Assembly: GCA_964583975.1 (NCBI GenBank)
Contig: CAZOXU010000007.1
Coordinates: 11,051-75,050 of the forward strand
Source of the DNA: an uncultured Planctomycetales bacterium
Lineage (GTDB): Bacteria > Omnitrophota > Gorgyraeia > Zapsychrales > Fredricksoniimonadaceae
Length of the DNA stretch: 64,000 bases
Direction of reading: 5' to 3'
The position numbers and the translations under genes are program-made. Below are positions 1 through 64,000 of this stretch, in pieces. How positions within the stretch are numbered: position 1 is the first letter of the stretch; each line of letters opens with the position of its first letter. A model generated the notes under the pieces. The model was not told where the DNA came from. It ran no database searches and saw only the letters and a program-made list of their open reading frames with translations.

Positions 1-611
1 TGTGAAATTAATATCCCAAGATTTTCCTGAACATCATTCCAAAAGGAAATCCCTGATGATTGATTTGATACAAATATCTTGGTACCTAACTTTATTTGCT
101 GTCCCAAGCTTTTAGAATTGTTAGATGTATTCGAAGCGCTTGAACCATTGGCAGATTCAACGGAAGATTCGTTGCTGGTTGTATCATTAAAATCTTGAAC
201 TATTGGTGGCAAAACAATTCGAAACACTCTAGTTTCTACAGCTAAAACAATTAAGTCTCCATCCTTGATCTGAAGACCATAACCTAAAGGGTACAACAAA
301 ATATTTAAGGCCTTAGAAACAGTAACATTTAAAAGATCTACGGATACCTTACTGTCTTCAACTCCAGGTCCTAAAATTAAATGATAAGACACCTTGTCAG
401 ACAAAATTTTTAACACTTCACTTAGAGGCAATCCTTGAACCTTAATCGTAATGTTCTCAGAAAATTCCTTAGGTAAATTCAGAATTTCTTCTTTTAAATC
501 GTTACGATATGCATTGGGTGGTGTAGATCTTCTATCAGATGTAATACTTCGATTCTTCTGATTATTCCATTCCTGATCAACGATTTGAACCTTCTGGGCT
601 TCATTCATCAT
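1..611 (-). CDS. Partial CDS: N-terminal 203 aa of a protein with a secretin-N/STN-like domain; C-terminus runs off the window
   Basis: Manual minus-strand translation from ATG at 611-609 gives MMNEAQKVQIVDQEW...KVQGLPLSEVLKILSDKVSYHLILGPGVEDSKVSVDLLNVTVSKALNILLYPLGYGLQIKDGDLIVL. This is the pattern of secretin N0/STN domains. The start overlaps the stop of the upstream lipoprotein gene. No in-frame stop before position 1. Confidence 0.4.
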   Translation of the reverse strand, partial: MMNEAQKVQIVDQEWNNQKNRSITSDRRSTPPNAYRNDLKEEILNLPKEFSENITIKVQGLPLSEVLKILSDKVSYHLILGPGVEDSKVSVDLLNVTVSKALNILLYPLGYGLQIKDGDLIVLAVETRVFRIVLPPIVQDFNDTTSNESSVESANGSSASNTSNNSKSLGQQIKLGTKIFVSNQSSGISFWNDVQENLGILIS

Positions 612-1017
612 CTTTAAGGGTGCTGCTAGAACTTCTTGGCAGGGCAGTGATATTAGCAACATCCATGCCCATGTAAGAAACTTGATTTTCACCATTGCTA
701 TTCTCCTGTGTTTTTATTGGGTAAGCTGGATCCAAGCTCCATTGTCCTGGTTCAATTATCACCAGTTCGTTATGCTCTGGAATCATGACCCCATTAGTCA
801 AATGAGCTGGAACCCTAACTTCCTGCACTATAGGTGCCGTCCAATGATAGTAAGGGAAATTACCACCTTGAAATTCAGCAGCAATATCCTTAATCTGCTC
901 GCTTACTCCCTTCCTATAACCCTCCTGATAAACTTCTTTATTCTGTTGATTCGAGAAAGTTGAACAGCCTGTTAATAAAATCATCAAAATTAGCGGACAG
1001 CTTTTACTTAACTCCAT
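601..1017 (-). CDS. Lipoprotein (lipobox LLTGC), paralog of the TraV-like lipoprotein at 3498-3914
   Basis: Signal peptide plus Cys lipobox. Shares the motif P-I/V-x-x-E-x-x-V...N-x-x-V-I/L...W...IEP-x-x-W with the 138-aa lipoprotein upstream of traC. Start probably at MELSK rather than the ORF-track MLRSIH. Confidence 0.45.
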   Translation of the reverse strand: MELSKSCPLILMILLTGCSTFSNQQNKEVYQEGYRKGVSEQIKDIAAEFQGGNFPYYHWTAPIVQEVRVPAHLTNGVMIPEHNELVIIEPGQWSLDPAYPIKTQENSNGENQVSYMGMDVANITALPRSSSSTLKDDE

Positions 1018-3508
1018 ATGGATACTCCTTAGCACAGATTTTTATCGCCTCTTTAAGATCTCCATCAAAATCTTTAGCCTTATTAAAAAGATATTCATTG
1101 TTCTTTGGCTCACTGTTAGCAGCCCAATATAACCAAGGGTCAGGAATTAAACGAATAATGCCGCTGGAAGAATCTGTAATGACAAAGGCCTCGGAATATT
1201 TTCCCTTAATTGTCTCAACACTTTTAAGAGCATCAATAATTCCACTGGGTAGAGAAAGCCGGTCTTTCATCGTATCAATGAGGCTAGCTTCTTGTTTAAA
1301 GAAAATCTTGTTGGAAGAATTCGCAATAATCGCTAGTCCTGATTCATAGCGGGTCAAATCAGCCAACTCTTGGGTAATAGCTACTACGGAACAACGATAT
1401 TTTCGAAATGTTTTAAAAGCATTGGTAATAAACTCTGAGGTGTTTTTAACCTTTAATAAAGACCAAGCTTCATCAAGCATTAAATATTTTCTCTTTGGCC
1501 TCATTTGCTTATGAGAAACAAAGGTCGTTATAAAGAACATCAAATTTAGCAATACCGCCAACTGCAAATCAGGGTAGGAACTTAAATTAGCAAGTTCAAA
1601 TACAGTAAACTGTCCAGAGACCTGAAATTCATTTACACCATCAAAAAACCTCCCATAAGGCCCCTTGATAGTAAAAGGTGTCAAGCGTAACGCAAGAGTT
1701 GGCCCCATCACTGAATTAATTCCAAACGTATCATTAAATTGACTGTCATTAAGAGTACGGACAACGTCCGAAAGAAAAATCTCCGAATTTATCTTTTGTT
1801 CATAGGTTTTAATGACCGCCTTTTGTAACAATCCCTCTTCTTCTCTACTCAGACGATCACGTTCATCCCCTCCGGATGCCATTTGGGACAACAACATCAT
1901 TAAAAAAGATAAGTTCTCTGGTGTTGGCTCATTAATAAAAGGATTAATTCTTACGGGATGATTTAAATCAAAGTTAATGTATTGCCCCCTGAGAATATTG
2001 TTTAACTTTCTGTAAGATTCTCCTTTATCAAGAACAAAGAAATGAGCCCCCAAACGATCATTTTGCAAAATAAAGTCATTGATAAAAAAACTTTTTCCTG
2101 AACCTGAAGCGCCAATCACAACCCCATGCGGATTAATATTCGAATCAAAGAAATCCAAGAAAACAATCTCACCACGACGGTTTAAATATTGCTGACAAGG
2201 CGTTTTAGTTCCTTTAAATGAACCGTAAACCGGAAGCATATCTGCCGCACTTGAAGCCATAAATCTTTTAGCCCTACGAATAAATTTTTCAAAGTAATCA
2301 TCAAAATTAAGAGGCAAACAAGTCAAAAATAATGATGAACCAATTAGGTCTTCTTTAATACCCTCACAACCCAAACGATTAAGAGTATTAATGATATGGT
2401 TTGCACTTTCTTCAACACGATTTTCAGACCTGTCCGATAAAATAAAATGAAACCGAGCATGAATAATTTTCTGCCCACTTTTAAACAAATCACCCACAGT
2501 CTCGTCCATCTCTTTTTTCTGTTCCACTACCTCTACGCTTTTATCTCCTATCCAATTGTTCTGATGGATAAAAGCAAAACTCTTTTGCATATTCAAATGA
2601 TTCATGGCGTCTTGCAAAGGAGGTATTATAAAATTAACAACTATCATTAAATTAGATGGGATATCCAAAAGACAAAACCTGGTCCCCTCATAAAGTTCAC
2701 GACTAAACATTCCAACTGTTGTATTTAAAGGAAGTTCTTTGAGGCTGACAACGCGCATTAATGTATCTTCCAAATCAAACCCATTAGATGAAGCTTTAGG
2801 AATATTAAATAGAAGCTGATCACGTAAAACTGTTCTCTTACCAACCGAGGGAGCAGACAATAATTTAGAACGCTGTGGATTAAGTACTCTATAAACAAAA
2901 TTGACTAACCCTTGATCACCTAAAACGTGATACTCAATACCTGCAACCTGTAATGCACCTTGAATTAATTCACTGTATTTATCGAATACATCTCTATATT
3001 CATTAAATTCCTTTTGAATGTTCTCATTTATTTCCTTACGAGTTTGTAAAATGTTGACGGTTTTTCTCCAAAATGAAGGATAAATATAGTTAGGGAAAAA
3101 ACGAATTGTAAAATATACATCAATCTTCTTAGGAACAAAGTTATTGTCTTTTTGAATATGTTCAATCTTTCCAGAAGAAAAAACATTAATTCTTGATCCT
3201 TCTTCACAAAAACTATCGTACGTATGTAATCTTTCTTGGATATGCTGATGGCTGCATAAAATAACCTGGCAAGCTAATCTTCCTATTGGTAGACGATTAA
3301 GAACATTCTCCATGTGCAAAGATAAATTCTTTAGAAAATCATCCTCTTTCCCTTCAGTTTCATAAGAACTAATTTGCCAAACCTTCCCCATTGAACCGTC
3401 AGATAAAATAAATACATTGTTTTCATCAGATTCGATATAGGGCAAAAGGTCAGAAAAACAGTACCCTTCTTCGAAGATCTTCTCTATATGCTGTGTCTTA
3501 ATTGCCAT
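1004..3508 (-). CDS. traC: T4SS ATPase TraC/VirB4 family
   Basis: 834 aa, Walker A GASGSGKSFF, Walker B-region LMLDEAWSLL (the DEAW signature of VirB4/TraC/TrbE). Size and position after the traV-like gene as in F. Confidence 0.8.
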   Translation of the reverse strand: MAIKTQHIEKIFEEGYCFSDLLPYIESDENNVFILSDGSMGKVWQISSYETEGKEDDFLKNLSLHMENVLNRLPIGRLACQVILCSHQHIQERLHTYDSFCEEGSRINVFSSGKIEHIQKDNNFVPKKIDVYFTIRFFPNYIYPSFWRKTVNILQTRKEINENIQKEFNEYRDVFDKYSELIQGALQVAGIEYHVLGDQGLVNFVYRVLNPQRSKLLSAPSVGKRTVLRDQLLFNIPKASSNGFDLEDTLMRVVSLKELPLNTTVGMFSRELYEGTRFCLLDIPSNLMIVVNFIIPPLQDAMNHLNMQKSFAFIHQNNWIGDKSVEVVEQKKEMDETVGDLFKSGQKIIHARFHFILSDRSENRVEESANHIINTLNRLGCEGIKEDLIGSSLFLTCLPLNFDDYFEKFIRRAKRFMASSAADMLPVYGSFKGTKTPCQQYLNRRGEIVFLDFFDSNINPHGVVIGASGSGKSFFINDFILQNDRLGAHFFVLDKGESYRKLNNILRGQYINFDLNHPVRINPFINEPTPENLSFLMMLLSQMASGGDERDRLSREEEGLLQKAVIKTYEQKINSEIFLSDVVRTLNDSQFNDTFGINSVMGPTLALRLTPFTIKGPYGRFFDGVNEFQVSGQFTVFELANLSSYPDLQLAVLLNLMFFITTFVSHKQMRPKRKYLMLDEAWSLLKVKNTSEFITNAFKTFRKYRCSVVAITQELADLTRYESGLAIIANSSNKIFFKQEASLIDTMKDRLSLPSGIIDALKSVETIKGKYSEAFVITDSSSGIIRLIPDPWLYWAANSEPKNNEYLFNKAKDFDGDLKEAIKICAKEYPYGVK

Positions 3509-3914
3509 TGTCTTTGGACTCTACTTTTGATGAAACAGGTATAATTACTGGGAGCTTTGTATCCATGATCCTCCCATCCACAAACCATTTAGATGGTTCA
3601 ATCATTAAATAAATCCAATGGCCTGCCACAAGCACATCCGGATTCTCTTCAGATTTCTGATCGGGAATCCATACCTTACGTACAACAGGCTCATTAATCA
3701 CAGGTATGTAAGGCTTGACGTATCCATACGTCTTTTGTTCTTTTAGATTTCTCTCTATATATTGGGAGACATCTTTTTGGGATTGACCAACTGCAGAGGC
3801 ATAAATATCCATCATGCTCTGTTGCTGCATCTTTTCTTTCTTTATACTTTTACTCGATGCGCATCCACTGATGGAAAAGACACAAATTATAATAATTAAA
3901 ATAAACGAAAACAC
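3498..3914 (-). CDS. TraV-like outer-membrane lipoprotein
   Basis: 138 aa, signal peptide with lipobox SISGC. Immediately upstream of traC and translationally overlapping it, matching traV-traC order in F-like systems. Confidence 0.45.
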   Translation of the reverse strand: MFSFILIIIICVFSISGCASSKSIKKEKMQQQSMMDIYASAVGQSQKDVSQYIERNLKEQKTYGYVKPYIPVINEPVVRKVWIPDQKSEENPDVLVAGHWIYLMIEPSKWFVDGRIMDTKLPVIIPVSSKVESKDNGN

Positions 3915-3997
3915 ACGAATAACTCTAATGGGGGAAGTTAAATTACTGAGCGCTGCTTACAGGATTTGGGAAATCCCTTAAATACAACTAAAAATCT

Positions 3998-4387
3998 TTA
4001 ATGAATACATTCATAATTCTTATTATCTTTTAAACCTTTATCAAAAGTATAGGTCTTAAGATTTCTGGATGCGCCAATTTCTCCAATCAAAGCATCACAA
4101 AACGAAAATCCTTTAAAAGATTTTGATATGGCTAAATGTATAGACGTTTCATATTCAAAATATAGTTGGGGTATTCTTAAAAGATCATCTAACGAATTTA
4201 AAGCATATTCTTTTGATAAACCATATTTCTTAGTTAACACATAATAAACTTCCATCAAAACACCATGACAAATAAAAATCTCTTTGGCTCCATGTCCTTC
4301 AATTAAGGCCTTAGAACTTTCGACCCTTAACGGATCATCTTGCGCAATAATTCTTATTAATATATTTGAATCTAAAGCTATTTTCAT
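3998..4387 (-). CDS. vapC: PIN-domain toxin VapC
   Basis: MKIALDSNILIRI...D...FCDALIGE acidic-residue pattern of PIN nucleases. The 4-nt ATGA overlap with the upstream antitoxin gene is typical of TA pairs. Confidence 0.75.
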   Translation of the reverse strand: MKIALDSNILIRIIAQDDPLRVESSKALIEGHGAKEIFICHGVLMEVYYVLTKKYGLSKEYALNSLDDLLRIPQLYFEYETSIHLAISKSFKGFSFCDALIGEIGASRNLKTYTFDKGLKDNKNYECIH

Positions 4388-4644
4388 ATTTCTGTATGCC
4401 CCCAAGATTCTTCTCTAGCAATTCTAATTTCTTCATCGGTTAATTTCTTTTTTGTTTTACCAGCATATTTCTTAATAAAATCATCAATTGTAAAATGTTC
4501 TATCTTGGGTTTTACTTCCATATGTCCATTCTTTTCTTCAAAAACAATCTGGTCACCTGGATTTAATTTCAAACGAACCATAACTTTTAAAGGAACTGTA
4601 ATTTGTCTCTTCGATGAAATTTTGGCAGCTATTACCATAAACAC
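4384..4644 (-). CDS. vapB: AbrB/MazE/SpoVT-type antitoxin VapB
   Basis: 86 aa. RQITVPLKV...GD swapped-hairpin DNA-binding signature. Precedes vapC with an overlapping stop/start. Confidence 0.7.
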   Translation of the reverse strand: MFMVIAAKISSKRQITVPLKVMVRLKLNPGDQIVFEEKNGHMEVKPKIEHFTIDDFIKKYAGKTKKKLTDEEIRIAREESWGHTEI

Positions 4645-4651
4645 CTCTTTC

Positions 4652-4690
4652 TTTGCTATAAGAACAATTATTCTTTGTTCTTATAGCAAA
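4652..4690. promoter_or_regulatory. Perfect 16-bp inverted repeat TTTGCTATAAGAACAA-N7-TTGTTCTTATAGCAAA immediately upstream of vapB: candidate antitoxin operator
   Basis: Read directly in sequence, 8 nt upstream of the vapB start. Confidence 0.5.
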
Positions 4691-4864
4691 TATACCATAT
4701 CTTCTTCAAAGAGCAAATATTAATATAACTTTTGAGGAATTATTTTGACTTTCTAAAACTTTAAATTCTGGGGAAGAATTTATTTATTGATGAAACTACA
4801 ATTAATATACTTAAATATTTAAAAATGTCAAGCAATTAAATTGACTTAAAATCAATATTACAAA

Positions 4865-5902
4865 TCACCATTTAAATGCAACACCAGTGCGTTGGCATTG
4901 CTTGCAGATGGACATACTGGTACGGCCCTTTGTCTTCATAAGTTCACGAGTAGCTTGAGCAGCAGGACCATTCCAAATTTCCTTAACGCGAGATTGGTTG
5001 GTTGCGTAAGTTGTATATGGTTTAATATTACTCCAGATCACTCCTTCACAACACTGAAGAACATCACCATTGAAATTAACCTGCATCGCCTTCCACAACC
5101 AATCACAAGACATAGGTAACGTTGATGTAGGCAATGGGGTTTCCTTATCTTCTAACCCCCCACGGGGATTGCCCTGACGAAAACTCAGCATCAAATCATT
5201 GTCTTTGCAGAATTGGCGTATCAAAGGAATTTGATGTTCGTTATATTGATAAGTAATCCAATCAATGAGAATAACCGCATGGGATTTTAATTCTTTTTTT
5301 ATGTTAGTTACCATGCGGATATTATTTTTAAGCTTTTCTACTTCCCCATAACGAATTTGAATGCTGTAAATATCTTGAGTGAAGCCGCCTAATTGGATTT
5401 TGATAAAATCAATGCCAGAGGACAGCAAAGCCCGCGCATTTTCTGGAGTAAATAAAAGACCGTTGGTTGAAATCATGGTCATCACCTTACGCTCGGTTGA
5501 GAATTTGACCAAATCAGCTAAATCTTTATATAGGAGTGGTTCGCCATTAGTGTAGAGCACCGCAATCAGCACGTCTTCTTTGATCTGATCGATGATATCC
5601 TTAGCCATTTCAACAGGCATCTTGCCTTTAGATATGGATCCTAAAGAAGGCTGCTCTGGATTGATGTTATAGATCTTGCCCTTAGCATCACGGCAAAATA
5701 AACATCCGGCATTACATTCATTCCACAATTCTAAACTTAAAATAAAAGGTGAAGCTGCTGATATTTTTGTCTTTAAGAAGTACGAAACTGTGCATACAAC
5801 TACATTCCACATCTTACGAAAAGTAATCTTGCCTATCGAAAGTGCTGTAAAAAATAACCGGATTTTTAAAAGGAAATAGTGATTATGCTTTGGGGTTTTC
5901 AT
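4865..5902 (-). CDS. Radical SAM enzyme with C-terminal SPASM domain
   Basis: CNAGCLFC (CxxxCxxC) cluster, C-terminal Cys-rich CCEGV...CKQCQ SPASM-like region. The ORF-track start at 5983 overlaps the GT2 gene, so the true start is probably an internal Met (5902 or 5812). Confidence 0.7.
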   Translation of the reverse strand: MKTPKHNHYFLLKIRLFFTALSIGKITFRKMWNVVVCTVSYFLKTKISAASPFILSLELWNECNAGCLFCRDAKGKIYNINPEQPSLGSISKGKMPVEMAKDIIDQIKEDVLIAVLYTNGEPLLYKDLADLVKFSTERKVMTMISTNGLLFTPENARALLSSGIDFIKIQLGGFTQDIYSIQIRYGEVEKLKNNIRMVTNIKKELKSHAVILIDWITYQYNEHQIPLIRQFCKDNDLMLSFRQGNPRGGLEDKETPLPTSTLPMSCDWLWKAMQVNFNGDVLQCCEGVIWSNIKPYTTYATNQSRVKEIWNGPAAQATRELMKTKGRTSMSICKQCQRTGVAFKW

Positions 5903-6854
5903 CTTTGAATCCATAAACGGAATTGACGATATAGCGTGGCCGACCCTTGCTTTGCTCATGCACTGAATGCAGATATAAACCAATAGCTCCTAAACAAAAC
6001 AACTGTACTGCACTGACAAATAAAATAACAATCATCAAGGCTGTCCATCCAGGGACAGATTTACCTTGCAGCTTCTCTAAGAGAGCATAAACCATTAAAG
6101 CCACATCAACCAAAATGGTCGCGAAACCACAATAAGAAGCAATTTCTAAAGGTACTGAAGAAAAATTAATCAAAGCAGAATTAAGGAAATTTGAAATTGC
6201 TTTAGGGCCTAAAAAAAAGAATTTTGTTTTACCTGCAAAACGAGGTTGTCGCTCATAATAAATAAACGCTTGTTTAAACCCAATGTGAGCTATTAGCCCA
6301 CGAATCCAAGGGCGAGCCTCCTGCATCGTCAAAAGATGATCAACAACCCTCCTTGATAATAGTTTAAAATCACCCGCCTCTCGAGGTATAGTTACTGATG
6401 AATAGCGATTTAAAATAGCATAACAAATACGAGTCAAAAACATTTTAAATGCAGATTCGCCTAAACGTTTATTACGTACCGTGTGGACAACATCAATTTG
6501 ATCCCCTTCGCTCATAGCTGCCAACATCTGTGGAATCAGTTCTGGAGGGTCCTGCAAATCACAATCCATATATACAACAGCATCCCCTTTGGTACGGGCC
6601 AAACCTGCCATCACACAAACAAACACACCAAAAGTACGCGACATAGTGATAATTTTGATATCGTTATGATTTCTGTCTTGATCAATAAGGATTGCTACAG
6701 ACTGATCGGTAGAGCAGTCATCAACAAAAACAAACTCCCAACCAGAGATTTTTTGATTGTTTTTTAAATCTAAAAGCACCTTGCGGGTTCTGGAGATAAA
6801 CTCAGGCAACACATCTGCTTCATTACGGAAAGAGAATACAAAGGATAAAAACAT
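5883..6854 (-). CDS. GT2 polyprenyl-phosphate sugar transferase (GtrB/ArnC/DPM1-like) with C-terminal TM helices
   Basis: VFVDDCSTDQS and DCDLQDPPE motifs of GT-A family 2. Two C-terminal TM segments as in bactoprenol-P glycosyltransferases. Confidence 0.75.
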   Translation of the reverse strand: MFLSFVFSFRNEADVLPEFISRTRKVLLDLKNNQKISGWEFVFVDDCSTDQSVAILIDQDRNHNDIKIITMSRTFGVFVCVMAGLARTKGDAVVYMDCDLQDPPELIPQMLAAMSEGDQIDVVHTVRNKRLGESAFKMFLTRICYAILNRYSSVTIPREAGDFKLLSRRVVDHLLTMQEARPWIRGLIAHIGFKQAFIYYERQPRFAGKTKFFFLGPKAISNFLNSALINFSSVPLEIASYCGFATILVDVALMVYALLEKLQGKSVPGWTALMIVILFVSAVQLFCLGAIGLYLHSVHEQSKGRPRYIVNSVYGFKDENPKA

Positions 6855-6924
6855 GGGCCTATTGTGTCAAAAATACGCACCATTAACAATAAAAAATTCC
6901 CAATATGGATGTATTATTAAGATT

Positions 6925-8040
6925 CTACTTCCTTCTGTTTCCTCTAGCAAGACCAGTAATCGTCACACCTTTTTGAACAATAAAAAATACCGCAGCTCCA
7001 TTCTTAATATGGATAGCTGGAACCATGTCTTCGGCTTGTCTTTGATAATACTCTGAGAGCTTGCCTGCACTTTGAGCTAAGCCAGAAAATGCTGCAGCTT
7101 TACCTGGACTACCAGTCACTTCCTGCGCACTGTCACCTTGTAGACTCTTATGAGTAGTCACCTGACTGTCAGCAATAGCTTGGGCACCACCTGAAACGAA
7201 CCCGCCCATAAAAGAAAGAGCCAGCTGGCGACCTGTGCTGTAAATAATCTGTCCTTTAATACCCAATTCACCTGACTCATCAGTGACATATCCTAATTCC
7301 TGCTCATTCTCAAAGACATACCCGCTAGGCAATACACTTGAAATCGCTACAATTTGAATCAACGCGCGCTGGGAAACTAAGTCTCCGTAAGCCTTACCTA
7401 ACACAAAAGCTCCTTTTAATGGAACGCGTGATTTATTAGGCCCATAAAAAGCTTCATCTAAAGAAATTAACACTGGCAAAGGATTATTCATATCAGCAGC
7501 CGCATAAACACCAGTCAACAGTGTACCTTTACAAAAACTACCAATGGGTAGATAAACCCAGTCTTCTTGATTAGTTGGGGCAATATTAGCGACTGATAAT
7601 TCCAATGTCCTTTGAGAAGAATTCTTAGTCTGATCGTCATCTTGCTCCTCTAAATGGTTATTAAATTCATCAAATCTTTGCTGCATCCTTACTCCTAAAT
7701 CTTGATCAAGCTTAAGAACACTTTGGACAATTTCTTTTTGAGAATTACTCAGATGATCTGCTGAGGTTTGTATCTTCTTAACCTGATTTTCCATATTCTT
7801 AACCCTATCCTCGAAGTCATAATAATTCTTCTCCAAACGTTCTATATATGCCTGCTGCTCTACCCCTCCAACTGAAATACCAATATCTTTAACCACGCTA
7901 GTTTTTACCATTTCTTTATTTTGGGGCTCAACTTTCTGGCTCAGTATTAAAAATACAAAACCAATAATTAAAAAAATAACTACAATTATAATAATGATAG
8001 GTTGCTTCTTAAGGCTATTTCTAAATTCCTGGATTTTCAT
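6925..8040 (-). CDS. traB: TraB/VirB10-like T4SS inner-membrane to outer-membrane bridge protein
   Basis: N-terminal TM, coiled-coil/charged region, C-terminal beta-rich domain (LPIGSFCKGTLLTGVYAAADMNNPLPVL...). Position between traK-like and traV-like genes. Confidence 0.6.
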   Translation of the reverse strand: MKIQEFRNSLKKQPIIIIIVVIFLIIGFVFLILSQKVEPQNKEMVKTSVVKDIGISVGGVEQQAYIERLEKNYYDFEDRVKNMENQVKKIQTSADHLSNSQKEIVQSVLKLDQDLGVRMQQRFDEFNNHLEEQDDDQTKNSSQRTLELSVANIAPTNQEDWVYLPIGSFCKGTLLTGVYAAADMNNPLPVLISLDEAFYGPNKSRVPLKGAFVLGKAYGDLVSQRALIQIVAISSVLPSGYVFENEQELGYVTDESGELGIKGQIIYSTGRQLALSFMGGFVSGGAQAIADSQVTTHKSLQGDSAQEVTGSPGKAAAFSGLAQSAGKLSEYYQRQAEDMVPAIHIKNGAAVFFIVQKGVTITGLARGNRRK

Positions 8041-8728
8041 TTGTTGCCCTCATGATTACGTAAACCTTAGATGAATCGCCTTCTCGACCTTTTGGAGTAA
8101 GCATATCCCTTTGTGAACTGACTGCTAAAAGATCTGGTAGAGCTATCTGTTCAATCGGAATAATGACAGAATTCTTAGCTAAATTCCTGGCTACTAGTAT
8201 GTATGCTTTCCAATCAGACAATTCATATACCTTATCCACAGTTAACTTGATTTGATCATTGGATAGCAAAACGCTTCCTTGTGCCGGCAACAGGCTTGCT
8301 CCCGCCGGTTCCCGATTCAGCAAAAGGTCTTTCATTAAATCCATCACATCTGAATAATACCCGCCAACTGGACCAGAAGATTGGTTCTTAATGGAACCCG
8401 CCTGTATTTTAATATCATGATTCGATCCTATGCGCAGATTCAGAGGATAGCTGCTACCCGATACGGTGGTTACAAAAATGTCTGATGGAGTTTGGTTCTT
8501 GGGAAGTAAATACACAGAGTTATCCAAAACCTCTACCAAAACAGAATCTGGATCTCCGCCCTTGACGATCTTAGCAACCTTGGCTGGGAATTCCACCTGG
8601 GTAACCTTACCTTCTTCAACCTTAATATCTGTGGGACGTCCTTCATCCTTTAGCGATGCTGCATAAGAATTAAAACTAAAAAATAAGACAAGCATTACTA
8701 CACTAATAATTAATTTATTTAACATCAT
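8021..8728 (-). CDS. traK: TraK-like (VirB9 analogue) periplasmic T4SS protein
   Basis: 235 aa, signal peptide. Size and position between traE-like and traB-like genes as in F. Assignment is by synteny plus composition only. Confidence 0.45.
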   Translation of the reverse strand: MMLNKLIISVVMLVLFFSFNSYAASLKDEGRPTDIKVEEGKVTQVEFPAKVAKIVKGGDPDSVLVEVLDNSVYLLPKNQTPSDIFVTTVSGSSYPLNLRIGSNHDIKIQAGSIKNQSSGPVGGYYSDVMDLMKDLLLNREPAGASLLPAQGSVLLSNDQIKLTVDKVYELSDWKAYILVARNLAKNSVIIPIEQIALPDLLAVSSQRDMLTPKGREGDSSKVYVIMRATNENPGI

Positions 8729-9329
8729 CCATAACCTCCTGATTTACATCGTCAATAATTAAACCGTAGGGATTAAAATCCGTTGGTGGAGTCGGCTTAA
8801 GTCGTATGTGATAAATAGTCCTTTGTAATTTAATCTCTTCCTTACCCATATACACACCTTTATCTCCTTTAATCACCACATTAAAACCTTGCGAATCTTC
8901 GCGTACCTGCGGGTCTTGATTTAATGAAAACAAAGAGGCAATGTTGTTCTCTTTAACCTGCTGAATATCTTTCTTTAATCTGTTGCGTGTTTGATTTAAA
9001 AGCCTCGGCGACATAAAACGTTGAGCCCGCTTATAAACATCCTCTACTGAGGCTGGCGTAAAATTTGTCCAATTAAGTAACCATGAGGCTGAAAACATTA
9101 CCGCTGTCGTTTGAGGAGTATTCTGTGAATAAGCTATACCTGCAGATCCAACGCCTGGCACGTAATAAATTGGCCTAGGTTTTGTAATCATAAAAACTAA
9201 AGCAGCCGTTAAAACCAAAAAACAAAAGCTCATTACCATAAGCATAGCTCCTAACCTGGTATTGAGGAATTCCGATGTAGACCAGCGATCAATGAACTGT
9301 GAACTTTTTGACATAATCGGTTTTTGCAT
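8715..9329 (-). CDS. traE: TraE-like (VirB8 analogue) bitopic T4SS protein
   Basis: Single N-terminal TM then periplasmic domain. C-terminal YHIRLKP...FNPYGLIIDDV resembles the F TraE C-terminus. Synteny supports the call. Confidence 0.5.
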   Translation of the reverse strand: MQKPIMSKSSQFIDRWSTSEFLNTRLGAMLMVMSFCFLVLTAALVFMITKPRPIYYVPGVGSAGIAYSQNTPQTTAVMFSASWLLNWTNFTPASVEDVYKRAQRFMSPRLLNQTRNRLKKDIQQVKENNIASLFSLNQDPQVREDSQGFNVVIKGDKGVYMGKEEIKLQRTIYHIRLKPTPPTDFNPYGLIIDDVNQEVMDDVK

Positions 9330-9603
9330 AAATGCAGTACCTTTGAACTTTCTTAACTGGAGGTATTAGCCCAGGCAAACTAAAACCTTGGTTATATAAC
9401 CAATGCAATAAATAACCTGGTGGCTTATCCTTTTTAAACTCCATTAATGCAAACCACGCGACAATGGTTAAAATTCCAAAAATAAGTGGATTAAAAAACA
9501 AACAACCCAATCCGCCAAACATTCCCAAGAATCCTATATCTTCGATTTCAAGACCAAGAAGTAAAAGAGGTCGATCCAAAGTTCTAGGGCATTTTCGCTT
9601 CAT
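9289..9603 (-). CDS. traL: TraL-like (VirB3 analogue)
   Basis: From internal Met: MKRKCPRTLDRPLLLLGLEIEDIGFLGMFGGLGCLFFNPLIFGILTIVAWFALMEFKKDKPPGYLLHWLYNQG aligns by eye with F TraL (P-x-TL...GLPLDE...FGIKKLKKG...LIYWY). The ORF-track N-terminal extension is treated as spurious. Confidence 0.6.
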   Translation of the reverse strand: MKRKCPRTLDRPLLLLGLEIEDIGFLGMFGGLGCLFFNPLIFGILTIVAWFALMEFKKDKPPGYLLHWLYNQGFSLPGLIPPVKKVQRYCIYAKTDYVKKFTVH

Positions 9604-9613
9604 TTTATTCTCC

Positions 9614-9895
9614 TTAAACTCGTCCAAGCAAAATTGGTAAGAACAACAGAAGCAGAAAAGCCGTTCCGCAACAAAGGGCAGTTTTATGTTTACCCTGTAA
9701 TAAACTTGCAATTCCCACTAACAACACAACAGCTGCCAAAATCTTTATAACTGGCCCTTGTACAATGCTCAGAACCTTATCTGAAAAATCTTTACTAACC
9801 TCTAGTGGATCGTCCGTTGCTGCTATAGCTTTTGAAGCACAGACAAAAAACATTAAAAGTACACCTGATATAAAATTACTAACTTTTAACAACAT
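9614..9895 (-). CDS. Candidate T4SS pilin (TraA/VirB2/TrbC-like)
   Basis: 93 aa. Cleavable signal peptide ending AIAA, then about 68 aa with two hydrophobic helices. First gene of the L-E-K-B block, as traA is in F. Confidence 0.45.
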   Translation of the reverse strand: MLLKVSNFISGVLLMFFVCASKAIAATDDPLEVSKDFSDKVLSIVQGPVIKILAAVVLLVGIASLLQGKHKTALCCGTAFLLLLFLPILLGRV

Positions 9896-9910
9896 ACATT
9901 TCCCCCTTTG

Positions 9911-11089
9911 TTAACGTTTATTAATAATTTGAAAACATTGTCTAAACCCAATAAAACTAAAAATAGGCAGGACACACAATATAAATGCTGACACCGCACT
10001 AAAATATGGATACTCCCAAATACCATAAATTGCGCCAGAATTATGAATTTGAATATGAAAGACCATCATAGAAACATAATGTGCTAAAGCAGCAATTAAA
10101 CCCCAAGATTTAATCCACAAAAATATCTCAAGATAGTGCAACAAAATACTAAAACGATGAAAGATAAGTACTGCAAACATAAAAAAAGGGAAACTCACGT
10201 ATAAACAAAAGTTTACCCATCCATATATATAGAGAAAGAAGCTGTGAACGCCTGTGATCAAAAACCAATACAAATTCTCTTGGCGCGGACGCAATTGCCC
10301 CTGAAAGATACTGTCAAGAATTTGATTATCAATATTGCTAGATGAAATATTAGAATGCTGTAATAATTGCCTGATTTTCATCCATGGCCCTTGAGGATCA
10401 CTAAGTAATTGCAGTAGATTATTCTTTATTTCATCCCACTTTTGCTTCCCTTGTTGTGAATATTGATGAACAATACTCACGCTTCCTGGTGATAATGAAC
10501 GTAAATCATAGGTTGGATTACGATTAGTATAGAAAGCCAGCGCAGGTAAATAATGCGCATAAATAAAATCATTCAAATCTTTCTTTAAGCTTATATCAAT
10601 AATGGGCGTGTTAATAAATTGATTGGCCTGCAATGCGAGCCTCTGAATTCCTAGAGGTTCATCCAGAAAACGAAAATCATCAGCCAACACGTTATCTATA
10701 GCAGAAATTATCCCAATATTCATAGCATCAGCCATCTGTCCAAAATACGACAGGACTAATGGCATAACATTCATAGTAGTTTGAGAATTCTTGACATCTT
10801 GTGTTGATGTATTACTTGTGCCGTAGACTTCCATGACACTTTTAATATGAGGCTCTTGGCGAGAAGGCACTACTATCATCATCCATCCGGCAATACAAAT
10901 AAAAGCAAACACAGCAAAATGCCTGTAATTTGCCTCTCTAGCTGAACGCCAGACGCTGTAGCCAAATCCGATAGCAAAGGCTACAAATCCTAAATGTGAA
11001 GTAAAAAAGAATCTAACAAGGCTTTGCGATACATTTAACCCCCACGCAGATAGCGCAGCATCAATGGGCGTGAAACCAAAAATATCCAT
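9911..11089 (-). CDS. Polytopic membrane protein (2 N-terminal TM, about 200-aa periplasmic loop, 4-5 C-terminal TM), possibly VirB6/TraG-N-like
   Basis: Topology read from hydrophobic segments only. First gene of the tra-like array. Confidence 0.3.
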   Translation of the reverse strand: MDIFGFTPIDAALSAWGLNVSQSLVRFFFTSHLGFVAFAIGFGYSVWRSAREANYRHFAVFAFICIAGWMMIVVPSRQEPHIKSVMEVYGTSNTSTQDVKNSQTTMNVMPLVLSYFGQMADAMNIGIISAIDNVLADDFRFLDEPLGIQRLALQANQFINTPIIDISLKKDLNDFIYAHYLPALAFYTNRNPTYDLRSLSPGSVSIVHQYSQQGKQKWDEIKNNLLQLLSDPQGPWMKIRQLLQHSNISSSNIDNQILDSIFQGQLRPRQENLYWFLITGVHSFFLYIYGWVNFCLYVSFPFFMFAVLIFHRFSILLHYLEIFLWIKSWGLIAALAHYVSMMVFHIQIHNSGAIYGIWEYPYFSAVSAFILCVLPIFSFIGFRQCFQIINKR

Positions 11090-11130
11090 GAATCGTATTT
11101 CTAAAGGGGGAATTAACTAGGAAACTACTT

Positions 11131-11148
11131 TAGGATTGGGGAATCCTA
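11131..11148. promoter_or_regulatory. Palindrome TAGGATTGGGGAATCCTA in the putative promoter region of the tra-like operon
   Basis: Seen in sequence about 45 nt upstream of the first tra-array gene. Confidence 0.3.
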
Positions 11149-11225
11149 GGAAAGATGCAAATATCTTAGCCAACAATGCTTAATTGTCAATAAAATTATG
11201 ATATATAATCAATTATGTTTGTAAT

Positions 11226-11261
11226 AAAAAAGCCTTCTGTAAATTTCACAGAAGGCTTTTT
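11226..11261 (-). terminator. Strong bidirectional rho-independent terminator after the major pilin gene
   Basis: 9-bp perfect stem GCCTTCTGT/ACAGAAGGC, 7-nt loop, flanked by A5-6 and T5 runs. Confidence 0.7.
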
Positions 11262-11274
11262 GAATCAAACCATA

Positions 11275-11676
11275 CTAACAAATACCTGCATAAGTTCCTG
11301 TTGCTGTACAAACCCAAGAACCAGCGCTACCTGATGTTCTTGATAATTGAACATAATTGGTACCAGAGGCTTGACGAGAGTTAGTTGCCACAATGAGCAC
11401 TGAACTTCCGCCAGGATTAGTAATGACATAACCCCATTTAGGACTGGAAGCAGCTCCACCCAAAAGACAATTGGTAGGAACGAAATCTTTTCCTTGAAGA
11501 CATCCTTCTACCTGTGTTTTCAAAGAAGAAGCATTTGTTAAAGCTTCAGCTGCTTGTGAACGTTCTACGTTAGCAAATAAATTTGGCAATGCAATAGCTG
11601 CCAAAATACCAAGAATAATCAAGACGACGATAATCTCAATAAGTGTAAAACCTGAATTATTACGTATTTTTCTCAT
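11275..11676 (-). CDS. Type IV prepilin / T2SS major pseudopilin (GspG/PilA-like)
   Basis: MRKIRNNSGFTLIEIIVVLIILGILAAIALP: a class III leader with G/FTLIE prepilin-peptidase site and Glu+5. 133 aa. Confidence 0.85.
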   Translation of the reverse strand: MRKIRNNSGFTLIEIIVVLIILGILAAIALPNLFANVERSQAAEALTNASSLKTQVEGCLQGKDFVPTNCLLGGAASSPKWGYVITNPGGSSVLIVATNSRQASGTNYVQLSRTSGSAGSWVCTATGTYAGIC

Positions 11677-11693
11677 TCTATTCTCCTTATTAG

Positions 11694-13817
11694 TTATTTT
11701 GATAATACCATTTTTAACTTCAACGCCCTTTTAGGATCAACTAAAAAGGCCTGCTTATAAGCATTGTCGGCTAATTCATATTGAGCACTAAAAAATAAAA
11801 TTTCTCGCAATCTGATAAGAAGTTCAAAACTTTTACTTTTACTTATCAGTTCAGTTGCAATCTGTTTTGCTTTTTCTATATTATTAGCTCTCAAATATAT
11901 TCTCACTTTATACAACTCAACTACATCATGAACAAAATAATTCTCTTTAACTTGATCTAAAACGTCTATTGCTTTTTGATACTGCTTTTGCTCTTCCAAT
12001 ATACTTATTTTGTATATCGGAATATCTATGGAAAATATATCATACTTTTGAGCTTCGTCAAGGTAAGATAAAGCTTTTTTATAGTCCCCTTGAAACCTAT
12101 GTATGACAGCATAAATGTCTTCTTTTTTGTCACTAAACTGTGGGCTTAAATTAATTTTTTCTGAACTGCTTATTTTATGAAATTTATTTAAAATGTTACC
12201 TTCATGATCTATGTATCCAAAACGTTCTAAATCCTCAAATAAAGCCTCTACATCAACCTCAATTTCATTAAAATCTGAAGCCTTAATTTTCCCTCCTTCA
12301 AGCATAGATATAGTAGCTAAACCCAAATATGCCGACAAAAATGTGGGGTCCGCATCTAACAATTTATTATAATAAAACTTAGCTTCCTTATAATCCCCCT
12401 TCTGAACATATAAAGATCCTAAATTACCGAAAACAAAAAGCTTTCTTTGGGTTTCAAGAAGAGATTTAAAACAATTAATTGAATTGTCAATATTACTAAA
12501 ATTTTGCAAGTATGAACAATAACCAATAGCAGGAAAATCAAAGCCTGGAGTTTCAGCAACCCATTGAGTATAGTAAGAAGCAGGATTATTGAATAATAAA
12601 TTTTGTTTATATGAGAATAAAAACAAAAATGTAGAAAGCAAAACTAACAAGACATAAGGAAACCAGCTTATAAGAAATTTTGTTTTATGTATAAACCATG
12701 AAATAATGGCAAAAAACCCAATATTTGTATAAAAAATCCAATGTGGTTCAAAATAAAAGAATCCCTGACCAAGTATATTATAAGAAGCAGGGGCAGATAA
12801 AACAAAACCAAATGAAAACATCAACCAAAAAAACAACATCTTCTTGTTTTCTCTATAAAACACTACAGAGAAATATAAAAAAACACATAAATAAAAAACA
12901 AACACCCATATCCATTTCCCAGCCATGTATTTATCAACCGACGTCACCCATTGAAGAAAAATATTGTCTGGATAGAATAATTTTGTAATAACCCATCTAA
13001 TTATCCTGGCGTATGCCGCGCAAGCTTCATACCAAGTGATTTTAAAACCTCCAAAAACAGCACCTAAAAGCCCCCCGGAAGTCATGGACAACTTTGAACG
13101 AAAATATAGATAGAATAAAAAGACGCTAAAGAATCCAGAACAAAGAAAAAAACGAAACCTATTAATGGTTATGGTAGCTAAAAAATAAAACAATAAAATT
13201 AGAGGAAATATAAACGCTAACTCATGAAATAAAAGTGTAAAAAGAAAAAGTACCAAATAAAGAAGATACTGGCTCCAATGAAAAAGACCTCTCTCCTTTG
13301 AAATCTTATTAATATAAATAAAGATTAAATTAAAAAATACAATTTGAAGAGACAGATGAAACGCGGTCTTATAATTAACAGCTAAACCATTAAATGGATG
13401 CAAAAGATACAGCAATGCGGATGAGCTAGATATAAAGCGGCTAGAAGTAATTGAAAAAACAAACAGAAAAATACTGTAACAAGCCAAAACGAAAGAAACC
13501 AAACTAACAAATTGATAGGCTACACTATTACTATTAAGCAAAGAAGATTCTATACTAAACAAAAAATGAGTCAGCGGACGATAATACCCCCACCGGTTCT
13601 CAAAATTCTCAAAACCAACACGATCTGTTAAATTAGGAATAAAATCATAAGAAAAGAATTGGGGATTCTGCTTTCTTACATTTAAATAATGATCTGCATC
13701 ATCTATAAAAAATGGATTCTTAAAACTATCCCAGAAATTAAAGACACCAACTAGAATAAGAAGAAAAAAGAAAAGAATCTTGAAATGTTTATTAAAGAAA
13801 TTGGGCAAGCTAAACAT
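11694..13817 (-). CDS. GT-C fold membrane glycosyltransferase (about 11 TM) with C-terminal TPR domain
   Basis: FFIDDADHY acidic motif in the first extracytoplasmic loop, many TM helices over about 430 aa, then TPR-like repeats (GDYKEAKFYYNKLLDADP...). Sits between gspF and the pilin gene. Confidence 0.5.
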   Translation of the reverse strand: MFSLPNFFNKHFKILFFFLLILVGVFNFWDSFKNPFFIDDADHYLNVRKQNPQFFSYDFIPNLTDRVGFENFENRWGYYRPLTHFLFSIESSLLNSNSVAYQFVSLVSFVLACYSIFLFVFSITSSRFISSSSALLYLLHPFNGLAVNYKTAFHLSLQIVFFNLIFIYINKISKERGLFHWSQYLLYLVLFLFTLLFHELAFIFPLILLFYFLATITINRFRFFLCSGFFSVFLFYLYFRSKLSMTSGGLLGAVFGGFKITWYEACAAYARIIRWVITKLFYPDNIFLQWVTSVDKYMAGKWIWVFVFYLCVFLYFSVVFYRENKKMLFFWLMFSFGFVLSAPASYNILGQGFFYFEPHWIFYTNIGFFAIISWFIHKTKFLISWFPYVLLVLLSTFLFLFSYKQNLLFNNPASYYTQWVAETPGFDFPAIGYCSYLQNFSNIDNSINCFKSLLETQRKLFVFGNLGSLYVQKGDYKEAKFYYNKLLDADPTFLSAYLGLATISMLEGGKIKASDFNEIEVDVEALFEDLERFGYIDHEGNILNKFHKISSSEKINLSPQFSDKKEDIYAVIHRFQGDYKKALSYLDEAQKYDIFSIDIPIYKISILEEQKQYQKAIDVLDQVKENYFVHDVVELYKVRIYLRANNIEKAKQIATELISKSKSFELLIRLREILFFSAQYELADNAYKQAFLVDPKRALKLKMVLSK

Positions 13818-15061
13818 TAATGACTAATTCCTCCCCCACCCTGTCCAAGCTTAAACAAAGGAAGGAAGATTGAAATGACAATAACCCCAATAACTCCCGC
13901 CATAAAAACTAACATGACTGGTTCAAAAATAGTACTAAACCTTTTCATCGTGGTTTCCACATGATCTTTATAATATTTAGCTACATGATCAAACATTTTA
14001 GCAAGCTCACCTGTTTCTTCTCCCACCTGAATCATTTGAACAGCCAAGACAGGAAAAAAGCTTTCCTTAACCATTGAAACAGCTAGCCCCTTACCCTCGC
14101 TGACATCTTCACGTATTTTGGCAATCAGATACCCGGCGGTTTGATTTTCAACTAATTTTTGGACAATTTCCAAGGCTAAAACAATAGGAACACCTGAACT
14201 CACTAAAATTGACATCTGAGAAGAGAATCGTTCCATAATAATCAATTTCGTCACATCACCAATAATAGGCAATTGAAATATAATTTGTTCAAACTGTAAG
14301 CTTCCCATGGGGGTCTTAAAATAGCTTCTCAAAATAAAGAATACCCCTGCTACCCCCCCTAAAATATACAAAAAATTTGTTTTAATAAATTTAAAAGTTG
14401 CCAATAGAATCTTGGTCATACCCGGAAGATCTGCATGCATGGATACAAAGATTTCTTCAAATCTGGGCGCCACAAAAAGAGCAAAAAACATAACAGCTCC
14501 AACACTAACAAAAACTAGTATAAGTGGATAGATCATAGCTGATATAACCGTACTCTTAAAAGCTGCCTGCTCTTCCACATGTAAGGCTAGTTTATTTAAA
14601 ACAAGAGGCATTGTTCCAGAAGCCTCCCCTACTTCAATAATAGAAACCCAAAACTGAGAAAAAACCTTCGGATGTTTAGCCAAACTTTCGCTTAGGGATT
14701 TACCAGCCTCAACATCCGTTCGTATCTGTTTGGTTACTTCATGAAATTTCTTACTGCTAATCTGAGAAATACATACATCCAAACTACGCAACAAAGCAAC
14801 CCCAGCTTCCAACATCGTTGCTAATTGTCTAGAAAAAATCAAAAGGTCTTCTAACTTAACGCTATCATGAGTAAACTTCATGGTTGTTGATCGAGCTGCT
14901 ACAACCTGTTCTTTAGTCTTTTCATTCATTAATCCGACTTTAATGATAAAAAGACCTTCGCTTTGCAATCTATCTACCACAGCCTGCTCATTGAAAGCCT
15001 CTATAACATCGGTTTTAACCTTACCTTGAGCATCCCTAGCTGTATAAGTGAACATCGGCAT
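13817..15061 (-). CDS. gspF: T2SS/T4P platform protein GspF/PilC
   Basis: 414 aa, duplicated GspF-type domains with three TM helices. Confidence 0.85.
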   Translation of the reverse strand: MPMFTYTARDAQGKVKTDVIEAFNEQAVVDRLQSEGLFIIKVGLMNEKTKEQVVAARSTTMKFTHDSVKLEDLLIFSRQLATMLEAGVALLRSLDVCISQISSKKFHEVTKQIRTDVEAGKSLSESLAKHPKVFSQFWVSIIEVGEASGTMPLVLNKLALHVEEQAAFKSTVISAMIYPLILVFVSVGAVMFFALFVAPRFEEIFVSMHADLPGMTKILLATFKFIKTNFLYILGGVAGVFFILRSYFKTPMGSLQFEQIIFQLPIIGDVTKLIIMERFSSQMSILVSSGVPIVLALEIVQKLVENQTAGYLIAKIREDVSEGKGLAVSMVKESFFPVLAVQMIQVGEETGELAKMFDHVAKYYKDHVETTMKRFSTIFEPVMLVFMAGVIGVIVISIFLPLFKLGQGGGGISH

Positions 15062-15085
15062 AACTAAATTATCCTTGTTATAAAA

Positions 15086-16810
15086 CTAACCCGTACTTAA
15101 AGTCGAGCCTAAAATTTCCTCGACACTCGTTAAACCTTCTTCAACTTTTTTCATTCCTGATTCAAACAAGCTATCCATACCATTTTTACGTGCCGCATCT
15201 TTAAGCTCTTCATAGGTGCAGTTTTTAGCTAACATAGAACGAATTTCTTCATTAATATACATTACCTCTGATATAACCATACGTCCCTTATACCCTGTAT
15301 GAGCACATTCATCACAACCCTTAGCTTTATATAGTAAATCTGTTTTGACCTTATAATCTCCCACAACGACGCCATTATTTTCATAAGGTTCTTTACACTT
15401 TGGACAAAGTTTTCTAGCTAATCTTTGACCAATAACCATAACCAATGAGGGCGTCAAAAGATAGTTAGGCACTCCAATATCCATAAGACGCGTCAAGGCT
15501 GATGGAGCATCGTTGGTGTGAAGCGTGCTTAAAACCAAGTGTCCCGTAAGCGCGGCACGCACACAAATCTGCGCTGTTTCCAAATCACGAACTTCACCCA
15601 CCAGCATTATATCAGGATCCTGGCGCAAAAATGCTCTAAGAGCAGAAGCAAAAGTTAAACCAATTTCTGTACGTACGGCCACCTGATTAATACCTTCGAT
15701 TCTAAATTCTACAGGATCCTCTACTGTAACAATATTTTTAGAAACATCTTTAACTTCATTAAGAGCGGCATAAAGGGTAGTTGATTTTCCACTTCCCGTG
15801 GGTCCAGTAACAAAAAATAAACCGTAAGAAGAATCTAAAGCTTTACGAATAAACCCAAGCTGTTTAGCATCAAATCCTAAATTAGCCAGCTCAAGCTTAA
15901 TGGCGCCTTTATCCAAAATACGCATAACAACCTTCTCCCCCCAAATAGTAGGAATGGTTGAAACGCGTAAATCCACCACTCTGTCTTCTAGTTTAGCTGA
16001 AATATTACCATCCTGTGGCAAACGTTTCTCAGCAATATCTAATTTAGCTAGAATTTTTACACGCGAAACAATGGCCAGATGCAAATGGGCTGCTGGAGGT
16101 GGAATCTGATACAACACACCATCAATACGATAACGAATCTCAATCTTATCCTTACCAGGTTCAATATGGATATCACTAGCCTTCTCATCAATAGCCTGAC
16201 GGATAATCAAGTCCACCAATTTAATAACAGGAGCTTCCTCAGCTTTCGCAATAAGACGGTCAATACTTAATTCTGTTTCAGGCTCCCTAGTCAGACTAAC
16301 ATCTACATCTTCTTCTTTTTGATCCGAATAGCTTTTCTGGACTTCTTTACCCAACATGCTATCTTTACCTTGAGAGGTATAGAAATCATTGATAGCTTTA
16401 GTAAGGTCTGTTTTAGTACCAATCACCAAATTTAGATCAAAACCTGTCAGCTTTGATAAATTATCCAACATTAAAAAATCAAGAGGGTCAAAAACAGCAC
16501 ATGTCAAAGCATTCATGTTTTTTGACAAAGGAAGCACCATATGCTTGCGAGCAAAATCATAAGGTACAATTTGTTCAAGATTTTGATCTAACCGAGGTTT
16601 CATTAATTCGGTTTTTTGAGAAGCGTAAGGTATCATAAGCTGCGTGCCAAGAGCCATGGCTAAATCAGCTTCCGTAATCATACCCAACTTAAGCAACACC
16701 TCTCCAATGCGGCCTTTTTGCTGTTTTTGAGCTTCAATAGCCTCTTGCAGCTGGCTTTCAGTGATCAAACCTTGTTTAATGAGTAGTTCACCGAGTTTTA
16801 GGTGTATCAT
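15086..16810 (-). CDS. gspE: T2SS/T4P assembly ATPase GspE/PilB/MshE with N-terminal MshEN domain
   Basis: Walker A GPTGSGKST, Asp box, His box, tetracysteine CPKC...CDEC. The N-terminus carries two tandem 24-aa RLGxxLLxxGLIxxxxLxxALxxQ motifs separated by 5 aa. Confidence 0.9.
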   Translation of the reverse strand: MIHLKLGELLIKQGLITESQLQEAIEAQKQQKGRIGEVLLKLGMITEADLAMALGTQLMIPYASQKTELMKPRLDQNLEQIVPYDFARKHMVLPLSKNMNALTCAVFDPLDFLMLDNLSKLTGFDLNLVIGTKTDLTKAINDFYTSQGKDSMLGKEVQKSYSDQKEEDVDVSLTREPETELSIDRLIAKAEEAPVIKLVDLIIRQAIDEKASDIHIEPGKDKIEIRYRIDGVLYQIPPPAAHLHLAIVSRVKILAKLDIAEKRLPQDGNISAKLEDRVVDLRVSTIPTIWGEKVVMRILDKGAIKLELANLGFDAKQLGFIRKALDSSYGLFFVTGPTGSGKSTTLYAALNEVKDVSKNIVTVEDPVEFRIEGINQVAVRTEIGLTFASALRAFLRQDPDIMLVGEVRDLETAQICVRAALTGHLVLSTLHTNDAPSALTRLMDIGVPNYLLTPSLVMVIGQRLARKLCPKCKEPYENNGVVVGDYKVKTDLLYKAKGCDECAHTGYKGRMVISEVMYINEEIRSMLAKNCTYEELKDAARKNGMDSLFESGMKKVEEGLTSVEEILGSTLSTG

Positions 16811-18337
16811 TTATTTGTTGTTTTTCTCAGTCGAATCAAGCTGCTGATTGACAGCATCCATTTTGAGGGGATCCATACCTTCACGATCGATGCGTTGGGA
16901 TGCTTCCATTGTAAATTTCTTAAGAAGATTATCATTAGCAATCTTAGGAGTAATAAAAATAATTAATTCTCTTTCGGTCTCTATTACACTCTTGTGACGG
17001 AAAGGTCCTCCTATCACTGGCAGGTCGCCCAAAAAGGGTAATTTAGAAATATCGACAATTCTTTGTTTACGCAACAGCCCCCCGATAATCACTGTTTCTC
17101 CATTCTTGACCTTTAATATGGAATCTGTTTTACGTGATTCCACATCAATAACATTAGTTCCATTAACTCTTATTCCAGAATCGCTGGTGTCATCAATCTG
17201 AGGTGAAACTTTTAAGACAATCTCTCCTGTAGTTAAATTAGCTTGCGGAGTGACATCTAACATAACCTTAACAGGCTTAGTTATAGCTGTTTCTGTTTTA
17301 GTGGTCCCTGTGGTACTTGTACTTTCTGTAGCAGAAACACCCACCGTTCGATCTCCACCAACTTCAATATGACCAGTCTGATTATTTAATGTCAAAATCT
17401 TTGGACTAGCTAAACTATGCGTGTCAGCCTGAGATTTTAAAAAATCTAGAGCTGCCGTCATGCCAGAAAAATCAAGAATACCAGGAGTAAATTGTAACGA
17501 ATTAGCAGGTCCCGAATCGCTACCCGAGCTAGATGATCCTGAACCCCCTGATGAACTATCCGATGAATCAGAACCTGATGCTAATTTATAAGGGGCTCCC
17601 CCATTATTCATTTTATTTAAAATAAAATTTTGATTAAAAGGAACCAGGGTCTCTCTAGAACCACCCCTAAACGTAAGAGGCGTTTGCCCATAAAGCACAC
17701 CTATTTTCTCTGAATTCCCCTTAGAAACGTCTAATATTTCCACTTCAATTAAAATTTGCACTACAGGCACATCAAGCTTGGCAATAGTTTCTTCAATTAA
17801 AGGAAATTGTTCAGGAACATCCGAAATGATAAAACTATTTGTCCTAGGATCTTCTTGTAATTTTCCATCTTTGGATTTAATAGCATCTAACGCAGCCTTA
17901 ATGCCTCCTGTTGCATCCTTGCCGTTCATTTTAGAAGTCGACACCGAAGCAAACTTTAGAGGAAAAACCTTTGTAACTGTTTTGTCTTTTTCCTTGGGCT
18001 TAACAATAAAAACGTTGCTATTTGCAGTCATTTCATAAGTTAAATCATTAGCATCTAAGATTTTCTCTAACGCTTCTTCCGTAGGAACTTTTTCTAAAAA
18101 AATTGTTACTTTCTTGTTAGACACTTCTGCCGCTGATATAAAATTTAATCCTGCTTGCTGGGAGAATATTTTTAACACATCAGTTAATGAAGTATCTCTA
18201 GAATTGATTGAAATTTTCTTGGAATAATCAGAATAGATAAAACGATTTTCAATATCTTCCACAGCTGCTACCGATAAAGTAGTAGAAAACATGATCAGGT
18301 ATAACGACATTGCTAGGTAACGAAAATTCATGAACAC
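16811..18337 (-). CDS. gspD: Secretin (GspD/PilQ family), short form
   Basis: 508 aa. Signal peptide, N0-like domain, Ser/Gly/Asp low-complexity linker, C-terminal secretin domain (VIIGGLLRKQ...LPFLGDLPVIGGPF). Confidence 0.85.
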   Translation of the reverse strand: MFMNFRYLAMSLYLIMFSTTLSVAAVEDIENRFIYSDYSKKISINSRDTSLTDVLKIFSQQAGLNFISAAEVSNKKVTIFLEKVPTEEALEKILDANDLTYEMTANSNVFIVKPKEKDKTVTKVFPLKFASVSTSKMNGKDATGGIKAALDAIKSKDGKLQEDPRTNSFIISDVPEQFPLIEETIAKLDVPVVQILIEVEILDVSKGNSEKIGVLYGQTPLTFRGGSRETLVPFNQNFILNKMNNGGAPYKLASGSDSSDSSSGGSGSSSSGSDSGPANSLQFTPGILDFSGMTAALDFLKSQADTHSLASPKILTLNNQTGHIEVGGDRTVGVSATESTSTTGTTKTETAITKPVKVMLDVTPQANLTTGEIVLKVSPQIDDTSDSGIRVNGTNVIDVESRKTDSILKVKNGETVIIGGLLRKQRIVDISKLPFLGDLPVIGGPFRHKSVIETERELIIFITPKIANDNLLKKFTMEASQRIDREGMDPLKMDAVNQQLDSTEKNNK

Positions 18338-18369
18338 TCCACGATCTTGTTAAGAAGTATTATTAAAAA

Positions 18370-18933
18370 TTATTTTATTTCATTTTGCAACAAAAAGCTA
18401 CTGCCATCCTGACTTTTTATTAGGACACCCTTTTGCTCAATTTTTAAAACTTTGACAAACTCAACCTTATCATTTTCAGCGAGATCCAAAACTCCACCAT
18501 CATAAAGAACGCGAGTCTTGGTAAGATTAACATCATGACCAACACCTTTAATCTGTTGATTAATAATAATAAAATAATCTCCTTCGCTCACCACATTATC
18601 ATTAATCACCGCTTGAGGATGCGGGGTGTCTAAAACCAAACAGCTGATTTTAAATTCCTTACTCAAGTCCACTCTGTCAGGCGGCTTGGGTTTTATATCA
18701 ATTGGCTTTGGTGGTTCTGGCGGTTTGACGACAACCTTCTTCTTAGGAATCAGCCTTAAAAATGGATTCTTAGGATCAGACAAGAAGTCATTAATAAGCT
18801 GCTCTTCAGCATCTTTATCTTGTTTGAGTTCAACTGCTTTTTCAGCAACAGCGGCAGACTTTTCTGCAGACCATTTGACAGGAACAAATACAAAACATTG
18901 GAATACTAAAAGTATTATGACTCTTTTAATCAT
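18370..18933 (-). CDS. PilP/GspC-like periplasmic protein with Pro/Lys-rich linker
   Basis: 187 aa, signal peptide, PPEPPKPIDIKPKPP linker, C-terminal beta domain. Immediately upstream of the secretin. Confidence 0.4.
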   Translation of the reverse strand: MIKRVIILLVFQCFVFVPVKWSAEKSAAVAEKAVELKQDKDAEEQLINDFLSDPKNPFLRLIPKKKVVVKPPEPPKPIDIKPKPPDRVDLSKEFKISCLVLDTPHPQAVINDNVVSEGDYFIIINQQIKGVGHDVNLTKTRVLYDGGVLDLAENDKVEFVKVLKIEQKGVLIKSQDGSSFLLQNEIK

Positions 18934-19460
18934 TTTTTAACCTGAACAGAAGTAAGATTAAACTCATAACTAGTTGCTTCTGCATCGGATTCATCCATCG
19001 TTCCCTTCCATTTTTCAATCTTAAATGGATATTTTCCCGTCTCTAGCATATTCATAAAAGAGACCAGATCTTTGAAGTCTTTTATTTTAACTGTTAACAA
19101 TATAGGGGTGACTATGTAATAATCAAATTTTTTAATGTCTCCGGCATTGATTTCAATAATTTCTACGTTATGTTGCAGGGCGTAGTCGGCAATTTTATTA
19201 GTTAAAGCATCAGAAGTAAGGGGCTTAGGTAAAGCAGCGACATAGTCACTAAGTTGCTTTTTAACATTACCCCGCTCTTCAATCACAATATTTTTCTGCT
19301 TTTTTTGCTGAATCTGGCTCTGGTAAGCAGCTGTTTTAGAAGAAAAACTGCCCCACAAAACTATCCCCAATATAAAAAAAGCCAGCACAACGACCACAAC
19401 TAAAATAAGGCTTTTTTTAGCAAGAATATTTTGTAGCGTATTATTCGGATTCGCACTCAT
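18930..19460 (-). CDS. PilO/GspM-like bitopic protein
   Basis: 176 aa, single TM after about 20 aa, periplasmic coiled-coil plus ferredoxin-like region. Operon position. Confidence 0.4.
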   Translation of the reverse strand: MSANPNNTLQNILAKKSLILVVVVVLAFFILGIVLWGSFSSKTAAYQSQIQQKKQKNIVIEERGNVKKQLSDYVAALPKPLTSDALTNKIADYALQHNVEIIEINAGDIKKFDYYIVTPILLTVKIKDFKDLVSFMNMLETGKYPFKIEKWKGTMDESDAEATSYEFNLTSVQVKK

Positions 19461-19466
19461 AGAATC

Positions 19467-21029
19467 TTATAACCCCTGAGAACCGGTAATTGTAAATGTC
19501 GAAACATTTTGACCATCCAATTCTTTTTTCTGCGGAGATGTCGAAGTAAAGGTCATTTCAGAAAAATACTTGCTCTCTCTTAAATTATTCAAGAATTCAC
19601 TAACCTTTCTATATTCGACCCCTTTATCTTTCACATAAATATACCCAGCCAATTCTAAACTTATACGATTATTCGAAAGGGTTGTAATTTTAGCTTCCTG
19701 CAACCATATTCCAGCTGGAACGGCCCTCGTCAAAACTACCACCATTGGCGCCATACGACTACTACTTTGAGACTGAATTTTTTCGTAATTATCTATCTTA
19801 TCTTTATCAGCTTTTATTTCTAATTTAAGCTGTTCGACAGAGAAATTAAGAAAGTCTTGATCTGTCTTAGCCATCTTCTCATTTTGTTTTTTAATAACAT
19901 CTAACTTTTGTTGCCCCAGATAAAAAACGCCTCCCAACAATAAGGAGCACAATAAAGCAGCGACAATAGCAGGTTTAAAATCTTCTAGGGTCAGACCTAA
20001 AAATTGACTAAAATCAAAAGATAAAGCATTAGGGCTTGAACTACTGGTTGCCTGAGGCGCGGCCTTCGCTTCCAAGAAATTAAATGCATTAAACTTTGAA
20101 GAAACCTTATCCAACGAAGAACCCCAAGCGCACACACTATCCATGCCCAAATGTCGCTGCAAACCTACGTTAAGCGAGGGATCTGCAATTCGGACTTTCA
20201 CTGTCAATTCTTCCGTCAAAATACGGGTCAATTCTGGATCAGGAATATCTGTAAGGACTAATACCTCTTTTATTTTTTCTTGGGAAAACTGACTATTGTA
20301 ATAACCAAATGATTTTCTAACCTCCCTTACGAGTTGCGCCCGTACAATATCAGAAGCAGCCTTAGGATCATGCCCTTCCGTCACAGATAAAGCAAAATCT
20401 CTCACAAAGTAAGCAATCCCCTTTTCATAAAAAATAATGTGGACATCATGCTTATTGATATAAACAACAACCGTACTTTGATCAATTTTTAAGAACTTTT
20501 TAGAGATGAGATACTTAGCCAGACTAACTAACGCTGGTTCAAAAATAAATGGCTTACCACCGATTTGCTTGATGATACGTTCATATTTTTCTAACGTCTG
20601 TTTTCGAACAGCATAAAAAATAATTCTCCAGCGTTTTTGATTTCCATCTATTTGAACCACTGGCTGATACATGTAATCCAACAGTTTTAAATCAAAAGGT
20701 AAATATTTCTTGGCTTCATAAAAAACGGCATTATTTAATTCGTTAGTTGTCATCCAAGGAATCACAAAAGAACGTAAAAATATTTCTTCAATAGGAATAG
20801 AAACGCAAACTTGACCAGGATTAATCTTTTCATCTCGAAATACTTTTTGAATATGGCCAACGATCTGTGTTTCAACTACAGTTTCAGAGCCATAGGATGC
20901 ATCTTGGGCAGGACTAAGGATAGAATTTAAAGGGGTAGATAAAACCCTTTGCAATTTATTGCGATTAGAGTTTGTTAAAACAAGGAGCTGATCGGTAAGA
21001 TAAATACCTATTCTATCGAGATTTGCCAT
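19467..21029 (-). CDS. PilM-PilN fusion (GspL-like): cytoplasmic actin-like domain, TM, periplasmic domain
   Basis: 520 aa. N-terminal about 330 aa actin/FtsA-like, TM helix AIVAALLCSLLLGGVFYL, then coiled-coil periplasmic segment. Confidence 0.55.
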   Translation of the reverse strand: MANLDRIGIYLTDQLLVLTNSNRNKLQRVLSTPLNSILSPAQDASYGSETVVETQIVGHIQKVFRDEKINPGQVCVSIPIEEIFLRSFVIPWMTTNELNNAVFYEAKKYLPFDLKLLDYMYQPVVQIDGNQKRWRIIFYAVRKQTLEKYERIIKQIGGKPFIFEPALVSLAKYLISKKFLKIDQSTVVVYINKHDVHIIFYEKGIAYFVRDFALSVTEGHDPKAASDIVRAQLVREVRKSFGYYNSQFSQEKIKEVLVLTDIPDPELTRILTEELTVKVRIADPSLNVGLQRHLGMDSVCAWGSSLDKVSSKFNAFNFLEAKAAPQATSSSSPNALSFDFSQFLGLTLEDFKPAIVAALLCSLLLGGVFYLGQQKLDVIKKQNEKMAKTDQDFLNFSVEQLKLEIKADKDKIDNYEKIQSQSSSRMAPMVVVLTRAVPAGIWLQEAKITTLSNNRISLELAGYIYVKDKGVEYRKVSEFLNNLRESKYFSEMTFTSTSPQKKELDGQNVSTFTITGSQGL

Positions 21030-21139
21030 AAATTATGGAATACAAACTTCTTCCGTTTTTACAAACACTATAACAATAATATATAAACTTTTTTTATTTA
21101 ACTATAGGTAGGATGGCTTGTCAATACAATAGATGAGAA

Positions 21140-21472
21140 TTAATAACTAACATTGACTTGAATATTAGATCCCGTAGAAGCAAAGGATGTATTAAAAACC
21201 CGGCCATTAATAGTATCGCTACAGACACCTGATACGCAAGTACCTGTAAATGCGGTCCCGCTCCCTGCCGATTGAGAAAAACTTTTCCAATATTGACCTT
21301 TGGCTAACTCTTCTGCAACGATGGCATCAACTTGAGAACGAGTGGTTCGACTTTGACTCATACTTTGGGAAAAAATAGTCGCACTAACAATAGACATAAT
21401 GATAATAATTATTAAAACAACTATTAGAACAATGCCTGTCTCGTTTTTATGGATCGCCAATTTCTTAAACAT
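21140..21472 (-). CDS. Minor (pseudo)pilin with PilX_N/GspK-like N-terminus lacking Glu+5
   Basis: NETGIVLIVVLIIIIIMSIVSATIF hydrophobic N-terminus after Gly. 110 aa. Confidence 0.4.
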   Translation of the reverse strand: MFKKLAIHKNETGIVLIVVLIIIIIMSIVSATIFSQSMSQSRTTRSQVDAIVAEELAKGQYWKSFSQSAGSGTAFTGTCVSGVCSDTINGRVFNTSFASTGSNIQVNVSY

Positions 21473-21523
21473 CCGTTCTCTCCTTACAGGACCCCATCGT
21501 TTGGCCTCACGAGCCAGACGAAA

Positions 21524-21754
21524 CTAATCATGGTAACTCAAACACCTTGGACATCGGCATGCATCTTTTTTATTCTGAAAAAAGTCTAAATATACATAAC
21601 CACAATAATGACAATGTTTTAAATACTCTGAAACTTTATGCCCAACCACTTCTCGATCTCTCTTTAAATTATATATGACCCAGAAAGTTAAAACAAGGCC
21701 AATGGATAAAATCAATGTCACTGCAAAAATAGCATCAAATCCCCAAATAAACAT
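21524..21754 (-). CDS. Small membrane protein with C-terminal Zn-ribbon (CHYC...CRCPRC)
   Basis: 76 aa, one TM, four Cys in CxxC pairs. Confidence 0.3.
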   Translation of the reverse strand: MFIWGFDAIFAVTLILSIGLVLTFWVIYNLKRDREVVGHKVSEYLKHCHYCGYVYLDFFQNKKDACRCPRCLSYHD

Positions 21755-21781
21755 ATAAATTTTCCTGTACGGCTTAGGTTA

Positions 21782-21801
21782 CCTGCCTGCCGGCAGGCAG
21801 G
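21782..21801. repeat. Copy A of GC-rich palindromic repeat, CCTGCCTGCC/GGCAGGCAGG
   Basis: Perfect 20-nt palindrome in an otherwise AT-rich spacer. Core shared with copies at 41611-41651 and 52964-53010. Confidence 0.55.
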
Positions 21802-21812
21802 CCCATCCCCTA

Positions 21813-22070
21813 CTAACGTGGCTTATTGATTTGCCGCATCTTTAACCATGGCTGAAAGAACGCTCCAGAAGATTCATTAAACATAACTTCTTCCATCCCT
21901 TTACTTGATACCACGCTCAAGGTGTTTTCTTGATCAGATTGAGCTGGAGCTATCATTTGCCCCAAATAAGCAAATGAACTGCTTTGTCTGGGAGAAGAAA
22001 CAGAAAAACCAACCCAAACAAAACTTACAATTAAAATATGCACAAAAATGGAAACCAGATAATAGCGCAC
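21813..22070 (-). CDS. Short TonB/TolA-like membrane-anchor protein (stub)
   Basis: 85 aa. N-terminal TM directly following exbD. No recognisable C-terminal TonB domain. Confidence 0.25.
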   Translation of the reverse strand: MRYYLVSIFVHILIVSFVWVGFSVSSPRQSSSFAYLGQMIAPAQSDQENTLSVVSSKGMEEVMFNESSGAFFQPWLKMRQINKPR

Positions 22071-22071
22071 G

Positions 22072-22473
22072 TTAATTCCTTTGGTCGGTCACGATATGAA
22101 CTTGAGCATTTCCCATGGCCCGACATAAATCCCAAACATCCATTACCCTACCCATCGATGAATGACGATCAACTCTAATAAAAATATTGCGATGAGAATA
22201 ATCAATCTTAGCAAGATTCTTTCTAAGCTCATTAAGTGTCACAACCTTACCATTTAAATAGAATATGTTCTCGGCTGTAATCGTGATCGTTTGATCGTTT
22301 TGTAAATTCTCACTTTCAACGCCTGAAGGAATAAACACTTCAAAACCAGCAGGTCTAGAGAACGAAGAACAATAAATAAGAAACAAAAGAATTAATAAAA
22401 AAAGATTAAAGACCGCAGCCATTAAAATTGGATAAAAAGGGATTTGTATAATTTGAAAATTATTGGTGTTCAT
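22072..22473 (-). CDS. exbD: ExbD/TolR biopolymer transport protein
   Basis: 133 aa, single N-terminal TM. Characteristic size and position after exbB. Confidence 0.75.
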   Translation of the reverse strand: MNTNNFQIIQIPFYPILMAAVFNLFLLILLFLIYCSSFSRPAGFEVFIPSGVESENLQNDQTITITAENIFYLNGKVVTLNELRKNLAKIDYSHRNIFIRVDRHSSMGRVMDVWDLCRAMGNAQVHIVTDQRN

Positions 22474-22476
22474 TGT

Positions 22477-23139
22477 CTAGGTGTTTTCTTGGGAAGTATT
22501 CAGCTGAGACATTTGAACCATAATATGTACTGTTTGAGCCATAGCAATTTGCAAATCAGCAACGATGTTATTAATCCTTGATACACAAAAGCTATACACA
22601 GAAAAACTCAAAATACAAACCATCAATCCCGCCACACTCGAGAACAAGGCCTGCCAAACACCTAAGGTCACATCACCTACACTTAAAGGATTTAACACGT
22701 TGGAACGAATCTGAATTGAATGAAAGACTATTGTTAAACCTATTATAGTTCCCAATAAACCTATCAATACCGATAAATTAATAATGAAATACAAAATGCT
22801 CATTCGTTCTTTCAAACGATAAGCCTCATAAACAAAAACTTCTTCGGCTGCTGTTTTAATAACATCTGCCGAACTACCAAACTTTAATAAGGCTGCTTTA
22901 AAAATACGACTAAAAGGACTATCATAAGATTCACAAATGCTCAATGTATGTTTAATGCTTTCTTTTTGTAGTGAATTCATTAAATTGATCCTATGAATTT
23001 TTCCAAGTTTTTCTAAAGAAGACAAAAAAACAAGTCTTTCAATCCCCACAGCTAAGGCGACAACAGACATCAAAATAAGCGGCCACATCATCGGTCCGCC
23101 TCTTAAAATTAATTGCCAAACATTAAATATTGTTACCAT
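22477..23139 (-). CDS. exbB: ExbB/TolQ/MotA-family proton channel
   Basis: 220 aa, three TM helices, conserved C-terminal TM pattern. Confidence 0.75.
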   Translation of the reverse strand: MVTIFNVWQLILRGGPMMWPLILMSVVALAVGIERLVFLSSLEKLGKIHRINLMNSLQKESIKHTLSICESYDSPFSRIFKAALLKFGSSADVIKTAAEEVFVYEAYRLKERMSILYFIINLSVLIGLLGTIIGLTIVFHSIQIRSNVLNPLSVGDVTLGVWQALFSSVAGLMVCILSFSVYSFCVSRINNIVADLQIAMAQTVHIMVQMSQLNTSQENT

Positions 23140-25598
23140 TATTTTCTCCCTCCCACATTAGCAGCCAGCCAATCTAAACGCTCTTGGGCAAATTTAGATT
23201 CCTCAGAGTTTAATTGAACAATCTTCTGATAGGTGACCCGCGCTCCATCCCAATCCTTACGATCTTCATAAATCCTGGCAACTCTCAAGTAGGCCTTCGC
23301 CGCCCAAGATGATTGCTTGGCAGACACAGAAGAAACTTTTAAATACTCGCTAACAGCCTCATCTAACCGCCCCATGAGTTCATAGGTGTCTCCAATATCA
23401 AACAAAATCTCAGCATTACTAATCTTTCCTTTAGAAGCATCTACTTCCAAAGCTTTGCGATAGGTTTCAATTTCTTTATCATAACTTTGATTATTACGAT
23501 AAAGTTGGGCTATTTTTAAATACGATTCTCTGGCCAACTCTGGAGACTCAGCAGCAATAGCTTCATAAGCCTGCGCAGCTTTTTGAGAATCAAATTCTTT
23601 GGCAAATATGCCTGCAATAGCTAACTTGACCTTAGAAAAAAGCACCGCGTCTGTATTAGAGATTTGCTTATACCGAGCTAGGGCTTGATCATATAACCCT
23701 TGAATTTCAAAGGCCTGTCCCATTTCATAATTAATCTGTTCAATACCTGCATGCTCAGGAAAATGATCTAGAATTTGCTGATAATACGTCAATGATTGGG
23801 TATAATCGCCATTCTTTAAATAAAACTGAGCCAACCACAATGAAGCTTCAAACTCAGCCTCGGTTTTAGGATATTTATAAACAATTAATTTAAATCGTTT
23901 AACGGCCTCTTTAATTTGTTTTAATTCATACTGACATTTAGCAATACCAATATCTGAATTCTTGGCCACATTGGTATCTTCTGGATAAAGCCGTAGAATC
24001 TTTTGAAATAACTTTAATGCCTCCTCTGGCTGTTTTAAATTTAAATAAGACAAAGCTAAAACATAATTAGCTTCTGGCAAAAAGCTAGCTGGACGAGAAT
24101 AATTCTTTAAGAATTCGTCCATTTTTATAGCAGCGGCTTTAAAATTACCGCTTCGAAAAGCAGCCAATCCCAAATAATAATTAACGTCCTCCAAATAACG
24201 ACTATTGGGGAAATTAGCTTTTAAGTGTTCAAAAGCAACAACCGATGCTTTAATCTTTCCGATCTTTAAAAGAGCAATGGCCTGACGATGTTCAACATAA
24301 TCAAACATTGTGTTATCTGGATATTTCTTCAATATTCCATCATAAATATCCACCGCTTCACTCATTTTCCCAGCATCGGCTAAAGCATCGGCCATCTGAA
24401 GCAAAGCATTGACCTTCACATCCACTTTGTCTGTAGTATCAGCAATTTTTTGGAAACGCTCTTGAGCCATATTCAAGCTATTTAACTTAGCATAGGTCCA
24501 TGCTATTCCTAAATTAGCTTTTAAAGCTAACTCTTGATTCTCTCCCCGATCAATCACATAGCTGTAGTCTCCCAAAGCATCTTCAAATTTCTTAAGCATG
24601 AAATTGACGTTGGCCCTTCCTAAATGAGCCTCAAGGTAATGTGTTCCTCGCGGATAATTCTTAATTAAGTCATTATAAACTTCGACGGCAGATTGAAAAT
24701 CTTCTTTCTCCACAAAAATATTGGCTTTGACAAGCAAAAGATCATCATCAGGAATCCCTTTAGCTTTACAAAACTCTTGTCCATCCTTAAGAACTTTTTG
24801 AGCTTCTGTGAATTTTTTTAACTTCAAACAACTCCATATCTTTCCTGTATAAGCTGTAAAAACCAATTTAGTATCAGTGGATTTCAAAGCCTTATCATAA
24901 TAGGTAAGCGCATTTTCATAGTCATCCATATAATAATAAGTATCCGCCACATTCAAATAAACATCCCATAGATGCTCTGATTGAGGATATTTAGTCAGAT
25001 AACGCATGAATTTACTTAAAGCCCCGTGATAATCCTCTGTATCATAAAGTGATTGCGCCAGCTTCAAAGTAGCATCTTCTGCCAATTGATGTTTTGGAAA
25101 ATCCTTCACCAATTGATCAAATAGGTCTCTAGCTTGAGCGTATTTCTTCTGATCAAAGTAAGACCATCCTAAAGAATAATATGCTTGAGGCAAATAAGCT
25201 GATTGGGGATAATTATCGATAAGTTCTTGGTAGCGAGCCTGGGCTTGAGGATAATTATTCATTTTTAAATACACCTCTCCCAGCCAAAAAATCAAAAGTT
25301 CTTTATTATCAAACGTATCATCCAAACTATTAAATGCATTTAGCGCCTCTGGAAATTTATTCTTAAAGAAATAACACTGTCCCAACAAAAATTTAGCTTG
25401 AGACAATTTAGGATGAGAAGGAAAATCCTGCATCAACTGCTCTAAATAACGAATAGCAACATCATAAAAGCCATCGTCAAAAGCTCTCAGAGCAGTAGCA
25501 TACAATTCATCTCTTTGGCTTTGGGCATAAACTGCACTCGAAGAAGAAAAACAAAATAAAAGACATAAACAAAAACCCAGCCATTTAATTTTTCGCAT
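23139..25598 (-). CDS. Large secreted TPR-repeat protein (>15 TPR units)
   Basis: Signal peptide MRKIKWLGFCLCLLFCFSSSSAVYA. Repeated Y/F-x-x-A-x-x-x-Y motifs throughout 819 aa. Confidence 0.85.
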   Translation of the reverse strand: MRKIKWLGFCLCLLFCFSSSSAVYAQSQRDELYATALRAFDDGFYDVAIRYLEQLMQDFPSHPKLSQAKFLLGQCYFFKNKFPEALNAFNSLDDTFDNKELLIFWLGEVYLKMNNYPQAQARYQELIDNYPQSAYLPQAYYSLGWSYFDQKKYAQARDLFDQLVKDFPKHQLAEDATLKLAQSLYDTEDYHGALSKFMRYLTKYPQSEHLWDVYLNVADTYYYMDDYENALTYYDKALKSTDTKLVFTAYTGKIWSCLKLKKFTEAQKVLKDGQEFCKAKGIPDDDLLLVKANIFVEKEDFQSAVEVYNDLIKNYPRGTHYLEAHLGRANVNFMLKKFEDALGDYSYVIDRGENQELALKANLGIAWTYAKLNSLNMAQERFQKIADTTDKVDVKVNALLQMADALADAGKMSEAVDIYDGILKKYPDNTMFDYVEHRQAIALLKIGKIKASVVAFEHLKANFPNSRYLEDVNYYLGLAAFRSGNFKAAAIKMDEFLKNYSRPASFLPEANYVLALSYLNLKQPEEALKLFQKILRLYPEDTNVAKNSDIGIAKCQYELKQIKEAVKRFKLIVYKYPKTEAEFEASLWLAQFYLKNGDYTQSLTYYQQILDHFPEHAGIEQINYEMGQAFEIQGLYDQALARYKQISNTDAVLFSKVKLAIAGIFAKEFDSQKAAQAYEAIAAESPELARESYLKIAQLYRNNQSYDKEIETYRKALEVDASKGKISNAEILFDIGDTYELMGRLDEAVSEYLKVSSVSAKQSSWAAKAYLRVARIYEDRKDWDGARVTYQKIVQLNSEESKFAQERLDWLAANVGGRK

Positions 25599-25601
25599 AA
25601 G

Positions 25602-28400
25602 TTAACGGTCTCTTTCCATAAAAGTTTTTAAATATACTCCAGTATGTGAAGAACGATTCTTAAGGATTTCCTCAACACTACCACTAAAAACAAGCTCTCC
25701 ACCCTTATCTCCACCATCTGGACCTAAATCAATAATATAATCAGCCGATTTAATAACATCGAGATTATGCTCAATTACAAGGACAGTATTGCCTCGATCA
25801 ACCAATCTTTGCAACACCTTCAGAAGCTTATCTACATCAGCAAAATGTAATCCTGTGGTTGGCTCATCTAGGATATAAAACGTGCTTCCTGTGGCAGGTT
25901 TACATAATTCAGTAGCTAATTTGACTCTTTGAGCCTCACCACCGGAAAGTGTTGTTGCTGATTGCCCCAAGCGAATATAACCTAAACCAACATCATGAAG
26001 TGTTTCTAAAACAATCTTGATTTTGGGTATATTATCAAATAAAGCGATTGCTTCTTCAACCGATAAGTTTAGAACATCCGCAATATTCTTACCCTTAAAC
26101 TCTACTTCCAAGGTTTGTTCTGTAAATCTTTTCCCATGGCAAACCTCACATTGAACATAAACATCTGGCAAGAAATGCATTTCTATTTTCTTAATACCAT
26201 CTCCACCACAAGCCTCACAACGACCTCCTTTAACATTAAAACTAAACCTGCCTGGTTTGTAACCACGCATTTTAGATTCAGGCAACTGAGAGAATAAATC
26301 ACGAATATGAGAAAACATTCCGGTATAGGTGGCAGGATTCGATCGTGGGGTCCGCCCAATTGGAGATTGATCTACAACAATCACTTTATCGATATGTTGC
26401 AACCCCTCTATCTTTTTATGCTGACCCGGCTTTTCTTTAGTACCATGCAATTTATGGCTAATAGCTTTGTATAAAATCTCTTCTACCAAGGTTGACTTGC
26501 CAGACCCAGAAACCCCTGTCACACAAACAAATGTCCCTAAGGGTATTAATACATCAATATTTTTTAGATTGTGTTCTTTGGCTCCTATGATTTTAAGAAA
26601 CTTGACATCAACAATGTCTCGTCGTTTATCTGGTGTATGAATTTTAAAAGAACCATTCAAATATTGTCCTGTAAGCGAATCATTACACTTAACCAAGCCT
26701 TTGACAGCACCCGCATACATAATCTTACCACCATGTTCCCCTGCTCCTGGCCCTAAATCAATTACATAATCAGCGCGGCGAATCGTATCTTCATCATGCT
26801 CCACAACAATAAGCGTATTTCCCAAATCTCTTAAAGCATGTAGTGTTGCCAACAATCGATCATTATCTTTTTGATGTAAACCAATGCTTGGTTCATCAAG
26901 AACATAAATTACACCCACTAAACCAGAACCAACCTGGGTGGCCAATCGAATGCGTTCAGCTTCACCACCGGAAAGCGTAGAACTCCGCCTATCCAAACTT
27001 AAATATTCCAAGCCAACATTGATACAAAAATCTAAACGACGATTAATTTCTTTTAATATCTCAGCACTAATGATTTGTCTATCTTTAGAAAGTTTTAAAC
27101 CATCAAAGAAAACTTTTGCTTCCTTGATAGAGAGACATGTCACATCCGTAATATTACTGTTTCCCACCTTAACTGAAAGCGACTCTTTTTTAAGACGCTT
27201 GCCTTCGCAAGCTGGACAAGAAGACACAGACATAAAAGAAGAAATCTCTTCCTTTAACCAATCACTATCTGTCTCTTTAAATAATCGTTCAAGGTAACCC
27301 ACTACCCCCTCAAATTGCCGTCCCCAAACCTCATCCTCAGAACCATAAAAAATAATATTCTTAAATTTCTTGTCTAATTGGCTAAATGGCAAACGAGGAT
27401 CCACATCGTAGGCATTTGCTATCTCTCGAAGCACTGCCCGATAATACATCATGTAACCACGTTTCCCTTTTTTCCAAGGAACAATTGCAGTTGTCCAAGG
27501 TTTAGAAGAATCAGGGACCAAGGCCTCAGGATCTATTTCCATCTTGGTTCCTAAACCATTACATTCGACACAAGCGCCATAAGGAGAATTAAACGAAAAA
27601 ATACGCGGTTCTATTTCACTTAAAGAAGTGCCACAGTCTATACAAGCATAGCGCTCGCTAAAAGTCTGGTCAGGTCGACTGCCATTGAAATCAATAACTA
27701 CAATCCCCTCTCCGATCTTTAAAGCTGTTTCTACAGACTCAAAGAGACGCTTACGAATATCTTCTCTAATACTAAGACGATCAACAACAGCTTCAATATG
27801 GTGAATTTTGTATTTATCTAGCTTAATATTATCTTGTGTTTCATAAATCTTACCATCCACTCGAAGTCGGGCAAAACCAGACTTCACAACCTGCGCTTGA
27901 ATATTTCGATACTCTCCCTTGCGACCACGAATTAAAGGAGCCAGAACATTGATCTTTGTTGCTTCTGGCAAGCTTAAAATCTGATTAACAATTTGTTGAA
28001 CACTTTGCTGTTCAATCTTCTTTCCACAGGAATAACAATATGGTTCACCAATACGAGCAAACAAAAGACGCAAATAATCATAAATCTCTGTCTGAGTTGC
28101 CACTGTTGATCGAGGATTACGGCTGGTTGTTTTTTGTTCAATGGAAATAGTAGGCGACAGTCCTTCAATGTGTTCGACCTGGGGTTTTTGCATCTGGTCT
28201 AAAAACTGTCGGGCATAGGCTGAAAGGCTTTCGACATAACGTCGCTGCCCTTCGGCATAAATAGTATCAAAAGCTAAAGAAGATTTACCTGAACCACTTA
28301 AACCCGTCACAACCACAAATTGATTACGCGGAATGGTTAAATCAATATCTTTAAGATTATGTTCCTTAGCCCCACGAATAATAATAGAGTCTGATTTCAT
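25602..28400 (-). CDS. uvrA: Excinuclease ABC subunit A
   Basis: 932 aa. Two ABC ATPase modules ([23 protein letters not shown]). Zn-finger Cys clusters. Confidence 0.95.
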
Positions 28401-28445
28401 AGCCGTTTATTTTATATAAAAGACAACCCCTGTACCATAGAAAAG

Positions 28446-28473
28446 TGAAGGGTCGGGAATAATCCCGACCCTT
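28446..28473 (-). terminator. Hairpin GAAGGGTCGGG-AATAA-TCCCGACCCTTC downstream of the Lys-rich protein gene
   Basis: Perfect 11-bp stem followed on the minus strand by a T-rich tract. Confidence 0.5.
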
Positions 28474-28562
28474 CATCCCGAGGAAAAATGACGAGGGATC
28501 TACGAACTTAAGATCCTTCGGCAGCTGCCTCAGGATAATTTGCTGATTAACAGCAAATTAAA

Positions 28563-28862
28563 CTATTTGCGCTTTGCTGTCTTCTTTTTAGAAGATTTTT
28601 TCGCAGAAGACTTCTTTGCAGAAGACTTCTTGCGTGTACCGCCGCGCACCATCTTAGCACAGGAGACGTCTCCTTGTTTATCGATGAAATAAAGATACCC
28701 TTCTTCTCTTTTGACTCCGACCTTGGCGACTTTCTTGGTTGAACCACCTTTGCTGCCACCTCGGGCCATTTTAGCAGCAGAGATATCTCCCTGCTTGTCT
28801 AAGAAATACAGGTAACCCTTTTCTTTCTTAACTCCTACTTTAGCGACTTTTTTAGATGCCAT
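28563..28862 (-). CDS. Small basic protein with tandem about 39-aa duplication and Lys/Ser/Ala-rich tail (histone H1-like, nucleoid-associated?)
   Basis: KKVAKVGVKKEKGYLYFLDKQGDISAAKMARGG repeated as KKVAKVGVKREEGYLYFIDKQGDVSCAKMVRGG, then KKSSAKKSSAKKSSKKKTAKRK. Confidence 0.5.
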   Translation of the reverse strand: MASKKVAKVGVKKEKGYLYFLDKQGDISAAKMARGGSKGGSTKKVAKVGVKREEGYLYFIDKQGDVSCAKMVRGGTRKKSSAKKSSAKKSSKKKTAKRK

Positions 28863-28912
28863 AACGTGTTCCTCCTTTCTTTGATTTATTTTATGCTACG
28901 GTACTTCTTGCT

Positions 28913-29740
28913 TCACGTACCGATTCTAACTTGTCCAAAATACTGCTTTAAAGTCACAATAGCTGACAATACCGCTAAATAACTTGTCTTAGGATTATCA
29001 GGACAGACAACATTCTCTGTTTTTGTAACCATACGACCAAACTCGCCTGTCACTTCTATTTCATGGGAATTGACTTTAAACTCTGGAGATGTGGCTATAC
29101 GAATACGTAATTTATCTTTAGCGCCAGAAGCCAAGGCAATGGTAGCCGCTACATTAATATTTTGCGGAAAACATTTCACAGCTTCTTTCACATTTCCGTC
29201 AAACAACACGGTTTCTTTGGTTAACTGAGAAAGATTAATTCGTTTTTGCTGTACATAGGAATTATCACTAAAACCATAGATAGGTTTTCGTGTTGTTAAA
29301 GTAATATGTTGAATTCTACCAAGGCGTGCTGCTTTAATAGCATCGATACCTGCAATAGCTCCCGAAGGAATTAATAACTGACAGCCCTGCTTTTGAGCTA
29401 AATTTAAAATGGATTCTCCATTAAAAAGCTTACCTACACTCATCACCAGAACATCCTTCTTGGCCAATAACGCCTGACGAATCAACTCATGAGTATCAGG
29501 AGCATTAACAGCCTCAACCACTAAATCACAGTGATCTAATAATTGCTGATATGATTTTTGAACTATATTTTTATTAGGAAGGTACTTAGAAAGACTGGAT
29601 GCTTTGGCTGGATTAATATCATACAAAGCTGAAACAATCGCTGAATCTTCACACTCAGCTTTAATACTACGGGCAATTCTTGAACCTATGGCTCCACAGC
29701 CGAGAATTCCTACTTTAGTTTTTGTCTTGCTTCGGGTCAT
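28913..29740 (-). CDS. nadX: L-aspartate dehydrogenase
   Basis: GILGCGAIG Rossmann motif. FPQNINVAATIALA and PDNPKTSYLAVLSAI match Thermotoga NadX motifs. Confidence 0.65.
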   Translation of the reverse strand: MTRSKTKTKVGILGCGAIGSRIARSIKAECEDSAIVSALYDINPAKASSLSKYLPNKNIVQKSYQQLLDHCDLVVEAVNAPDTHELIRQALLAKKDVLVMSVGKLFNGESILNLAQKQGCQLLIPSGAIAGIDAIKAARLGRIQHITLTTRKPIYGFSDNSYVQQKRINLSQLTKETVLFDGNVKEAVKCFPQNINVAATIALASGAKDKLRIRIATSPEFKVNSHEIEVTGEFGRMVTKTENVVCPDNPKTSYLAVLSAIVTLKQYFGQVRIGT

Positions 29741-30584
29741 GAATGGGGATAATAACATTATCTATTAATCTTGTTTTACCGAAGAACACTGCTAAAGCAA
29801 TTAAAACATCGCCTTTTAAAACTTTAAGCGCTTGTAAACTCTTTGTATCCACACATTGAACGTATTGGATTTTTCCTGAGGATTGCTTTTGAATCATTGC
29901 GCGAATTTGAGCTGTAATCTTCGTTGAGGAACGCTCGCCAGCTTTAATACGTTGCTTAGCTTGCACAAGTGCCCTATATATTACAGAAGCTTCTTGGCGA
30001 TGCTCATCACTCAAATACTTATTACGAGAACTCATGGCTAAACCATCTACTTCTCGCATCGTCGCAACAATTTTAACTTGAACAGGAAAATTTAAATCCT
30101 CAACCATGGCCTTTAAAACAACCACCTGTTGGGCATCTTTTTGCCCCAGATATAACACATCAGGGCTTACAATATTCAAAAGCTTCGCTACAACCGTAGC
30201 TACTCCCCTAAAATGGCCCGGACGAAAATACCCACACAGGGTTGAAGAAATTTTTCCAACGTCAATGTATGTCAAATAACTTTCTGGATAGATGGCATTA
30301 TCCGACGGAACAAAAAGAATGTCAATATTTTCTTTTTTTAACATCGACGAGTCTCGCCGAATATCTCGGGGATATTTCTTAAAGTCTTCCTTAGGACCAA
30401 ACTGTGTAGGGTTCACATAGATACTCACTACACAAATATCATTGTGTTTCTTTGCCTCTCGCATTAACGATAAATGACCTTCATGAAAATATCCCATGGT
30501 CGGCACAAAACCAATCGTCTTATTCTCCCGACGATAATTAGCAATAATTATACGTAATTGATCTATGGATTTAACGATGCGCAT
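29715..30584 (-). CDS. panC: Pantoate--beta-alanine ligase
   Basis: PTMGYFHEGHLSL (HIGH-type) motif, 289 aa. Confidence 0.9.
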   Translation of the reverse strand: MRIVKSIDQLRIIIANYRRENKTIGFVPTMGYFHEGHLSLMREAKKHNDICVVSIYVNPTQFGPKEDFKKYPRDIRRDSSMLKKENIDILFVPSDNAIYPESYLTYIDVGKISSTLCGYFRPGHFRGVATVVAKLLNIVSPDVLYLGQKDAQQVVVLKAMVEDLNFPVQVKIVATMREVDGLAMSSRNKYLSDEHRQEASVIYRALVQAKQRIKAGERSSTKITAQIRAMIQKQSSGKIQYVQCVDTKSLQALKVLKGDVLIALAVFFGKTRLIDNVIIPIHDPKQDKN

Positions 30585-30985
30585 AGCTGAGGATCAATCT
30601 CTTTTAAAGGTTTAAGCACAAATGAACGCCCCATCATTCTTGGATGCGGTATCACCAGTGATCGGGTCACCAGCTTTAAATCATCATACAACAAAATATC
30701 AATATCAATTAAACGCGGACCATTAACAACATTTCTGATGCGTCCCATTCGTTTTTCAATGGATTTTGTTATAGATAAAAGTTCTTCAGCAGGAATAGAA
30801 GTCTGAGTTTTGATAACAGCGTTAAGGTATTTTCCTTGAACAGGACCATCTACTGGATCTGTCTCAATAATGGAAGATGCTTTTAGAATCTTAATACCTT
30901 GTGTTTTAAGATGAGCAATGGCTTTTTGAATCATTGCCTTTCGATCTGAAAGATTAGAACCCAGGGCAAGGTAGACGATCGCCAT
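30563..30985 (-). CDS. folK: 2-amino-4-hydroxy-6-hydroxymethyldihydropteridine pyrophosphokinase
   Basis: YLALGSNL...GPRLIDIDILLY...IPHPRM motifs, 140 aa. Confidence 0.85.
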   Translation of the reverse strand: MAIVYLALGSNLSDRKAMIQKAIAHLKTQGIKILKASSIIETDPVDGPVQGKYLNAVIKTQTSIPAEELLSITKSIEKRMGRIRNVVNGPRLIDIDILLYDDLKLVTRSLVIPHPRMMGRSFVLKPLKEIDPQLCASLNP

Positions 30986-32163
30986 TAGAGAATTTTCTTG
31001 AGTCTTTCCACAGCCTGATGAATACGTTCTGTAGGCAAAGTGATTGCCATGCGTACGTAGCCCTCGCCTGATTTACCAAAACCATTACCAGGAGTCACGA
31101 CAATATCAGCCTGATCTAAAAAGGCCTTTGCACATTCCATCGAATCCGTAAACTTAGATGGAAGCTTAGCCCAGATATAGAAAGCGCCTTTAGGAGGATC
31201 AATTCTCCAACCAATAGAGCGCAAACCATTAATCAAAGCATCGCGACGGTTTTGATACTCTTGACGCATATCTTCAATATCACGAGGATCCATGTTCAAA
31301 GCAGCAATACCAGCATATTGAATAGCATTGAATACGCCTGAGTCACAGTTAGATTTAACTTTAGCTAAGGCTGAAACCAACGTAGGATTTCCACAAGCCC
31401 AACCTAAACGCCAACCAGTCATGTAATAGGTCTTAGAAAAAGAATGAAATTCAATAGCAATGTCCTTAGCTCCCTGAACTTCTAAAATACTTGGAGGCTT
31501 AATACCATCATAATAAACTTCAGAATAAGCCAAATCAGAGACAATAATAATCCCCTTGGCCTTGCAAACCGCGACTAATTCTTGATAAAACTTTTTATCA
31601 GCGGTCGCAGCTGTTGGATTATTGGGATAACAGACAAACAAAGCCTTAACATTCTTTAATTCTTCAATATCAGAAATCTTAGGTAACCAACCATTGCTAG
31701 CTTTAAGAGGCAGATATTGAATTTTCCCACCAGCAAAAGTAATGGCCGCCTGATACGCAGGATAGGCTGGCTCGCAAAGTACAACCTTATCCCCTGGATT
31801 AATAATTCCTAAAGGAAAATGTGCAATTCCTTCTTTAGAACCAATCAAAGGATAAATTTCCGTGGGAGCATCTAATTCAACGCCAAAGCGCCCCTTAAAC
31901 CATTTGGCAATCTCAACGCGTAATTGCGGAACGCCAGCATCAAAAGGATAGTGATGATTGTTTACGTCTTGAGCAGCCTTAGTTAGAGCATCAATGATCA
32001 CCTGATGCGTCCTTTGGTCAGGATCACCTACACCTAAATTTATCACATCCCGCCCAGCTGCGAGCGCTGCGCGTTTGGCTTTATCAATTTCAACAAATAA
32101 ATACGGTGGCAAGGCTTTTAGACGATCAGAAAAATCAATATTGAATGCTGTTTCAGTAGACAT
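30985..32163 (-). CDS. dapL: Class I/II PLP aminotransferase, probably LL-diaminopimelate aminotransferase
   Basis: Fold-type I aminotransferase with PLP-Lys region (SFSKTYYMTGWRLGW). Context with dapB-dapA-dapF-lysA and no dapD/dapC/dapE in the window. Assignment is context-driven. Confidence 0.55.
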   Translation of the reverse strand: MSTETAFNIDFSDRLKALPPYLFVEIDKAKRAALAAGRDVINLGVGDPDQRTHQVIIDALTKAAQDVNNHHYPFDAGVPQLRVEIAKWFKGRFGVELDAPTEIYPLIGSKEGIAHFPLGIINPGDKVVLCEPAYPAYQAAITFAGGKIQYLPLKASNGWLPKISDIEELKNVKALFVCYPNNPTAATADKKFYQELVAVCKAKGIIIVSDLAYSEVYYDGIKPPSILEVQGAKDIAIEFHSFSKTYYMTGWRLGWACGNPTLVSALAKVKSNCDSGVFNAIQYAGIAALNMDPRDIEDMRQEYQNRRDALINGLRSIGWRIDPPKGAFYIWAKLPSKFTDSMECAKAFLDQADIVVTPGNGFGKSGEGYVRMAITLPTERIHQAVERLKKIL

Positions 32164-32209
32164 ACTTTCTCCAATAAATGTACGGGCAAGACTACCTCGC
32201 CCTCTACGG

Positions 32210-32929
32210 TTAATTCAAACCCAATACATCCTGCATGTTATACAAACCTTTTTTCTTCTTGGCTAAAAACTTAGCCGCCACCAATGATCCTTCCGCAAAA
32301 ATATCGCGAGTCTTGGCATGATGATGGATGGAAATCAAATCTACAGGACTTTCAAAAAATATTGTATGGTCTCCAATCACTTCACCCTCACGAATTGATT
32401 CCATATCCTTAACCTTAGTCTTAGAAAATTGTTCGGCAATCTCAGCCATAGTCTTAGCTGTTCCTGAAGGCGCATCTTTCTTATGAACGTGGTGGGTCTC
32501 AGTCAAACGCAAAGCATAATTCTTACCTGTGATCTGTGAGGCGCGACGAATAAGACCAAAAACAATATTGACCCCCACCGACATGTTGGAAGAAAAAACA
32601 ATCGCAATCTTCTGAGAAGCTTTTTTAATCTGGGTGATTTGCGCTGCACTTAGGCCTGTCGTACCAATGACCATATTAACACCATACTTCTGGCAAACCT
32701 TCAAATGCTCAATCGTAGCTTCAGGTGAAGTGAACTCTATAAGGACATTAGAACCTTTTAATGTATCTGCATCCAAACTCACAGGTAAATTACAAACTCT
32801 TTCAGGAACATCGCTACGATTAGAGCTTTCTAATAGTGTAGAAATCTTAAAAACTTTGTCATTTAAAGCTAAAGCGGTGATTCTCTGACCCATACGACCC
32901 TGACAACCTGAGACAGCAAGTTTAATCAT
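32210..32929 (-). CDS. dapB: 4-hydroxy-tetrahydrodipicolinate reductase
   Basis: N-terminal GCQGRMG Rossmann motif. 239 aa. Confidence 0.85.
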   Translation of the reverse strand: MIKLAVSGCQGRMGQRITALALNDKVFKISTLLESSNRSDVPERVCNLPVSLDADTLKGSNVLIEFTSPEATIEHLKVCQKYGVNMVIGTTGLSAAQITQIKKASQKIAIVFSSNMSVGVNIVFGLIRRASQITGKNYALRLTETHHVHKKDAPSGTAKTMAEIAEQFSKTKVKDMESIREGEVIGDHTIFFESPVDLISIHHHAKTRDIFAEGSLVAAKFLAKKKKGLYNMQDVLGLN

Positions 32930-32967
32930 GCGATTTCCTTTTATTGTATGCCAAAGGCAGATCAGCC

Positions 32968-33861
32968 TTAGGCTGAAATTTTTAAACCGTAAGCAGTTAA
33001 AGCTGTTTTTAATTTGGCTAAATTATCATCTTCCATCTCACACATCGGAAGACGCATCAAATTAGAACACATACCCATCAAAGCAGCTGCTGTTTTGACA
33101 GGAATAGGATTGGTCTCAATAAATAAACTCTCAATTAAAGGCAAAAGTTTCTTGTTGATAGATTCTGCCGATGCTTTATCACCTTTATTAAATGCATTAA
33201 CCAATCCTGCAACATCCCTAGGAACAATATTGGAGGCCACAGAAATAATCCCTACCCCTCCCATAGATAAGATAGGCAAGGTCAAGGCATCATCTCCTGA
33301 GATTAAAAGAAAATCTTTAGGACATACTTCACGGATTTTCTTCATTTGCTCTAAATTTCCTGAAGCTTCTTTCACGGCAATAATATTCTTAATACCTGCC
33401 AATTTAGCCATTAAATCTGGTTCAATATTCTTTCCAGTACGTCCAGCGATGTTATAGAGGACAATCGGGATATCAGCAGCCTCACTGATCGCTTTATAAT
33501 GCAAGTAGATACCTTTATTGGTTGGCTTATTGTAATACGGTGTCACAACTAGAACTGCATCTGCTCCCACCTTGGCTGCATACTTGGTCATATGCACAGC
33601 CTCAGCGGTCGAATTAGAACCAGCTCCAGCAATAACAGGAACTCGCTTGGCTACGGTTTCCACACAAATTTTAATTACATGCTCATGCTCTTTTTCAGAT
33701 AAAGTTGGCGATTCCCCAGTAGTACCGCAGGGCACCACTCCATGAATACCTTGAGCAATCTGCCATTCAATTAATTTCTTATAGGAAGCCTCATCAATAC
33801 CATTATTAGTGAAAGGCGTTACTAAAGCTGTAAATGCACCGTGGAATTTTTTTCTGTCCAT
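32968..33861 (-). CDS. dapA: 4-hydroxy-tetrahydrodipicolinate synthase
   Basis: GTTGE motif, Schiff-base Lys region, 297 aa. Confidence 0.9.
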   Translation of the reverse strand: MDRKKFHGAFTALVTPFTNNGIDEASYKKLIEWQIAQGIHGVVPCGTTGESPTLSEKEHEHVIKICVETVAKRVPVIAGAGSNSTAEAVHMTKYAAKVGADAVLVVTPYYNKPTNKGIYLHYKAISEAADIPIVLYNIAGRTGKNIEPDLMAKLAGIKNIIAVKEASGNLEQMKKIREVCPKDFLLISGDDALTLPILSMGGVGIISVASNIVPRDVAGLVNAFNKGDKASAESINKKLLPLIESLFIETNPIPVKTAAALMGMCSNLMRLPMCEMEDDNLAKLKTALTAYGLKISA

Positions 33862-33902
33862 CTTGTTCCTTTATTGTAAGGGCGAGGTTACCTCGACCCT
33901 AC

Positions 33903-34748
33903 TTAATAATAATATTCACCTTTGGCAATCACCTTGGCCGTGCCTTTTAGCCATACATTATCAATTTTATTTCCTTCATGTAAATCAAAAGTTATTTCCA
34001 ATACTTCCTTGCTTGCTGTAGCAACCTTCATCTGCGCTGCTTTTTGTTCTTTCACAGTTGGATGCAAATGAAGATAAGAAACCAAGGCTGAGGCAACAGC
34101 TCCCGTTCCACAAGCTAAGGTTTCGGCTTCTACACCACGTTCATAGGTACGCACAGAAACCATACTATTTTGTGACTGACCTGTAATAGGTGAGGCGATC
34201 TCCACAAAATTGACATTGGTGCCTCGAGGAGCAAATCTTGGATGATTACGGATCAAGCGACCCAAACTGTTCACATCCACTTCTTGCAAACCTTCCACAA
34301 AAGCAACCGTGTGAGGCACTCCTGTATCTATAAAATCAACCGACATCTTTTGATTGGCAATGGTGATATTAAGTCCTGACATATAACCTTTAGGATCAGA
34401 TAATTTAACACGAGCCACCTCTCCTTCAGCCTCACCTAAAATTTCTCCAGCCAGGGTTTCCATACCAAAAAGCTTTTTGATAGGATGCTGATTCATGACA
34501 ATATAAGAAGCCATGCAGCGAGCTCCATTACCGCACATCTCTGCCTCGGAACCATCGGCATTGATAATGCGCATGCGGTAATCTGATGTCTTAGACTTAT
34601 CCAAAATCAAAACCCCATCTGCCCCAATCCCTGTATTTCTAGCACAAACTTTTTGGGTGAATTTTACATAATCTAAATTGGCCTGCGGCTCGATCACAAT
34701 AAAATCATTACCAGCACCAACCATTTTGACAAAAGGAATTTTATTCAT
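33903..34748 (-). CDS. dapF: Diaminopimelate epimerase
   Basis: Two catalytic Cys (MCGNGARC, LACGTGAVA), 281 aa. Confidence 0.9.
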   Translation of the reverse strand: MNKIPFVKMVGAGNDFIVIEPQANLDYVKFTQKVCARNTGIGADGVLILDKSKTSDYRMRIINADGSEAEMCGNGARCMASYIVMNQHPIKKLFGMETLAGEILGEAEGEVARVKLSDPKGYMSGLNITIANQKMSVDFIDTGVPHTVAFVEGLQEVDVNSLGRLIRNHPRFAPRGTNVNFVEIASPITGQSQNSMVSVRTYERGVEAETLACGTGAVASALVSYLHLHPTVKEQKAAQMKVATASKEVLEITFDLHEGNKIDNVWLKGTAKVIAKGEYYY

Positions 34749-34749
34749 A

Positions 34750-36006
34750 TTATTTCAGAAATTTTGGCAATTTCTCTCCACGCATTAAATCTTTAAAAGT
34801 TTCTCGTTCTCTAACTATTTCAAACTTATTTCCACGCACCATGACTTCAGGCACACGACCGCGTACATTATAATTGCTAGCCATCACATAGCCATAGGCA
34901 CCGGCACTCATAATAGCCAATAAATCCTCAGGACCGACCTTAGGCAAAAGTCTATCATGAGCAAAGAAATCTCCACTTTCACAAATAGGACCAACCACAT
35001 CAACCTTCATCTTGCCAGCCTTGCTTGCTTTGACAGGCACAATTTCATGATAAGCATCATATAACATGGGGCGAATTAAATCATTCATCCCTCCATCAAC
35101 GATCACAAATCTTTTCACTCCATTATCTTTGATATAGAGCACCTTGGTCACAAAAATTCCTGCATTGCCAACAATAAAACGACCAGGTTCCATAATAATC
35201 TTCAAACCTGTCTGTAGCAAAATTGGAAGAACCTTATCGGCATAGGCTTGAGCCGTTTGAGGCGTTTCATTCTTATAGATAATCCCCAGACCACCACCGA
35301 TATCTAAGTATTCAATACTCACACCTTCTTTGCGTAATTCATTAATGAAGGCCACAATTTTCTTTAAAGCGCCAACAAAAGGAGCCCCTTCAGTAATCTG
35401 CGAACCAATATGAATATGCACGCCGTTAATTCTAACGTTCGAATATTTCTTCTGAGACTGAAAAATCTGTCTCGTTGTGCTTAAATCAATCCCGAACTTC
35501 TTCTTCAAAGAACCTGTGGTGATATACTCATGCGTTGGCGCTGGAACATCAGGATTAACACGCAAGGCCGCCTGGACCTTTTTGCCCATCTTCTTGGCAA
35601 TACGGTTAATCTCGGCAAGCTCTGGCTCGCTTTCCACGTTAAAAAGTAAGATGCCAGTTTTAATCGCAAAGGCTATTTCTTCTTCAGTCTTTCCTACCGA
35701 GGCAAAGACAACCTTCTTAGGATCAACGCCAGCAATCAAAGCTTTCTTAAGCTCTCCTACAGAAACAATATCAATCCCTGCCCCTAAATCAATCAGGCTC
35801 TTAATGACTGCCAGATTACCGTTGGCCTTCATAGCAAAACATATTAAAGGATTAACAGGGGCAAAAGCTTTTTGAAGCTTCGTAAAATGATCCGCTAAAG
35901 TCTTATAACTATACAAATAAAAAGGCGTACCAACCGATCGAGCTATGGTTGAAACCTTGATATTCTCACAATTTAATTCACCATTCTTAAAATGAAAATC
36001 ATGCAT
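34750..36006 (-). CDS. lysA: Diaminopimelate decarboxylase
   Basis: Fold-III PLP decarboxylase, AMKAN PLP-Lys motif, EPGR, 418 aa. Confidence 0.9.
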   Translation of the reverse strand: MHDFHFKNGELNCENIKVSTIARSVGTPFYLYSYKTLADHFTKLQKAFAPVNPLICFAMKANGNLAVIKSLIDLGAGIDIVSVGELKKALIAGVDPKKVVFASVGKTEEEIAFAIKTGILLFNVESEPELAEINRIAKKMGKKVQAALRVNPDVPAPTHEYITTGSLKKKFGIDLSTTRQIFQSQKKYSNVRINGVHIHIGSQITEGAPFVGALKKIVAFINELRKEGVSIEYLDIGGGLGIIYKNETPQTAQAYADKVLPILLQTGLKIIMEPGRFIVGNAGIFVTKVLYIKDNGVKRFVIVDGGMNDLIRPMLYDAYHEIVPVKASKAGKMKVDVVGPICESGDFFAHDRLLPKVGPEDLLAIMSAGAYGYVMASNYNVRGRVPEVMVRGNKFEIVRERETFKDLMRGEKLPKFLK

Positions 36007-37375
36007 TGAGTCGGCCTATCCATTTATTTAATTGTTGATTCACTAAAACAGGATTTGTTGAACCAAAAGAAGATTTGATTTTAACAGAGCTTTGCGGATT
36101 GAAAAGTTTTTTTACATCCTCCTTCAAGAGTGGATGATAGGCTTTTAATTGCGCGGCATTTAAACGTGAAATCTTGACACCTCGATCCAAGCATTCCTTT
36201 ACCATTCGCCCTAAAACATCATGAGCATCCCGATAAGAGACACCCTGTTTGATTAAATAATCCATCGCATCAACACAGAAGAAACTTTCATCAACTGTCG
36301 CGTTAGCTAATCGTAATTTCTTCACTTGAAGATTCGCAAATAATTTCGCTAAGGTCTGCAACATTAATTCCGTAGTTTCAACGGTTGCAAATAGTGGGGG
36401 TTTATCCAACTGCATATCTCGGTTATAAGTCAACGGCAGACCTTTAAGCAAAACCAAAACTTCAGTCAAATGACCATAGATCTTGCCCGTAGTCCCTCGC
36501 ATCAGCTCCAGCACATCAGGATTCTTTTTATGTGGCATAATCGAAGAGCCCGTACAAAAACTCGCATCAATATCGATAAAATCAAATTCCTTAGTTGCCC
36601 ATAGTATTAAGTCCTCTGAAATTCGAGACAGATGCATAGCGGTAATCGAGCAGCTCGCAATTAACTCAACAATAAAGTCCCGATCACTAACAACATCCAT
36701 GCTATTGGCTGCCACCTGGGCAAAGCCTAACAAGGTAGCTACATAGCCCCGATCGGTTTTCAAAGATGTACCAGACATAGCGCAGGCACCGAGCGGCATT
36801 ACATTGGTACGATTAAAACAATCTTCCAATCGAGATTTATCCCGCTCAAGCATCTCCACATAAGCCAACAGATGATGCGCCAGCAATACAACTTGAGCCT
36901 GCTGCAAATGGGTGTAGCCTGGAATAATGACATCGTTATTGTTTTTAGCAAAAGCCAAAATAGATTTCTGCAAATTCTCGATCGCCACAGCCAGATGTAA
37001 AATATGATCTAAAGCGTATAGCTTCACATCAAGAACAACCTGGTCATTTCGCGAACGGGCCGTATGAAGCTTATCTGCCGGTTTACCCACTAAGGCTTTG
37101 AGACGATTTTGAATGTCTGTGTGAATATCCTCAGCCTTAGGATCGTATTTGAATTTGCCAGCAGTAATCTGCATCAGAATCTTACGAAGTCCCGTTGCGA
37201 TCGCAGCAGATTCTTTTTTAGAAATAATCCCCTGCTTGCCCAACATCAAGGCATGAGCAATCGAGCCAATGCAATCGTATTTGGCTAAACGATAATCATA
37301 GCTAATGCTGAAGGTGAATTGATCAGCCAGCTTATCAGACTTCTTATCAAATCGCGCTCCCCAGAGTTTACTCAT
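35999..37375 (-). CDS. argH: Argininosuccinate lyase
   Basis: GSSIMPHKKNP fumarate-lyase signature, 458 aa. Confidence 0.9.
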   Translation of the reverse strand: MSKLWGARFDKKSDKLADQFTFSISYDYRLAKYDCIGSIAHALMLGKQGIISKKESAAIATGLRKILMQITAGKFKYDPKAEDIHTDIQNRLKALVGKPADKLHTARSRNDQVVLDVKLYALDHILHLAVAIENLQKSILAFAKNNNDVIIPGYTHLQQAQVVLLAHHLLAYVEMLERDKSRLEDCFNRTNVMPLGACAMSGTSLKTDRGYVATLLGFAQVAANSMDVVSDRDFIVELIASCSITAMHLSRISEDLILWATKEFDFIDIDASFCTGSSIMPHKKNPDVLELMRGTTGKIYGHLTEVLVLLKGLPLTYNRDMQLDKPPLFATVETTELMLQTLAKLFANLQVKKLRLANATVDESFFCVDAMDYLIKQGVSYRDAHDVLGRMVKECLDRGVKISRLNAAQLKAYHPLLKEDVKKLFNPQSSVKIKSSFGSTNPVLVNQQLNKWIGRLNA

Positions 37376-37383
37376 AGGTCTCC

Positions 37384-38547
37384 TTAATAAGGCATGCCCC
37401 AGATACGAATAAAGCCTTCGGATAATTTTGGATCAAAGATATCTTTATCCCCATAGGTCGCCAGCTCTTCCTTGTAACGTGAAAATGGTGACTTGCGCCC
37501 TACCACAGAACAATTACCCTTATACAATTTCAAACGAACAACCCCACTGACACGTTCCTGGGTTTTATTAATGTAAGCATCTAATTGCTGCTTCAAAGGC
37601 GTTTCCCACAATCCGTAATACGTTAACTCAGCATATCTCGGAGAAATCAATTCTTTATAGTGCAAGGTTTCACGATCCAGGACCATGGCTTCGAGTTCTT
37701 TATGCGAGGTAATCAACAAGGTACCTGCTGGATTTTCATAAATCTCACGGGATTTGATTCCAACCAAACGGTTCTCTACCATATCAACTCGACCCACCCC
37801 ATTACGTCCACCAATCTCGTTAAGTTTTTGAACTAACTCGACAGGCTTATAGGTTTTCCCGTTAACCTTAACTGGAATTCCCTTCGCATATTCAATCTCA
37901 ACATACTCAGGCTTATTAGGACACTTCAAAGGATTCTTGGTCATCAAATAAATCTCTTCTGGTGGCTCAACCCAAGGATCTTCCAAAACGCCACATTCAA
38001 TCGAACGCCCATAAAGATTGATATCCGTGGAATAAGGACTTTTCTTAGACACATCGATCGGGATCTTATGTTTATGCGCATATTCGATCTCCTGCTCGCG
38101 TGTTTTAAATTCCCAGGTACGAAGCGGGGCCAACAATTCTAAATGTGGTGCCAAAATCTTGGCGGTTACTTCAAAACGCACCTGATCATTCCCCTTACCT
38201 GTACATCCATGAGCAATCGCATTGGCCTTTTCTTTCTTGGCAACCAGAACCTGATGCTTGGCAATCAACGGACGCGACAAAGCTGTTGCTAAGAAATATT
38301 TTCCTTCATAGACGGCATTGGCTTTGATTGCTGGAAACACATAATCCTTCACAAACTCTTCTTTCAAATCTTCAATATAAACCTTGGATGCGCCAGTGGC
38401 TAAAGCTCGTTTTTGAATAATATTAAAATCCGAGCCTTGTCCAACGTCAGCCATGAATGCGATAACTTCATAGCCTTTGTCTTTGTACCAACGAATTAAA
38501 CATGAAGTGTCAAGACCGCCTGAATATGCCAACACGACTTTTTTCAT
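37384..38547 (-). CDS. argG: Argininosuccinate synthase
   Basis: AYSGGLDTS PP-loop, 387 aa. Confidence 0.9.
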   Translation of the reverse strand: MKKVVLAYSGGLDTSCLIRWYKDKGYEVIAFMADVGQGSDFNIIQKRALATGASKVYIEDLKEEFVKDYVFPAIKANAVYEGKYFLATALSRPLIAKHQVLVAKKEKANAIAHGCTGKGNDQVRFEVTAKILAPHLELLAPLRTWEFKTREQEIEYAHKHKIPIDVSKKSPYSTDINLYGRSIECGVLEDPWVEPPEEIYLMTKNPLKCPNKPEYVEIEYAKGIPVKVNGKTYKPVELVQKLNEIGGRNGVGRVDMVENRLVGIKSREIYENPAGTLLITSHKELEAMVLDRETLHYKELISPRYAELTYYGLWETPLKQQLDAYINKTQERVSGVVRLKLYKGNCSVVGRKSPFSRYKEELATYGDKDIFDPKLSEGFIRIWGMPY

Positions 38548-38564
38548 AACATTGCTCTCCTAAA

Positions 38565-39524
38565 TTATCCTTTTCCGCCAAAATTCTTGGCGGATCCGCC
38601 ACGTTTTGTGGCGGACAATAAATATAATAAAACTGCTTTTTGAGCATGCAGGCGATTCTCAGCCTGATCAAAAATAATTGAATGCTTACCATCAATGATA
38701 TCTGTTGTAACTTCCAATTCCCGATGAGCTGGCAGACAATGCATAAACACATAATTCTTATCTGCTAATTTAGTCAATGCGCCATTAATCTGATAGCCTT
38801 CAAATTCTTTAACTCGCTTCTTAGTCTCTGCTTCCTGCCCCATACTCACCCAAACATCAGAATAGATAATGTGAGCACCTCGCACAGCAGCTCGGGCATC
38901 GCGGCCTACTTCTATCGTGGCTCCATTTTTCTTTGCAATCGCCTGTGCTTCTTTTAAAACTGCAGGATTAGGATCATAACCCTTAGGGCCAGCAAATCGA
39001 ACATTGATTCCTACCTTGGCACAACCAACGAGCAATGAGTGAAAGACATTATTACCATCCCCCACATAGGCCAAGGTCAGCCCCTTAAATTTTCCAAAAT
39101 GCTCACGAATGGTTTGAAGGTCAGCAAGAGCCTGACACGGATGGTATAAATCACACAAAGCATTAATAACCGGCACAGCAGCATGCTGAGCTAACTCCAA
39201 GAAATCTTTATTATCAAAGACGCGAGCCACAATACAGTGCACATAACGTGATAATGTCTTAGCCACATCATGAGTGGTTTCGCGCTTACCCAGACTAATT
39301 TCATCGGGTCCCAGATAGAGGCAATATCCACCAAGCTCACTAACGCCTACGGCAAAAGAAACACGCGTACGGTTCGAAGGTTTTTGAAATACCAAGGCCA
39401 CGGATTTACCTTTCAAATCAGCTCGCACCTTACCCTTATTCTTCTTTAATTGATCTGCTAATTTAAGAAGATCGAAAATCTCTGCACTGGAGTAATCTAA
39501 TAATCGAATAAAATCTCGTTTCAT
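38565..39524 (-). CDS. argF: Ornithine carbamoyltransferase
   Basis: SNRTR carbamoyl-phosphate motif, HCLP motif, 319 aa. Confidence 0.85.
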   Translation of the reverse strand: MKRDFIRLLDYSSAEIFDLLKLADQLKKNKGKVRADLKGKSVALVFQKPSNRTRVSFAVGVSELGGYCLYLGPDEISLGKRETTHDVAKTLSRYVHCIVARVFDNKDFLELAQHAAVPVINALCDLYHPCQALADLQTIREHFGKFKGLTLAYVGDGNNVFHSLLVGCAKVGINVRFAGPKGYDPNPAVLKEAQAIAKKNGATIEVGRDARAAVRGAHIIYSDVWVSMGQEAETKKRVKEFEGYQINGALTKLADKNYVFMHCLPAHRELEVTTDIIDGKHSIIFDQAENRLHAQKAVLLYLLSATKRGGSAKNFGGKG

Positions 39525-39532
39525 ATGATCCT

Positions 39533-40741
39533 TTAAGCAGCTACCTTCACTGTTGCAGGGGCTGCAGCGTGTTCCAAAGCTTTATCCAAAATAAACATCG
39601 CTTTGTTAATTTGTGCACGAGAGACATTCAGAGCTGGCATAATACGAAGCACATTGCCTTGCGTGCAATTGATAATCAAACCGTATTCAAAACATTCCTT
39701 AAAAATATTTTCGCCTGGAACGGTAAGCTCAACGCCAATCATTAACCCTACCCCCCGGACCTCTTTAATAATTGAATGCTTTGCTTTAAGCTCATTTAAC
39801 TTTTTAACTAAATACGGCCCTATCTTTTTGACATTTGCTAAAATTTTGTCGCTGTGAATGGCTTTAATAACCCCTAAGGCTGCTTTACAAATCAATGGAC
39901 TACCAGCAAAGGTTGAACCATGCATCCCAGGCTTAAATACATCTGCCAATTCTTTTTTCACAATCATGGCCCCAATCGGCAATCCACCTCCTAAAGCTTT
40001 TGCTAAGCACATAATATCGGGTGTAATGCCGTAGTGCTTATAACAAAACATTTCACCAGTTCGTGCCATCCCTGTCTGTACTTCATCAACAATCAAAAGA
40101 ATCTTTTTGTGGTCACACAACTCTCGTAAGCCTTGTACATATTCTTTCGAGGCAATATTGATCCCACCCTCACCCTGGATCAACTCCAAATTAATAGCAA
40201 TGGTCTTATCCGTGATTGCTGCCTCGATGGCTTTAAGATCATTAAAAGGCACTGTTTTAAAACCTGGCAGTAGCGGTGCAAAACCTTTTTGATGCTTGTG
40301 CTGTCCAGTTGCTGACAAAGCCCCCATGGTACGGCCATGAAAAGAATTTTCTGTGGTGATAATTTCAAAACGTTCCCCAACTGCATAGGCACGCGCAAAC
40401 TTGATAGCCGCCTCATTAGCCTCTGCCCCGCTATTACAAAAGAAAATCTTCCCGGGGAAAGAAATACGAATCAACTCTTTAGCAAGTTTGGCTTGATGCG
40501 GGTTCATTAAATTATTAGGCACATGGATCAATTTGCCTATTTGCTCACGCACAGCTCCCATGACCTTAGGATGACAGTGTCCCAAATTACTAACGCCCCA
40601 ACCTGGAAAGAAATCTAAATACTTTTTACCATTCACATCGGTTAAGACAGAACCCTTGCCTTTGACAAAAACTGTAGGAATACGAGTGTAGGTCGTCAGA
40701 AGATAATCGTTATAGGCACTAAGAATTTCGTCAGCTTTCAT
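39533..40741 (-). CDS. argD: Acetylornithine aminotransferase
   Basis: Class III aminotransferase with DEVQTGMAR...LAKALGGG PLP-Lys region. Confidence 0.85.
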   Translation of the reverse strand: MKADEILSAYNDYLLTTYTRIPTVFVKGKGSVLTDVNGKKYLDFFPGWGVSNLGHCHPKVMGAVREQIGKLIHVPNNLMNPHQAKLAKELIRISFPGKIFFCNSGAEANEAAIKFARAYAVGERFEIITTENSFHGRTMGALSATGQHKHQKGFAPLLPGFKTVPFNDLKAIEAAITDKTIAINLELIQGEGGINIASKEYVQGLRELCDHKKILLIVDEVQTGMARTGEMFCYKHYGITPDIMCLAKALGGGLPIGAMIVKKELADVFKPGMHGSTFAGSPLICKAALGVIKAIHSDKILANVKKIGPYLVKKLNELKAKHSIIKEVRGVGLMIGVELTVPGENIFKECFEYGLIINCTQGNVLRIMPALNVSRAQINKAMFILDKALEHAAAPATVKVAA

Positions 40742-40742
40742 T

Positions 40743-41612
40743 TTAACCTTTTATGATTTGTGTCCCGACCCCTTGATCGGTAAAGAACTCTAACAATAAA
40801 GCATGTGGCATACGCGCATCAACAATGTGAGTTTTGTGAACCCCTCCACCTTTTAAAGCTTCCACACAAGAACCAACTTTAGGAATCATCCCTCCTACAA
40901 TCACACCACTTTTAATCAAATCATCGACTTCTGTTAACGTTAAAGTCGAAAATAATGTTTCTTTATCAGCAATATCCCTCATCACCCCTGGCACATCTGT
41001 CAGCAAAACTAATTTCTCTGCTTTCATCGAATTAGCAATCGCTGAAGCAACTTCATCGGCATTCACATTATGCGATTGTTTCTCAACCGTCACGCCCATG
41101 GGAGATAAAACTGTAATACGTCCCTCCTCCAAGTGTGCTTCTAAATGCTTTTTATCGACCGATGTAATTGTTCCGACATAGCCCAAATCTTTAGTCGACT
41201 TCTTCTTTTTGACAAAAATAATATTTTCTTGCCCCCTAAGACCCGTCACATCGCCTTTGAGAGCTCGGATTTCTTCTACGATCCTTAAGTTTAATTTCTC
41301 TAATTCTTCGCCTACAATCTTTAATGTCGCTTTATCAGTGACGCGAATGCCATCGACAAACTCACTTTTTAAACCCTGTTCCTTCATCCGAGCAGAAATG
41401 TGTGGCCCGCCACCATGAACAATGATGATCCGAATTCCCACGTAACTTAAAAATACAATGTCTTGAAGGACATTGTGACGGATTTTAGGATCATCCAAAA
41501 TACTGCCGCCATATTTAATCACAAATATCTTACGACGAAATTCATGAATATAGGGAATCGCTTCAATGAGTATCGATGCTTTTTTAATGACGTTTTCCAT
41601 GTTTCCTGTCAT
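40743..41612 (-). CDS. argB: Acetylglutamate kinase
   Basis: VIKYGGS and VHGGGP motifs of the AAK family. Confidence 0.9.
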   Translation of the reverse strand: MTGNMENVIKKASILIEAIPYIHEFRRKIFVIKYGGSILDDPKIRHNVLQDIVFLSYVGIRIIIVHGGGPHISARMKEQGLKSEFVDGIRVTDKATLKIVGEELEKLNLRIVEEIRALKGDVTGLRGQENIIFVKKKKSTKDLGYVGTITSVDKKHLEAHLEEGRITVLSPMGVTVEKQSHNVNADEVASAIANSMKAEKLVLLTDVPGVMRDIADKETLFSTLTLTEVDDLIKSGVIVGGMIPKVGSCVEALKGGGVHKTHIVDARMPHALLLEFFTDQGVGTQIIKG

Positions 41613-41713
41613 TCCCGAATGTTTCCTGCCTGCCGGCAGGTTATCGGGAATCTAGTTAATTGCTATTCTGGATCCTCGATTAAATTCTTCGAGGATGACC
41701 CACTTTGTGGGTC
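41611..41713. repeat. Copy B of palindromic repeat plus two further hairpins in the argJ-argB spacer
   Basis: ATTCCCGAATGTTTCCTGCCTGCCGGCAGGTTATCGGGAAT nested palindrome, then ATCCTCGA-N9-TCGAGGAT, then GACCCAC-TTT-GTGGGTC. Confidence 0.55.
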
Positions 41714-42854
41714 AATTGTATTCCCCATTGATCTTCACATAGGCATAAGAAAGGTCGCAGGTATACACCGTTGCCTTGGCCTTGCCCAATTTTAAAGCCA
41801 CATCAATGGCAATGTCTTTCTTATCAAAAGGACTAAAATTGATTTTCATCGTATGCTCATTAATACCTTTGATATCTAATGATCCAACCGCTGCTCCTAC
41901 CCGGCCCCAATTAGGATTGCTCCCAAAAGCAGCCGTCTTAACTAAAGGCGAATTCGCCACGGCTTTAGCAATCTTCTTCGCTTGAACTTCATTAGCCGCC
42001 CCTGAAACATTAATCGTCATAAATTTGGTTGCTCCCTCACCATCGAGGACAATCTTTTTAGCTAGATCCACACAAACAAACTCTAAGGCTTGGTAGAATT
42101 TCTTAAAGTCTGCTCCTTCAGCCGCAATCTTTCGATTGCCTGCCAAACCATTGGCATGGATGGTGACCATATCATTGGTACTCATACAGCCATCAACAGT
42201 AATACTATTAAACGATTTATCAGTCGCTCGTTTCAGCGCCAGCTTTAACATCTTGGAAGAAATATTCGCATCGGTTGTCACAAACCCTAGCATGGTGGCC
42301 ATATTGGGCTCGATCATTCCCGATCCCTTAGCACAAGCCCCAATCGTTACTGTTTTGCTACCTAACTTCACCGTAACGGCTAATTCTTTCAGTGCTAAAT
42401 CGGTTGTCATGATCGCCTGAGCAAACTTATTGCCCCCATGAGCTGAAAGACCTTTGACCAAGGCTGGTGCCGCAACGACAATCTTTTCATAAGGCAGCTG
42501 CTTACCAATAATGCCTGTAGAGGTTACAATCACATCAGATGTTTTAATCTTTAATAAATTGCCAATAAGCTTGGTCGAGTCTTGGGCCTTTTTTAAACCC
42601 TGTGCTCCGGTATAACAATTAGCATTACCTGAATTAACCAGGACTGCTCGGCCAACGCCTTTTTTAACATGTTTGATACTTACAACCAAAGGTGCTGCCT
42701 TGATGGAGTTAACTGTAAATACTGCTGCTGTTAAGGCTGGAACCTCGCTAACAATAAGACCTAAATCAGGCTTACCTGAACGTTTGATTCCTGAAACTAC
42801 ACCATTGGCTAAAAATCCTTTAGGGGCACAGACACCACCTTTAACCTGACTCAT
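41712..42854 (-). CDS. argJ: Bifunctional ornithine acetyltransferase / N-acetylglutamate synthase
   Basis: ATMLGF autoprocessing-site Thr motif, 380 aa. Confidence 0.9.
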   Translation of the reverse strand: MSQVKGGVCAPKGFLANGVVSGIKRSGKPDLGLIVSEVPALTAAVFTVNSIKAAPLVVSIKHVKKGVGRAVLVNSGNANCYTGAQGLKKAQDSTKLIGNLLKIKTSDVIVTSTGIIGKQLPYEKIVVAAPALVKGLSAHGGNKFAQAIMTTDLALKELAVTVKLGSKTVTIGACAKGSGMIEPNMATMLGFVTTDANISSKMLKLALKRATDKSFNSITVDGCMSTNDMVTIHANGLAGNRKIAAEGADFKKFYQALEFVCVDLAKKIVLDGEGATKFMTINVSGAANEVQAKKIAKAVANSPLVKTAAFGSNPNWGRVGAAVGSLDIKGINEHTMKINFSPFDKKDIAIDVALKLGKAKATVYTCDLSYAYVKINGEYN

Positions 42855-43882
42855 ATTAACCCCTCAATCTCATTGAACCCGCACATGATATTCATATTTT
42901 GAACAGCTTGACCGGCAGCCCCTTTAACCAAATTATCTATGGCACTGGTAATCACCACCAGCTTCTTATCCTGGCTAAGCGCTAAACCAATATCACAAAA
43001 ATTGGTGTGAGCTACATGTTTAACCTCAGGCTGGCTGCCTTCGGGATGGACACGTACAAAACTTTCCGTTTTATAAAATTTATTGTAAAGCGTATGCAAT
43101 TGAGCCAATGTCACCGACTGCTTTAATTGCACATAGATAGTATCGAGGATACCTCGATCAATGGGAAGTAAATGAGCCGCAAAATTGACCTTGATGGATG
43201 ACCCAGCCAAATTCGTTAAGGCCTGGTCGATTTCAGGCGCATGCTGATGACTCAATACCTTATAGGCTTTAAAATTTTCCGTCATTTCACTCATCAAAAG
43301 ATTAACCGAGGCCTTACGCCCTGCTCCAGAAATACCAGATTTGGCATCGATAATAATCGAAGCAATTGATTTTGACCGTGTAGCAACTAAAGGCGCTAAA
43401 CCTAAGATTGCTGCGGTAGGATAACAGCCGGGATTGGCAATCAAATTAGCCTTCTTTATTTTCTGACGATAAAGTTCTGGCAAACCATAAATAGCCTTGG
43501 CAATATTTTTGGAATCCACATGCTTATGGTTATACCAACTCTCATACGTCTTGACGTTCTTAAGTCGATAGTCTGCACTCAAATCAATGACTTTGAGTCC
43601 ACTTTTAAGCAAAGCACCTGCTACATTCATAGACTCAGTATGCGGCAAGGCCAGAAAAACCACATCACAAAACTTGGCTGCATCTTTAACTGAGAATTTC
43701 TGACACACCAAGGTTGTGCGGTTTAAGAACTCAGGCCAAATGCTAGAGACTGTGCCTGTAGTGTTTTGGGCCGCCACATAGGTAATCCGAACTTGTGGAT
43801 GATTTAGCAAAAGCGAAAAAACTTCCTTGCCTGTGTAGCCGCTTAAGCCCACCACACCGCATCGCATCATATCTGTTTTCAT
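42851..43882 (-). CDS. argC: N-acetyl-gamma-glutamyl-phosphate reductase
   Basis: GLSGYTG N-terminal motif, catalytic Cys (PGCYPTA), 343 aa. Confidence 0.9.
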   Translation of the reverse strand: MKTDMMRCGVVGLSGYTGKEVFSLLLNHPQVRITYVAAQNTTGTVSSIWPEFLNRTTLVCQKFSVKDAAKFCDVVFLALPHTESMNVAGALLKSGLKVIDLSADYRLKNVKTYESWYNHKHVDSKNIAKAIYGLPELYRQKIKKANLIANPGCYPTAAILGLAPLVATRSKSIASIIIDAKSGISGAGRKASVNLLMSEMTENFKAYKVLSHQHAPEIDQALTNLAGSSIKVNFAAHLLPIDRGILDTIYVQLKQSVTLAQLHTLYNKFYKTESFVRVHPEGSQPEVKHVAHTNFCDIGLALSQDKKLVVITSAIDNLVKGAAGQAVQNMNIMCGFNEIEGLI

Positions 43883-43921
43883 ATTCTTCTCCGTCGAAAG
43901 ATTAAATATAAATAAAAAAAC

Positions 43922-43970
43922 CTATCTCGTCAATTTGTTTTCTTTAAAAGGGAGATAGGTTTCTCTAAAA
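43922..43970 (-). terminator. Hairpin ACCTATCTC-N23-GAGATAGGT with flanking A/T runs downstream of rpsI
   Basis: 9-bp stem with a long loop. T-run on the minus strand after the stem. Confidence 0.45.
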
Positions 43971-43990
43971 CTACTGTTATGTCTATATCG

Positions 43991-44386
43991 TTAACGTTTA
44001 ACCCACTGGAATCTCTTACGTGCTCCCTTCATACCCGGCTTTTTTCTTTCTTTCATTCTGTCATCTCTAGTTAAACAGCCGGCCTTTTTGAGCACGCCTC
44101 TGGTTTGTGGATCGCAAGAAATAAGGGCACGTGAAAGTCCCATTTTGAAAGCACCTGCTTGGCCTGTAGAACCGCCACCAGTCACACTCACAGAAACGTC
44201 AAATTTTTTCTCTAAATTGGTCAATTTTAAAGGAGTCATAATGGTCAAACGGTCAGTTTCGCGAGGGAAATAATCAGCAAACCCACGTTTGTTGACAGTA
44301 ATATCCCCTTGTCCAGGAGTTAACACAACTCGAGCTACTGAGCTTTTACGACGACCTGTACCTGCGTATTTGACAACTTCAACCAT
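43991..44386 (-). CDS. rpsI: 30S ribosomal protein S9
   Basis: C-terminal ...GARKRFQWVKR typical S9 end, 131 aa. Confidence 0.95.
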   Translation of the reverse strand: MVEVVKYAGTGRRKSSVARVVLTPGQGDITVNKRGFADYFPRETDRLTIMTPLKLTNLEKKFDVSVSVTGGGSTGQAGAFKMGLSRALISCDPQTRGVLKKAGCLTRDDRMKERKKPGMKGARKRFQWVKR

Positions 44387-44405
44387 TTCTTACTTCTCCT
44401 TATGA

Positions 44406-44834
44406 TTATATTTCAACAACGATAGGTTTTTGAGCGCTATGAGGATGTTTATCTCCTGTATAGACGCGTAACTTGCCTTTTTGCTTATATCCCATAGGAC
44501 CGCTTGGAAACATACGTCCAACAGCTAACTCTAATACAGTAGCAGGACGGCGTTTGAGCATATCCCCTAACGTAGCATCCCTGTAACCACTAGGATACCC
44601 CGTATAATAATCTAATTTTTTATCATTTAATTTATTGCCTGTAACACGAACCTTGTCAGCATTAATAATGACGACTGTATCGCCACAATCAAAGAAAGGT
44701 GTGTAAATGCGCTTGTGTTTGCCACGAAGAATGGTTGCTGCTTTGGCAGCGACACGACCTAAAACCTTATCTTTAGCATCGATAAGATAACATTTTGTTT
44801 CGATTTCATTGACCTTGGGTAAATATGTTTTCAT
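44406..44834 (-). CDS. rplM: 50S ribosomal protein L13
   Basis: MKTYLPK...VIINADKV signature, 142 aa. Confidence 0.95.
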   Translation of the reverse strand: MKTYLPKVNEIETKCYLIDAKDKVLGRVAAKAATILRGKHKRIYTPFFDCGDTVVIINADKVRVTGNKLNDKKLDYYTGYPSGYRDATLGDMLKRRPATVLELAVGRMFPSGPMGYKQKGKLRVYTGDKHPHSAQKPIVVEI

Positions 44835-44868
44835 AACCTATACGCCTTTGCACTTATTTTTCGAATAA

Positions 44869-44893
44869 ATAAAAAACTTCCGTACTGCGGAAG
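44869..44893 (-). terminator. Hairpin CTTCCG-TACTG-CGGAAG with T-run, terminating the mtaB-like gene upstream of the rplM promoter region
   Basis: Seen in sequence. A6 on the plus strand corresponds to T6 following the stem on the minus strand. Confidence 0.55.
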
Positions 44894-44946
44894 GTTCTAA
44901 AATATAACATGTTTCGAAATTATGTCAATTAATTTATTTGGGAATC

Positions 44947-46233
44947 TTAAAGCTCCCCAAGCACTGTCTGGCCTTGGATTCTTTGAAGTTTAACTGGCAG
45001 GATTTGATTGTGTAAACCTTGGGTCAAAACACCCTGAACCTTTACCTTAATATAATTATCTGTGACTCCTACCCAGCAATCTTCCTTAAACTCTTCAAAT
45101 AACACTGTTTGAGTGCTTCCCAACATAGATTCATGGAACATATGGCGCTTACGATTAGACAACTCGCGCAAAACCTGACTACGTTGGCTAATGACATGCG
45201 AAGCCACGACATCCCCACGTAACCGGCTTCGAGCCATCTGCCGCTCGGAATAGCTAAACACATGAACATAATGGATCGACTCTTCCCTAATGAGGTCAAC
45301 TGTCTCATCAAATGACTTCTGCGTCTCTCCGGGAAATCCCACAATCACATCGGTCCCTATACATATCTGCGCCACCCTCTGATACGCCTGGCGAATAAAA
45401 TAAATAAATTCCTCACGCGAATATAATCGCTTCATCTCTTTTAAAACTTCATCCGAGCCACTTTGCAAAGGAATATGAAGATAGCGGCAAAGCTTATGCC
45501 CTTGACCCATATAATCAAAAATATTCAAAGGAATAGTTGTAGGTTCGATCGAAGAAATACGGATCCGCTCAAGTCCCTGCAATCCTTCGAGTGATTGCAG
45601 AACATCCATCATGGTCTTATCTTGGTTGCCATAGGTGCCGATATTGATACCTGTTAAGATCAATTCCTTGTGACCTGCTGCCACCAATGCTCTTGCTTCT
45701 AAAAGAATGTCTTCAAAAATACGGCTACGCGCCCTGCCTCGAGCGTAAGGAATTTCACAAAAACTGCAGAAGAAATCACAACCATCCTGGATCTTGATAT
45801 TCGCTCGCGTATGCTGGCGATCCACCGAATGAGTTGACTGGCTAAATGGCTGACGTTCAATGGTGGGCGTAATAACCTGAGCCTGCTCGGGCTCAGGATG
45901 CTGTTGCAGAATAGCAAGCAAATCCATCTTCTTCTCATTACCCACAATCCAACGCACATTAGGCAAGGAAGCAAGCTGCTCTTTTTGAACCTGGGCTTGG
46001 CAGCCCACAAGTGCAATACGAACATTGGGATTACGGCGGTTAGCTCTATTTACCAGGCGTCTAGTATCGGCATCGCCACCTTCAGTCACCGTACAGGTAT
46101 TAATGACCACAATATCCGATGGAGCATCCGAATCAACCACCTCAAACCCACCAGCTTCAAAAGAATTTTGAATAGATGCTGTTTCGCTTTGATTAAGCCG
46201 ACACCCCAAGGTTTGAAAAGCAATCTTAGGCAT
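44947..46233 (-). CDS. mtaB: Radical-SAM methylthiotransferase (MtaB/MiaB family, MtaB-like)
   Basis: N-terminal MTTase domain (FQTLGC...VINTCTV), CDFFCSFC radical-SAM cluster, C-terminal TRAM-like region. 428 aa. Confidence 0.65.
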   Translation of the reverse strand: MPKIAFQTLGCRLNQSETASIQNSFEAGGFEVVDSDAPSDIVVINTCTVTEGGDADTRRLVNRANRRNPNVRIALVGCQAQVQKEQLASLPNVRWIVGNEKKMDLLAILQQHPEPEQAQVITPTIERQPFSQSTHSVDRQHTRANIKIQDGCDFFCSFCEIPYARGRARSRIFEDILLEARALVAAGHKELILTGINIGTYGNQDKTMMDVLQSLEGLQGLERIRISSIEPTTIPLNIFDYMGQGHKLCRYLHIPLQSGSDEVLKEMKRLYSREEFIYFIRQAYQRVAQICIGTDVIVGFPGETQKSFDETVDLIREESIHYVHVFSYSERQMARSRLRGDVVASHVISQRSQVLRELSNRKRHMFHESMLGSTQTVLFEEFKEDCWVGVTDNYIKVKVQGVLTQGLHNQILPVKLQRIQGQTVLGEL

Positions 46234-47194
46234 TGGCTTTAAGTTCCGAGAGATGTTTAATACGTTTGAGCATGTTAGGATGAGTACTTAAAAGCTCCAT
46301 CAACTTCTCACCCTGCCCTACACGAACTTGTTTATTACGCAATCGAAAAAGCTCATTGCTATCAATAGTCCCATCTTTATCAATATCCAAATCTTTCAAA
46401 TCTTTAATTTCATTAAATGCCTGTGAAGGATCGTTAATAAAAAATGCCTTCATACCTTCAACTTCTTTCATATCAGAAGAATTGGCCATGCGCGCCGTAC
46501 CATAGACCAATTTATAAAGAGCGCTTGCTAAGGCTGCGGGTTTATTACCTAACTCGACAGATCCCTTATCAGCAAAATACTCTCGGATACGAGATCCATA
46601 CAGAACAAGTAAATTGGTAATAAAATAAAACAATAGCGCAGCAATTCCTATAAGAATAGTGTTACCACCGTTCCTATCATTGCGCCGTCCGCTAAACATA
46701 AAACTCCAGGCGATACGATACATAATCATAGGAACTACTGACAACATGGTAATAAAAAGAACATCCCGACTTTTAATATGCGTTAATTCATGCCCCAAAA
46801 CAGCTCTTAATTCTTCTTCATTTAAAAGATTCAGAATCCCTTGGCTAACACATACCCGACCATCATTAATACCTCGACCAAAGGCAAAAGCATTAGGCGC
46901 TTGATGCTGCGATATACATAAACGAGGCATGGGAATATTGCCACGGCGGCACATTTCCTCAACCATGCTAAAAAGTTTTGGATTCTGTTCACGTTTGATA
47001 TATTGGATACCCATGGTCCATTCAATAATTTTAGGACCAATCATATACTGCACCCACATCATCCCCAAAGAAATCAGGAGATAGAAATAGAAATCATACA
47101 TCCCTGCGGCAGTGCCGATGACGACCACAATCCCATAGACAATGGCAAACATAACAGCGACTAGAAGCATCATTTGTTGTTGAATCGGTAACAT
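46226..47194 (-). CDS. htpX: M48 zinc metalloprotease HtpX with C-terminal EF-hand-like Ca-binding loop
   Basis: HELTHIKSRD HExxH motif, N-terminal TM helices. C-terminal DIDKDGTIDSNE fits the 12-residue EF-hand loop consensus. Confidence 0.8.
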   Translation of the reverse strand: MLPIQQQMMLLVAVMFAIVYGIVVVIGTAAGMYDFYFYLLISLGMMWVQYMIGPKIIEWTMGIQYIKREQNPKLFSMVEEMCRRGNIPMPRLCISQHQAPNAFAFGRGINDGRVCVSQGILNLLNEEELRAVLGHELTHIKSRDVLFITMLSVVPMIMYRIAWSFMFSGRRNDRNGGNTILIGIAALLFYFITNLLVLYGSRIREYFADKGSVELGNKPAALASALYKLVYGTARMANSSDMKEVEGMKAFFINDPSQAFNEIKDLKDLDIDKDGTIDSNELFRLRNKQVRVGQGEKLMELLSTHPNMLKRIKHLSELKANA

Positions 47195-47271
47195 ATTCCA
47201 CTCCTTTTAAAATATCCATATCTATTATAAACTAAATTATCTTAAAAAACAAAATCCTACCAACAACTGAA

Positions 47272-47493
47272 TCAAATCTTACGAAACCGAGGCACTGATT
47301 GACCATTCACCAACACATTTTCTTGAAACATGTTCAATGGCCTGACCCAAAGTAAACCATCGGGAAAATCACCTTTATAAAGAGCCTTGTAAACAACCAT
47401 CAACTCCATGGTTTCAGAGTGGCGCGCCACATCCATCACTTCGTAGCGCTTCCCCTTGTAATGTTCATAAATTCCTTTTTGAATATCTGACAT
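47272..47493 (-). CDS. Small DUF1653-like protein
   Basis: 73 aa, YEHYKGKRYEV...LMVVYKALY pattern. Confidence 0.4.
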   Translation of the reverse strand: MSDIQKGIYEHYKGKRYEVMDVARHSETMELMVVYKALYKGDFPDGLLWVRPLNMFQENVLVNGQSVPRFRKI

Positions 47494-47494
47494 A

Positions 47495-48112
47495 TTACTC
47501 CGGCCTTTTCATGGACAATATTTCGCCTAAGCCTGCATAATAAGACCCACCCAAACGCGCCAAAGGATTTAAGGCTTTAGGATCAATGGTAAGCCTGCCT
47601 GCTGATTCTTGAACAATGCTATCATCGAGCCACATATGATTAACCTTACCTAAAATAATTCCCTGCTGATCTTCACCTAATTCTTGAATGCTAAACTTCT
47701 CACAAAAAAATACCACCTTAGGGCCTTTGAGTTTAGGCAAACGCTGACCTTCAACTTTCTGCAACGGAAGATGCAGCTGATCAATTTCCGAGACACCATG
47801 CGGCAAGGTAGCCGAGGATCCTGCTACATTTTTAATATTCTCAACGGAGGGAATATGGACAACAAAATCGTTACGCTCTTGAATATTCACCCAGGTATCT
47901 TTGCGCGTGACCTCATCCTTCCAGCCCACTGAAATTACAATGATCGGTGGATTGGCTGACAGTACATTGAAAAAAGAAAATGGCGCCAGATTATAGGATC
48001 CATTACCGTTGTCAGACAAAACCCAAGCAATGGGCCGAGGCACGACCGTTTGGATCAAGGTGAAATAATTCTGATTAGGATTCTGTTGGCTGCAATCAAT
48101 TAACATAACCAC
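47495..48112 (-). CDS. Flavin reductase-like (FMN-binding split barrel) protein
   Basis: RPIAWVLS...NLAPFSFFN motif, 205 aa. Confidence 0.65.
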   Translation of the reverse strand: MVMLIDCSQQNPNQNYFTLIQTVVPRPIAWVLSDNGNGSYNLAPFSFFNVLSANPPIIVISVGWKDEVTRKDTWVNIQERNDFVVHIPSVENIKNVAGSSATLPHGVSEIDQLHLPLQKVEGQRLPKLKGPKVVFFCEKFSIQELGEDQQGIILGKVNHMWLDDSIVQESAGRLTIDPKALNPLARLGGSYYAGLGEILSMKRPE

Positions 48113-49353
48113 TCCAGCGCCTGTTTTATGCCAGCTGTGGTAGCTTTCACTCGCAAATCAAACAATTCGTTGCCACTGACTCCCTTAGATACATAATTTT
48201 GGATCAGCTTAGCATTGTCAGCGGCTTTGGGATGTTCGATCATATCTTCCATTGGAACACTGACTCCTAGAAAAGCCTCTACATCAAAGTTCAGCTCATG
48301 GCGCAAGAAACTGCCATCAGCTTGCTTCTTAGATAACAACATCTTCACCGGTCTTTTCAAAGGAAAAGCAATAGAACCTTCAATCCCATTTCGCACAATC
48401 ACAATTTTCTTAAAACCAGCCCGCTCGGCAATGGTCATCATCTTCTCTCCATAAGGCGGATGAAAGGCTGAGGCGATTAGAATGTCTGCCTGAGCCGGAT
48501 TGACGAATCTCTCAAGGGTTGAAAGAAAAGGTCTTTTGATCGTCTGGCGGCGGATACCTACCCATCGATCCAAAGCCTGGGAAAGGTCTGATTGATGAAA
48601 AAACCATCCAAAAGCTGGCTCAGGTCTAGCTAAATCAGCATTTCCCGAGGCAGGCTGCGCTTGTAATTCTTGGGCAATGTCCCACAAATTCATCTCGAGC
48701 TTAGGACCGCTGTTCTTACCAACCATATGAATAGCTCGATAACCCAAACTTTGAATCGACCGAGCCACTAATGGAGTAATCATATATGAATGATCGACCC
48801 CATCAAAAGGCTCAGCGAGCTGGACAACTGGCGCTCCAGCTGGAACCGGCTGCTTAAAAGACTCGCTAAGAGTCTCATGAATAGCCTGCAAAATACCTTC
48901 ATATTCATCATCGGTTTCATAACGTACGCGTAGAAAACTTGCCACCAAACCTCTAGCACCATCCCCTGGCTCGGTAGAAAACAAAAATCGGCCTAAATCA
49001 TACGCTGTTGCTCTATCCAGCGTATGTCCGGTAATTAACTGCAGGCAAACCCAGCGCACAAAATCTGGAGCATCCCAGGCGATCGAATGAACTAATTTCT
49101 GAGGATCAGCAAAGATTCCCTCTGGAAAGGCGCCAGCTAAAACTTGTTCCTGAGGTTCTATACCCTTGGCCAGCAGCCCAGCAAAAAAAGCCCCTTTGGC
49201 CGCATCAGAAACCTTATTTGCTTTGAAATCTTCAATGATCGCCAAGGCCACCTCGGCAGGTAAAGGCTGAGACCCTTTTTTACCAACCCCGACGGTCTTA
49301 ATTCCCTTCACAATCGCTGGATCTGTATCTGCGTATCGAATCATGAGGGGCAT
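48100..49353 (-). CDS. TrpD/YbiB-like (glycosyl transferase family 3 fold) protein, function unknown
   Basis: N-terminal helical LPAEVALAIIEDFKANKVSDAAKGAFFAGLLAKG resembles the TrpD/TrpD2 helical bundle. Start likely MPLMIRY rather than the ORF-track Met. Confidence 0.35.
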   Translation of the reverse strand: MPLMIRYADTDPAIVKGIKTVGVGKKGSQPLPAEVALAIIEDFKANKVSDAAKGAFFAGLLAKGIEPQEQVLAGAFPEGIFADPQKLVHSIAWDAPDFVRWVCLQLITGHTLDRATAYDLGRFLFSTEPGDGARGLVASFLRVRYETDDEYEGILQAIHETLSESFKQPVPAGAPVVQLAEPFDGVDHSYMITPLVARSIQSLGYRAIHMVGKNSGPKLEMNLWDIAQELQAQPASGNADLARPEPAFGWFFHQSDLSQALDRWVGIRRQTIKRPFLSTLERFVNPAQADILIASAFHPPYGEKMMTIAERAGFKKIVIVRNGIEGSIAFPLKRPVKMLLSKKQADGSFLRHELNFDVEAFLGVSVPMEDMIEHPKAADNAKLIQNYVSKGVSGNELFDLRVKATTAGIKQALEWLC

Positions 49354-49378
49354 TATACTGTATTTGCCTAAAAAGTAA

Positions 49379-49393
49379 ATTTGGATATAATAG
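49379..49393 (+). promoter_or_regulatory. AATTTGGATATAAT extended -10-like promoter element, copy 1
   Basis: TATAAT followed 7 nt later by ATG of an 8-codon ORF (MHYPPNAY). Same 14-mer recurs at 49834-49847. Confidence 0.4.
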
Positions 49394-49507
49394 CGCCTAT
49401 GCATTACCCCCCTAATGCATATTAACTAACAACTTTCCGTTCTATTTACCTTAGTTCACCCCCAACTATCTTTCACGCCAACGGATTCAAACGAAAGGAA
49501 CCGATGG

Positions 49508-49708
49508 ATGATTAAAGTAAAAAAAGAAACATTAGAATTTATAGCAAGATACCTTGGCGACTTAAGTAAAGCCATTATTACGGTTGGTTTTGCGAGTTAT
49601 TTCTTCAAAGATATGCCATTATTATGGAGATATGGTTGTGGGGCCATTGCAATTGTATTTCTTTTAATCAGTGTTATACTCATAGACAGAAAAGGAGAAA
49701 GATTATGA
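49508..49708 (+). CDS. Small hydrophobic protein (66 aa, two TM)
   Basis: ORF with two hydrophobic helices. A second 32-codon hydrophobic ORF follows at 49706-49804. Confidence 0.2.
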   Translation: MIKVKKETLEFIARYLGDLSKAIITVGFASYFFKDMPLLWRYGCGAIAIVFLLISVILIDRKGERL

Positions 49709-49830
49709 TAATGTTTGCTACTTGTATGATTATCGCAGCTTTTGGTATTTATGTTATTTGGCTAGATAGTCAACAACAAAAGAAATCAAAAACTCATAAA
49801 TAACCTCCTGCCGAACAATTTGCATAAATT

Positions 49831-50838
49831 ATGAATTTGGATATAATGGGGCCCATGAAAATTGGCCCCATTTCTATTAATCAGTCTCTCGCGCTCGCAC
49901 CCATGGAAGATGTTACCGAACTTCCCTTTCGCGTCATTTGCAAACGTCTGGGTGCAGACTTAGTCTACACAGAATTTACAGCCTCCGAGGCACTCATCCG
50001 CGAGATTCCTAAAGCCTTACATAAAATTGAAATCATGGAAGAAGAACGCCCCGTAGCCATTCAAATCTTTGGTGGACGGCCTGAGGCCATGGAAGGCGCT
50101 GCCCAGGTGGTTGAACGTTTTAAACCTGATTTTATTGATATCAACTGCGGCTGCTGGGTGAAGAATCATGTGGCTCGCAATGAAGGAGCCGGACTGCTGC
50201 GCGACCTCCCCTTATTTGAAAAAATCGTCAAATCTACGGTCAAATCAACTAAACTTCCGGTAACTGTCAAAACTCGTCTAGGTTGGGATGACGATAGCAT
50301 TGTGATCATGGATGTGGCTCGGATGGTTGAACAAGCAGGTGCTAAGGCGCTCACCCTTCACTGTCGCACCCGCGCCCAGGCCCACAATGGATTTGCTGAC
50401 TGGAGCTGGCTCGAAAAAATCAAAAAAGTAATCTCAATCCCCTTACTAGGTAATGGCGATGTCACCACCCCTGAAGATGTAAAGTCAATGCTCGAGACAG
50501 GCTGCGATGGTGTCATGATCGGCCGTGGGGCGATTGCCAATCCCTGGATCTTCAAACAGGCTAAGCATTTTTTAAAAACTGGTGAAACCTTACCAGAACC
50601 ATCAGCCGAAGAACGAATCCAAACCTGCCTCGAACATTTGCGGTTGAATGTGCAATACAAAGGCGAAAAATATGGCGTACAGACCTTCCGTAAGCATTAC
50701 AGCGGTTATTTAAAAGGTCTTCCTAATATCAGCCTGGTGCGCTCTGATTTAATGCAATACACTGAGCAAGAACAAATCTTGAATCGTTTCAAAAAATATT
50801 TACAAGAATCTGAGAATCTAATCCATGCAAAAATTTGA
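49831..50838 (+). CDS. dusB: tRNA-dihydrouridine synthase
   Basis: LAPMEDVTELPFR...IDINCGC FMN/TIM-barrel Dus motifs. The true start may be ATG at 49855 (see promoter-motif finding). Confidence 0.85.
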   Translation: MNLDIMGPMKIGPISINQSLALAPMEDVTELPFRVICKRLGADLVYTEFTASEALIREIPKALHKIEIMEEERPVAIQIFGGRPEAMEGAAQVVERFKPDFIDINCGCWVKNHVARNEGAGLLRDLPLFEKIVKSTVKSTKLPVTVKTRLGWDDDSIVIMDVARMVEQAGAKALTLHCRTRAQAHNGFADWSWLEKIKKVISIPLLGNGDVTTPEDVKSMLETGCDGVMIGRGAIANPWIFKQAKHFLKTGETLPEPSAEERIQTCLEHLRLNVQYKGEKYGVQTFRKHYSGYLKGLPNISLVRSDLMQYTEQEQILNRFKKYLQESENLIHAKI

Positions 50839-52216
50839 CCTGATCACCATTGGCTCAGGCGGCGGCGCCAAACTCTCCTCCCCTGCGGCATCCATGGGAT
50901 TTAAAGTCGCTGTGATTGAAAAAGATCGTTTAGGCGGCACTTGTTTAAATCGAGGTTGCATCCCCTCTAAGATGCTTATTCACCCTGCAGATGTAGCCAT
51001 TGGTATTAAAGAAGCTAAGCGTTTTGATATCCTCAACGATCCCAAATTTAGTGTTGATTTTGCTAAACTCATTAATCGTATTTCAGCAACCGTTGATGGT
51101 GATTCTGATAAAATTGTATCTAGCTACACAAAACACCCCAATATCACCTACATCAAAGGCGAAGCCAAATTTGTAGGAAATAAAATGATTGAAGTTAACG
51201 GTGAACAGATGACGGCCGATAAAATCTTTATCGCCGTTGGAGCAAGACCTCAGATCCCCAATATTCCAGGACTCGCTGGTACACCGTTTATGACCTCCAC
51301 AGAAGCTTTGCGAAGCACCACCTTGCCTGCCTCGATGATTGTTCTAGGCGGCGGGTATATTGCCTGTGAATTAGGCCATGCCTATGGCGCTCTGGGTACT
51401 AAAACCACCTTCCTCGTTCGCTCTTTCCTGTTACGTCACGAAGACTCTGAAGTGGCTACAGAATTTCAAAAGGTATTCAGCCAATATCATGATATTCGTT
51501 TAGGCGCTACACCTACCAAGGTTGAATATAGCAATGGAGAATTTACCGTCCACTTTACCCAGTCAGGTCAAAACCAAACTATCAAGGCCCAGGCCCTTTT
51601 GGTTGCAACTGGTATTACCTGCAACAGTGATACACTGGATCTTCTAAATACAGATATTGAGATGAAAACTGGAGGCCTTGTTAAGGTCAATGAATATCTG
51701 GAAACTAATGTCGAAGGCGTCTACGCTCTGGGTGATTGCATCGGTAACTATTATTTCCGACACAGCGTGAATTTTGAAGGCGAATATCTCTTTGATTATC
51801 TCTTTGGCGGTAAGGCTAAAAAACCAATTGCTTATCCTCCTGTTCCCCATGCTGTCTTTACCCATCCTCAGATCGCAGGAGTAGGCAAAACCGAAGATGA
51901 GCTTAAAAAAGAGGGTGTGGATTTTATCGTTGGCTTAAATCCTTATAAAAGTTCAGCCATGGGTATGGCCCTTTTATCCGAGTCAGGCTTTTGCAAACTT
52001 CTTTTTGAACGTAAATCTCGCCGTCTTTTAGGTGGACATATTATTGGTGATGAGGCCTCCAACATGATTCACATGGTCATTGCCTACATGAACATGAATG
52101 CAACTCTCGATGATATGCTTCGTACTATCTATATTCATCCTGCGCTGCCTGAAATTGTTCGAAATGCAGCTCGCAAAGCAAAAACAGCTCTAGACAAAAA
52201 CGTAATTCGAATATAA
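50825..52216 (+). CDS. Pyridine nucleotide-disulfide oxidoreductase, dihydrolipoyl dehydrogenase family
   Basis: GGTCLNRGCIPSK redox-active disulfide, two Rossmann folds, C-terminal dimerisation HPALPE. 463 aa. Confidence 0.75.
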   Translation: MQKFDLITIGSGGGAKLSSPAASMGFKVAVIEKDRLGGTCLNRGCIPSKMLIHPADVAIGIKEAKRFDILNDPKFSVDFAKLINRISATVDGDSDKIVSSYTKHPNITYIKGEAKFVGNKMIEVNGEQMTADKIFIAVGARPQIPNIPGLAGTPFMTSTEALRSTTLPASMIVLGGGYIACELGHAYGALGTKTTFLVRSFLLRHEDSEVATEFQKVFSQYHDIRLGATPTKVEYSNGEFTVHFTQSGQNQTIKAQALLVATGITCNSDTLDLLNTDIEMKTGGLVKVNEYLETNVEGVYALGDCIGNYYFRHSVNFEGEYLFDYLFGGKAKKPIAYPPVPHAVFTHPQIAGVGKTEDELKKEGVDFIVGLNPYKSSAMGMALLSESGFCKLLFERKSRRLLGGHIIGDEASNMIHMVIAYMNMNATLDDMLRTIYIHPALPEIVRNAARKAKTALDKNVIRI

Positions 52217-52226
52217 AGTTTTTTAT

Positions 52227-52955
52227 ATGCGTAATTCCGAAATTGCTATTTCGATCCAAGGTCTTACAAAATTCTATAAAAAATTTCAAGCCCTTAACCA
52301 AGTCTCGTTTAATGTCCGACGCGGCGACTTTTTTGCTTTCTTGGGACCTAATGGGGCCGGCAAAACAACCACGATCAACTGCCTCACAGGCCTTTCTAAT
52401 TATCAAAGCGGACAAATCAAAGTCTTTGGCTACGATGTTGTTAATGATTACCTTCATTCTCGTCGATTAATTGGTCTTTGTGCCCAGGAATTCAATTTTG
52501 ATCCTTTTTTAACCATCTTCCAACTTTTAAGTTACCAAGCCCAGTATTTTGGTATTGCCCCTGAAGAATCACGCAGACGTGCAGGCCAAATGCTTGAACG
52601 TTTTGGTCTTTTAGACAAAAAGAATGTCAAACATCGCGCGCTCTCAGGCGGGATGAAAAAACGCCTACTCTTGTGTCGCGCCCTTATTCATGATCCTGAA
52701 ATATTAATCCTTGATGAGCCAACCGCTGGTTGTGATCTGGAATTAAAATTCCTCATTTGGGATTATCTGGCACAATTAAACAAGGAAGGTAAAACTATTT
52801 TCCTCACCACCCATTACATGGAAGAAGCTGAAAGGCTATGCAAAACCATCGGTATTATCAATCATGGACATATCGTTAAGATTGGCGATAAAAAACAAAT
52901 CTTGCAGGATAAATCGTTGGAAGAATTTTTCTTAGAAAGCACTGGTTCGGAATAA
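52227..52955 (+). CDS. ABC transporter ATP-binding protein (ABC-2/DrrA-like)
   Basis: GPNGAGKTT Walker A, LSGGMKKRL signature, ILILDEPT Walker B. Confidence 0.85.
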   Translation: MRNSEIAISIQGLTKFYKKFQALNQVSFNVRRGDFFAFLGPNGAGKTTTINCLTGLSNYQSGQIKVFGYDVVNDYLHSRRLIGLCAQEFNFDPFLTIFQLLSYQAQYFGIAPEESRRRAGQMLERFGLLDKKNVKHRALSGGMKKRLLLCRALIHDPEILILDEPTAGCDLELKFLIWDYLAQLNKEGKTIFLTTHYMEEAERLCKTIGIINHGHIVKIGDKKQILQDKSLEEFFLESTGSE

Positions 52956-52963
52956 ATGATTGT

Positions 52964-53047
52964 CATCCCCGAATGTTTCCTGCCTGCCGGCAGGCAGGTT
53001 ATCGGGCATTTAGTGTACTAGATGCCCGACTAAAGCTTTCGGGCACG
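52964..53047. repeat. Copy C of palindromic repeat plus two hairpins in the ABC ATPase-permease spacer
   Basis: TCATCCCCGAATGTTTCCTGCCTGCCGGCAGGCAGGTTATCGGGCAT is about 90% identical to copy B. Followed by CGGGCAT-N12-ATGCCCG and GCCCG-N10-CGGGC. Confidence 0.55.
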
Positions 53048-53060
53048 ACAAAATATAAAT

Positions 53061-53840
53061 ATGATACATCTCACTACCAACCCCATCGGTGTCTGGGCCC
53101 TCTCTAAAAGAGAAGTCCACCGTTTTTTATCGGTTGCCAACCAAACTCTTTTTCCACCCATCGTATCTTCGGCCTTATTTATGTATATTTTTGGTGTGGC
53201 CATTGGTTCAAGAATTAACTTTGAATCAACCGGTCTTTCTTATTTTCAATTTATTGTTCCCGGCCTCATGGCCATGCACTTAATCTCCAGCAGCTATGAA
53301 AACACTTCCTCCTCGCTCTTTATTGGCCGCTGGCACAATCATATCCAAGAAATTCTCTTAGCCCCCTTATCCTACATGGAAATGGTTTTAGGATTACTGG
53401 CAGGAGGCGTTGCTCGTGGGATTATGGTCTGTCTGGGAGTTTGGGCTGTTTCTTTATTCTTTTTGCCATCAGGCACTCTTCATCCCTTAGGACTTTTGTA
53501 TTTCATGACTACAATCTCGGTGATCTTTTCTTGCGCTGGAATGATGGGTGCTTTGTGGGCTGAAGATTTTGGGATGTTATCTCTTTGGAATATTTATTTC
53601 ATTATCCCCCTGGCTCTGATGGGTGGTGTGTTTCACCCCTTAAGCATGCTTCCTGAACCTTTACAAATCTTGTCGCATTTTAACCCTCTGTATTATCTTA
53701 TCTGTGGTATTCGATGGAGTATGACAGGTGTTAGCGATACACCTATAGCCTTATGCGCTACGGTCGCTTTTGTACTGACAGTGGTATTCTTCATCGCAAC
53801 CGTTTATCTATTTAAAATTGGCTACAAATTACGTACGTAA
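53061..53840 (+). CDS. ABC-2 family permease
   Basis: 259 aa, six TM helices. Follows the ATPase. Confidence 0.75.
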   Translation: MIHLTTNPIGVWALSKREVHRFLSVANQTLFPPIVSSALFMYIFGVAIGSRINFESTGLSYFQFIVPGLMAMHLISSSYENTSSSLFIGRWHNHIQEILLAPLSYMEMVLGLLAGGVARGIMVCLGVWAVSLFFLPSGTLHPLGLLYFMTTISVIFSCAGMMGALWAEDFGMLSLWNIYFIIPLALMGGVFHPLSMLPEPLQILSHFNPLYYLICGIRWSMTGVSDTPIALCATVAFVLTVVFFIATVYLFKIGYKLRT

Positions 53841-53965
53841 ATTAGGGACAGCTCCCTATTTTGCTTACCAAATGTCCTCCTGAGGCGTAGCCGAAGGATC
53901 TGATTTCTTAAAGATTCTTCGCTTCGCTCAGAATGACCGCTTTAAAATAGGGAGTTGTCCCTAAT
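53841..53965. repeat. 23-bp inverted repeats (ATTAGGGACAGCTCCCTATTTT / AAAATAGGGAGTTGTCCCTAAT, 1 mismatch) enclosing 78 bp with nested partial palindromes: MITE-like element or long bidirectional terminator
   Basis: Exactly fills the gap between the convergent stop codons at 53840 and 53968. Confidence 0.5.
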
Positions 53966-53967
53966 TT

Positions 53968-54222
53968 TTATGCACTAGGTGTTTTGGCTTGGATAGCCAA
54001 GGCGTGAATTTTGCCTTTAAGGGGTGAAAGCGCTTCATAGATCATGCGATGGCGATCAATCAGTTTCTTGCCTTCAAAAGCAGATGAAACAATAACTACA
54101 TTATAGTGCCCGCCTTCTTTAGCTCCAGCATGGCCTGCATGCTTAGCGCTGTCATCGATGACTTCTAAAAATTCAGGCTGAAATTGTTCTTGGAGGATAT
54201 TTTCAATCTTTGCTTTAACCAT
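53968..54222 (-). CDS. BolA-family protein
   Basis: DDSAKHAGH...HYNVVIVSSAFEG motif, 84 aa. Confidence 0.75.
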   Translation of the reverse strand: MVKAKIENILQEQFQPEFLEVIDDSAKHAGHAGAKEGGHYNVVIVSSAFEGKKLIDRHRMIYEALSPLKGKIHALAIQAKTPSA

Positions 54223-54246
54223 AGTTTGATATTATACTATACACCT

Positions 54247-55539
54247 ATGAATAAGATCACTACTGACATTAATTTTTCTCAAACTATCTGTGTCCACTGT
54301 ATTCAAAACCAACAAAAAGAAATTCATACTTGGTTAAAAGGACTTGAAAAAAACTATACCCCTATCTATAGCTCTGTAGATATCCGGGATGCTGGATTTA
54401 AAATCGCTGTAGTAGACACCAACCTATTTCCTGCAGGTTTTAATAATCTGTGTGAACATGGTATTGAAGACGCTATTATCTTCTTCAAAAATGCCATTTT
54501 AAAACGAGTCCCTACGGCGAAGAATATCCTTATCATTGCGGAAGAACATACACGCAACACCTGGTACTTAGAAAATATCCGTATCCTGCAGGAAATTATT
54601 CACAAATCAGGTTTTCAGGCCACCATCGCCACCTTCTTTCAAAATCAACCTTCTTTCTGTGAGCAAGCTGCCCATGCCATTGAACTTGAAACAGCCACCG
54701 GAAAATTTGTTAAAGTCCATTGCTTCAAACAGATCTTAGAAAAGATCAAAAACCAACAGACTAAATTTGACATGATCTTAATGAATAATGATCTCACTAG
54801 TGGTATTCCAGAAGAATTGGTTTCAGCCAATATCCCCATATTCCCTTCGATTCATGCTGGCTGGCATTCGAGATTAAAATCAGAACATTTTCGGCACACC
54901 AATAAATTAATGCAAGAATTCGCCTATATGGTGGGACTTGATCCCTGGTTATTTTCTTGTCTGTACAATCAAATTGATCATATCGACATTAATAAAGAAG
55001 CTGATAGACAAAAGCTTTATGAACAAACAAAAGACCTGTTTGCCAAAATCCAAGAGAAATATGATCAGCATAAAATCGAAGAAAAGCCTTTTGTGTTTAT
55101 CAAAGCTAACAGTGGCACCTATGGCTTAGGGGTCGTTCCTATCGAAAATCCTGAACAAGTCTTGGAATTAAATCGACGAAAACGTAACGATCTGTCTCGA
55201 GGAAAATCTTCTCAAGAAACTTCTAATTTTCTCATTCAAGAAGGTGTCCCTACAATTCATAGCATCGGCGAGAGTCCTTCAGAAGTCTGTATTTATCAGA
55301 TTGACAATAATTTGGTTGGTGGATTTTATAGATTCCATACTAATAAAAGCTCACGTGAGAATCTTAATTCTCCCGGAGGAATGAGTTTCCAAAAAATGTG
55401 TCCACATCTAGATAAATATGGTAAAGATTGTGGCATTGAACATAATTTAAACATATTTGATATTTATCGTATTATTGCTCGTATTGCTGGCGCTGCAGCC
55501 ACTGCTGAGATTAAAGAATTGGAGATTAATAAGACATGA
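54247..55539 (+). CDS. ATP-dependent ligase of unclear family, translationally coupled to gshB; candidate non-canonical gamma-glutamylcysteine ligase
   Basis: 430 aa. C-terminal FVFIKANSGTYGLGVVPIE resembles the ATP-grasp motif of the adjacent GshB (VIAKPSNSFGGQSVFHIE). The 4-nt overlap with gshB supports a shared pathway. No resemblance noticed to E. coli-type GshA. The start is moved to MNKITTD to avoid overlap with bolA. Confidence 0.3.
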   Translation: MNKITTDINFSQTICVHCIQNQQKEIHTWLKGLEKNYTPIYSSVDIRDAGFKIAVVDTNLFPAGFNNLCEHGIEDAIIFFKNAILKRVPTAKNILIIAEEHTRNTWYLENIRILQEIIHKSGFQATIATFFQNQPSFCEQAAHAIELETATGKFVKVHCFKQILEKIKNQQTKFDMILMNNDLTSGIPEELVSANIPIFPSIHAGWHSRLKSEHFRHTNKLMQEFAYMVGLDPWLFSCLYNQIDHIDINKEADRQKLYEQTKDLFAKIQEKYDQHKIEEKPFVFIKANSGTYGLGVVPIENPEQVLELNRRKRNDLSRGKSSQETSNFLIQEGVPTIHSIGESPSEVCIYQIDNNLVGGFYRFHTNKSSRENLNSPGGMSFQKMCPHLDKYGKDCGIEHNLNIFDIYRIIARIAGAAATAEIKELEINKT

Positions 55540-56471
55540 AATTTCTTTTTCTGATGGATCCACTTGAAACAGTCAAGATGGAAAAAGATACAACCTTCAT
55601 TCTCATGCTTGAGTCGTATAAGCGTGGACATGAGGTGTACTATGTGCCTAAAGGTGGTTTAAGCTTAATTGATGGAAAAGTATTCTTTAATGCGATCAAG
55701 GTCAAGCCTCAATCTATTTTGCATGAACCATTTATTGAAGAACATGTCGCTCATCTTTCCCAAGATAAAATCGATGCGGTGTTTGTCCGCCCCGACCCTC
55801 CTTTTGATGAACAATATTTGATGAATACCTGGATTTTAGATCACCTTCCTAAACACGTAGCTGTCATCAATAATCCTGCGGGTATTCGTAGCGTTAATGA
55901 AAAAGTATGGTCAGCCCAATTTACAGATCTGGTGCCCGCCACTATTATCTCGTCTAATAAGAATGATTTGTTAAACTTCGCTTTGAAACATAAAAATGTC
56001 ATCGCCAAGCCTTCAAATTCTTTTGGCGGACAATCTGTATTTCACATCGAAGAAGGGCACACTAACACCAAGGTTATTTTAGAGACCCTAAGCCAGGAAT
56101 ATTCCAAGGCCATTATCCTTCAAAAATATGTGCCTGAAGCCCGTAACGGTGATAAAAGAATTCTTCTGCTTAATGGAGAATTACTCGGGGCCGTGCTTCG
56201 TGTACACTCGAAAGGCGAACACCGCAATAATTTTTATGCTGGTGGAAAACCTAAAGCAACCAATGTTAATAAACGGGACCTTCAAATCATCAAAACATTA
56301 AAGCCGTATCTTAAAAACCTGGGGCTTTATTTGGTTGGTATCGACATACTTGGCAAATATCTAATTGAGGTCAATGTAACTTCTCCTACCTGCCTGCAAG
56401 AAATGAACACCCTTTATAATCAGCGATTGGAAGAAAAAGTCATTGATTTCGTTGAAAAATTGATAAAATGA
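55536..56471 (+). CDS. gshB: Glutathione synthetase (prokaryotic ATP-grasp type)
   Basis: 311 aa. N-terminal substrate domain MDPLE, ATP-grasp core, GIDILG near the C-terminus. Confidence 0.8.
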   Translation: MKFLFLMDPLETVKMEKDTTFILMLESYKRGHEVYYVPKGGLSLIDGKVFFNAIKVKPQSILHEPFIEEHVAHLSQDKIDAVFVRPDPPFDEQYLMNTWILDHLPKHVAVINNPAGIRSVNEKVWSAQFTDLVPATIISSNKNDLLNFALKHKNVIAKPSNSFGGQSVFHIEEGHTNTKVILETLSQEYSKAIILQKYVPEARNGDKRILLLNGELLGAVLRVHSKGEHRNNFYAGGKPKATNVNKRDLQIIKTLKPYLKNLGLYLVGIDILGKYLIEVNVTSPTCLQEMNTLYNQRLEEKVIDFVEKLIK

Positions 56472-56523
56472 TTCCTTAAATATTCACTTATGAATCATCC
56501 GCCTCTGGTGGATTACCTTAATT

Positions 56524-56766
56524 ATGCAAAACTTAACTCTTTACCATTTTAATAGCTGCCCTTATTGTCATCGTGTCAGAGAATATCTAGCTAAAGAAAA
56601 AATCTCTGTTCCCATGAAGGATATCCTAGAAAACCCTTCTTTTCGTGATGAACTCCTTAAAGTTGGAGGTAAAACCCAAGTGCCCTGCCTGGTGATTAAC
56701 GGCAAAGCTTTGTATGAATCAATGGATATTATTAAATGGTTTCAAAATAATTACAAAAGATCATGA
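56524..56766 (+). CDS. Glutaredoxin (CPYC dithiol type)
   Basis: LYHFNSCPYCHRV active site, 80 aa. Confidence 0.8.
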   Translation: MQNLTLYHFNSCPYCHRVREYLAKEKISVPMKDILENPSFRDELLKVGGKTQVPCLVINGKALYESMDIIKWFQNNYKRS

Positions 56767-57017
56767 TCGACGAAATTAAATCACGCATTGAAACTGCACT
56801 CCCCCAATCAAAAGCTTATGTGCTTGACCCTATGAACGATGGTCAACATTTACAAGCCTTTGTTGTGTCGCCTGCTTTTGAAGGATTACCTGTATTCAAA
56901 CAACAGCAAATGGTCATGACAGCTATCAAAGATGTTTTTAATACGGTTCACGCTTTAGGCTTAAAAACCTTTACTCCAGCGAAGTGGGAAGCAGCAAAAT
57001 CACAATATGGATTTTAA
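56763..57017 (+). CDS. BolA/IbaG-family protein
   Basis: 84 aa, HLQAFVVSPAFEG motif. Overlaps the grx stop. Confidence 0.65.
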   Translation: MIDEIKSRIETALPQSKAYVLDPMNDGQHLQAFVVSPAFEGLPVFKQQQMVMTAIKDVFNTVHALGLKTFTPAKWEAAKSQYGF

Positions 57018-57062
57018 TAACGTAGGGGCTAGGTAACTTAAGCCCGTACAAACAAGGAGAAA

Positions 57063-57380
57063 ATGAGCATGTTATCTGATACTCTCAAAAATCAAATCGA
57101 AAATGATATTAAGAATAATAAAATCGTTATCTTTATGAAAGGCACTGCTGACTCTCCTATGTGCGGTTTTTCAGCTCGTGCCATACAAATTCTGCAATCG
57201 TATAATGCTCCTATTAAAGATTACAATGTGCTTGCCTCAGAAGAAGTCCGCCAAGGCATCAAAGAATTTACCAACTGGCCAACTATTCCCCAAATCTTCA
57301 TTAATGGAGAATTTATTGGTGGATGCGATATCGTGACTGAAATGCACGAGAATGGCGAATTAGCAACCTTACTAAAATAA
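57063..57380 (+). CDS. grxD: Monothiol glutaredoxin Grx4/GrxD
   Basis: CGFS active site (PMCGFSARA), 105 aa. Confidence 0.9.
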
Positions 57381-57381
57381 A

Positions 57382-60300
57382 TTGAAAACATCTCCCCAAG
57401 AACAAACCTTACGTCAGATCCTCCTTAAGCGTATCCTTATTTTGGATGGCGCTATGGGAACCATGATCCAAAAATACAAGCTCACCGAGGAGCATTACAG
57501 GGCGGAGCGCTTTAAAAATTATCCCAGCGATCTTAAGGGTAATAATGATTTACTATCATTAACACAGCCTCAAATCATCGAAGAGATCCATAGTCAATAC
57601 CTCAATGCTGGCGCTGATATTATCGAAACTAATACCTTTAATAGTAATCGCATTAGTATGGCCGATTACCAGATGGAAAATCTGGTCTATGAGCTCAATG
57701 TCGCTTCAGCTAAGATCGCTAAAAAAGCAGCTGATAAGTTCACCAAGGAAAATCCTGGTAAACCTCGTTTTGTGGCAGGTGCAATCGGACCTACAACCCG
57801 AACAGCCTCCCTTTCTCCTGATGTCAACAACCCAGCCTTCCGCGCTGTTAACTTTGATCAATTAGTAGAAGCCTACACAGAGCAACTCAAAGGCCTTATT
57901 GATGGCGGCGTAGATCTACTTTTGATTGAAACAATTTTTGATACGCTCAATGCCAAAGCTGCTATTTTTGCGATTGAAGAATATAGCCAGAAAATCGGAC
58001 GTAAATTCCCTTTAATGATCTCAGGAACAATCACTGATGCGAGCGGACGCACACTTTCGGGACAAACTACCGAAGCGTTCTGGATTTCCATGAAACATGC
58101 CCGCCCTTTAAGCATTGGTCTTAACTGTGCCCTGGGGCCCAAAGATATGCGCCAGTATATCGCTGAGCTTTCGCGTATTGCGGACTGTTTTATCAGCTGC
58201 TACCCCAACGCCGGCCTGCCAAATGCCTTTGGTGAATATGATCTTGGCGCTTCGCCTATGGCTAACATTGTTAAAGAATTTGCTCAAGACGGACTACTGA
58301 ATATTCTAGGCGGTTGTTGCGGAACAACGCCCGACCACATCAAAGAAATGGCGCATGTCGTCACGAATCTTTCTCCTCGAAAAATTCCAGAAATCAAACA
58401 CTACAGTTGTTTTTCTGGTCTTGAACCTCTAATCTTGCGCGAGAACACTAATTTTGTAAACGTTGGTGAAAGAACCAATGTGACTGGATCTAAACAGTTT
58501 GCCAGACTTATTATTGCTGGCAAATATGATGAAGCTCTTGTGGTTGCCCGTCAGCAAGTAGAAAATGGAGCTCAAATCATTGATATTAACATGGATGAGG
58601 CCATGCTCGATTCTAAAACAGCTATGACCACCTTCCTCAACCTGATTGCCTCCGAGCCAGACATTTCTAAGGTTCCTATCATGATTGACTCTTCTAAGTG
58701 GTCAGTCATTGAAGCTGGACTTAAATGTGTCCAGGGAAAAAGCATTGTGAACTCGATCAGTCTCAAAGAAGGCGAAGAATCTTTTAAACAACAGGCCTCA
58801 AAGGTATTGCATTACGGCGCCGCAGCAGTTGTCATGGCCTTTGACGAACAAGGACAAGCAGATACGGTGGAACGTCGAGTCAGCATTTGTAAAAGAGCCT
58901 TTAAAATACTCACCCAAGAAATTGGCTTTGACCCACAAGATATTATTTTTGATCCCAATATCTTTGCAATCGCTACAGGTATTGAAGAACATAATAATTA
59001 CGCCAAAGACTTCTTTGAAGCCACACGCCAAATCAAGGCTGCGTGCCCCGGATGTTTAATCTCTGGGGGTGTTTCCAACGTCTCCTTCTCTTTCCGAGGT
59101 AACGATCCAGTTCGTGAAGCCATGCATTCAAGCTTTCTCTACCATGCTATCAAAGAAGGCATGGATATGGGCATCGTCAATGCGGGTATGATTGCAGTCT
59201 ATGATCAGATCCCTAAAGACTTTTTAGAGCTCATTGAAGATGTAATTCTCAATCGACGTCCTGAAGCTACGGAAAAATTAGTCAGCTTTGCAGAAACCGT
59301 TAAAGCTTCTGGAGAGAAAAAACAAGAAGATCTCTCCTGGCGTCAACTTTCCGTGGAAGATCGACTCTCGCATGCGCTTGTTAAAGGCATTGTTGATTTT
59401 ATTGACCAAGATACCGAAGAAGCTCGGCAGAAATCACGACGGCCGCTCGATGTTATTGAAGGCCCCCTGATGGCTGGCATGAATGTGGTTGGTGATCTTT
59501 TTGGATCTGGAAAGATGTTCCTCCCTCAGGTTGTTAAAAGTGCTCGTGTTATGAAAAAATCCGTGGCTTATCTGCAACCTTTTATTGAAAAAGAAAAAGA
59601 CCAAGCATCCGCCGAAGGCGGATCCGCCTCTGGCGGAAAGGGTGCAGGAACAGTGATTATGGCAACCGTCAAAGGCGATGTGCACGATATTGGAAAAAAT
59701 ATCGTGGGGGTTGTTCTTGCCTGTAATGGTTTTCAAATCGTTGATCTTGGCGTCATGGTGGCTTGCGATAAAATTCTTAAAGCTGCCAAAGAACACAAGG
59801 CCAATATGATTGGTCTCTCTGGTCTTATCACCCCCTCTTTGGATGAAATGGTCACCGTAGCTTCCCAAATGCAAAAAGAAGATTTCAATATCCCTCTTTT
59901 AATTGGAGGTGCAACCACATCACCAGCTCATACAGCTGTTAAGATTGTACCTGCTTATAAAAACAATCTTGTTGTTCATATTAAAGATGCCTCCCGAGCT
60001 GTTGGAGTGTGCCGTTCACTAATGGATCCAACCCTTAAAGAAGGCATTGTCAAAAAAACTCTAGAAGAGTACGATCAGTTACGCACTGAATACGCTTCGC
60101 GTCAAGCTTCGAGAAACTTTATAAGCATTGAAAAAGCTCGAACAAAAGCTCTCCTCACCGATTGGAATAAAGCTGATATCACCAAACCAAGTTTTCTTGG
60201 CCTTAAAACATTCAAAAACTTTGACCTTAATGAAATCCGTGAACGTATTGACTGGTCCTTCTTCTTTATTGCGTGGGAGCTTAAAGGTAAATTCCCACAA

Positions 60301-61092
60301 ATTTTAAAAGACCCCACCTATGGTCAACAAGCCACCCAAGTGTACAATGACGCTATGACCATGCTTGATGAAATTATTCAAAAGAATCTTTTAACAGCTA
60401 ATGGTGTGATTGGCTTTTTTCCGGCAAATTCTGTAGGAGACGATATTGAAATCTACACTGATGACAGCCGAACAAAAGTTTCTCATGTCTTTTACAACCT
60501 GCGGCAACAAAATGTCATCAAGGACAATCAAACCATGTTGTCGCATGCCGATTATATCGCTCCTAAATCTTCTGGCATTAAAGACTATCTCGGAGCCTTT
60601 GCTGTTAGCGCTGGAACAGGACTAGATGAATTGGTTAAAAAATACGAAGATGATCATGATGACTACAAAAGCATCCTTGCGAAAGCGGTGGCTGACCGTT
60701 TAGCAGAGGCCTTTGCTGAATTAATGCACCTTAAAGTTCGCCGTGAACTGTGGGGTTTTGCTCGTGACGAACAACTCAGCGATGAACAAATCAATCTTGG
60801 CCAATACCGAAGCATCCGACCAGCCCCCGGTTATCCGGCCTGCCCCGATCATACAGAAAAAGCCACTCTCTTTAAGATTTTAGATGCCACCAGAAATACA
60901 GGCATCCAATTAACAGAAAGCTATGCGATGTACCCTACAGCCGCTGTTTGTGGCTTGTATTTTGCTCACCCTCGATCTAAATATTTCTCCATTGGTAAAA
61001 TAGAGAAAGATCAAGTAATAGACTACGCTAGACGAAAAAATATGCCTGTTACAGAAATTGAACGCTGGTTAGGTCCAAATTTAGGTTATTAG
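57382..61092 (+). CDS. metH: Cobalamin-dependent methionine synthase
   Basis: 1236 aa. Hcy-binding, pterin-binding, B12-binding (DVHDIGKN) and AdoMet-activation modules. TTG start per ORF track. Confidence 0.95.
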
Positions 61093-61142
61093 TTTTATTT
61101 CCAATTGATTGACATCCCCTTTTTAAAATTAGATAATCACTT

Positions 61143-62894
61143 ATGCCTTTCTTAGACGATAAAAACAATATGCATCCGAAACCCTCTAAAGCAATTCTCA
61201 TTGTGAACATCTTGGGTTTTCTTACTTTTGCAACGATCCTTCTTATAACCCTTCTAAAGCCTGATTTTATGAAGTCGGCTTTCATGTACACTTCCTATTA
61301 CATTATTCTTGGACTGACCGTTACCTGGCTTCTAGTTTTAGTTAATCTCAAACAAAGAAACAATTTTCTTCTTTTTCCTTTTCTTCGATCACACTGGCAA
61401 GGGCTGCTAGTTTCATTTCTTTTAGCCTCTATCGTGTTTGTTTCAGTTCCTAAATATTTTCGTGTATTAAGCGATGAAACAAATCTGCTATCCGTAGCCA
61501 AATCCATGACCTTTTATAAACATGTCTCCAATGTCACTGAAGGCCGATGGTATTATGAAATGTTCTGGCCAACCGTGCCAGGATCAACGGAAAAACGTCC
61601 TTTCTTATTCCCATTTTTTACTTCTGTCATGCACAATGTTTTAGGCTACCACATTGAAAACGTCTTTATTCTTAATTATTTTGTTTTATGGATCGCCCTA
61701 TTTCTGCTTTATCTGCTCATTCGTTTCTATATGAGCGATTTAGCTGCCTTTGCAGCCCTTATCTTGGTCGTAAGCCAACCTATTGTTTCGTTTAGCGCAA
61801 CCAGTGCCAGTTTTGAAGTCTTCAATTTCTTATTTCTCCTTATTTCATTCATTTCCTTAAGATATTTTCTAAACAATCCCACTTCTCAAAGTTTTCTAGT
61901 TCTGGCATTAACTCTTATTATGTTGGCTAATGTTCGCTATGAATCCTTTATTTATGGCGCTGTGATCATATTTATTTTACTTGTTACTAAGAATATTAAG
62001 CTTCGCTTCTTCAAAGAATCAGCCTGGTATGCTCTTATTCCCATCCTCTTTTTACCTTTAATATGGCAACGTATCATTATGATAGGAGTACCTGATCCGA
62101 ACTTTCCATCTGGATCTTGGGTCCATGCCTTTAGCTTTGCTTCAGGCATTAAAAATATAGGGAATTTAGCCAAAGAAGCATTCGATATTACCGGTCAGTC
62201 TGGTTATGCAGGTTTAATTAATATTGCAGGAATTCTAGCCTTAATCTCTTGTGTTATTGCTATCATTTTAAACATCTTTCATTCCAAAGATAAGAACCAA
62301 AATATTTTTCTCATATGCATATCATTAAGCGTCCTTGCTGTCTTTACCTTAACCACCATTTATAGCATTGACCCCCACCCTATGAACGGGCGTCTCTATA
62401 TCCCTGCTTTAACACTGTTATCCACACTTTTGATTGTTGTACTTTCAAATCTGTCTTCCTTCATGAATTGGACAAAAACTACCGTCTTAATAGTATCCTT
62501 AACAGCTTTTGTTTTTTACCATCCCGTTGCTGTAGAAGATAAACTTGCTAATAATTTAATGATCATTCGAGAATATCGTTTCGTAGATAATTTCTTGAAA
62601 CGACAAACAGACAAAAACTTCTTAGTTATCTGTGGAAGACCTGGACAGCTGATTGTCAATAATTACGGTGCTATTTATTATTGGACAGCCAATAAAAATG
62701 TTGACGAAATCCTAGAACAGTATAAAAACCATCTTTTTAAAACAATTTACGTTGTCCAATCGATTTCCTATGCCACCCTCAAACCTTTAGCTGATAATGT
62801 TTTAAATGAACGCTATCAATTGGAAACCATTGAAGAACTCATGATTAGCGGTTCTTACTTCTTTCGAATTTCTCGTATAAAGGCACCCAATTAA
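61143..62894 (+). CDS. Polytopic membrane protein, GT-C (PMT/ArnT-like) glycosyltransferase candidate
   Basis: About 12 hydrophobic helices followed by a 120-aa soluble C-terminal domain. No catalytic motif verified. Confidence 0.35.
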   Translation: MPFLDDKNNMHPKPSKAILIVNILGFLTFATILLITLLKPDFMKSAFMYTSYYIILGLTVTWLLVLVNLKQRNNFLLFPFLRSHWQGLLVSFLLASIVFVSVPKYFRVLSDETNLLSVAKSMTFYKHVSNVTEGRWYYEMFWPTVPGSTEKRPFLFPFFTSVMHNVLGYHIENVFILNYFVLWIALFLLYLLIRFYMSDLAAFAALILVVSQPIVSFSATSASFEVFNFLFLLISFISLRYFLNNPTSQSFLVLALTLIMLANVRYESFIYGAVIIFILLVTKNIKLRFFKESAWYALIPILFLPLIWQRIIMIGVPDPNFPSGSWVHAFSFASGIKNIGNLAKEAFDITGQSGYAGLINIAGILALISCVIAIILNIFHSKDKNQNIFLICISLSVLAVFTLTTIYSIDPHPMNGRLYIPALTLLSTLLIVVLSNLSSFMNWTKTTVLIVSLTAFVFYHPVAVEDKLANNLMIIREYRFVDNFLKRQTDKNFLVICGRPGQLIVNNYGAIYYWTANKNVDEILEQYKNHLFKTIYVVQSISYATLKPLADNVLNERYQLETIEELMISGSYFFRISRIKAPN

Positions 62895-62895
62895 A

Positions 62896-63987
62896 CTAGT
62901 AGGCAGGAAAAACAAATTTAGAGTCACTTCTTAATACTTCGTGTCTTGTGTGGGGCTTAGTTGGTTCCAACTCTAAAGGCAACCAACACAATTCCCTAGG
63001 TAAATAATACTGCTTAATAGGATCACCTCTCCTAACAGTCATCCAATAATCATAGATTTGTTCTTTGATCTGGCCTCCTGAATAAAAAGGACGCACATCA
63101 AATCTATTTCTATCTCCCTTAAAAAAAAGCCTAATCTCTCCGGGGCTATAGGGGTAATAGTGATACTTTTTATTCACAAGGTTAATAGCTAAAAAAGAAT
63201 TAGACATATTCAATATAATGAAAAAAAAGCAGACAACTAAAACATGTTTATTAATATCTGTCTTATTGATAAAACGAGCTAAAAAAATAGCAAAAAATAT
63301 CGACCAAAAACCTCCATAATAATATGGCCCCCAAATTCTTAAAACCAGACTGATCAAATAATTAAAAAAGAGAATAAGACCAAACAAGAAGATTGAAAAC
63401 AAAAACAATTCACTCTTCTTTCTGGCTTTAAAAAGTTTAAAAATAATAACTATCCACGACACTAAGGATGCCAAGAAACACCCTGTCAACCACTCGCCCC
63501 CCCTGAATCCTTGAGGAAAAACAATTCCCATGGTTTCTAAAATCAATATTTTTGTGTTAGCGATTAACATTTTAAGAAAATAAATAAACCCTCCAAGATA
63601 ATTGGATGAAAACTCCTTATAAGCTAGACCACTAAAGAACTTTAGAGCCTGATCAAAATGAGGAAAACTAAAACCTGCCAGGCAAGATAAGTAAGGAATA
63701 ATTTTAAAATATGCTAAAGCGGTAATTGCTGGAAGACAAAGCCACAGAAAAAGATATAACTTCCGATGAAATAAGGAATTAAAAAAAATAAGAATGGCTG
63801 GAAAGATTAACAACCCTCCCTCATCCCAATAAAACGAAAAAACAACAAAAAGCCAGAAAAACAAGAAACTCTTTAATGGTATTGCCTGCTGCTGATCTAT
63901 AAATTTCTTCTTGAGTTGGGAAGCCAAATATAAAGAAAAAATAATGACAAAATTAGTCATCGGCTTACCTGGACGAAACAACAGCAC
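62896..63987 (-). CDS. Polytopic membrane protein, probably 5'-truncated by the window edge
   Basis: Reading frame stays open to position 64000 on the minus strand. Multi-TM. Confidence 0.3.
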   Translation of the reverse strand: MLLFRPGKPMTNFVIIFSLYLASQLKKKFIDQQQAIPLKSFLFFWLFVVFSFYWDEGGLLIFPAILIFFNSLFHRKLYLFLWLCLPAITALAYFKIIPYLSCLAGFSFPHFDQALKFFSGLAYKEFSSNYLGGFIYFLKMLIANTKILILETMGIVFPQGFRGGEWLTGCFLASLVSWIVIIFKLFKARKKSELFLFSIFLFGLILFFNYLISLVLRIWGPYYYGGFWSIFFAIFLARFINKTDINKHVLVVCFFFIILNMSNSFLAINLVNKKYHYYPYSPGEIRLFFKGDRNRFDVRPFYSGGQIKEQIYDYWMTVRRGDPIKQYYLPRELCWLPLELEPTKPHTRHEVLRSDSKFVFPAY

Positions 63988-64000
63988 AACACTACTTAAT

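Follow-up and report, generated by a model that had tools for sequence, protein, structure and literature searches.

Type IV secretion systems (T4SSs) of the MPF-F type, such as those of the plasmids F and pED208, encode their pilin, TraL, TraE, TraK, TraB, TraV and TraC in that order. Conjugation-type T4SSs can also be paired with a type IVb pilus, as on the IncI1 plasmid R64 (PilL-V) and in ICEs of the PAPI-1/ICEclc type, where a separate pil operon lies beside an I-type or G-type T4SS; the R64 gene order, pilM-N-O-P-Q-R-S-V, and its gene sizes are the reference used below. Chromosomally fixed T4SSs that lack a coupling protein (T4CP) are used outside conjugation by Bordetella (Ptl), Brucella (VirB) and Helicobacter (ComB), all of the VirB/P type. 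Within the PVC superphylum, the host-dependent Protochlamydia amoebophila UWE25 provides a precedent for a chromosomal F-like tra unit (traA, traL, traK, traB, traV, traC and others); it lies in Pam100G, a 100-kb island with flanking direct repeats and no reported nested pilus module, and whether it exports protein or DNA is debated (PMC548262).

The window, by which we mean the whole 64,000-nt stretch of DNA analysed here, carries an F-like T4SS in a bacterium that its sequence places in Candidatus Omnitrophota, an ultra-small member of the PVC superphylum. The initial annotation noted that F-like systems are uncommon outside Proteobacteria, and the lineage is indeed unusual, Protochlamydia being the precedent, which we liken to it by description, not by sequence. 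Omnitrophota are uncultured, very small and thought to be predators or parasites (PMC10066038), and how they contact and exploit other cells is the question on which the cluster bears. Published genome surveys of the phylum deal with giant proteins, type II-like loci and pili of the type IVa and Tad kinds; in those searched, the tra-pil cluster goes unmentioned, and the stem 'conjug' occurs 0 times in PMC10066038. West-Roberts et al. describe a 'type II/IV-like secretion locus upstream of giant genes'; we considered whether the cluster might be that locus and rejected this, since their description names gspD/E/F, rcpC and a rotamase but no tra genes.

Eight T4SS genes, all intact and full length, occupy the minus strand of window positions 1-11,089. 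The first gene of the cluster encodes a polytopic membrane protein resembling a short TraG_N/VirB6 (9911..11089), and is followed by those for a VirB2/TrbC-like T4SS pilin of 93 aa (9614..9895), TraL (VirB3-like; 9289..9711), TraE (VirB8-like; 8715..9329), TraK (VirB9-like outer-membrane core subunit; 8021..8728), TraB/VirB10 (6925..8040), the TraV lipoprotein (VirB7-like; 3498..3914) and the TraC/VirB4 ATPase (1004..3508). The co-directional F order pilin-L-E-K-B-...-V-C that had been read from the sequence is therefore present. The block is not as uniform as first described, however: four genes inside it, for PIN, MazE, a radical-SAM/SPASM protein and a GT2 enzyme, are unrelated inserts. A promoter/terminator scan of 1-12 kb gave 30 promoter-like sites against 43 in shuffled sequence, so no operon boundaries can be claimed.

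Profile searches of the block proteins placed TraC and, in the order L-E-K-B-(insert)-V, the five other Tra proteins above their Pfam gathering scores. TraC matches TraC_F_IV at 1e-19 (above gathering score) and P-loop_TraG at 1.7e-36; its top VirB4 family is TIGR02746 TraC-F-type (9e-107, positions 2-799 of 800), with 357.9 bits, below the equivalog cut-off of 567. The Walker A motif and DEAW box noted earlier are found at residues 466 (GASGSGKS) and 679. TraL, earlier aligned by eye with that of F, matches Pfam TraL at 7.6e-10 and TIGR02762 at 1.8e-6; its orthologues are of 96-113 aa and its true start is probably the ATG near 9606. TraE matches Pfam TraE (8e-10) and TIGR02761 (4e-12), while TraK, with a signal peptide and a position conserved among relatives, scores 25.7 bits against TraK_N (gathering score 24.8). 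The VirB10-like character proposed for TraB is upheld by Pfam TrbI (6e-22), NCBIfam F-type TraB (4e-23) and the pED208/F TraB chains 7SPB and 7OKN in the PDB (5e-15). TraV scores 23.2 bits against Pfam TraV (gathering score 21) and has the lipobox SISGC; its orthologues, 44-63% identical, are present in all loci compared.

The two remaining proteins depart further from their F counterparts. The pilin falls just under the gathering score of TrbC/VirB2 (PF04956; 2e-5, 25.1 bits against 27.9), and a Pfam scan of its 93 aa gave no match to a TraA-type propilin; it has a signal peptide and two hydrophobic segments, with orthologues 35-63% identical. The product of 9911-11089 matches, by BLASTP at 5.5e-31, a protein of Velamenicoccus archaeovorus that bears Pfam TraG_N. 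TraG_N is matched by 7/11 members of this family (best 2.8e-14), the window's own member reaching only E=0.035, and a search of the PDB with the family profile gave nothing above chance level.

Besides gene order, affinity to MPF-F appears in the TraC family, the structural matches of TraB, the TraG_N-like protein and the TraU of related clusters. There are also differences from that class. TraC is only 23-31% identical to that of any plasmid in PLSDB, the pilin is nearer VirB2/TrbC than TraA, and the operon opens with the TraG_N-like protein, which is short. TraF, TraH, TraN, TraU, TraW and TrbC were not found in the window by Pfam scan; TraH, TraN and TraW are absent from every table of related loci, TraF and TrbC were likewise not seen in the cluster, and TraD and relaxase are absent from the window's clade.

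TraB and TraV are parted by a 3-kb insert, found in the window's genome only, whose genes are all on the minus strand. It consists of a GT2 polyprenyl-phosphate-type glycosyltransferase (5883..6854; Pfam Glycos_transf_2), a radical-SAM/SPASM protein (4865..5983; Pfam Radical_SAM and SPASM), a MazE/AbrB antitoxin (4384..4644; Pfam MazE_antitoxin, 4.9e-5) and a PIN toxin (3998..4405; Pfam PIN, 4.5e-10), with an NCBIfam PgfS-like match (2e-58) within 4865-6854. TraB abuts TraV directly in nine related loci (L004, L006, L009, L010, L095, L096, L097, L100 and L101), and the toxin-antitoxin module is missing between these genes in relatives. Its GC3 is 0.20, against 0.32 in the T4SS genes, and upstream of it are a perfect 16-nt palindrome (4652-4690) and a near-consensus promoter-like site (4831-4804). 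A repeat search around the insert gave no convincing flanking direct repeats. MazE-PIN is an inserted toxin-antitoxin module outside the T4SS, and it, the GT2 and the radical-SAM gene are recent passengers, no part of the machine. We also weighed a role for the latter two enzymes in modifying the pilin, but discarded it, as neither occupies this position in any related locus.

At the left end of the block are two minus-strand genes that the initial annotation had not recognised. A small lipoprotein of 144 aa (601..1035; lipobox LLTGC) overlaps both TraC and the first 231 codons of a PilN/MshL-type secretin (3..695), whose gene leaves the window there. The lipoprotein matches no Pfam or NCBIfam family, and its single-sequence AlphaFold2 model (pLDDT 33) is unusable. 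It directly follows TraC in 24/26 distinct loci, from all three TraC clades, and the secretin comes after the two in 24/26 as well; this position suggests a pilotin-like partner of the secretin.

We extended the sequence leftwards with two Logan contigs from the same sample, L001, whose overlap with the window is 100% identical, and L099, one of whose proteins is 400/400 identical to P0175 on the window's own 91,786-bp contig; a gap of ~260 nt inside the secretin is unbridged. The next ~4.5 kb hold pilus genes only: the rest of the secretin, PilO/PilP-like proteins and a T2SSE ATPase, the point up to which the module was followed in the window's own genome (L099). With 384 nt added from L001, the secretin matches Pfam Secretin_N_2, the PilN-family type IVB secretins (TIGR02520, 1e-24) and MshL (6e-21); the full-length orthologue in L003 matches Pfam Secretin at 2e-33 and TIGR02520 at 1e-42, both TIGR02520 matches being under the cut-off of 288. 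The secretin scores higher against MshL (213 bits, cut-off 250) than against PilN.

Longer related loci continue beyond the secretin with PilO/PilP-like genes, a T2SSE ATPase with an MshE-type, c-di-GMP-binding N-terminal domain, a T2SSF platform, PilS-type pilins and sometimes TraU. T2SSE and T2SSF occur in all of L003, L011, L012 and L097; the pilins match Pfam PilS and N_methyl in L003 and L011, with a weak bundlin-like match in L012 and L097, and PilV-like proteins of 277-303 aa occur in some loci. TraU follows the pilus module in L011, L012 and L100 and is found on L015, from the window's own sample, adjoined by a thioredoxin-fold gene; a search for TraU homologues did not return a V. archaeovorus protein among its matches. 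The tra operon passes without a break, its reading frames overlapping, into a pilus module of the type IVb/MSH-like kind.

The pairing of a conjugation-type T4SS and a type IVb pilus is shared with R64 and the PAPI-1/ICEclc-type ICEs. The Omnitrophota order (lipoprotein, PilN-type secretin, proteins of ~400 aa and ~165 aa, ATPase, platform, PilS-type pilin, larger PilV-like protein) mirrors that of the R64 pil genes, in line with the TIGR02520 and Pfam PilS matches. In those systems, however, the pil operon is separate, whereas here the complete pilus module is nested within F-like tra genes, between TraC and TraU; the F-like plasmid of Desulfosarcina BuS5, for one, has no such module. The secretin nearer MshL and the MshE-type ATPase N-terminus also differ from R64. 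The locus tables show no shufflon, prepilin peptidase or PilT-like gene inside the cluster and no recombinase; a prepilin peptidase lies upstream of the cluster in L101.

TraC has relatives in 170 protein clusters. Identity is 44% or more in the 120 listed, among them the complete V. archaeovorus genome CP019384.1, and every organism-named one among the matches listed is from Omnitrophota. In a species-representative genome collection the TraC relatives are likewise all Omnitrophota MAGs, two of them labelled 'Planctomycetales'. The order TraG_N-like protein, pilin, L, E, K, B, V, C, lipoprotein, secretin is common to the three TraC clades, between which TraC is ~47-50% identical. The region is the first two-thirds of an operon-like cluster of ~15-20 kb conserved across Omnitrophota, which opens with this minimal T4SS related to the F type.

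This conservation bears on the idea that the locus is what remains of a former ICE, decaying and no longer functional. Such decay could account for the loss of the T4CP, for insertions that separate TraB from TraV in the window and TraC from the lipoprotein in L002 and that follow the secretin in L097, and for the lack of the pilus module in L096 and of everything beyond the secretin in L009. Against it, the eight T4SS genes are full length both in the window and in relatives only 53-70% identical, and collinear order is kept across three clades at the TraC divergence just given, which together imply purifying selection. We consider decay very improbable.

The initial annotation had seen no relaxase, coupling protein or integrase, and we too found none in the window, nor any tRNA in its 64 kb. 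The T4CP of V. archaeovorus (by tblastn), a 254-aa MobC-like protein and the integrase of L043 were all unmatched in the window and 20 loci of its clade and a sister clade (clades A and C), 334 kb in total; the T4CP probe was of Velamenicoccus type only, so that a divergent T4CP could escape it, and the Pfam tables of the loci also show none. No scanned protein matched a relaxase family, the nearest candidate being the 254-aa protein, which is from the Velamenicoccus clade (weak MobC/replication-relaxation match, 3e-6). In the sequence sampled, the window's clade thus has a chromosomal cluster without coupling protein, relaxase-like gene or integrase.

The Velamenicoccus clade is different and ICE-like. 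Its loci have the MobC-like gene and a T4CP (SXT_TraD, 9e-27), located between TraG_N and pilin, plus an integrase or flanking tRNA: the integrase adjoins TraG_N in L043, as tRNA-His or tRNA-Asn does in L062 and L076. They also have a variable cargo slot. With T4CP, integrase and flanking tRNA in a sister clade, an ICE origin or connection is real. Because the window's clade lacks what this sister clade carries, the window's copy is, in our judgement, probably a T4CP-less relative, fixed in the chromosome, of the transfer machine of an Omnitrophota ICE. This agrees with the initial proposal of an F-like T4SS in the chromosome, possibly domesticated, which is borne out by the intact genes, the housekeeping character of the rest of the window and the relatives devoid of T4CP, relaxase-like gene and integrase over 334 kb.

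The ICE alternative raised at the same time keeps some ground through the traits of the Velamenicoccus clade and loses some in the ~4.5 kb to the left, where no relaxase, T4CP or integrase was found. In its full form, the window would hold the transfer module of an ordinary mobile ICE, with those three genes further left beyond the nested pilus genes and a pilus that stabilises mating pairs, as in R64 or PAPI-1. The sister clade's MobC-like gene, T4CP, integrase, tRNA flanks and cargo hot spot suit this reading, as do the passenger genes inside the operon, since mobile regions typically collect such insertions, toxin-antitoxin modules included; so do the slightly atypical GC and codon usage and another contig of the same sample (L015) that has TraU with a thioredoxin-fold gene. 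The insertions, the base and codon composition and L015 count against the fixed reading too, and the contig further left, or another part of the genome, may yet encode a T4CP, relaxase or integrase. However, the TraG_N-pilin junction, the site of the T4CP in the sister clade, is intact and empty in the window and 10 other loci of clades A and C, the 334 kb lack the mobility genes, and the first sequence to the left is pilus genes only.

The flanks tell further against a mobile ICE. Housekeeping genes adjoin both cluster ends within 10 kb in L003, L095, L100 and L101; the flanks include KdtA-LpxK in L003 and L009, ferrochelatase in L095, TamB in L100, and aroE, the prepilin peptidase and fructose-bisphosphate aldolase in L101. 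We accordingly think an ordinary ICE unlikely. In L012, L095 and L097, which are more distant within the window's clade, the flanking genes differ, and this fits genome rearrangement or mobility alike.

To the right, the T4SS does not directly adjoin biosynthesis genes, as had been thought. A co-directional type IVa pilus cluster (11275..21472, minus strand; Pfam matches to pilin, TPR protein, PilC, PilB with MshEN domain, secretin, PilO, PilM-N fusion and PilX-like protein) lies immediately upstream, and ExbB/ExbD/TPR genes and UvrA also intervene before the dap/arg genes; the remainder of the window is housekeeping. The type IVa pilin and TPR neighbours are common to the window, L003 and L096. 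The suggested comparison of GC and codon usage, made to test for foreign origin, gave a GC of 0.37 for the T4SS genes against 0.41 for the biosynthetic core. The codon-usage distance between the two, taken as the mean absolute difference of their synonymous codon fractions, is 0.059, where the null maximum is 0.055. Since this deviation is modest and also present in the neighbouring type IVa pilus genes, it does not decide the matter.

A chromosomally fixed, T4CP-less machine would probably work as follows. TraK, TraB and TraV would form the outer-membrane core, and TraC, TraL, TraE and the TraG_N-like protein an inner-membrane platform on which the VirB2-like pilin is assembled into a pilus. 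Contact between the tiny cell and its partner or host would be made by the co-expressed type IVb pilus, whose MshE-type ATPase probably places it under c-di-GMP control. Because it has no T4CP, the T4SS should stay in a default pilus-producing, contact mode. One report describes hyperpiliation upon deletion of the T4CP from F and pKM101 (PMC13463995), and another describes conjugative T4SSs as able to harm neighbouring cells without cargo transfer (PMC11045733). Any transfer would use a T4CP and relaxase supplied in trans, or periplasmic substrates.

The cluster may, in short, serve cell-to-cell contact more than ordinary plasmid transfer. Going further, and only tentatively, T4SS and nested pilus could be one phylum-wide, vertically inherited contact apparatus by which Omnitrophota latch onto host or prey and exchange macromolecules, by export or uptake, without a coupling protein; a conjugation machine would then have been exapted for an epibiotic, predatory or parasitic lifestyle, with the ICE-like version of Velamenicoccus as its mobile relative. 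As an envelope-spanning, chromosomal T4SS without coupling protein or relaxase, the system would be analogous to Ptl, VirB and ComB, differing in its F-type gene set and its link to a type IV pilus; the analysis turned up no effector or toxin that it might export.

The same lack of T4CP and relaxase recalls T4CP-less systems such as Helicobacter ComB, and DNA uptake usually relies on a type IV pilus with a secretin, so the T4SS and pilus might have been repurposed for import, as a ComB-like or nutrient-uptake device for DNA or other macromolecules from host or prey. The proposed predatory or parasitic life of Omnitrophota (PMC10066038) and the conservation of the apparatus across the phylum would suit that role. 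However, none of the locus tables shows ComEA, ComEC or DprA within the cluster or next to it, the genes are of F type rather than ComB/VirB type, and the idea draws on missing genes only; we regard it as improbable.

The conserved T4SS-plus-pilus operon is a concrete candidate for the contact machinery of Omnitrophota, and its two forms, one T4CP-bearing and ICE-like, the other T4CP-less and chromosomally fixed, are a natural experiment on the repurposing of conjugation systems. The V. archaeovorus enrichment culture and complete Omnitrophota genomes make the contact idea testable now.

Every large reading frame in roughly the first 49 kb lies on the minus strand. The block begins with a 392-aa polytopic, TraG_N/VirB6-like membrane protein (9911-11089), identified by profile search and homology, followed by genes recognized in profile searches: a 93-aa VirB2/TrbC-like pilin (9614-9895), TraL (9289-9711), TraE (8715-9329), TraK (8021-8728), TraB/VirB10 (6925-8040), TraV (3498-3914) and TraC/VirB4 (1004-3508). 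These eight type IV secretion system (T4SS) genes in F order uphold the F-like T4SS claimed in the initial annotation. Four passenger genes lie inside the block described there, and its two leftmost genes, a 144-aa lipoprotein without family (601-1035) and the N-terminal part of a secretin found by profile search (3-695, leaving the window at its left end), belong to a type IV pilus system. The Walker A motif (GASGSGKS, residue 466) and the DEAW box (residue 679) are present in TraC, whose top VirB4 family is TraC-F-type (9e-107). Among solved structures, TraB matches chains 7SPB and 7OKN of pED208/F TraB. A Pfam search gave nothing above threshold for the 392-aa protein, which is homologous to a TraG_N-bearing protein of Ca. 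Velamenicoccus archaeovorus (5.5e-31); TraG_N is matched by 7 of the 11 members of its family.

TraC relatives in a collection of species-representative genomes were all in Candidatus Omnitrophota MAGs (53-70% identity), two of which carry a 'Planctomycetales' label. A large protein search identified 170 clusters related to TraC. The 120 listed share at least 44% identity, and among the matches listed all named clusters were Omnitrophota; the complete genome of V. archaeovorus LiM has a 50% identical relative. Plasmid TraC proteins in PLSDB are just 23-31% identical at the nearest. Average-linkage clustering of 117 full-length sequences gave three main clades, A (the window's, 33 clusters), B (Velamenicoccus, 61) and C (18).

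All three clades share the order TraG_N-like, pilin, TraL, TraE, TraK, TraB, TraV, TraC, lipoprotein, secretin, and the lipoprotein gene directly follows TraC in 24 of the 26 distinct loci (numbered with an L here, together with metagenome contigs) that reach far enough. Downstream, long contigs encode ~400-aa and ~165-aa proteins, both without family, a 150-240-aa protein, a T2SSE ATPase, a T2SSF platform, a PilS-type or bundlin-like type IVb pilin and a minor pilin; in L003 the N-terminus of this ATPase meets the model for the MshE-type c-di-GMP-binding domain, and L011, L012 and L100 add a 277-303-aa PilV-like protein and TraU. Because the frames of TraC, lipoprotein and secretin overlap in the window, the F-like tra operon holds a nested type IVb/MSH-like pilus module at about the position of trbI and traW in F; an F-like plasmid from Desulfosarcina lacks this module. 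In L002 a 6.5-kb insertion (2982-9177; TauE/DUF1634 and an OEP/AcrB RND efflux pair) splits TraC from the lipoprotein gene, so this junction can be split with the downstream genes retained.

The module continues to the left. A Logan contig from run SRR12487046 (L001) overlaps the window by 5,069 nt at 100% identity and extends the secretin by 384 nt. A PilO-like protein (P0175) is recorded on a 91,786-bp NCBI contig of equal length to the one that carries the window's TraC. It matches at 400/400 residues a protein encoded by L099, which comes from that run too and has the order secretin C-terminus, PilO-like, 165 aa, 194 aa and T2SSE ATPase. The roughly 4.5 kb adjoining the window on its left therefore belongs to the pilus module and holds no relaxase, T4CP (type IV coupling protein) or integrase. 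The same sample also yields L015 (same run; NCBI counterpart a 222,597-bp contig), encoding a PilV-like C-terminus, a 301-aa TraU, a thioredoxin-fold protein, a 109-aa protein and a lipoprotein. It may represent the far end of the window's system, from the window's own MAG; alternatively, another Omnitrophota genome in that sample may be its source.

On the right the T4SS does not sit directly beside biosynthesis genes, as had been thought, but beside a complete, co-directional type IVa pilus cluster (11,275-21,472). ExbD/ExbB/TPR genes and UvrA come next, then panC, folK, dap, lysA, arg and rpsI-rplM, and the far right is housekeeping too (ABC transporter, gshAB, glutaredoxin, metH); the window is chromosomal, and no tRNA occurs in its 64 kb. 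The type IVa pilin and TPR neighbours of the T4SS are kept in L003 and L096, which makes three envelope machines in one block. T4SS GC and codon usage depart modestly from the biosynthetic core, a departure shared by the type IVa pilus genes: GC is 0.37, 0.36 and 0.41 for T4SS, type IVa pilus and core (1-21472 vs 25602-49404), and GC3 0.32, 0.29 and 0.355. Codon-usage distance to the core (mean absolute difference in synonymous codon fractions) is 0.059 for the T4SS and 0.050 for the type IVa pilus, ~5 and ~3 SD above a core-versus-core null (0.035 +/- 0.005) whose maximum of 0.055 only the T4SS exceeds. The departure may reflect gene class, expression level or old horizontal origin. The block at 11275-25598 encodes an MshEN-domain PilB, a 520-aa PilM-PilN fusion and a 707-aa TPR protein, with ExbD, ExbB and an 819-aa TPR protein after the pilus genes.

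The clade B cluster looks like an integrative conjugative element (ICE). In V. archaeovorus and dozens of metagenome contigs the order is TraG_N, a 254-aa protein with a weak MobC/replication-relaxation match, an SXT_TraD-like T4CP (9e-27), pilin, TraL, a 63-aa protein and a variable cargo slot of 0-8.6 kb, then TraE onwards. A tyrosine integrase lies immediately upstream of TraG_N in L043, and tRNA-His and tRNA-Asn 0.2-0.6 kb upstream in L062 and L076. Because T4CP seeded the scan, this sampling carries some bias; four long contigs recovered independently via TraC coincide with contigs of that scan. Neither clade A nor clade C looks like an ICE. Nothing interrupts their TraG_N-pilin junction, which is intact in the window, L003, L004, L006, L010, L012, L095, L096, L097, L100 and L101, and tblastn with T4CP, the 254-aa protein, integrase and two neighbouring proteins found none in 334 kb (window plus clade A/C loci). 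The cluster is bounded by housekeeping genes: KdtA-LpxK in L003 and L009, ferrochelatase in L095, TamB in L100, and aroE, prepilin peptidase and fructose-bisphosphate aldolase in L101; flanks differ in more distant clade A loci. The initial reading, an F-like T4SS possibly domesticated or else the distal part of an ICE, is partly supported. In clade B, cargo accumulates between the 63-aa Imm_superinfect-like gene/TraL and TraE (L046, L050, L051, L054, L055, L058, L062, L075), and the V. archaeovorus slot holds an NYN-domain gene. Eight contigs (L023, L032, L059, L060, L063, L077, L084, L090) have the 254-aa MobC-like protein and T4CP without adjacent T4SS genes, six of them with the 63-aa protein and three (L032, L059, L063) with a tyrosine integrase close by. 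All eight are candidates for mobilisable elements that supply their own T4CP in Velamenicoccus-like Omnitrophota.

The system resembles an F-type T4SS joined to an R64-like thin pilus. Unlike F-type systems it has no detected TraA-type pilin, TraF, TraH, TraN or TraW; unlike a conjugative system or ICE, sampled loci of the window's clade have no T4CP, relaxase or integrase; and its secretin is nearer to MshL than to PilN. F-like tra units have a precedent in the PVC superphylum in Protochlamydia UWE25 (PMC548262), and the NCBI name of the present proteins is already 'TraC family protein'. The feature is real, and the Omnitrophota literature searched, which did not include the Velamenicoccus genome paper, yielded no description of the nested tra-pil cluster or of the two states in which it occurs.

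By established T4SS biology, the outer-membrane core complex would consist of TraK, TraB and TraV, an inner-membrane platform of TraC, TraL, TraE and the TraG_N-like protein would extract and polymerise the VirB2-like pilin, and secretin, ATPase and platform would assemble a type IVb pilus that serves attachment. F and pKM101 need T4CP solely to transfer substrates, and deleting it leads to hyperpiliation (PMC13463995), so a T4CP-less copy is expected to stay in a pilus/contact mode. Conjugative T4SSs can damage neighbouring cells independently of cargo (PMC11045733), and Omnitrophota are proposed predators or parasites (PMC10066038). We prefer a role in contact or attachment, possibly with macromolecule exchange. 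The system may also serve elements bringing their own T4CP, since T4SS-less 254-aa/T4CP/63-aa modules exist in clade B-like contigs.

The four passengers, a GT2 glycosyltransferase (5883-6854; PgfS/ArnC-like, of the polyprenyl-phosphate sugar transferase type), a radical-SAM/SPASM protein (4865-5983), a MazE-like antitoxin (4384-4644) and a PIN toxin (3998-4405), all assigned by profile search, separate TraB from TraV in the window's genome only; TraB abuts TraV in nine relatives. We identified no precursor peptide or partner gene for the radical-SAM/SPASM and GT2 pair (4865-6854), and found no reason to link any passenger to T4SS function. In other genomes, different genes interrupt different junctions: L002 has RND efflux genes, L012 and L097 have ORF6N, and L097 also has DUF6036. 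The MazE/AbrB-PIN pair (within 3998-4831) has a GC3 of 0.20, a perfect 16-nt inverted repeat (4652-4667/4675-4690) just upstream of the antitoxin start and, further upstream, a near-consensus promoter-like site (TTGACA-16-TATATT, 4831-4804), and looks like a recently inserted, self-regulated module.

Follow-up and report, generated by a model that had tools for sequence, protein, structure and literature searches.

A GtrB-type glycosyltransferase and radical-SAM gene pair and a VapBC module between traB and traV of an Omnitrophota chromosome

Described systems and the layout of the locus

The tra genes of F-type systems form the block traA-L-E-K-B-(P/trbD/trbG)-V-(R)-C, in which the interval between traB and traV is a variable slot. 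Glycosyltransferases (GT2) of the GtrB/ArnC/CsbB/PgfS kind belong to three-component systems for extracytoplasmic glycosylation (GtrA-GtrB-GtrC; CsbB-GtcA-YfhO; ArnC-ArnE/F-ArnT), and the substrate of the GtrB type is polyprenyl phosphate, not peptides. For pilins, the nearest described cases are the O-glycosylation enzymes TfpO/PilO and TfpW (polyprenyl-P-D-arabinofuranose) of P. aeruginosa, whose genes adjoin pilA, and sugar tailoring by radical-SAM enzymes (rSAM) is represented by BtrN (2-deoxy-scyllo-inosamine dehydrogenase), DesII (TDP-4-amino-4,6-dideoxyglucose deaminase) and BlsE (cytosylglucuronate decarboxylase). VapBC type II modules, finally, combine a PIN toxin with an AbrB-type antitoxin in overlapping genes, antitoxin first, with a palindrome upstream. 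The locus described here touches on all of these.

It lies on a Candidatus Omnitrophota chromosome, in a 64-kb stretch of a 91.8-kb contig that was analysed as a whole and is called the window below. The gene order is that of F (TraA-like, TraL, E, K, B, V, C): Pfam recognizes TraA, L, E, K, B, V and C, and NCBIfam recognizes TraC, TraB, TraE and TraK, all under the equivalog cut-offs; the flanks include TraK, TraE, TraL and a VirB2/TrbC-like pilin. Unlike F, the locus is chromosomal, a type IV pilus cluster precedes it in the window, and a lipoprotein, a second secretin and PilB/PilC-like genes belong to its continuation, as in a related locus (L007) where a lipoprotein, a secretin and PilB/PilC lie downstream of TraC. 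Neither the window, which ends just after TraC, nor 22.5 kb of L007 showed TraW/U/N/F/H/G, a relaxase or a coupling protein. An earlier note on this DNA had spoken of a conjugation-type T4SS operon; the F-like core stands, but what lies here is a subset of F-like genes (TraA-L-E-K-B-V-C) joined to genes for a type IV pilus and secretins, and not a plasmid conjugation operon. One remark in the Omnitrophota literature concerns a secretion system encoded beside giant genes, with over 10 subunits and homologues of both T2SS and T4SS; on F-like T4SS or GT2-rSAM pairs in the phylum, our literature search returned nothing specific.

The same note had placed four genes between traB and traV, and all four open reading frames are there, on the minus strand, in a TraB-TraV interval of 2.9 kb. 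Upstream lies TraB (VirB10/TrbI-like; 6925..8040, minus strand; Pfam TrbI 6e-22; NCBIfam TraB 4e-23, far under the 504-bit equivalog cut-off). A gap of 70 nt separates traB from a GtrB-type GT2 (5883..6854, minus strand; 323 aa, with two C-terminal membrane helices), which is followed by a radical-SAM enzyme with a partial-SPASM or twitch-like C-terminal domain (4865..5902, minus strand; 345 aa by the public gene call P0001, which starts at 5902, the frame scanned being 4865-5983). Contrary to what had been proposed, the two starts do not overlap; instead, the 3' end of the GT2 gene runs over the rSAM start by 20 nt. Next come an AbrB/MazE-type VapB antitoxin (4384..4644, minus strand; 86 aa) and a VapC PIN-domain toxin (3998..4405, minus strand; Pfam PIN 4.5e-10). 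After a gap of 83 nt follows the TraV lipoprotein (3498..3914, minus strand; Pfam TraV 1.5e-4), which is 49-63% identical to its counterpart after TraB in relatives, and then TraC (1004-3508; Pfam and NCBIfam).

Unlike in F, the traB-traV junction is normally tight in Omnitrophota relatives. TraB and TraV are adjacent in 72 of the 72 metagenomic loci that hold both genes, with -19 to +17 nt between the aligned segments, and a GT2, rSAM or VapBC homologue was found in none of the full set of 80 metagenomic tra loci. TraB also abuts TraV in four of five species-representative loci (L008, L010, L013 and L014); in the fifth, L007, the two are only 0.7 kb apart, with an unrelated 155-aa ORF in between. 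The sole relative that shares the tra position is an ENA contig from another sample, with 90% rSAM identity and without VapBC. Its order is GT2-rSAM, 204 nt, a 138-aa gene of TraV length with no Pfam hit on record, and a TraC gene. In the gene table, on which our reading of this contig is based, TraC is called at 510 aa and followed by short genes, which may be a sign of decay.

The glycosyltransferase and radical-SAM pair

Along its whole length the GT2 is homologous to GtrB, and it is of the polyprenyl-phosphate glycosyltransferase type, judged by its matches to Pfam Glycos_transf_2 (PF00535; 4.7e-22, 79.1 bits against a cut-off of 23.3), to Synechocystis sll0501 GtrB (PDB 5ekp; E 1e-61 over residues 3-316 of 323, both C-terminal membrane helices included) and to ArnC (3e-29). 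Its motifs MDCDLQDPPE (DxD) and AGDFKLL (GDF) align with IDADLQDPPE and TGDFRLM of 5ekp, and its hydrophobic segments span residues 236-260 and 265-296. The NCBIfam matches to PgfS (2e-58; 198 against a cut-off of 500) and ArnC (1e-33; 117 against 529) remain under all equivalog cut-offs. By full-length homology, DxD and GDF motifs and two helices, the enzyme corresponds to the cytoplasmic component of the three-component systems, and in relatives it likewise adjoins large polytopic proteins, several of them GT-C-like (PMT_2-like, DUF2079, TMEM260_N and weakly YfhO-like). Two things set it apart: the described systems contain no radical-SAM enzyme, whereas this GT2 is coupled to one, and no GtrA-type flippase was recognized among the window ORFs scanned. 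A full-text literature search, judged by title and abstract, found nothing relevant linking radical SAM with GtrB or polyprenol/undecaprenyl-phosphate.

The second enzyme has the CX3CX2C motif of the radical SAM superfamily in a partial TIM barrel and matches Pfam Radical_SAM (4.1e-13) and SPASM (1.1e-9; 38.8 bits against a cut-off of 21.5). The SPASM domain named in the earlier note thus has its Pfam match, but the seven-cysteine motif (CX9-15GX4C - CX2CX5CX3C - C) is incomplete: no CX2CX5CX3C block occurs in the rSAM alignment, where only C266...G279-X4-C284/C285 and C333-X2-C336 of this pattern are conserved. The invariant cysteines are C266, C284/C285, C333 and C336, plus C232. The C-terminal domain looks twitch-like, with a pattern similar to that of BtrN, whose twitch domain has a single cluster. 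The sugar-tailoring enzymes DesII, BlsE and BtrN are among the top structural neighbours; sequence similarity to them is marginal (E 1e-4 to 2e-4), and peptide maturases score nearly as high. Unlike these three, members of the family share a conserved N-terminal extension of two helices, an insert of about 25 residues after the cluster loop and two extra invariant cysteines. An anSME-like or AslB-like enzyme, one of the subfamilies that had been suggested, does not fit either, as there is neither a full SPASM domain with two auxiliary clusters nor close anSME homology. More distant relatives are fused to GT2 domains or methyltransferases. A GT2-rSAM fusion within the close family was considered and rejected: the fusions there are rSAM-rSAM and B12-rSAM-rSAM, and a 2xGT2+rSAM/SPASM fusion occurs only in one distant relative, at 130 bits.

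Homologues of the rSAM are 49-100% identical, and all those with a named source are Candidatus Omnitrophota, the rest carrying a generic radical-SAM label. In about a dozen contexts inspected, the pair is conserved, with rSAM identities of 49-90%; GT2 immediately precedes rSAM, mostly overlapping it (L002/L003, L005, the P0057 contigs, L015/L016, L017, the P0005 contig, L018 and L099), with one gene between the two in L004. At least nine of these contexts are outside tra loci, typically beside the large polytopic membrane proteins mentioned above. UbiA and a phytoene-desaturase-like oxidase are further neighbours in L015, and in one relative a (GSST)n-repeat secreted protein is encoded directly upstream of the pair.

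Two relatives with backbones otherwise collinear with the window carry the pair elsewhere. In L099, a cassette of GT2-rSAM with a TPR protein, a methyltransferase and two B12-rSAM genes stands before UvrA, and the corresponding site in the window, between a small gene after AspDH and UvrA (28401..28562), is empty; in L018, GT2-rSAM and a 517-aa membrane protein follow DapB, and the window is again empty at that position, between DapB and an aminotransferase gene (32164..32209). Identity to these relatives is 60-74% for GT2 and 74-84% for rSAM, against 63-90% for the housekeeping neighbours, and GC and GC3 of the pair are typical for the window. On these sequence grounds, the pair is native, vertically inherited and relocated rather than foreign cargo. 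No paralogue of it was found within the window, which spans 64 kb of the contig, and a second copy may lie elsewhere in the genome. A search for flanking repeats of the kind left by a mobile element gave short chance-level matches only.

A candidate consumer of a polyprenyl-P-sugar is encoded only 5 kb upstream: a polytopic membrane protein of 707 aa with a predicted GT-C fold and, at its C-terminus, a TPR domain (11694..13817, minus strand), directly upstream of a type IV pilin gene (11275-11676). As with TfpO and TfpW, a predicted GT-C polytopic gene thus stands beside a type IV pilin gene, here with a putative polyprenyl-P-sugar synthase in the same array. The architecture differs, being TMTC-like (GT-C + TPR), and the likeness is one of gene position and predicted fold. 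The association of the pair with the 707-aa protein is positional only and absent in relatives. Given the GT-C + TPR gene beside the pilin gene, pilin glycosylation is possible, independently of where the pair lies here. Another candidate GT-C membrane protein (583 aa; 61143..62894, plus strand) matches Pfam PMT_2 just under the cut-off (1.5e-5; 25.7 against 26.1 bits) and adjoins MetH and glutaredoxin. It is 39% identical to a 574-aa protein of L015, whose gene precedes the pair there by about 2.3 kb; in both L002 and L015, the pair has MetH within about 5-9 kb and GT-C-like genes around it.

The VapBC module

VapB matches the NCBIfam AbrB domain (4.7e-7; 29.4 against 28.3 bits) and, under the Pfam cut-off, MazE_antitoxin (4.9e-5; 23.6 against 24.7 bits); VapC matches PIN with 40.6 bits against 23.6. 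Neither reaches any NCBIfam equivalog cut-off. The vapC frame runs from a TTG at 4405, and judging from the translation the start is likely the ATG at 4387, giving an ATGA overlap with the vapB stop. A PIN toxin preceded by an overlapping small gene for a DNA-binding antitoxin is the usual VapBC arrangement, and nothing about this one is unusual. Together with the matches reported above for the other two genes (Pfam, NCBIfam and PDB 5ekp), this bears out the identities that the earlier note had given to all four.

Directly upstream of the vapB start, at 4652..4690, is a perfect 16-nt inverted repeat (TTTGCTATAAGAACAA / TTGTTCTTATAGCAAA), the sole significant feature of the repeat search and a candidate autoregulatory operator of vapB. 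The best sigma-70-like promoter match of the region, TTGACA-16-TATATT (11/12; 4804..4831, minus strand), also lies upstream of vapB. It is suggestive only, because promoter-like sites are no commoner in the region than in shuffled sequence (11 found against 13.7 expected).

Composition separates the module from its neighbours, with a GC of 0.31 and GC3 of 0.21 for vapB and 0.29 and 0.20 for vapC; GC3 is thus about 0.20 in VapBC against 0.32-0.39 in GT2-rSAM. A foreign composition of GT2-rSAM was rejected on the same measures, as only VapBC deviates from the window. Because it is missing from the sole relative that shares the tra position, is low in GC3 and comes with a promoter-like site and a palindrome of its own, VapBC is a separate, later addition than the pair. 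The four genes had been described as one island; they do stand together, but not as a unit.

Explanations for the insert

Taken together, we think it probable that a chromosomal locus combining an F-like T4SS with a type IV pilus received two unrelated additions: a relocated native GT2-rSAM pair and, later, VapBC. The pair's position is fluid in Omnitrophota genomes, and a single shallow lineage has it in the traB-traV interval, with VapBC, seemingly a self-regulated cassette, inserted afterwards downstream of it. At the inner membrane face, the GT2 most likely loads polyprenyl phosphate with a sugar taken from a nucleotide sugar. The coupled rSAM most likely tailors this sugar in a radical reaction (oxidation, epimerisation, deoxygenation or decarboxylation), for which either the nucleotide-sugar donor or the lipid-linked product could be the substrate. 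Once flipped, the lipid-linked sugar would serve GT-C glycosyltransferases facing the periplasm as a donor for envelope proteins or glycans. A more specific version of this is tentative and, in our judgement, somewhat unlikely: that the conserved, apparently translationally coupled GtrB-rSAM acts as a fourth component making a radically tailored polyprenyl-P-sugar, which GT-C/TPR enzymes use for protein O-glycosylation, and that here it is co-expressed with the T4SS and pilus, pilin being one target.

The earlier note had suggested that the tailoring genes may serve the T4SS itself. In its strong form, GT2-rSAM is a module dedicated to the secretion/pilus machine, recruited into the operon to modify the TraA-like pilin, a type IV pilin or a secreted substrate via a lipid-linked sugar. 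The shared strand, the short gaps to traB and traV, the GT-C + TPR gene (a class using polyprenyl-P-sugars) in the same array and the retention of the arrangement in the 90% relative speak for this, as does the lack of any intergenic terminator-like site on the coding strand bounding the pair; because of the short gaps and this lack, the pair is probably co-transcribed with the T4SS genes here, and regulatory or functional co-option in this lineage is therefore possible. We nevertheless consider a dedicated module unlikely. The related tra loci lack the insert, the pair occurs in many unrelated positions, and on contig JBGAJA010000004.1 the tra operon (L007) has its own GT-C/TPR and pilin genes and lies about 73 kb from the pair (L002); in the 90% relative, too, the pair is intact beside a TraC that may be decaying. 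The central proposal of a functional link to the T4SS is not supported, and nothing connects the pair or VapBC to the secretion machine. The suggested lipid-linked sugar donor does fit the surroundings, given the GT-C + TPR gene beside a type IV pilin gene. The outcome that the earlier note had named as counting against its reading, a recent unrelated insertion with its own promoter, terminator and codon usage, largely describes the locus, except that GT2-rSAM, native and moved, does not differ in codon usage.

That the rSAM modifies a lipid, for instance the polyprenyl carrier or a membrane lipid glycosylated by the GT2, in the manner of Tes/GDGT-MAS or calditol synthase, draws on its best PDB sequence match, which is GDGT-MAS (E 3e-5), on its NCBIfam match to Tes (9e-11), and on a membrane-embedded partner and the UbiA and oxidase neighbours in L015; we rate it as quite unlikely. 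Very unlikely, in our view, is that the rSAM matures a RiPP or a protein (in a sactipeptide-, SuiB- or anSME-like way) and the GT2 glycosylates the same peptide or protein: the N-terminus has two helices only in the model and, inspected by eye, does not resemble the winged helix of an RRE/PqqD-like recognition domain; the second auxiliary-cluster motif is absent; and a GtrB-type GT2 uses polyprenyl phosphate. A precursor-peptide ORF had been thought worth looking for, and the small ORFs preceding the pair vary between loci, with no evident mutual similarity by eye and no conserved precursor or small partner among them. An assembly or binning chimera would be conceivable for a metagenome-assembled genome, but it is extremely unlikely, as the ENA contig from another sample also joins GT2-rSAM to a TraV-sized gene and a TraC gene. 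Because an independent assembly, Logan contig L001 (SRR12487046), reproduces TraB-GT2-rSAM at 100% identity, the arrangement is no assembly artefact.

Read as a T4SS-dedicated tailoring island, the locus is of minor importance; the comparative data describe the lineage-specific relocation of a resident pair and an ordinary toxin-antitoxin insertion. Caution is also advisable more widely, since in compact genomes with long same-strand gene arrays operon position is weak evidence of shared function. What deserves attention is the tight and widespread coupling of GtrB and rSAM in an uncultured, ultra-small and possibly predatory phylum, for which we found no characterized counterpart. It suggests an undescribed modification of lipid-linked sugars, with a possible effect on the surface by which these cells contact a host.

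The traB–traV interval and the locus around it

The window is a segment of the chromosome of a Candidatus Omnitrophota metagenome-assembled genome, and all taxon-named homologues of the radical SAM (rSAM) protein considered here, as well as most named tra loci, come from Candidatus Omnitrophota. Among its genes are those for UvrA, PanC, HPPK, lysine and arginine biosynthesis, ribosomal proteins S9 and L13, MetH, and glutathione synthesis, and the minus strand carries every gene from 601 to about 49,400.

In the direction of transcription, the interval begins with TraB (6925-8040, minus strand; TrbI Pfam match at 6e-22). After 70 nt comes a family 2 glycosyltransferase, GT2 (5883-6854, minus; Glycos_transf_2, 4.7e-22), whose stop overlaps by 20 nt the start that the public gene call gives to the rSAM gene (5902-4865, minus; Radical_SAM, 4e-13 and SPASM, 1e-9). 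A spacing of 220 nt leads to VapB (4384-4644, minus; AbrB/MazE) and VapC (3998-4405, minus; PIN, 4.5e-10), and a further 83 nt to TraV (3498-3914, minus), the 3' flank of the insert, which is followed by TraC (1004-3508, minus). Because the order TraB-GT2-rSAM recurs at 100% identity in an independent Logan contig (L001), an assembly artefact can be ruled out for these genes; this contig, the ORF coordinates, and the Pfam matches bear out the gene content and gene calls of the earlier note. With short gaps and no terminator-like site found between the genes of the interval, co-transcription of the insert with the tra genes is likely, although it may have no functional meaning.

What had been called a T4SS operon contains only part of the F-type block, in the order 392-aa membrane protein (with a faint TraG_N match), VirB2/TrbC-like pilin, TraL, TraE, TraK, TraB, TraV, and TraC on the minus strand. 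It is preceded by a type IV pilus cluster (PilMN, PilO, secretin, PilB, PilC, a 707-aa membrane and TPR protein, and type IV pilin); TraC is followed by genes for a lipoprotein and for a second secretin, the latter cut off by the window end. This hybrid chromosomal locus of Omnitrophota (1-21029, minus, in the window) is found also in the related loci L007, L011, L013, L023, and many of L019-L098, with identical gene order in more than 80 loci, and in L007 and L011 PilB/PilC-like genes lie further downstream of the secretin. None of the F-specific genes TraW/U/N/F/H/G turned up in it, nor did a relaxase or a coupling protein. A preprint (bioRxiv 10.1101/2023.11.21.568195) mentions a "secretion system with T2SS and T4SS homologues" adjoining giant genes, which may be the same system; term searches of Omnitrophota papers returned no description of a hybrid F-like T4SS/type IV pilus locus.

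The insert in related tra loci

The GT2-rSAM/VapBC insert is not a normal part of such tra loci. A TraC scan of species-representative genomes gave nine related loci, in four of which (L008, L010, L013, and L014) TraV directly follows TraB. A TraB scan of metagenome contigs gave 80 loci; both TraB and TraV are present in 72, with the aligned segments -19 to +17 nt apart in every case, and homologues of GT2, rSAM, VapB, or VapC at E ≤ 1e-4 occur in none of the 80. The earlier note had proposed looking for the same insert in homologous loci, and it is absent from all 80 metagenomic loci, including the closest (L026 and L085, TraB identity 72-73%), as from the four species-representative loci. 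In L007, from the closest species-representative genome, about 0.7 kb separates traB from traV and holds one unrelated 155-aa ORF (8850-9317) without a convincing family match; the junction has therefore taken insertions more than once in the clade.

Only one relative shares the tra position of the pair, namely ENA contig ERZ27296333 (6581 bp), whose rSAM protein (P0002) is 90% identical to that of the window. Its gene table lists GT2 and rSAM and, 204 nt further on, a 138-aa gene of TraV's length with no Pfam hit on record, and then a gene with a TraC_F_IV hit. VapBC is absent from this table, and VapBC is thus a separate and later insertion than the pair. A later arrival agrees with the low GC (0.29-0.31) and GC3 (0.20-0.21) of VapBC, with the region's best promoter-like site (TTGACA-16-TATATT, 4831-4804), with a perfect 16-nt palindrome immediately before the vapB start, and with a probable ATGA overlap of vapB stop and vapC start, as read from the translation; the cassette appears to be self-regulated. 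In the same table TraC is called at 510 aa, with two short genes (127 and 121 aa) and HicAB after it. With the pair intact, the short TraC could reflect decay of the T4SS in this lineage or frameshift errors.

Residence and probable relocation of the pair

The rSAM family is compact: a word-indexed search returned 162 matches at 49-100% identity, and an exhaustive profile search against 1.84 billion representatives found no more than 128 sequences at E ≤ 1e-30, some 45 of them clearly above a plateau near 150 bits. We inspected its context in eleven places besides the window. In ten of them the gene just upstream is a GtrB-like GT2, which usually overlaps the rSAM gene; in the exception, L004, one gene stands between the two.

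The settings vary. The pair of L002 and L003 has MetH, glutaredoxin, and a PMT_2-like protein nearby, and directly upstream of it are genes for a 705-aa membrane and TPR protein and a secreted, Cys-rich (GSST)n-repeat protein; in L015 and L016 it sits among PMT_2, DUF2079, and TMEM260_N-type GT-C proteins, epimerase, UbiA, FAD oxidase, and MetH. L018 has it between DapB and an aminotransferase gene. In L099 it sits in the stretch that separates UvrA from the small gene following AspDH, and after it come genes for a TPR protein, a methyltransferase, and two B12-radical-SAM proteins. Other chromosomal settings are those of L004, L005, L017, and the contigs of the rSAM homologues P0057 and P0005.

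Gene order in L018 and L099 matches that of window 23,139-38,559 one gene after another, with identities of 39-90%, and the corresponding window sites (32,164-32,209 for L018 and 28,401-28,562 for L099) are empty of the pair, which occupies three different slots within ~30 kb of otherwise conserved backbone. No repeats or recombinase genes were seen. The L099-type empty site (28401-28562) holds a strong GC-rich hairpin (GAAGGGTCGGGAATAATCCCGACCCTTC).

Import of GT2-rSAM as cargo is rejected, since identity to these relatives (60-74% for GT2 and 74-84% for rSAM) is about that of housekeeping neighbours, and the GC and GC3 of both genes are typical of the window. The pair is resident and vertically inherited, and its position drifts within a conserved backbone. 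Nor is its reading as a tailoring module dedicated to the T4SS, a possibility raised by the earlier note, supported: TraB and TraV stay tight in 72 of 72 metagenomic loci with both genes, only one of the eleven inspected pair contexts is tra-related, and L002 (pair) and L007 (tra locus) share one contig, so that this genome keeps the pair ~73 kb from the same tra locus. The simplest account is that the resident GtrB-radical SAM pair would have relocated into the traB-traV junction in one shallow lineage, and that the apparently self-regulated VapBC cassette would have been inserted afterwards.

Toward its end (57063-64000), the window encodes glutaredoxin, MetH, and a PMT_2-like 583-aa membrane protein (61143-62894, plus), followed on the opposite strand, from 62896 to beyond 63987, by a polytopic protein 29% identical to a 653-aa protein of L004, which itself resembles TMEM260_N-type proteins of L015. 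In both L002 and L015, MetH and the pair are no more than about 5-9 kb apart, in the company of GT-C-like genes, and a second copy of the pair may lie just past the window end.

Predicted activities and users of the product

GT2 aligns with Synechocystis GtrB over its full length (E 1e-61, residues 3-316), including the DxD and GDF motifs and both C-terminal helices, and with ArnC at 3e-29; its best NCBIfam matches, PgfS and ArnC, are both under their cut-offs. By sequence it is predicted to be a polyprenyl-phosphate glycosyltransferase. The rSAM protein has no RRE-like domain, and the precursor-peptide ORF for which the earlier note would have searched did not emerge, no conserved one lying by the pair. 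Among more distant rSAM relatives there are fusions with two GT2 domains or with a methyltransferase, and one close relative carries a fused B12-radical-SAM domain like those that L099 and the P0057 contigs encode near the pair. These features, together with the constant GtrB partner, favour a putative role in glycan tailoring.

In L099 (9013-16673) and the P0057 contigs the pair comes with additional genes, encoding a TPR protein, a Methyltransf_24 protein, and one or two B12-binding radical-SAM proteins, and in one representative, P0136, a B12-rSAM domain is fused to the rSAM of the pair; these observations point to a larger glycan-tailoring cassette with several rSAM enzymes. Beside the pair and GT-C genes (TMEM260_N, PMT_2, and DUF2079), L015 (16615-20038) encodes an NAD-dependent epimerase, a UbiA prenyltransferase, and an FAD/amine-oxidase-type protein, a combination reminiscent of decaprenyl-phosphoryl-arabinose-type pathways feeding GT-C enzymes. 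The L002 repeat protein (7896-9002, plus; 368 aa, secreted), encoded between the 705-aa protein gene and the pair, has ~35 GSST repeats and a Cys-rich C-terminal domain, and resembles substrates of mucin-type O-glycosylation; automatic gene calling broke up or overlooked its gene and placed a spurious one on the other strand within the repeat.

The usual neighbours of the pair are large polytopic proteins, several with GT-C family matches, and the window has at least two such candidates, including the PMT_2-like protein beside MetH. The type IV pilin gene directly follows the 707-aa gene (11694-13817, minus; predicted GT-C fold), and in L007 a distantly related gene (26% identity) occupies the corresponding place, so that glycosylation of the pilin by way of a lipid-linked sugar can reasonably be considered. 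This would be just as possible with the pair far from the locus, so the traB-traV position takes on no special meaning.

The residual interest lies in the conserved, so far uncharacterised coupling of GtrB and radical SAM, and a second point of interest is the hybrid F-like T4SS and type IV pilus locus, widely conserved in Omnitrophota.

Follow-up and report, generated by a model that had tools for sequence, protein, structure and literature searches.

Genomic organization of the pilus locus

The window, that is, the whole 64-kb stretch of DNA analysed here from an uncultured Omnitrophota bacterium, contains a gene for a membrane protein of the GT-C class with a C-terminal TPR domain, flanked by a pilus platform gene (gspF/pilC) and by a major pilin gene (Table 1). 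The ORF starts with ATG, encodes 707 amino acids and is not a chance reading frame, having homologues at E-values of 1e-85 to 1e-169. Direct reading of the sequence placed the stop codon of gspF/pilC and the start codon of the GT-C gene in a one-base overlap (TAATG), so that the two genes appear to be translationally coupled. The initial annotation had placed the gene immediately upstream of the pilin gene, in agreement with the 17-nt spacer found at the other junction, in which an AGGAG motif lies 6 nt ahead of the pilin ATG. Since no terminator-like site was found between the two genes in a promoter/terminator scan of the window (the result of which was not above chance), their co-transcription is plausible. 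Scanning for the sigma-54 consensus revealed nothing upstream of the pilin gene, with an overall count below chance.

The encoded pilin has a prepilin leader, the N-methylation motif GFTLIE and two cysteine pairs (C59/C70 and C122/C133). The remainder of the pilus machinery operon (15086..21029) lies upstream of the GT-C gene on the same strand, in a gene order kept across Omnitrophota loci. The region of the window from 28.9 to 52 kb contains amino-acid biosynthesis and housekeeping genes, and sugar genes are absent from it.

Table 1 Coordinates of the pilus genes, of the GT-C/TPR protein domains and of the GT2 gene pair in the window.
Feature	Position (nt)	Strand	Basis
Radical-SAM/SPASM partner of GT2, overlapping GT2	4865-5983		
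GT2 polyprenyl-phosphate glycosyltransferase-like, ArnC/PgfS/DPM1-like	5883..6854	(-)	Pfam/NCBIfam
Major type IV pilin, 133 aa, proposed acceptor	11275..11676	(-)	Pfam N_methyl + Pilin; NCBIfam PilA/GspG-type
Spacer from GT-C stop to pilin start, 17 nt	11677..11693	(-)	Shine-Dalgarno AGGAG at 11683-11687; sequence read directly
GT-C membrane glycosyltransferase with C-terminal TPR domain (type-A pilin-linked GT-C/TPR)	11694..13817	(-)	ORF/translation, homologues, AlphaFold2, fold matches
Periplasmic TPR domain, residues ~412-705	11703..12584	(-)	Pfam TPR; PDB TPR matches; model
Membrane domain, residues 1-410	12588..13817	(-)	Model secondary structure; hydrophobicity and positive-inside analysis
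FFIDDADHY, residues 36-44, periplasmic loop 1	13686..13712	(-)	D39/D40, candidate catalytic/metal-binding pair (GT-C DDX, TMTC M1)
GspF/PilC platform protein	13817..15061	(-)	Pfam T2SSF 2.8e-60, NCBIfam GspF/PilC; junction read from sequence
MshEN-T2SSE ATPase	15086-16810	(-)	Pfam
Secretin	16811-18337	(-)	Pfam
187-aa protein, listed between secretin and PilO-like	within 15086..21029	(-)	
PilO-like	18930-19460	(-)	Pfam
PilM/PilN fusion	19467-21029	(-)	Pfam

Fold class and family assignment

Foldseek searches with the full-length AlphaFold2 model (pLDDT 88.4, pTM 0.87) were swamped by TPR proteins, and residues 1-445 were therefore modelled (pLDDT 87.2, pTM 0.90) and searched separately. The 33 best PDB matches of this second model were without exception GT-C enzymes, among them PglB, STT3, AglB, DPY19, Pmt4, ArnT, Pmt1/2, PIG-M-type enzymes, EmbB and AftA, with probabilities of 0.87-1.00, query-normalised TM-scores of up to 0.51 and modest E-values (best 1.5e-3), and the next matches fell below a probability of 0.15. 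The GT-C class proposed in the initial annotation was thus borne out by the fold.

Searches at the sequence level led to the same class by a longer path. The PDB sequence search, run with the protein and with two profiles, returned TPR proteins only and no GT-C enzyme, and Pfam/NCBIfam searches with the protein alone gave only TPR matches, with no glycosyltransferase model passing. A single-sequence search nevertheless reached the protein P0007 (E 1.5e-4, 24% identity over 85%), and a profile of the membrane domain collected 66,448 representative proteins at E≤1e-3. The profile matches listed are assigned by Pfam to PMT_2 or TMTC_DUF1736, or are named 'protein O-mannosyl-transferase' in their source, and thousands of TPR proteins are reached, some of them with PMT_2/TMTC_DUF1736 matches. 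The profile searches thus place the protein among the bacterial TMTC-like proteins (PMT_2/DUF1736 + TPR), a very large family, by a link that is transitive because the protein by itself matches no Pfam glycosyltransferase model. It combines the multi-span membrane domain of GT-C fold and the acidic motif in the first extracytoplasmic loop that define the GT-C superfamily with the sequence relationship, the 11 transmembrane (TM) helices and the TPR domain on the side of the catalytic loop that are expected of a TMTC-like protein.

Membrane topology and TPR domain

Eleven TM helices were predicted, at residues 12-33, 98-124, 127-148, 150-174, 181-197, 199-215, 220-243, 296-323, 325-344, 365-381 and 386-409. 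Lysine or arginine is present in all predicted cytoplasmic loops and absent from the short periplasmic ones, a distribution that predicts a cytoplasmic N-terminus and a periplasmic location for both the DD loop and the C-terminal domain. The predicted periplasmic loops span residues 34-97 (EL1), ~140-149 (EL2), 198-199 (EL3), 244-295 (EL4) and 345-364 (EL5), and FFIDDADHY directly follows the first hydrophobic helix. In the C-terminal domain, Pfam TPR matches at residues 464-505 and 568-664 are embedded in TPR-like helix pairs modelled from about residue 412 to 705. Within this domain, about 60 residues (~507-567, nt 12117-12299) form a lineage-specific insertion, which homologues lack and for which the model has low confidence (pLDDT 55-76). 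About 11 TM helices followed by C-terminal TPRs, and a periplasm-facing acidic motif after the first helix, were features already claimed in the initial annotation, and the models and the topology agree with both.

Retained and altered active-site residues

The acidic pair of the putative active site is highly conserved: of 75 distant homologues, all 75 have D39 and 74 have D40, and the pair occurs in every subfamily member whose sequence covers that region. Also retained relative to the distant homologues are H140, P141 and P283, and E199 and E357 are kept. Several residues conserved in the family are changed, namely E145 (63/75) to Leu, K198 (71/75) to His and Y276 (73/75) to Val, with further changes of R359 to His and Y362 to Phe and the loss of R153/D155; the changed positions have been modelled as donor or metal ligands in TMTCs (PMC7801869). 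As a whole, the set of TMTC motifs M1 to M7 (DD; SHKSYRP; RxD; KE(T/Q)xxT; DW; PxxP; ERxxY; PMC7801869) is therefore not reproduced: M1 is intact, M2 is reduced to YRP, M3 is absent, M4 retains its Glu with K198 replaced by His, M5 is not recognisable, M6 has one Pro, and M7 has Arg replaced by His, Tyr by Phe and its Glu displaced by one residue.

Such losses mean that the protein could be inactive or could use a different chemistry. The polar residues H43, H84, N148, K150, H198, K259, E264, R271 and H359, all located in periplasmic loops, are invariant in the subfamily, which suggests a remodelled rather than a decayed site.

Linkage to pilin genes and cassette exchange

Eight loci of the type-A subfamily were identified, the window included. 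A pilin gene lies 11-81 nt downstream of the GT-C gene in seven of them, and in the eighth two pilin genes follow after one intervening gene, 1.7 kb downstream. No relative was found among the GTDB species genomes scanned with the subfamily patterns, and scanning metagenomes with such patterns added two short loci.

While the ATPase (gspE) and gspF of the closest genome are 89% and 80% identical, the protein in the GT-C slot of that genome is only 26% identical. DNA homology stops at position 13833 of the window, at the end of gspF, and resumes only at 11688-11581, where the pilin gene has its conserved 5' part, so that enzyme and pilin head make up a swapped cassette. Consistent with this, the pilin heads encoded beside type-A enzymes are 45-47% identical to that of the window (complete sequences), against 31% for the pilin of the closest genome; a partial pilin in locus L004 is no closer to the window pilin than the others.

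In loci L008, L010 and L022, genes of other GT-C/TPR lineages are found no more than 350 nt from pilin genes, and GT-C/TPR lineages thus appear to have been recruited independently to the pilin-adjacent position. Looser co-locations in L018 and L019, at distances of 2-4 kb, may be due to chance because GT-C/TPR paralogues are numerous in Omnitrophota genomes. Sugar-related genes also occur beside the pilin genes of relatives, namely YfhO, two DegT, acetyltransferase, epimerase and GT2 genes on the P0003 contig and an Acyl_transf_3 gene in L010. Many related Omnitrophota loci have pilin genes with no adjacent GT-C gene. The exchange of cassettes is in keeping with phages or hosts exerting diversifying selection on the surface of the pilus; in Pseudomonas, the glycosylation of pilin by TfpW protects against pilus-specific phages.

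The GT2 gene and the sugar donor

A GT2 gene located 6 kb away had been put forward in the initial annotation as part of a locus-encoded glycosylation route. The gene is a genuine ArnC/PgfS/DPM1-like one, and inspection of the contexts of its homologues led us to reject the idea that it belongs to a locus dedicated to pilin glycosylation. GT2 is a core Omnitrophota gene, with homologues of 56-84% identity in many genomes, always paired with a radical-SAM/SPASM gene in related genomes; in the window it sits between TraB and TraC in an F-type conjugation-like gene set, and in the closest relative it is found about 66 kb away from the pilus locus. As this proximity is not conserved in relatives, it carries no weight, and the GT2 enzyme could still supply a lipid-linked donor from an unlinked gene. 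No dedicated sugar-biosynthesis or flippase gene was found within the 64-kb window. We also rejected the notion that a glycosylation locus had been split by recently inserted F-type T4SS genes, since the same T4SS follows the pilin gene in L008, L026 and the P0006 contig.

Proposed function and competing explanations

We consider it somewhat more probable than not (about 0.55) that the gene encodes a GT-C-class O-glycosyltransferase directed at the pilin, similar to TfpW. The analysis itself establishes the fold class, the conservation of the motif, the topology, the linkage of the genes and the cassette behaviour; we infer catalytic activity, a lipid-linked donor, the pilin as acceptor, the O-linkage and the biological role. 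According to this proposal, the 11-helix membrane domain would bind a polyprenyl-phosphate-linked sugar at the periplasmic face, with the GT2 enzymes of the genome as candidate sources, and the D39/D40 pair in periplasmic loop 1 would act in catalysis. The periplasmic TPR domain would hold the acceptor, the membrane-anchored product of the adjoining pilin gene, and the sugar would be moved onto Ser/Thr of the pilin head before polymerisation by the adjacent machinery. Judged by conservation, the pilin segments SSP(K/N)W and R(T/A)SGS are candidate sites. Among Omnitrophota, the gene for the enzyme is exchanged as one cassette with the variable part of the pilin gene.

A less probable reading is that of an active GT-C enzyme that acts on an acceptor other than the pilin, or not on the pilin in particular, being instead a general periplasmic O-glycosyltransferase or one with another envelope target that merely rides in the pilus operon. 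The wider family is huge (66,448 representatives) and mostly located away from pilins, Omnitrophota genomes have several paralogues, and eukaryotic TMTCs act on a class of domains and not on one protein (PMC7801869). Against a rider of this kind speak the pilin linkage kept in all eight subfamily loci, the joint replacement of enzyme and pilin head between close relatives and the recruitment of several unrelated GT-C/TPR lineages to the same position.

The loss of several family-conserved donor-binding residues raises the further alternative, which we regard as unlikely, of a catalytically dead GT-C scaffold serving through its TPR domain as a factor specific to the assembly or stability of the pilin or pilus, like TfpY-type proteins or TPR pilotins. 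Some pilin accessory genes (TfpY) do promote assembly and not modification, and the protein has a weak match to the NCBIfam PilW TPR model (23 bits vs a cut-off of 154), but pilotins are outer-membrane lipoproteins and not 11-TM proteins, the DD pair, H140/P141, E199, P283 and E357 are retained, and the polar residues invariant in the subfamily point to a remodelled site. Finally, it is very improbable that the protein belongs with the Wzy_C/O-antigen-ligase type (TfpO/PilO, PglL) as an oligosaccharyltransferase, ligase or polymerase, or that it is an unrelated transporter; a multi-span membrane protein encoded beside a pilin is reminiscent of TfpO, but no Wzy_C or similar Pfam match was obtained, and the check for an O-antigen polymerase or transporter fold suggested in the initial annotation gave no Wzy or WaaL match and transporters only at probability <0.15.

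Significance of a possible pilin-directed GT-C enzyme

If the protein is indeed a pilin-directed glycosyltransferase, a TfpW-like solution would also exist in an uncultured phylum, where other lineages of a very large family would have given rise to it, and the gene neighbourhood would supply a specific enzyme-substrate pair. To our knowledge, almost no substrates have been assigned in the bacterial TMTC-like family (>66,000 representatives). The joint exchange of enzyme and pilin head would indicate that the surface of the pilus is under strong diversifying selection, and a different mode of donor binding could come to light from the residues changed at the active site. Should the protein instead be a pseudo-enzyme, it would represent a new kind of pilin accessory protein.

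Omnitrophota cells are ultra-small and probably host-dependent, and their pilus is thought to be used for host contact. A bolder and tentative suggestion is that the Omnitrophota possess an exchangeable cassette of pilin head and GT-C/TPR enzyme, drawn from at least three or four independent lineages, that gives the pilus a variable sugar coat for host contact. The type-A site, rebuilt with histidines (K198H, R359H, H43/H84) and with the DD pair kept, might then handle a donor or a chemistry unseen in GT-C protein glycosyltransferases, and the pilin might be the first concrete substrate for the bacterial TMTC-like family.

Comparison with known systems

The closest functional parallel is TfpW, the pilin D-arabinofuranosyl transferase of Pseudomonas aeruginosa group IV strains (Pa5196/PA7), a GT-C protein of 646 aa for which 11 TM helices are predicted. 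It bears a DDX motif in periplasmic loop 1, ends in a TPR domain on the periplasmic side and glycosylates its adjacent pilin, an activity that is abolished by mutation of DDX (TfpW preprint). The parallel drawn in the initial annotation is closer than was stated there, as the two proteins, compared by description, have the 11 TM helices, the loop-1 DDX and the periplasmic TPR domain in common. Both genes are pilin-adjacent, tfpW lying directly beside the major pilin gene in a strain-variable cassette of pilin and accessory genes, although tfpW is located downstream of the pilin gene and the GT-C gene of the window upstream. The loop-4 motif of TfpW, YX6PFX7P, is not reproduced in the window protein, which has V276...P283-D284 and no second Pro, while Y276 and P283 are found in 73/75 and 74/75 members of the wider family, which thus has YX6P. 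Genes of the D-Araf pathway (DprE1/DprE2-type) were not found among the Pfam-scanned ORFs of the 64-kb window. Separated from Pseudomonas at the level of phylum, the Omnitrophota enzyme belongs to a different and unusually altered lineage.

Eukaryotic TMTC1-4, O-mannosyltransferases of the GT-C/PMT clan, and their bacterial PMT_2/DUF1736+TPR relatives also have 11 TM helices and TPRs on the catalytic-loop side. TMTC1-4 and the window protein have in common the M1 DD, the M2 YRP, the M4 Glu, a conserved Pro at M6 and the EL5 Glu, whereas the M3 RxD is absent, the M4 Lys (His here) and the M7 Arg and Tyr are replaced, and the DW/DUF1736 loop is not recognisable. In the window protein, a polyprenyl-phosphate sugar of bacterial origin would serve as donor, and a pilin is the acceptor proposed. 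Periplasmic glycosylation of type IV pilins with lipid-linked donors is likewise carried out by TfpO/PilO (P. aeruginosa 1244), PglL, PglS and TfpM, some of them encoded beside pilA, but these are enzymes of the Wzy_C/O-antigen-ligase type without TPRs, and the window protein has no Wzy_C match (Pfam, E≤0.01). Pilotins of the PilF/PilW/Tgl group are outer-membrane lipoproteins consisting of TPRs only, unlike the window protein with its 11-TM domain. The cyanobacterial Ogt (Synpcc7942_0051) is another TPR-bearing glycosyltransferase encoded beside pilA and required for pilin glycosylation, but it is a soluble GT41 enzyme of the GT-B type, has its TPRs at the N-terminus and works in the cytoplasm with a nucleotide sugar, in contrast to the membrane GT-C protein described here.

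Architecture and predicted fold of the enzyme

The gene for the enzyme, a predicted GT-C/TPR protein, lies between gspF/pilC and the prepilin gene of a type IV pilus locus from an uncultured Candidatus Omnitrophota. The pilus ATPase of this bacterium shares 89% identity with its counterpart in MAG JBGAJA010000004.1 and 61-79% with those of about 20 further Omnitrophota MAGs. The ATG of the enzyme gene overlaps the gspF/pilC stop codon TAA by a single base (TAATG), and 17 nt, with AGGAG 6 nt before the prepilin ATG, separate its own TAA from the pilin gene. Neither a terminator-like hairpin nor a recognisable promoter was found in this interval; since neither scan exceeded chance level, co-transcription of the two genes is rated here as plausible. 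The lowest G+C and highest AT skew of the window coincide with the enzyme gene, which could reflect a Phe/Leu/Ile-rich composition or a foreign cassette origin. The locus has a single pilus ATPase, carrying MshEN, a c-di-GMP-binding module, and no PilT-type retraction ATPase was detected in the pilus locus.

Coordinates of the features in the window
Feature	Position	Strand	Description
Enzyme ORF	11694..13817	minus	707 codons, ATG start
Prepilin	11275..11676	minus	133 aa; Pfam N_methyl and Pilin
Pilus ATPase	15086-16810	minus	N-terminal MshEN domain
Remaining type IV pilus machine	upstream of enzyme	same as enzyme	MshEN-T2SSE ATPase (the pilus ATPase above), secretin, PilO, PilM/PilN fusion (Pfam)
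GT2	5883..6854	minus	ArnC/PgfS/DPM1-like (NCBIfam)
GT2 and radical-SAM/SPASM module	4865-6854		Two genes, overlapping or abutting
PIN/MazE pair	3998-4644		Toxin-antitoxin, beside the GT2 module
F-type conjugation/T4SS-like set	1004-11089	minus	392-aa membrane protein, TrbC, TraL, TraE, TraK, TraB/TrbI, later TraC
Composition extreme	12001-14000		G+C 0.305, AT skew 0.234
TPR-domain insertion	12117-12299		Enzyme residues ~507-567

Pfam and NCBIfam detected TPRs alone in the enzyme (residues 464-505 and 568-664) and returned no match in its first 440 residues. AlphaFold2 models built from an 81-sequence alignment were confident, both at full length (pLDDT 88.4, pTM 0.87) and for residues 1-445 (pLDDT 87.2, pTM 0.90). 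Model helices, hydrophobicity and the placement of Lys/Arg (N-terminus and turns TM2/3, 4/5, 6/7, 8/9 and 10/11) agree with an N-in, 11-TM topology. The loop 34-97 with FFIDDADHY (36-44), the short loops around H140-P141 and H198-E199, the loops 244-295, bearing an amphipathic helix, and 345-364, and the entire TPR domain (~412-705) are therefore periplasmic. An acidic, Ser/Lys-rich insertion of ~60 residues in the TPR domain, present in no homologue, was modelled with low confidence (pLDDT 55-76). The architecture described in the initial annotation, from the ORF and its 11 TM helices to the periplasmic acidic motif, the TPR tail and the adjoining pilin gene, was thus confirmed.

Foldseek searches of the PDB returned TPR proteins for the full model, whereas all of the first 33 matches of the membrane domain alone were GT-C glycosyltransferases, namely PglB, yeast and human STT3, AglB, DPY19, Pmt4, ArnT, Pmt1/Pmt2, GPI mannosyltransferase I, EmbB and AftA (query-normalised TM-score up to 0.51, probability 0.87-1.00). 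E-values were modest, 1.5e-3 at best, with a top list exclusively of GT-C proteins. An O-antigen polymerase or transporter fold, named initially as the outcome that would speak against a glycosyltransferase, was not recovered: O-antigen ligase/polymerase-type proteins were absent from these matches, and transporters ranked below the 33 GT-Cs with probability <0.15.

Family and active site

The enzyme has six close relatives (36-58% identity), all metagenomic, and one further match at 24% identity. A membrane-domain profile searched against 1.84 billion representatives retrieved 66,448 proteins at E<=1e-3 and 1,380 at E<=1e-30, with scores falling steeply past the first few matches (673, 332, then 260 bits). 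In an indexed search the profile relatives proved to be 'tetratricopeptide repeat proteins' of 500-750 aa; Pfam PMT_2 or TMTC_DUF1736 occurs in some, and JGI names some of them 'protein O-mannosyl-transferase'. Among 30 aligned membrane domains, PMT_2 was found in 4 (best 9.6e-12) and TMTC_DUF1736 likewise in 4 (best 4.7e-9). By homology to such TPR proteins, the enzyme therefore falls, as a divergent protein, within the bacterial TMTC-like branch of the GT-C/PMT clan.

Motifs were scored against the seven that Eisenhaber et al. (PMC7801869) define for TMTCs, with column counts from the 81-sequence alignment (wider family, n = 75). Type A, the small subfamily of the enzyme (eight loci including the window), retains D39 (75/75 in the wider family), D40 (74/75), Y79-R80-P81, H140 (72/75), P141 (75/75), E199, P283 (74/75), G367 and, shifted by one residue, the EL5 Glu (E357). 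Other positions are replaced: E145 (63/75) by Leu, R153/D155 (RxD) by hydrophobic residues, K198 (71/75) by His, Y276 (73/75) by Val, R359 (56/75) by His and Y362 (69/75) by Phe. Type A also has invariant polar residues of its own in or near the periplasmic loops (H43, N51, H84, N148, K150, K259, E264, R271, Q289, K296 and H359), and judged from these residues its active site reads as remodelled, not decayed.

Linkage to pilin genes and cassette exchange

Pilin genes lie downstream at every locus bearing type A. The two genes directly adjoin in the window, L002/L003, L004, L005 (followed by two tandem pilins), L007 and the P0002 and P0003 contigs, with gaps of 11-81 nt at the loci with available DNA; on the P0006 contig one 530-aa gene precedes two pilins. 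The order conserved across 22 Omnitrophota loci (UvrA, large TPR protein, ExbB/D, PilMN, PilO, secretin, ATPase, GspF, pilin) does not include a GT-C/TPR gene, and L026 and about 10 others have none nearby. Pairwise comparison distinguished at least four types, A, B (L008/L010), C (L018/L019) and the L022 type, all carrying a DD motif and C-terminal TPRs; in L010 and L022 different lineages lie directly past the first pilin.

In L008, the locus of the closest genome, the GT-C/TPR protein in the same slot is just 26% identical to the enzyme, despite 89% identity for gspE and 80% for gspF. DNA homology between L008 and the window (75%) extends to 13833, in the last gspF codons, is absent across the whole enzyme gene, resumes for 108 nt at the conserved pilin 5' end (11688-11581), is lost again across the pilin head and picks up once more at 10240. 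Full-length pilins beside type-A enzymes (L005, L007) have heads 45-47% identical to that of the window pilin, versus 31% for L008; the partial L004 pilin departs from this trend. In L008 (12951-17489) the pilin lies between two different GT-C/TPR genes, type B upstream on the same strand and a convergent one downstream, a typical TMTC-like protein with FGFVFDD.

Tandem duplicate major-pilin genes are common (L005 1812-2668, L026 13337-14367, L019, L022, L027), the L005 copies differing chiefly in the loop between the first Cys pair. Three independent type-A metagenome contigs, L002, L003 (end 12114) and L004 (end 12305), break inside the pilin gene, a pattern consistent with assembly failing there through variation between strains or several copies of the pilin.

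Sugar supply and neighbouring genes

The initial annotation had suggested that the GT2 encoded nearby could supply the donor. Its nearness carries no weight, because the gene lies within an F-type conjugation-like set, in the TraB-TraC interval, with a radical-SAM/SPASM gene and the PIN/MazE pair, belongs to a conserved core pair (homologues 56-84% identical across many Omnitrophota, radical-SAM/SPASM always next) and, in the closest genome, lies with its partner ~66 kb from the pilus locus. The same two-gene module was observed in L088 (10001-12023), L089 and L090 (10001-12079). The rest of the window encodes lysine/arginine biosynthesis and housekeeping functions, so that the 64 kb contain no dedicated pathway. 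Relatives, in contrast, carry sugar-related genes close to their pilins. On the P0003 contig, a YfhO-family GT-C comes after the two pilins, and then a small protein, two genes for DegT aminotransferases and one each for a hexapeptide acetyltransferase, an epimerase/dehydratase and a GT2. In L010, an Acyl_transf_3 (membrane O-acyltransferase) gene directly after the pilin-adjacent GT-C/TPR gene (15758-16855) would accord with a glycan being acylated.

The T4SS-like set begins directly past the pilin gene; its 392-aa membrane protein had no Pfam match. Recent insertion of this set was considered and rejected, since the set also comes after the pilin in no fewer than three related loci of Omnitrophota, with 41-65% identity (L008 17720-21713, L026 14668-18828, P0006 contig), so that its place beside the pilus locus is conserved.

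Discussion

We favour, at a probability of roughly 0.55, a pilin-directed GT-C O-glycosyltransferase acting like TfpW, the pilin glycosyltransferase of Pseudomonas aeruginosa. The glycosylation role proposed initially thus appears largely right, apart from the part given to the GT2. An active enzyme with another or broader acceptor is less likely, given the pilin gene found at every type-A locus. Confidence in an active transferase is limited mainly by the changed active-site residues, which a non-catalytic pilin accessory protein would accommodate; this alternative, less probable still, is set against the retained D39-D40 and the polar residues invariant in type A. Of interest are the remodelling of the active site, the exchange of enzyme and pilin head as a cassette, and the recruitment, more than once within one phylum, of different GT-C/TPR lineages; the enzyme-pilin pair also offers a substrate that can be tested for a bacterial family that is very large and functionally obscure.

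The Omnitrophota literature searched refers to type IVa and Tad pili and makes no mention of glycosylated pilins. Elsewhere, TfpO/PglL-type enzymes (Wzy_C) and the cyanobacterial GT41 Ogt encoded beside pilA glycosylate pilins through folds unrelated to that of the enzyme. Its architecture and four of the seven motifs are shared in part with eukaryotic TMTC O-mannosyltransferases. By analogy, the closest functional counterpart is TfpW (Pa5196/PA7), a 646-aa protein whose gene adjoins pilA and for which ArnT was the best modelling template. TfpW is predicted to have 11 TM helices and ends in a TPR domain on the periplasmic side, and pilin glycosylation requires the DDX motif of its periplasmic loop 1. 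Unlike tfpW, the enzyme gene lies upstream of the pilin, the loop-4 motif YX6PFX7P is absent, and no TfpW-linked D-Araf genes are in view in the window. Because the wider family bears YX6P (Y276/P283), there is a hint that TfpW, compared here by description, may belong to the same superfamily. The joint exchange of enzyme and pilin head is the behaviour described for the pilin/accessory-gene cassettes of P. aeruginosa.

Follow-up and report, generated by a model that had tools for sequence, protein, structure and literature searches.

Gene content of the pilus locus

A pilB-like gene of 574 aa (15086..16810) lies within the window, i.e. the whole 64-kb stretch of DNA analysed in this work, which comes from a Candidatus Omnitrophota MAG, and encodes an MshEN domain followed by a hexameric ATPase of the T2SSE family. 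This gene and all the other features of the pilus locus given with coordinates below are on the minus strand. Its ATG directly abuts the stop codon of a gene for a pilQ-like secretin (16811..18337; TAA ATG), and a gene for a pilC-like platform protein (T2SSF; 13817..15061), syntenic in the Omnitrophota relatives, is located immediately downstream. The alignment complex occupies the block 18370..21029, with a PilM-PilN fusion (19467-21029), a PilO-like protein (18930-19460) and, in the PilP position, a 187-aa ORF (18370-18933) that had no Pfam match. A type IVa pilin with N_methyl and Pilin domains is encoded at 11275..11676. The order of transcription is PilX-like, PilM-PilN fusion, PilO-like, the 187-aa ORF, secretin, ATPase, PilC, a 707-aa TPR protein and the T4a pilin. 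The arrangement TPR-ExbB-ExbD-PilMN-PilO-(PilP)-PilQ-PilB-PilC was kept in about 20 Omnitrophota species representatives. A gene for a PilT-like retraction ATPase was found neither in the window nor within 10 kb of pilB in the Omnitrophota relatives.

The ATPase core covers residues 190-567 (15110..16243; Pfam T2SSE PF00437, 460.7 bits). Walker A (336-343, GPTGSGKS), the Asp box (364-368), Walker B (401-409), the His box (422-431) and a tetracysteine Zn site at residues 469-502 were all intact. TIGR02538 (PilB) was the best-scoring family, with 616.1 bits over residues 5-570 (model positions 1-562 of 564), and since this score is below the equivalog cut-off of 675.65 the protein was filed as PilB-like. 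TIGR02533 (GspE) matched residues 82-569 only, with 590.5 bits under a cut-off of 630.25. An assignment as GspE, the type II secretion ATPase, was rejected because of this score and because the surrounding genes code for a pilin and PilM/N/O-type proteins, not for a set of pseudopilins. Judged by its sequence, the protein is a PilB-like type IVa pilus extension ATPase, not a strict TIGR02538 equivalog, and the locus is a type IVa-like pilus machine and not a type II secretion system. The NCBIfam scores and the gene context thus replace the label "secretion ATPase", which the original prediction had used for this protein.

The tandem motif at the N-terminus of the ATPase

The string LKLGELLIKQGLITESQLQEAIEAQKQQKGRIGEVLLKLGMITEADLAMALGTQ, which had been assigned to residues 4-57 of the ATPase, is exactly the minus-strand translation of 16640-16801 within the ORF at 15086-16810. 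The plus-strand frame at the same positions is riddled with stops, so that the coding strand is the minus strand. Motif I, KLGELLIKQGLITESQLQEAIEAQ, extends from K5 to Q28 (16727..16798) and is the predicted binder of one guanine of c-di-GMP, while motif II, RIGEVLLKLGMITEADLAMALGTQ, extends from R34 to Q57 (16640..16711) and is the predicted binder of the second guanine. The two are joined by the 5-residue spacer KQQKG (residues 29-33, 16712..16726). L4 lies outside motif I, and the two 24-residue motifs together with the spacer make a 53-residue unit. The string and this division into motifs and spacer were therefore as predicted.

The motifs were compared with an extended 24-residue pattern, (R/K/L)LGxx(L/V/I)(L/V/I)xxG(L/V/I)(L/V/I)xxxxLxxxLxxQ, which has 11 defined positions per motif. 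This strict pattern was matched at 19 of the 22 defined positions, and the relaxed pattern of the published authors was matched at all of them. The departures from the strict pattern are conservative, with Ile at I-21 and II-2 (positions 21 of motif I and 2 of motif II, numbered in this way throughout) and Met at II-11. At I-1, Lys stands in place of Arg, which the RLG consensus in its first form would not allow; it fits because this consensus has been widened to (R/K/L)LG... (PMC11731258). The earlier claim that both motifs follow the RLG consensus held for the Arg of motif II (R34), but it had overlooked the Lys with which motif I starts (K5).

Residues 5-57 were matched by the NCBIfam model NF053729 ("c-di-GMP_motif, MshE-related") over all of its positions, 1-53 of 53, with E = 1.5e-17. 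With the cut-off at 38, the full protein scored 63.1 bits and the segment of residues 1-150 scored 65.8 bits. This model is permissive, since N-termini with a degenerate motif II also pass it, including those of Polyangiaceae (58.5 bits), Bdellovibrio (55 bits), Endomicrobia (49.5 bits) and Fibrobacteria (43.8 bits). A match to NF053729 is consequently necessary and insufficient, and it is the residue-level match that carries the argument. Alignment to PF05157 had also been proposed as a check on the motifs. This family matched residues 68-148 (16367..16609; positions 7-88 of 90, 60.2 bits), which are the C-terminal MshEN_C, or GSPII alpha-beta, subdomain, but the motifs themselves lie outside its coverage.

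The composition of the segment is biased to L, I, Q, E, K and G, and amphipathic helices rich in Leu, Gln and Glu might produce such a resemblance by chance. In composition-preserving shuffles of residues 1-65, one relaxed motif appeared in 22 of 200,000 (1.1e-4), and because a single motif is so rare, a pair in exact register, set 5 residues apart, is not a product of chance. When all six reading frames of the window were scanned with a regex for the motif, no copy other than these two was found. Together with the profile E-values for the motif region (1e-17 to 1e-18) and the position-specific conservation over 120 relatives described below, the shuffles refute chance resemblance, whose probability we regard as negligible.

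Comparison with characterised MshEN domains and conservation among relatives

Using phmmer, residues 4-62 were aligned to residues 8-66 of Vibrio cholerae MshE (PDB 5HTL) without gaps (E = 1.3e-10). The pairs, window protein first, are K5/R9, L6/L10, G7/G11, G14/G18, L21/L25, I25/L29 and Q28/Q32 in motif I, and R34/R38, I35/L39, G36/G40, G43/G47, L50/L54, L54/L58 and Q57/Q61 in motif II. The motif was defined by Wang et al. 2016 (PMC5013675), who described the roles of R9, L10, G18/G47, L54/L58 and Q32/Q61: in MshE, stacking on guanine falls to Arg, the hydrophobic clusters are built from Leu residues, the turns between helices from Gly residues, and Gln makes the bonds to ribose and phosphate. 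Like MshE, the window protein has two 24-residue motifs, a 5-residue spacer and a 53-residue site at the extreme N-terminus, with an MshEN_C subdomain and then a T2SSE ATPase downstream of the motifs. Unlike MshE, it has Lys for Arg9 and Ile for Leu29 and Leu39, and the two domains are about 27% identical. Its machine also differs from that of MshE in having a T4a-type pilin and a top family score for PilB, not MSHA, and its binding of c-di-GMP is a prediction.

An AlphaFold2 (AF2) model of residues 1-150 was made from a 32-sequence alignment, with a pLDDT of 87.7. The model has helices at residues 2-12, 18-31, 35-41 and 47-58, in which G14 and G43 are predicted to sit in the alpha1-alpha2 and alpha3-alpha4 turns, followed by an alpha/beta subdomain with strands at 92-97, 101-106 and 125-130 and helices at 112-122 and 133-148. 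The best PDB match in Foldseek was 5HTL, "MshE with cdg" (TM 0.73-0.80, rmsd 2.8-3.0 Å), and the next matches were c-di-GMP-bound PilF GSPII-B entries (TM 0.71-0.78). The MshE-like architecture of the original prediction is thus borne out by the gapless alignment to 5HTL, by the NF053729 score above its cut-off and by a best structural match to MshE with c-di-GMP. By all sequence and fold tests applied, residues 4-57 are an MshEN-type tandem motif.

The N-terminus of Xanthomonas citri PilB (7LKM/7LKO) has the same GSPII/MshEN fold and also fits the AF2 model (TM 0.78-0.81), while it differs from the window protein in having only 19% identity and a weak sequence match. This domain is described as sensing c-di-GMP indirectly through PilZ-FimX and not through motifs of its own (PMC8389850). 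Because X. citri PilB-N, which is not a c-di-GMP binder, has the same fold, the fold match does not discriminate between the two cases, and the modelled structure backs only the membership of the family, not the binding of a ligand.

Two further comparisons were with other type IV pilus ATPases. Like the GSPII-B domain of Thermus thermophilus PilF (8PDK/8PKZ; PMC11731258), the MshEN domain of the window protein is part of a T4P extension ATPase, has the same fold by prediction, and its motif I starts with LKLGELL; the first seven residues of motif I, KLGELL(I/L), are common to residues 167-173 of PilF GSPII-B. In PilF, K167 lies in this LKLGELL context and the Lys stacks on guanine (PMC11731258). 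PilF has three tandem GSPII domains, with a motif II that is shorter by one residue and has Leu in first place. In the window protein there is one such domain only, motif II begins with Arg, and the motifs are of full length. A single MshEN domain followed by a PilB ATPase is likewise found in PilB of Chloracidobacterium thermophilum, Myxococcus xanthus and Geobacter (5TSG, 3JC8). CtPilB, whose KD for c-di-GMP is 53 nM, shares Lys at motif position 1 with the window protein. The first 146 residues of the window protein can be aligned over their whole length to Geobacter PilB (E = 2e-19), although the Geobacter spacer has 7 residues owing to a 2-residue insertion. Unlike these single-MshEN proteins, the window protein belongs to another phylum and is below the TIGR02538 equivalog cut-off.

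The published affinities bear on Lys at I-1, the one change that might not look conservative. Among MshEN domains with measured affinities, the tightest binders, such as PilF GSPII-B, carry Lys at this position. With Lys at motif position 1, KD values are 6 nM for PilF GSPII-B, 13.5 nM for DgPilB2 and 53 nM for CtPilB, and the exchange K167R in PilF lowers the affinity for c-di-GMP (PMC11731258). On these data Lys at I-1 is tolerated, even favourable. Since this residue goes with nanomolar affinities elsewhere, the affinity of the window protein would probably be sub-micromolar, by analogy with these domains. Among the characterised MshEN domains, no tested case with Ile in place of Leu at I-21 or II-2 was found.

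The proteins closest to the window ATPase came from Candidatus Omnitrophota MAGs, an identical sequence is on record at NCBI, and the nearest species representative was JBGAJA010000004.1, with 89% identity. Conservation was assessed in the 120 closest cluster representatives (66-100% identity), and all 22 motif positions were conserved in them as well as in about 21 Omnitrophota species representatives, with residue counts that vary by position. Among the 120, Gly was present in 118 (I-3), 120 (I-10), 120 (II-3) and 119 (II-10), Gln in 119 (I-24) and 111 (II-24), and the hydrophobic motif positions remained hydrophobic. Position 1 was Arg in 111 and Lys in 8 for motif I, and Arg in 98 and His in 16 for motif II. 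In those Omnitrophota species representatives that are more distant, most sequences have Lys at I-1. The spacer had 5 residues in 75 of the 120, 6 in 44 and 7 in one. The second motif was visibly degenerate in the PilB N-termini of Polyangiaceae, Bdellovibrio, Endomicrobia and Fibrobacteria found in the same search. The Arg, Leu, Gly and Gln positions that the original prediction had named as decisive were accordingly matched or conservatively replaced in comparison with MshE, and were kept across the relatives.

These residue counts bear on whether the MshEN/GSPII fold could serve as a protein-interaction module that docks PilM, PilC or an adaptor and does not bind c-di-GMP, its motif-like residues being kept as the core of a helical bundle. 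Docking has precedents in X. citri PilB with PilZ-FimX and in GspE-N1 with GspL. The fit to the X. citri PilB-N/PilZ complexes, as good as that to MshE, is in favour of such a module, as are the passage of degenerate sequences through NF053729 and the lack of c-di-GMP enzymes within the 64-kb window. Many of the motif positions are, moreover, structural-core hydrophobics and turn glycines (PMC5013675). However, the residues that are outside the core and specific for the ligand, namely those at position 1 (basic or stacking) and position 24 (Gln), are kept in both motifs of the window protein and of most relatives. The similarity to MshE is also far above that to X. citri PilB-N, which gave no match with a 65-residue query and E = 6.6e-4 with a 146-residue query, and docking and c-di-GMP binding are not mutually exclusive. 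We consider a module that docks partners and does not bind c-di-GMP to be unlikely. From the residue-level match of the motifs, binding of c-di-GMP by the N-terminus is likely.

Possible control of the pilus by c-di-GMP

GGDEF, EAL, HD-GYP and PilZ domains were searched for by regex and Pfam in every ORF of at least 100 aa in the 64-kb window and in an 85-aa ORF (21813-22070), and none was found. In the same window no Rfam family reached its gathering score, and no c-di-GMP riboswitch was found. The 359 kb around pilB of the Omnitrophota relatives also gave no GGDEF, EAL, HD-GYP or PilZ; apparent "EAL" matches in these flanks proved to be RecA and PilB itself. As a control, the same regex was applied to 928 kb around pilB in phyla rich in diguanylate cyclases, including Myxococcota and Bdellovibrio, and gave 0 true matches. 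Because the control was equally empty, the lack of a cyclase near pilB is uninformative on c-di-GMP signalling.

In the literature searched, ties between Omnitrophota or Velamenicoccus and c-di-GMP were passing mentions only. Evidence for c-di-GMP metabolism in the phylum came from publications only: many giant proteins of Omnitrophota are reported to have GGDEF domains, with pilZ genes downstream (10.1101/2023.11.21.568195), and a ComFB-CheR protein is reported as well (PMC12448109). The main survey of Omnitrophota reports type IVa pili in nearly all members, proposes host attachment and leaves c-di-GMP unmentioned, and it describes these bacteria as ultra-small with host-dependent traits (PMC10066038).

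These traits, and the lack of a diguanylate cyclase in the 64 kb, would fit a site for another ligand, such as 3'3'-cGAMP, c-di-AMP or a nucleotide derived from the host cell, for example if the genome is reduced and devoid of a diguanylate cyclase. On the other side, the characterised MshEN domains are reported to be specific for c-di-GMP (PMC5013675; PMC6957770), the guanine-contacting residues are canonical in the alignment to MshE, GGDEF domains are reported in the phylum, and a missing GGDEF near pilB tells nothing in view of the control. Another ligand therefore appears highly improbable. Control of pilus assembly by c-di-GMP is the best reading of the motif, the model and the characterised homologues, and we hold it with good though incomplete confidence.

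In such control by c-di-GMP, one ligand molecule would be held by the N-terminal four-helix bundle, with each 24-residue motif cradling one guanine. Stacking on the bases would come from Lys5 and Arg34, the hydrophobic clusters would be made of Leu6, Leu21 and Ile25 and likewise of Ile35, Leu50 and Leu54, and Gln28 and Gln57 may form hydrogen bonds with ribose and phosphate. If V. cholerae MshE and Chloracidobacterium PilB are a guide, the binding signal would be passed on to the MshEN_C subdomain and then to the ATPase hexamer, where the ligand may relieve an autoinhibition by the N-terminus or alter the nucleotide affinity. On CtPilB, c-di-GMP and ADP act as mutual allosteric effectors, and its ATPase activity rises when the N-terminus is deleted (PMC6957770). 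In V. cholerae, c-di-GMP-bound MshE promotes pilus extension and low c-di-GMP favours retraction (PMC7096442). High c-di-GMP might likewise favour pilus extension and attachment in the present system; for the sign of the effect, that is a positive control of extension, these analogies give about an even chance.

An MshEN domain on PilB is an ordinary and well-described arrangement, encountered here in Omnitrophota, a phylum that has had little study. If binding is confirmed, it would give the type IVa pilus of this mostly uncultivated phylum, whose pili have been proposed to attach to host or prey, a concrete and testable regulatory signal. The natural Lys/Arg pair with Ile at two contact positions would then also join the MshEN variants that relate sequence to affinity. 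Otherwise the domain is an expected trait of many PilB/MshE ATPases and alters no general concept. More speculatively, and with low confidence, the pilus extension motor might be gated by c-di-GMP throughout Omnitrophota, often via the high-affinity Lys variant. Deployment of the pilus, the presumed means of attaching to host or prey cells, might then be driven by the GGDEF domains reported in giant surface proteins or, in lineages that lack cyclases, by foreign c-di-GMP. The tandem motif was intact in essentially all Omnitrophota pilB orthologues examined.

Natural variation in the second MshEN motif

The second MshEN motif of the PilB-like ATPase, R34-Q57, was found to differ among Omnitrophota subclades (the pilB locus L005 of a species representative, with relatives P0099-P0120; and P0036-P0097). 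In some subclades, position 1 is His or Tyr instead of Arg, the spacer between the motifs has 6 residues, or Gln at position 24 is replaced by His. Such naturally occurring differences might modulate the predicted c-di-GMP binding or eliminate it.

Pilus operon and the genes upstream of it

A single 520-aa ORF on the minus strand (19467-21029) encodes a PilM-PilN fusion, with the PilM-like part at residues 54-164 and the PilN-like part at residues 433-515. This architecture resembles that of GspL or MshI, and the relatives keep the fused length. Pfam gave no match for two ORFs inside or adjoining the operon, both on the minus strand: a 187-aa ORF at the PilP position (18370-18933) and a 392-aa ORF after the pilin (9911-11089), the latter being conserved in L001 and L019.

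Directly before the pilus genes, on their upstream side, the minus strand carries an 819-aa TPR protein together with ExbB (MotA/TolQ family) and ExbD (22072-25598). Since this position adjoining the pilus genes is kept in about 20 Omnitrophota species representatives (L001-L021), the TPR/ExbB/ExbD genes are suggested to form a proton-channel module with a functional link to the pilus operon.

Conjugation-type genes downstream of the operon

Directly downstream of the pilus operon, an F-type conjugation/T4SS gene set was observed on the minus strand (1004-9711), consisting of TraL (9289-9711), TraE (8715-9329), TraK (8021-8728), TraB/TrbI (6925-8040), TraV (3498-3914) and TraC/VirB4 (1004-3508). 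Genes for a GT2 glycosyltransferase (5883-6854), a radical-SAM/SPASM protein (4865-5983) and a PIN protein (3998-4405) are interspersed among them on the same strand. Among the relatives' loci compared, only those of the two nearest, L001 and L019, have TraL-E-K-B after the pilus operon.

Biosynthetic genes and strand organization

According to the gene assignments, a long co-directional biosynthetic block on the minus strand (28913-44834) includes aspartate dehydrogenase, PanC, FolK, an aminotransferase, DapB, DapA, DapF, LysA, ArgH, ArgG, ArgF, ArgD, ArgB, ArgJ and ArgC, with rpsI and rplM coming next. Such a gene set points to anabolism that is fairly complete for a lineage with a small genome.

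No tRNA gene was found in the window (1-64000), and no Rfam family reached the gathering score across the 64 kb. Genes up to about 49.4 kb lie nearly all on the minus strand, and nearly all of those from 49.8 kb lie on the plus strand. GC skew is negative over the entire window (1-64000); at the strand switch it becomes weaker and its sign is unchanged.
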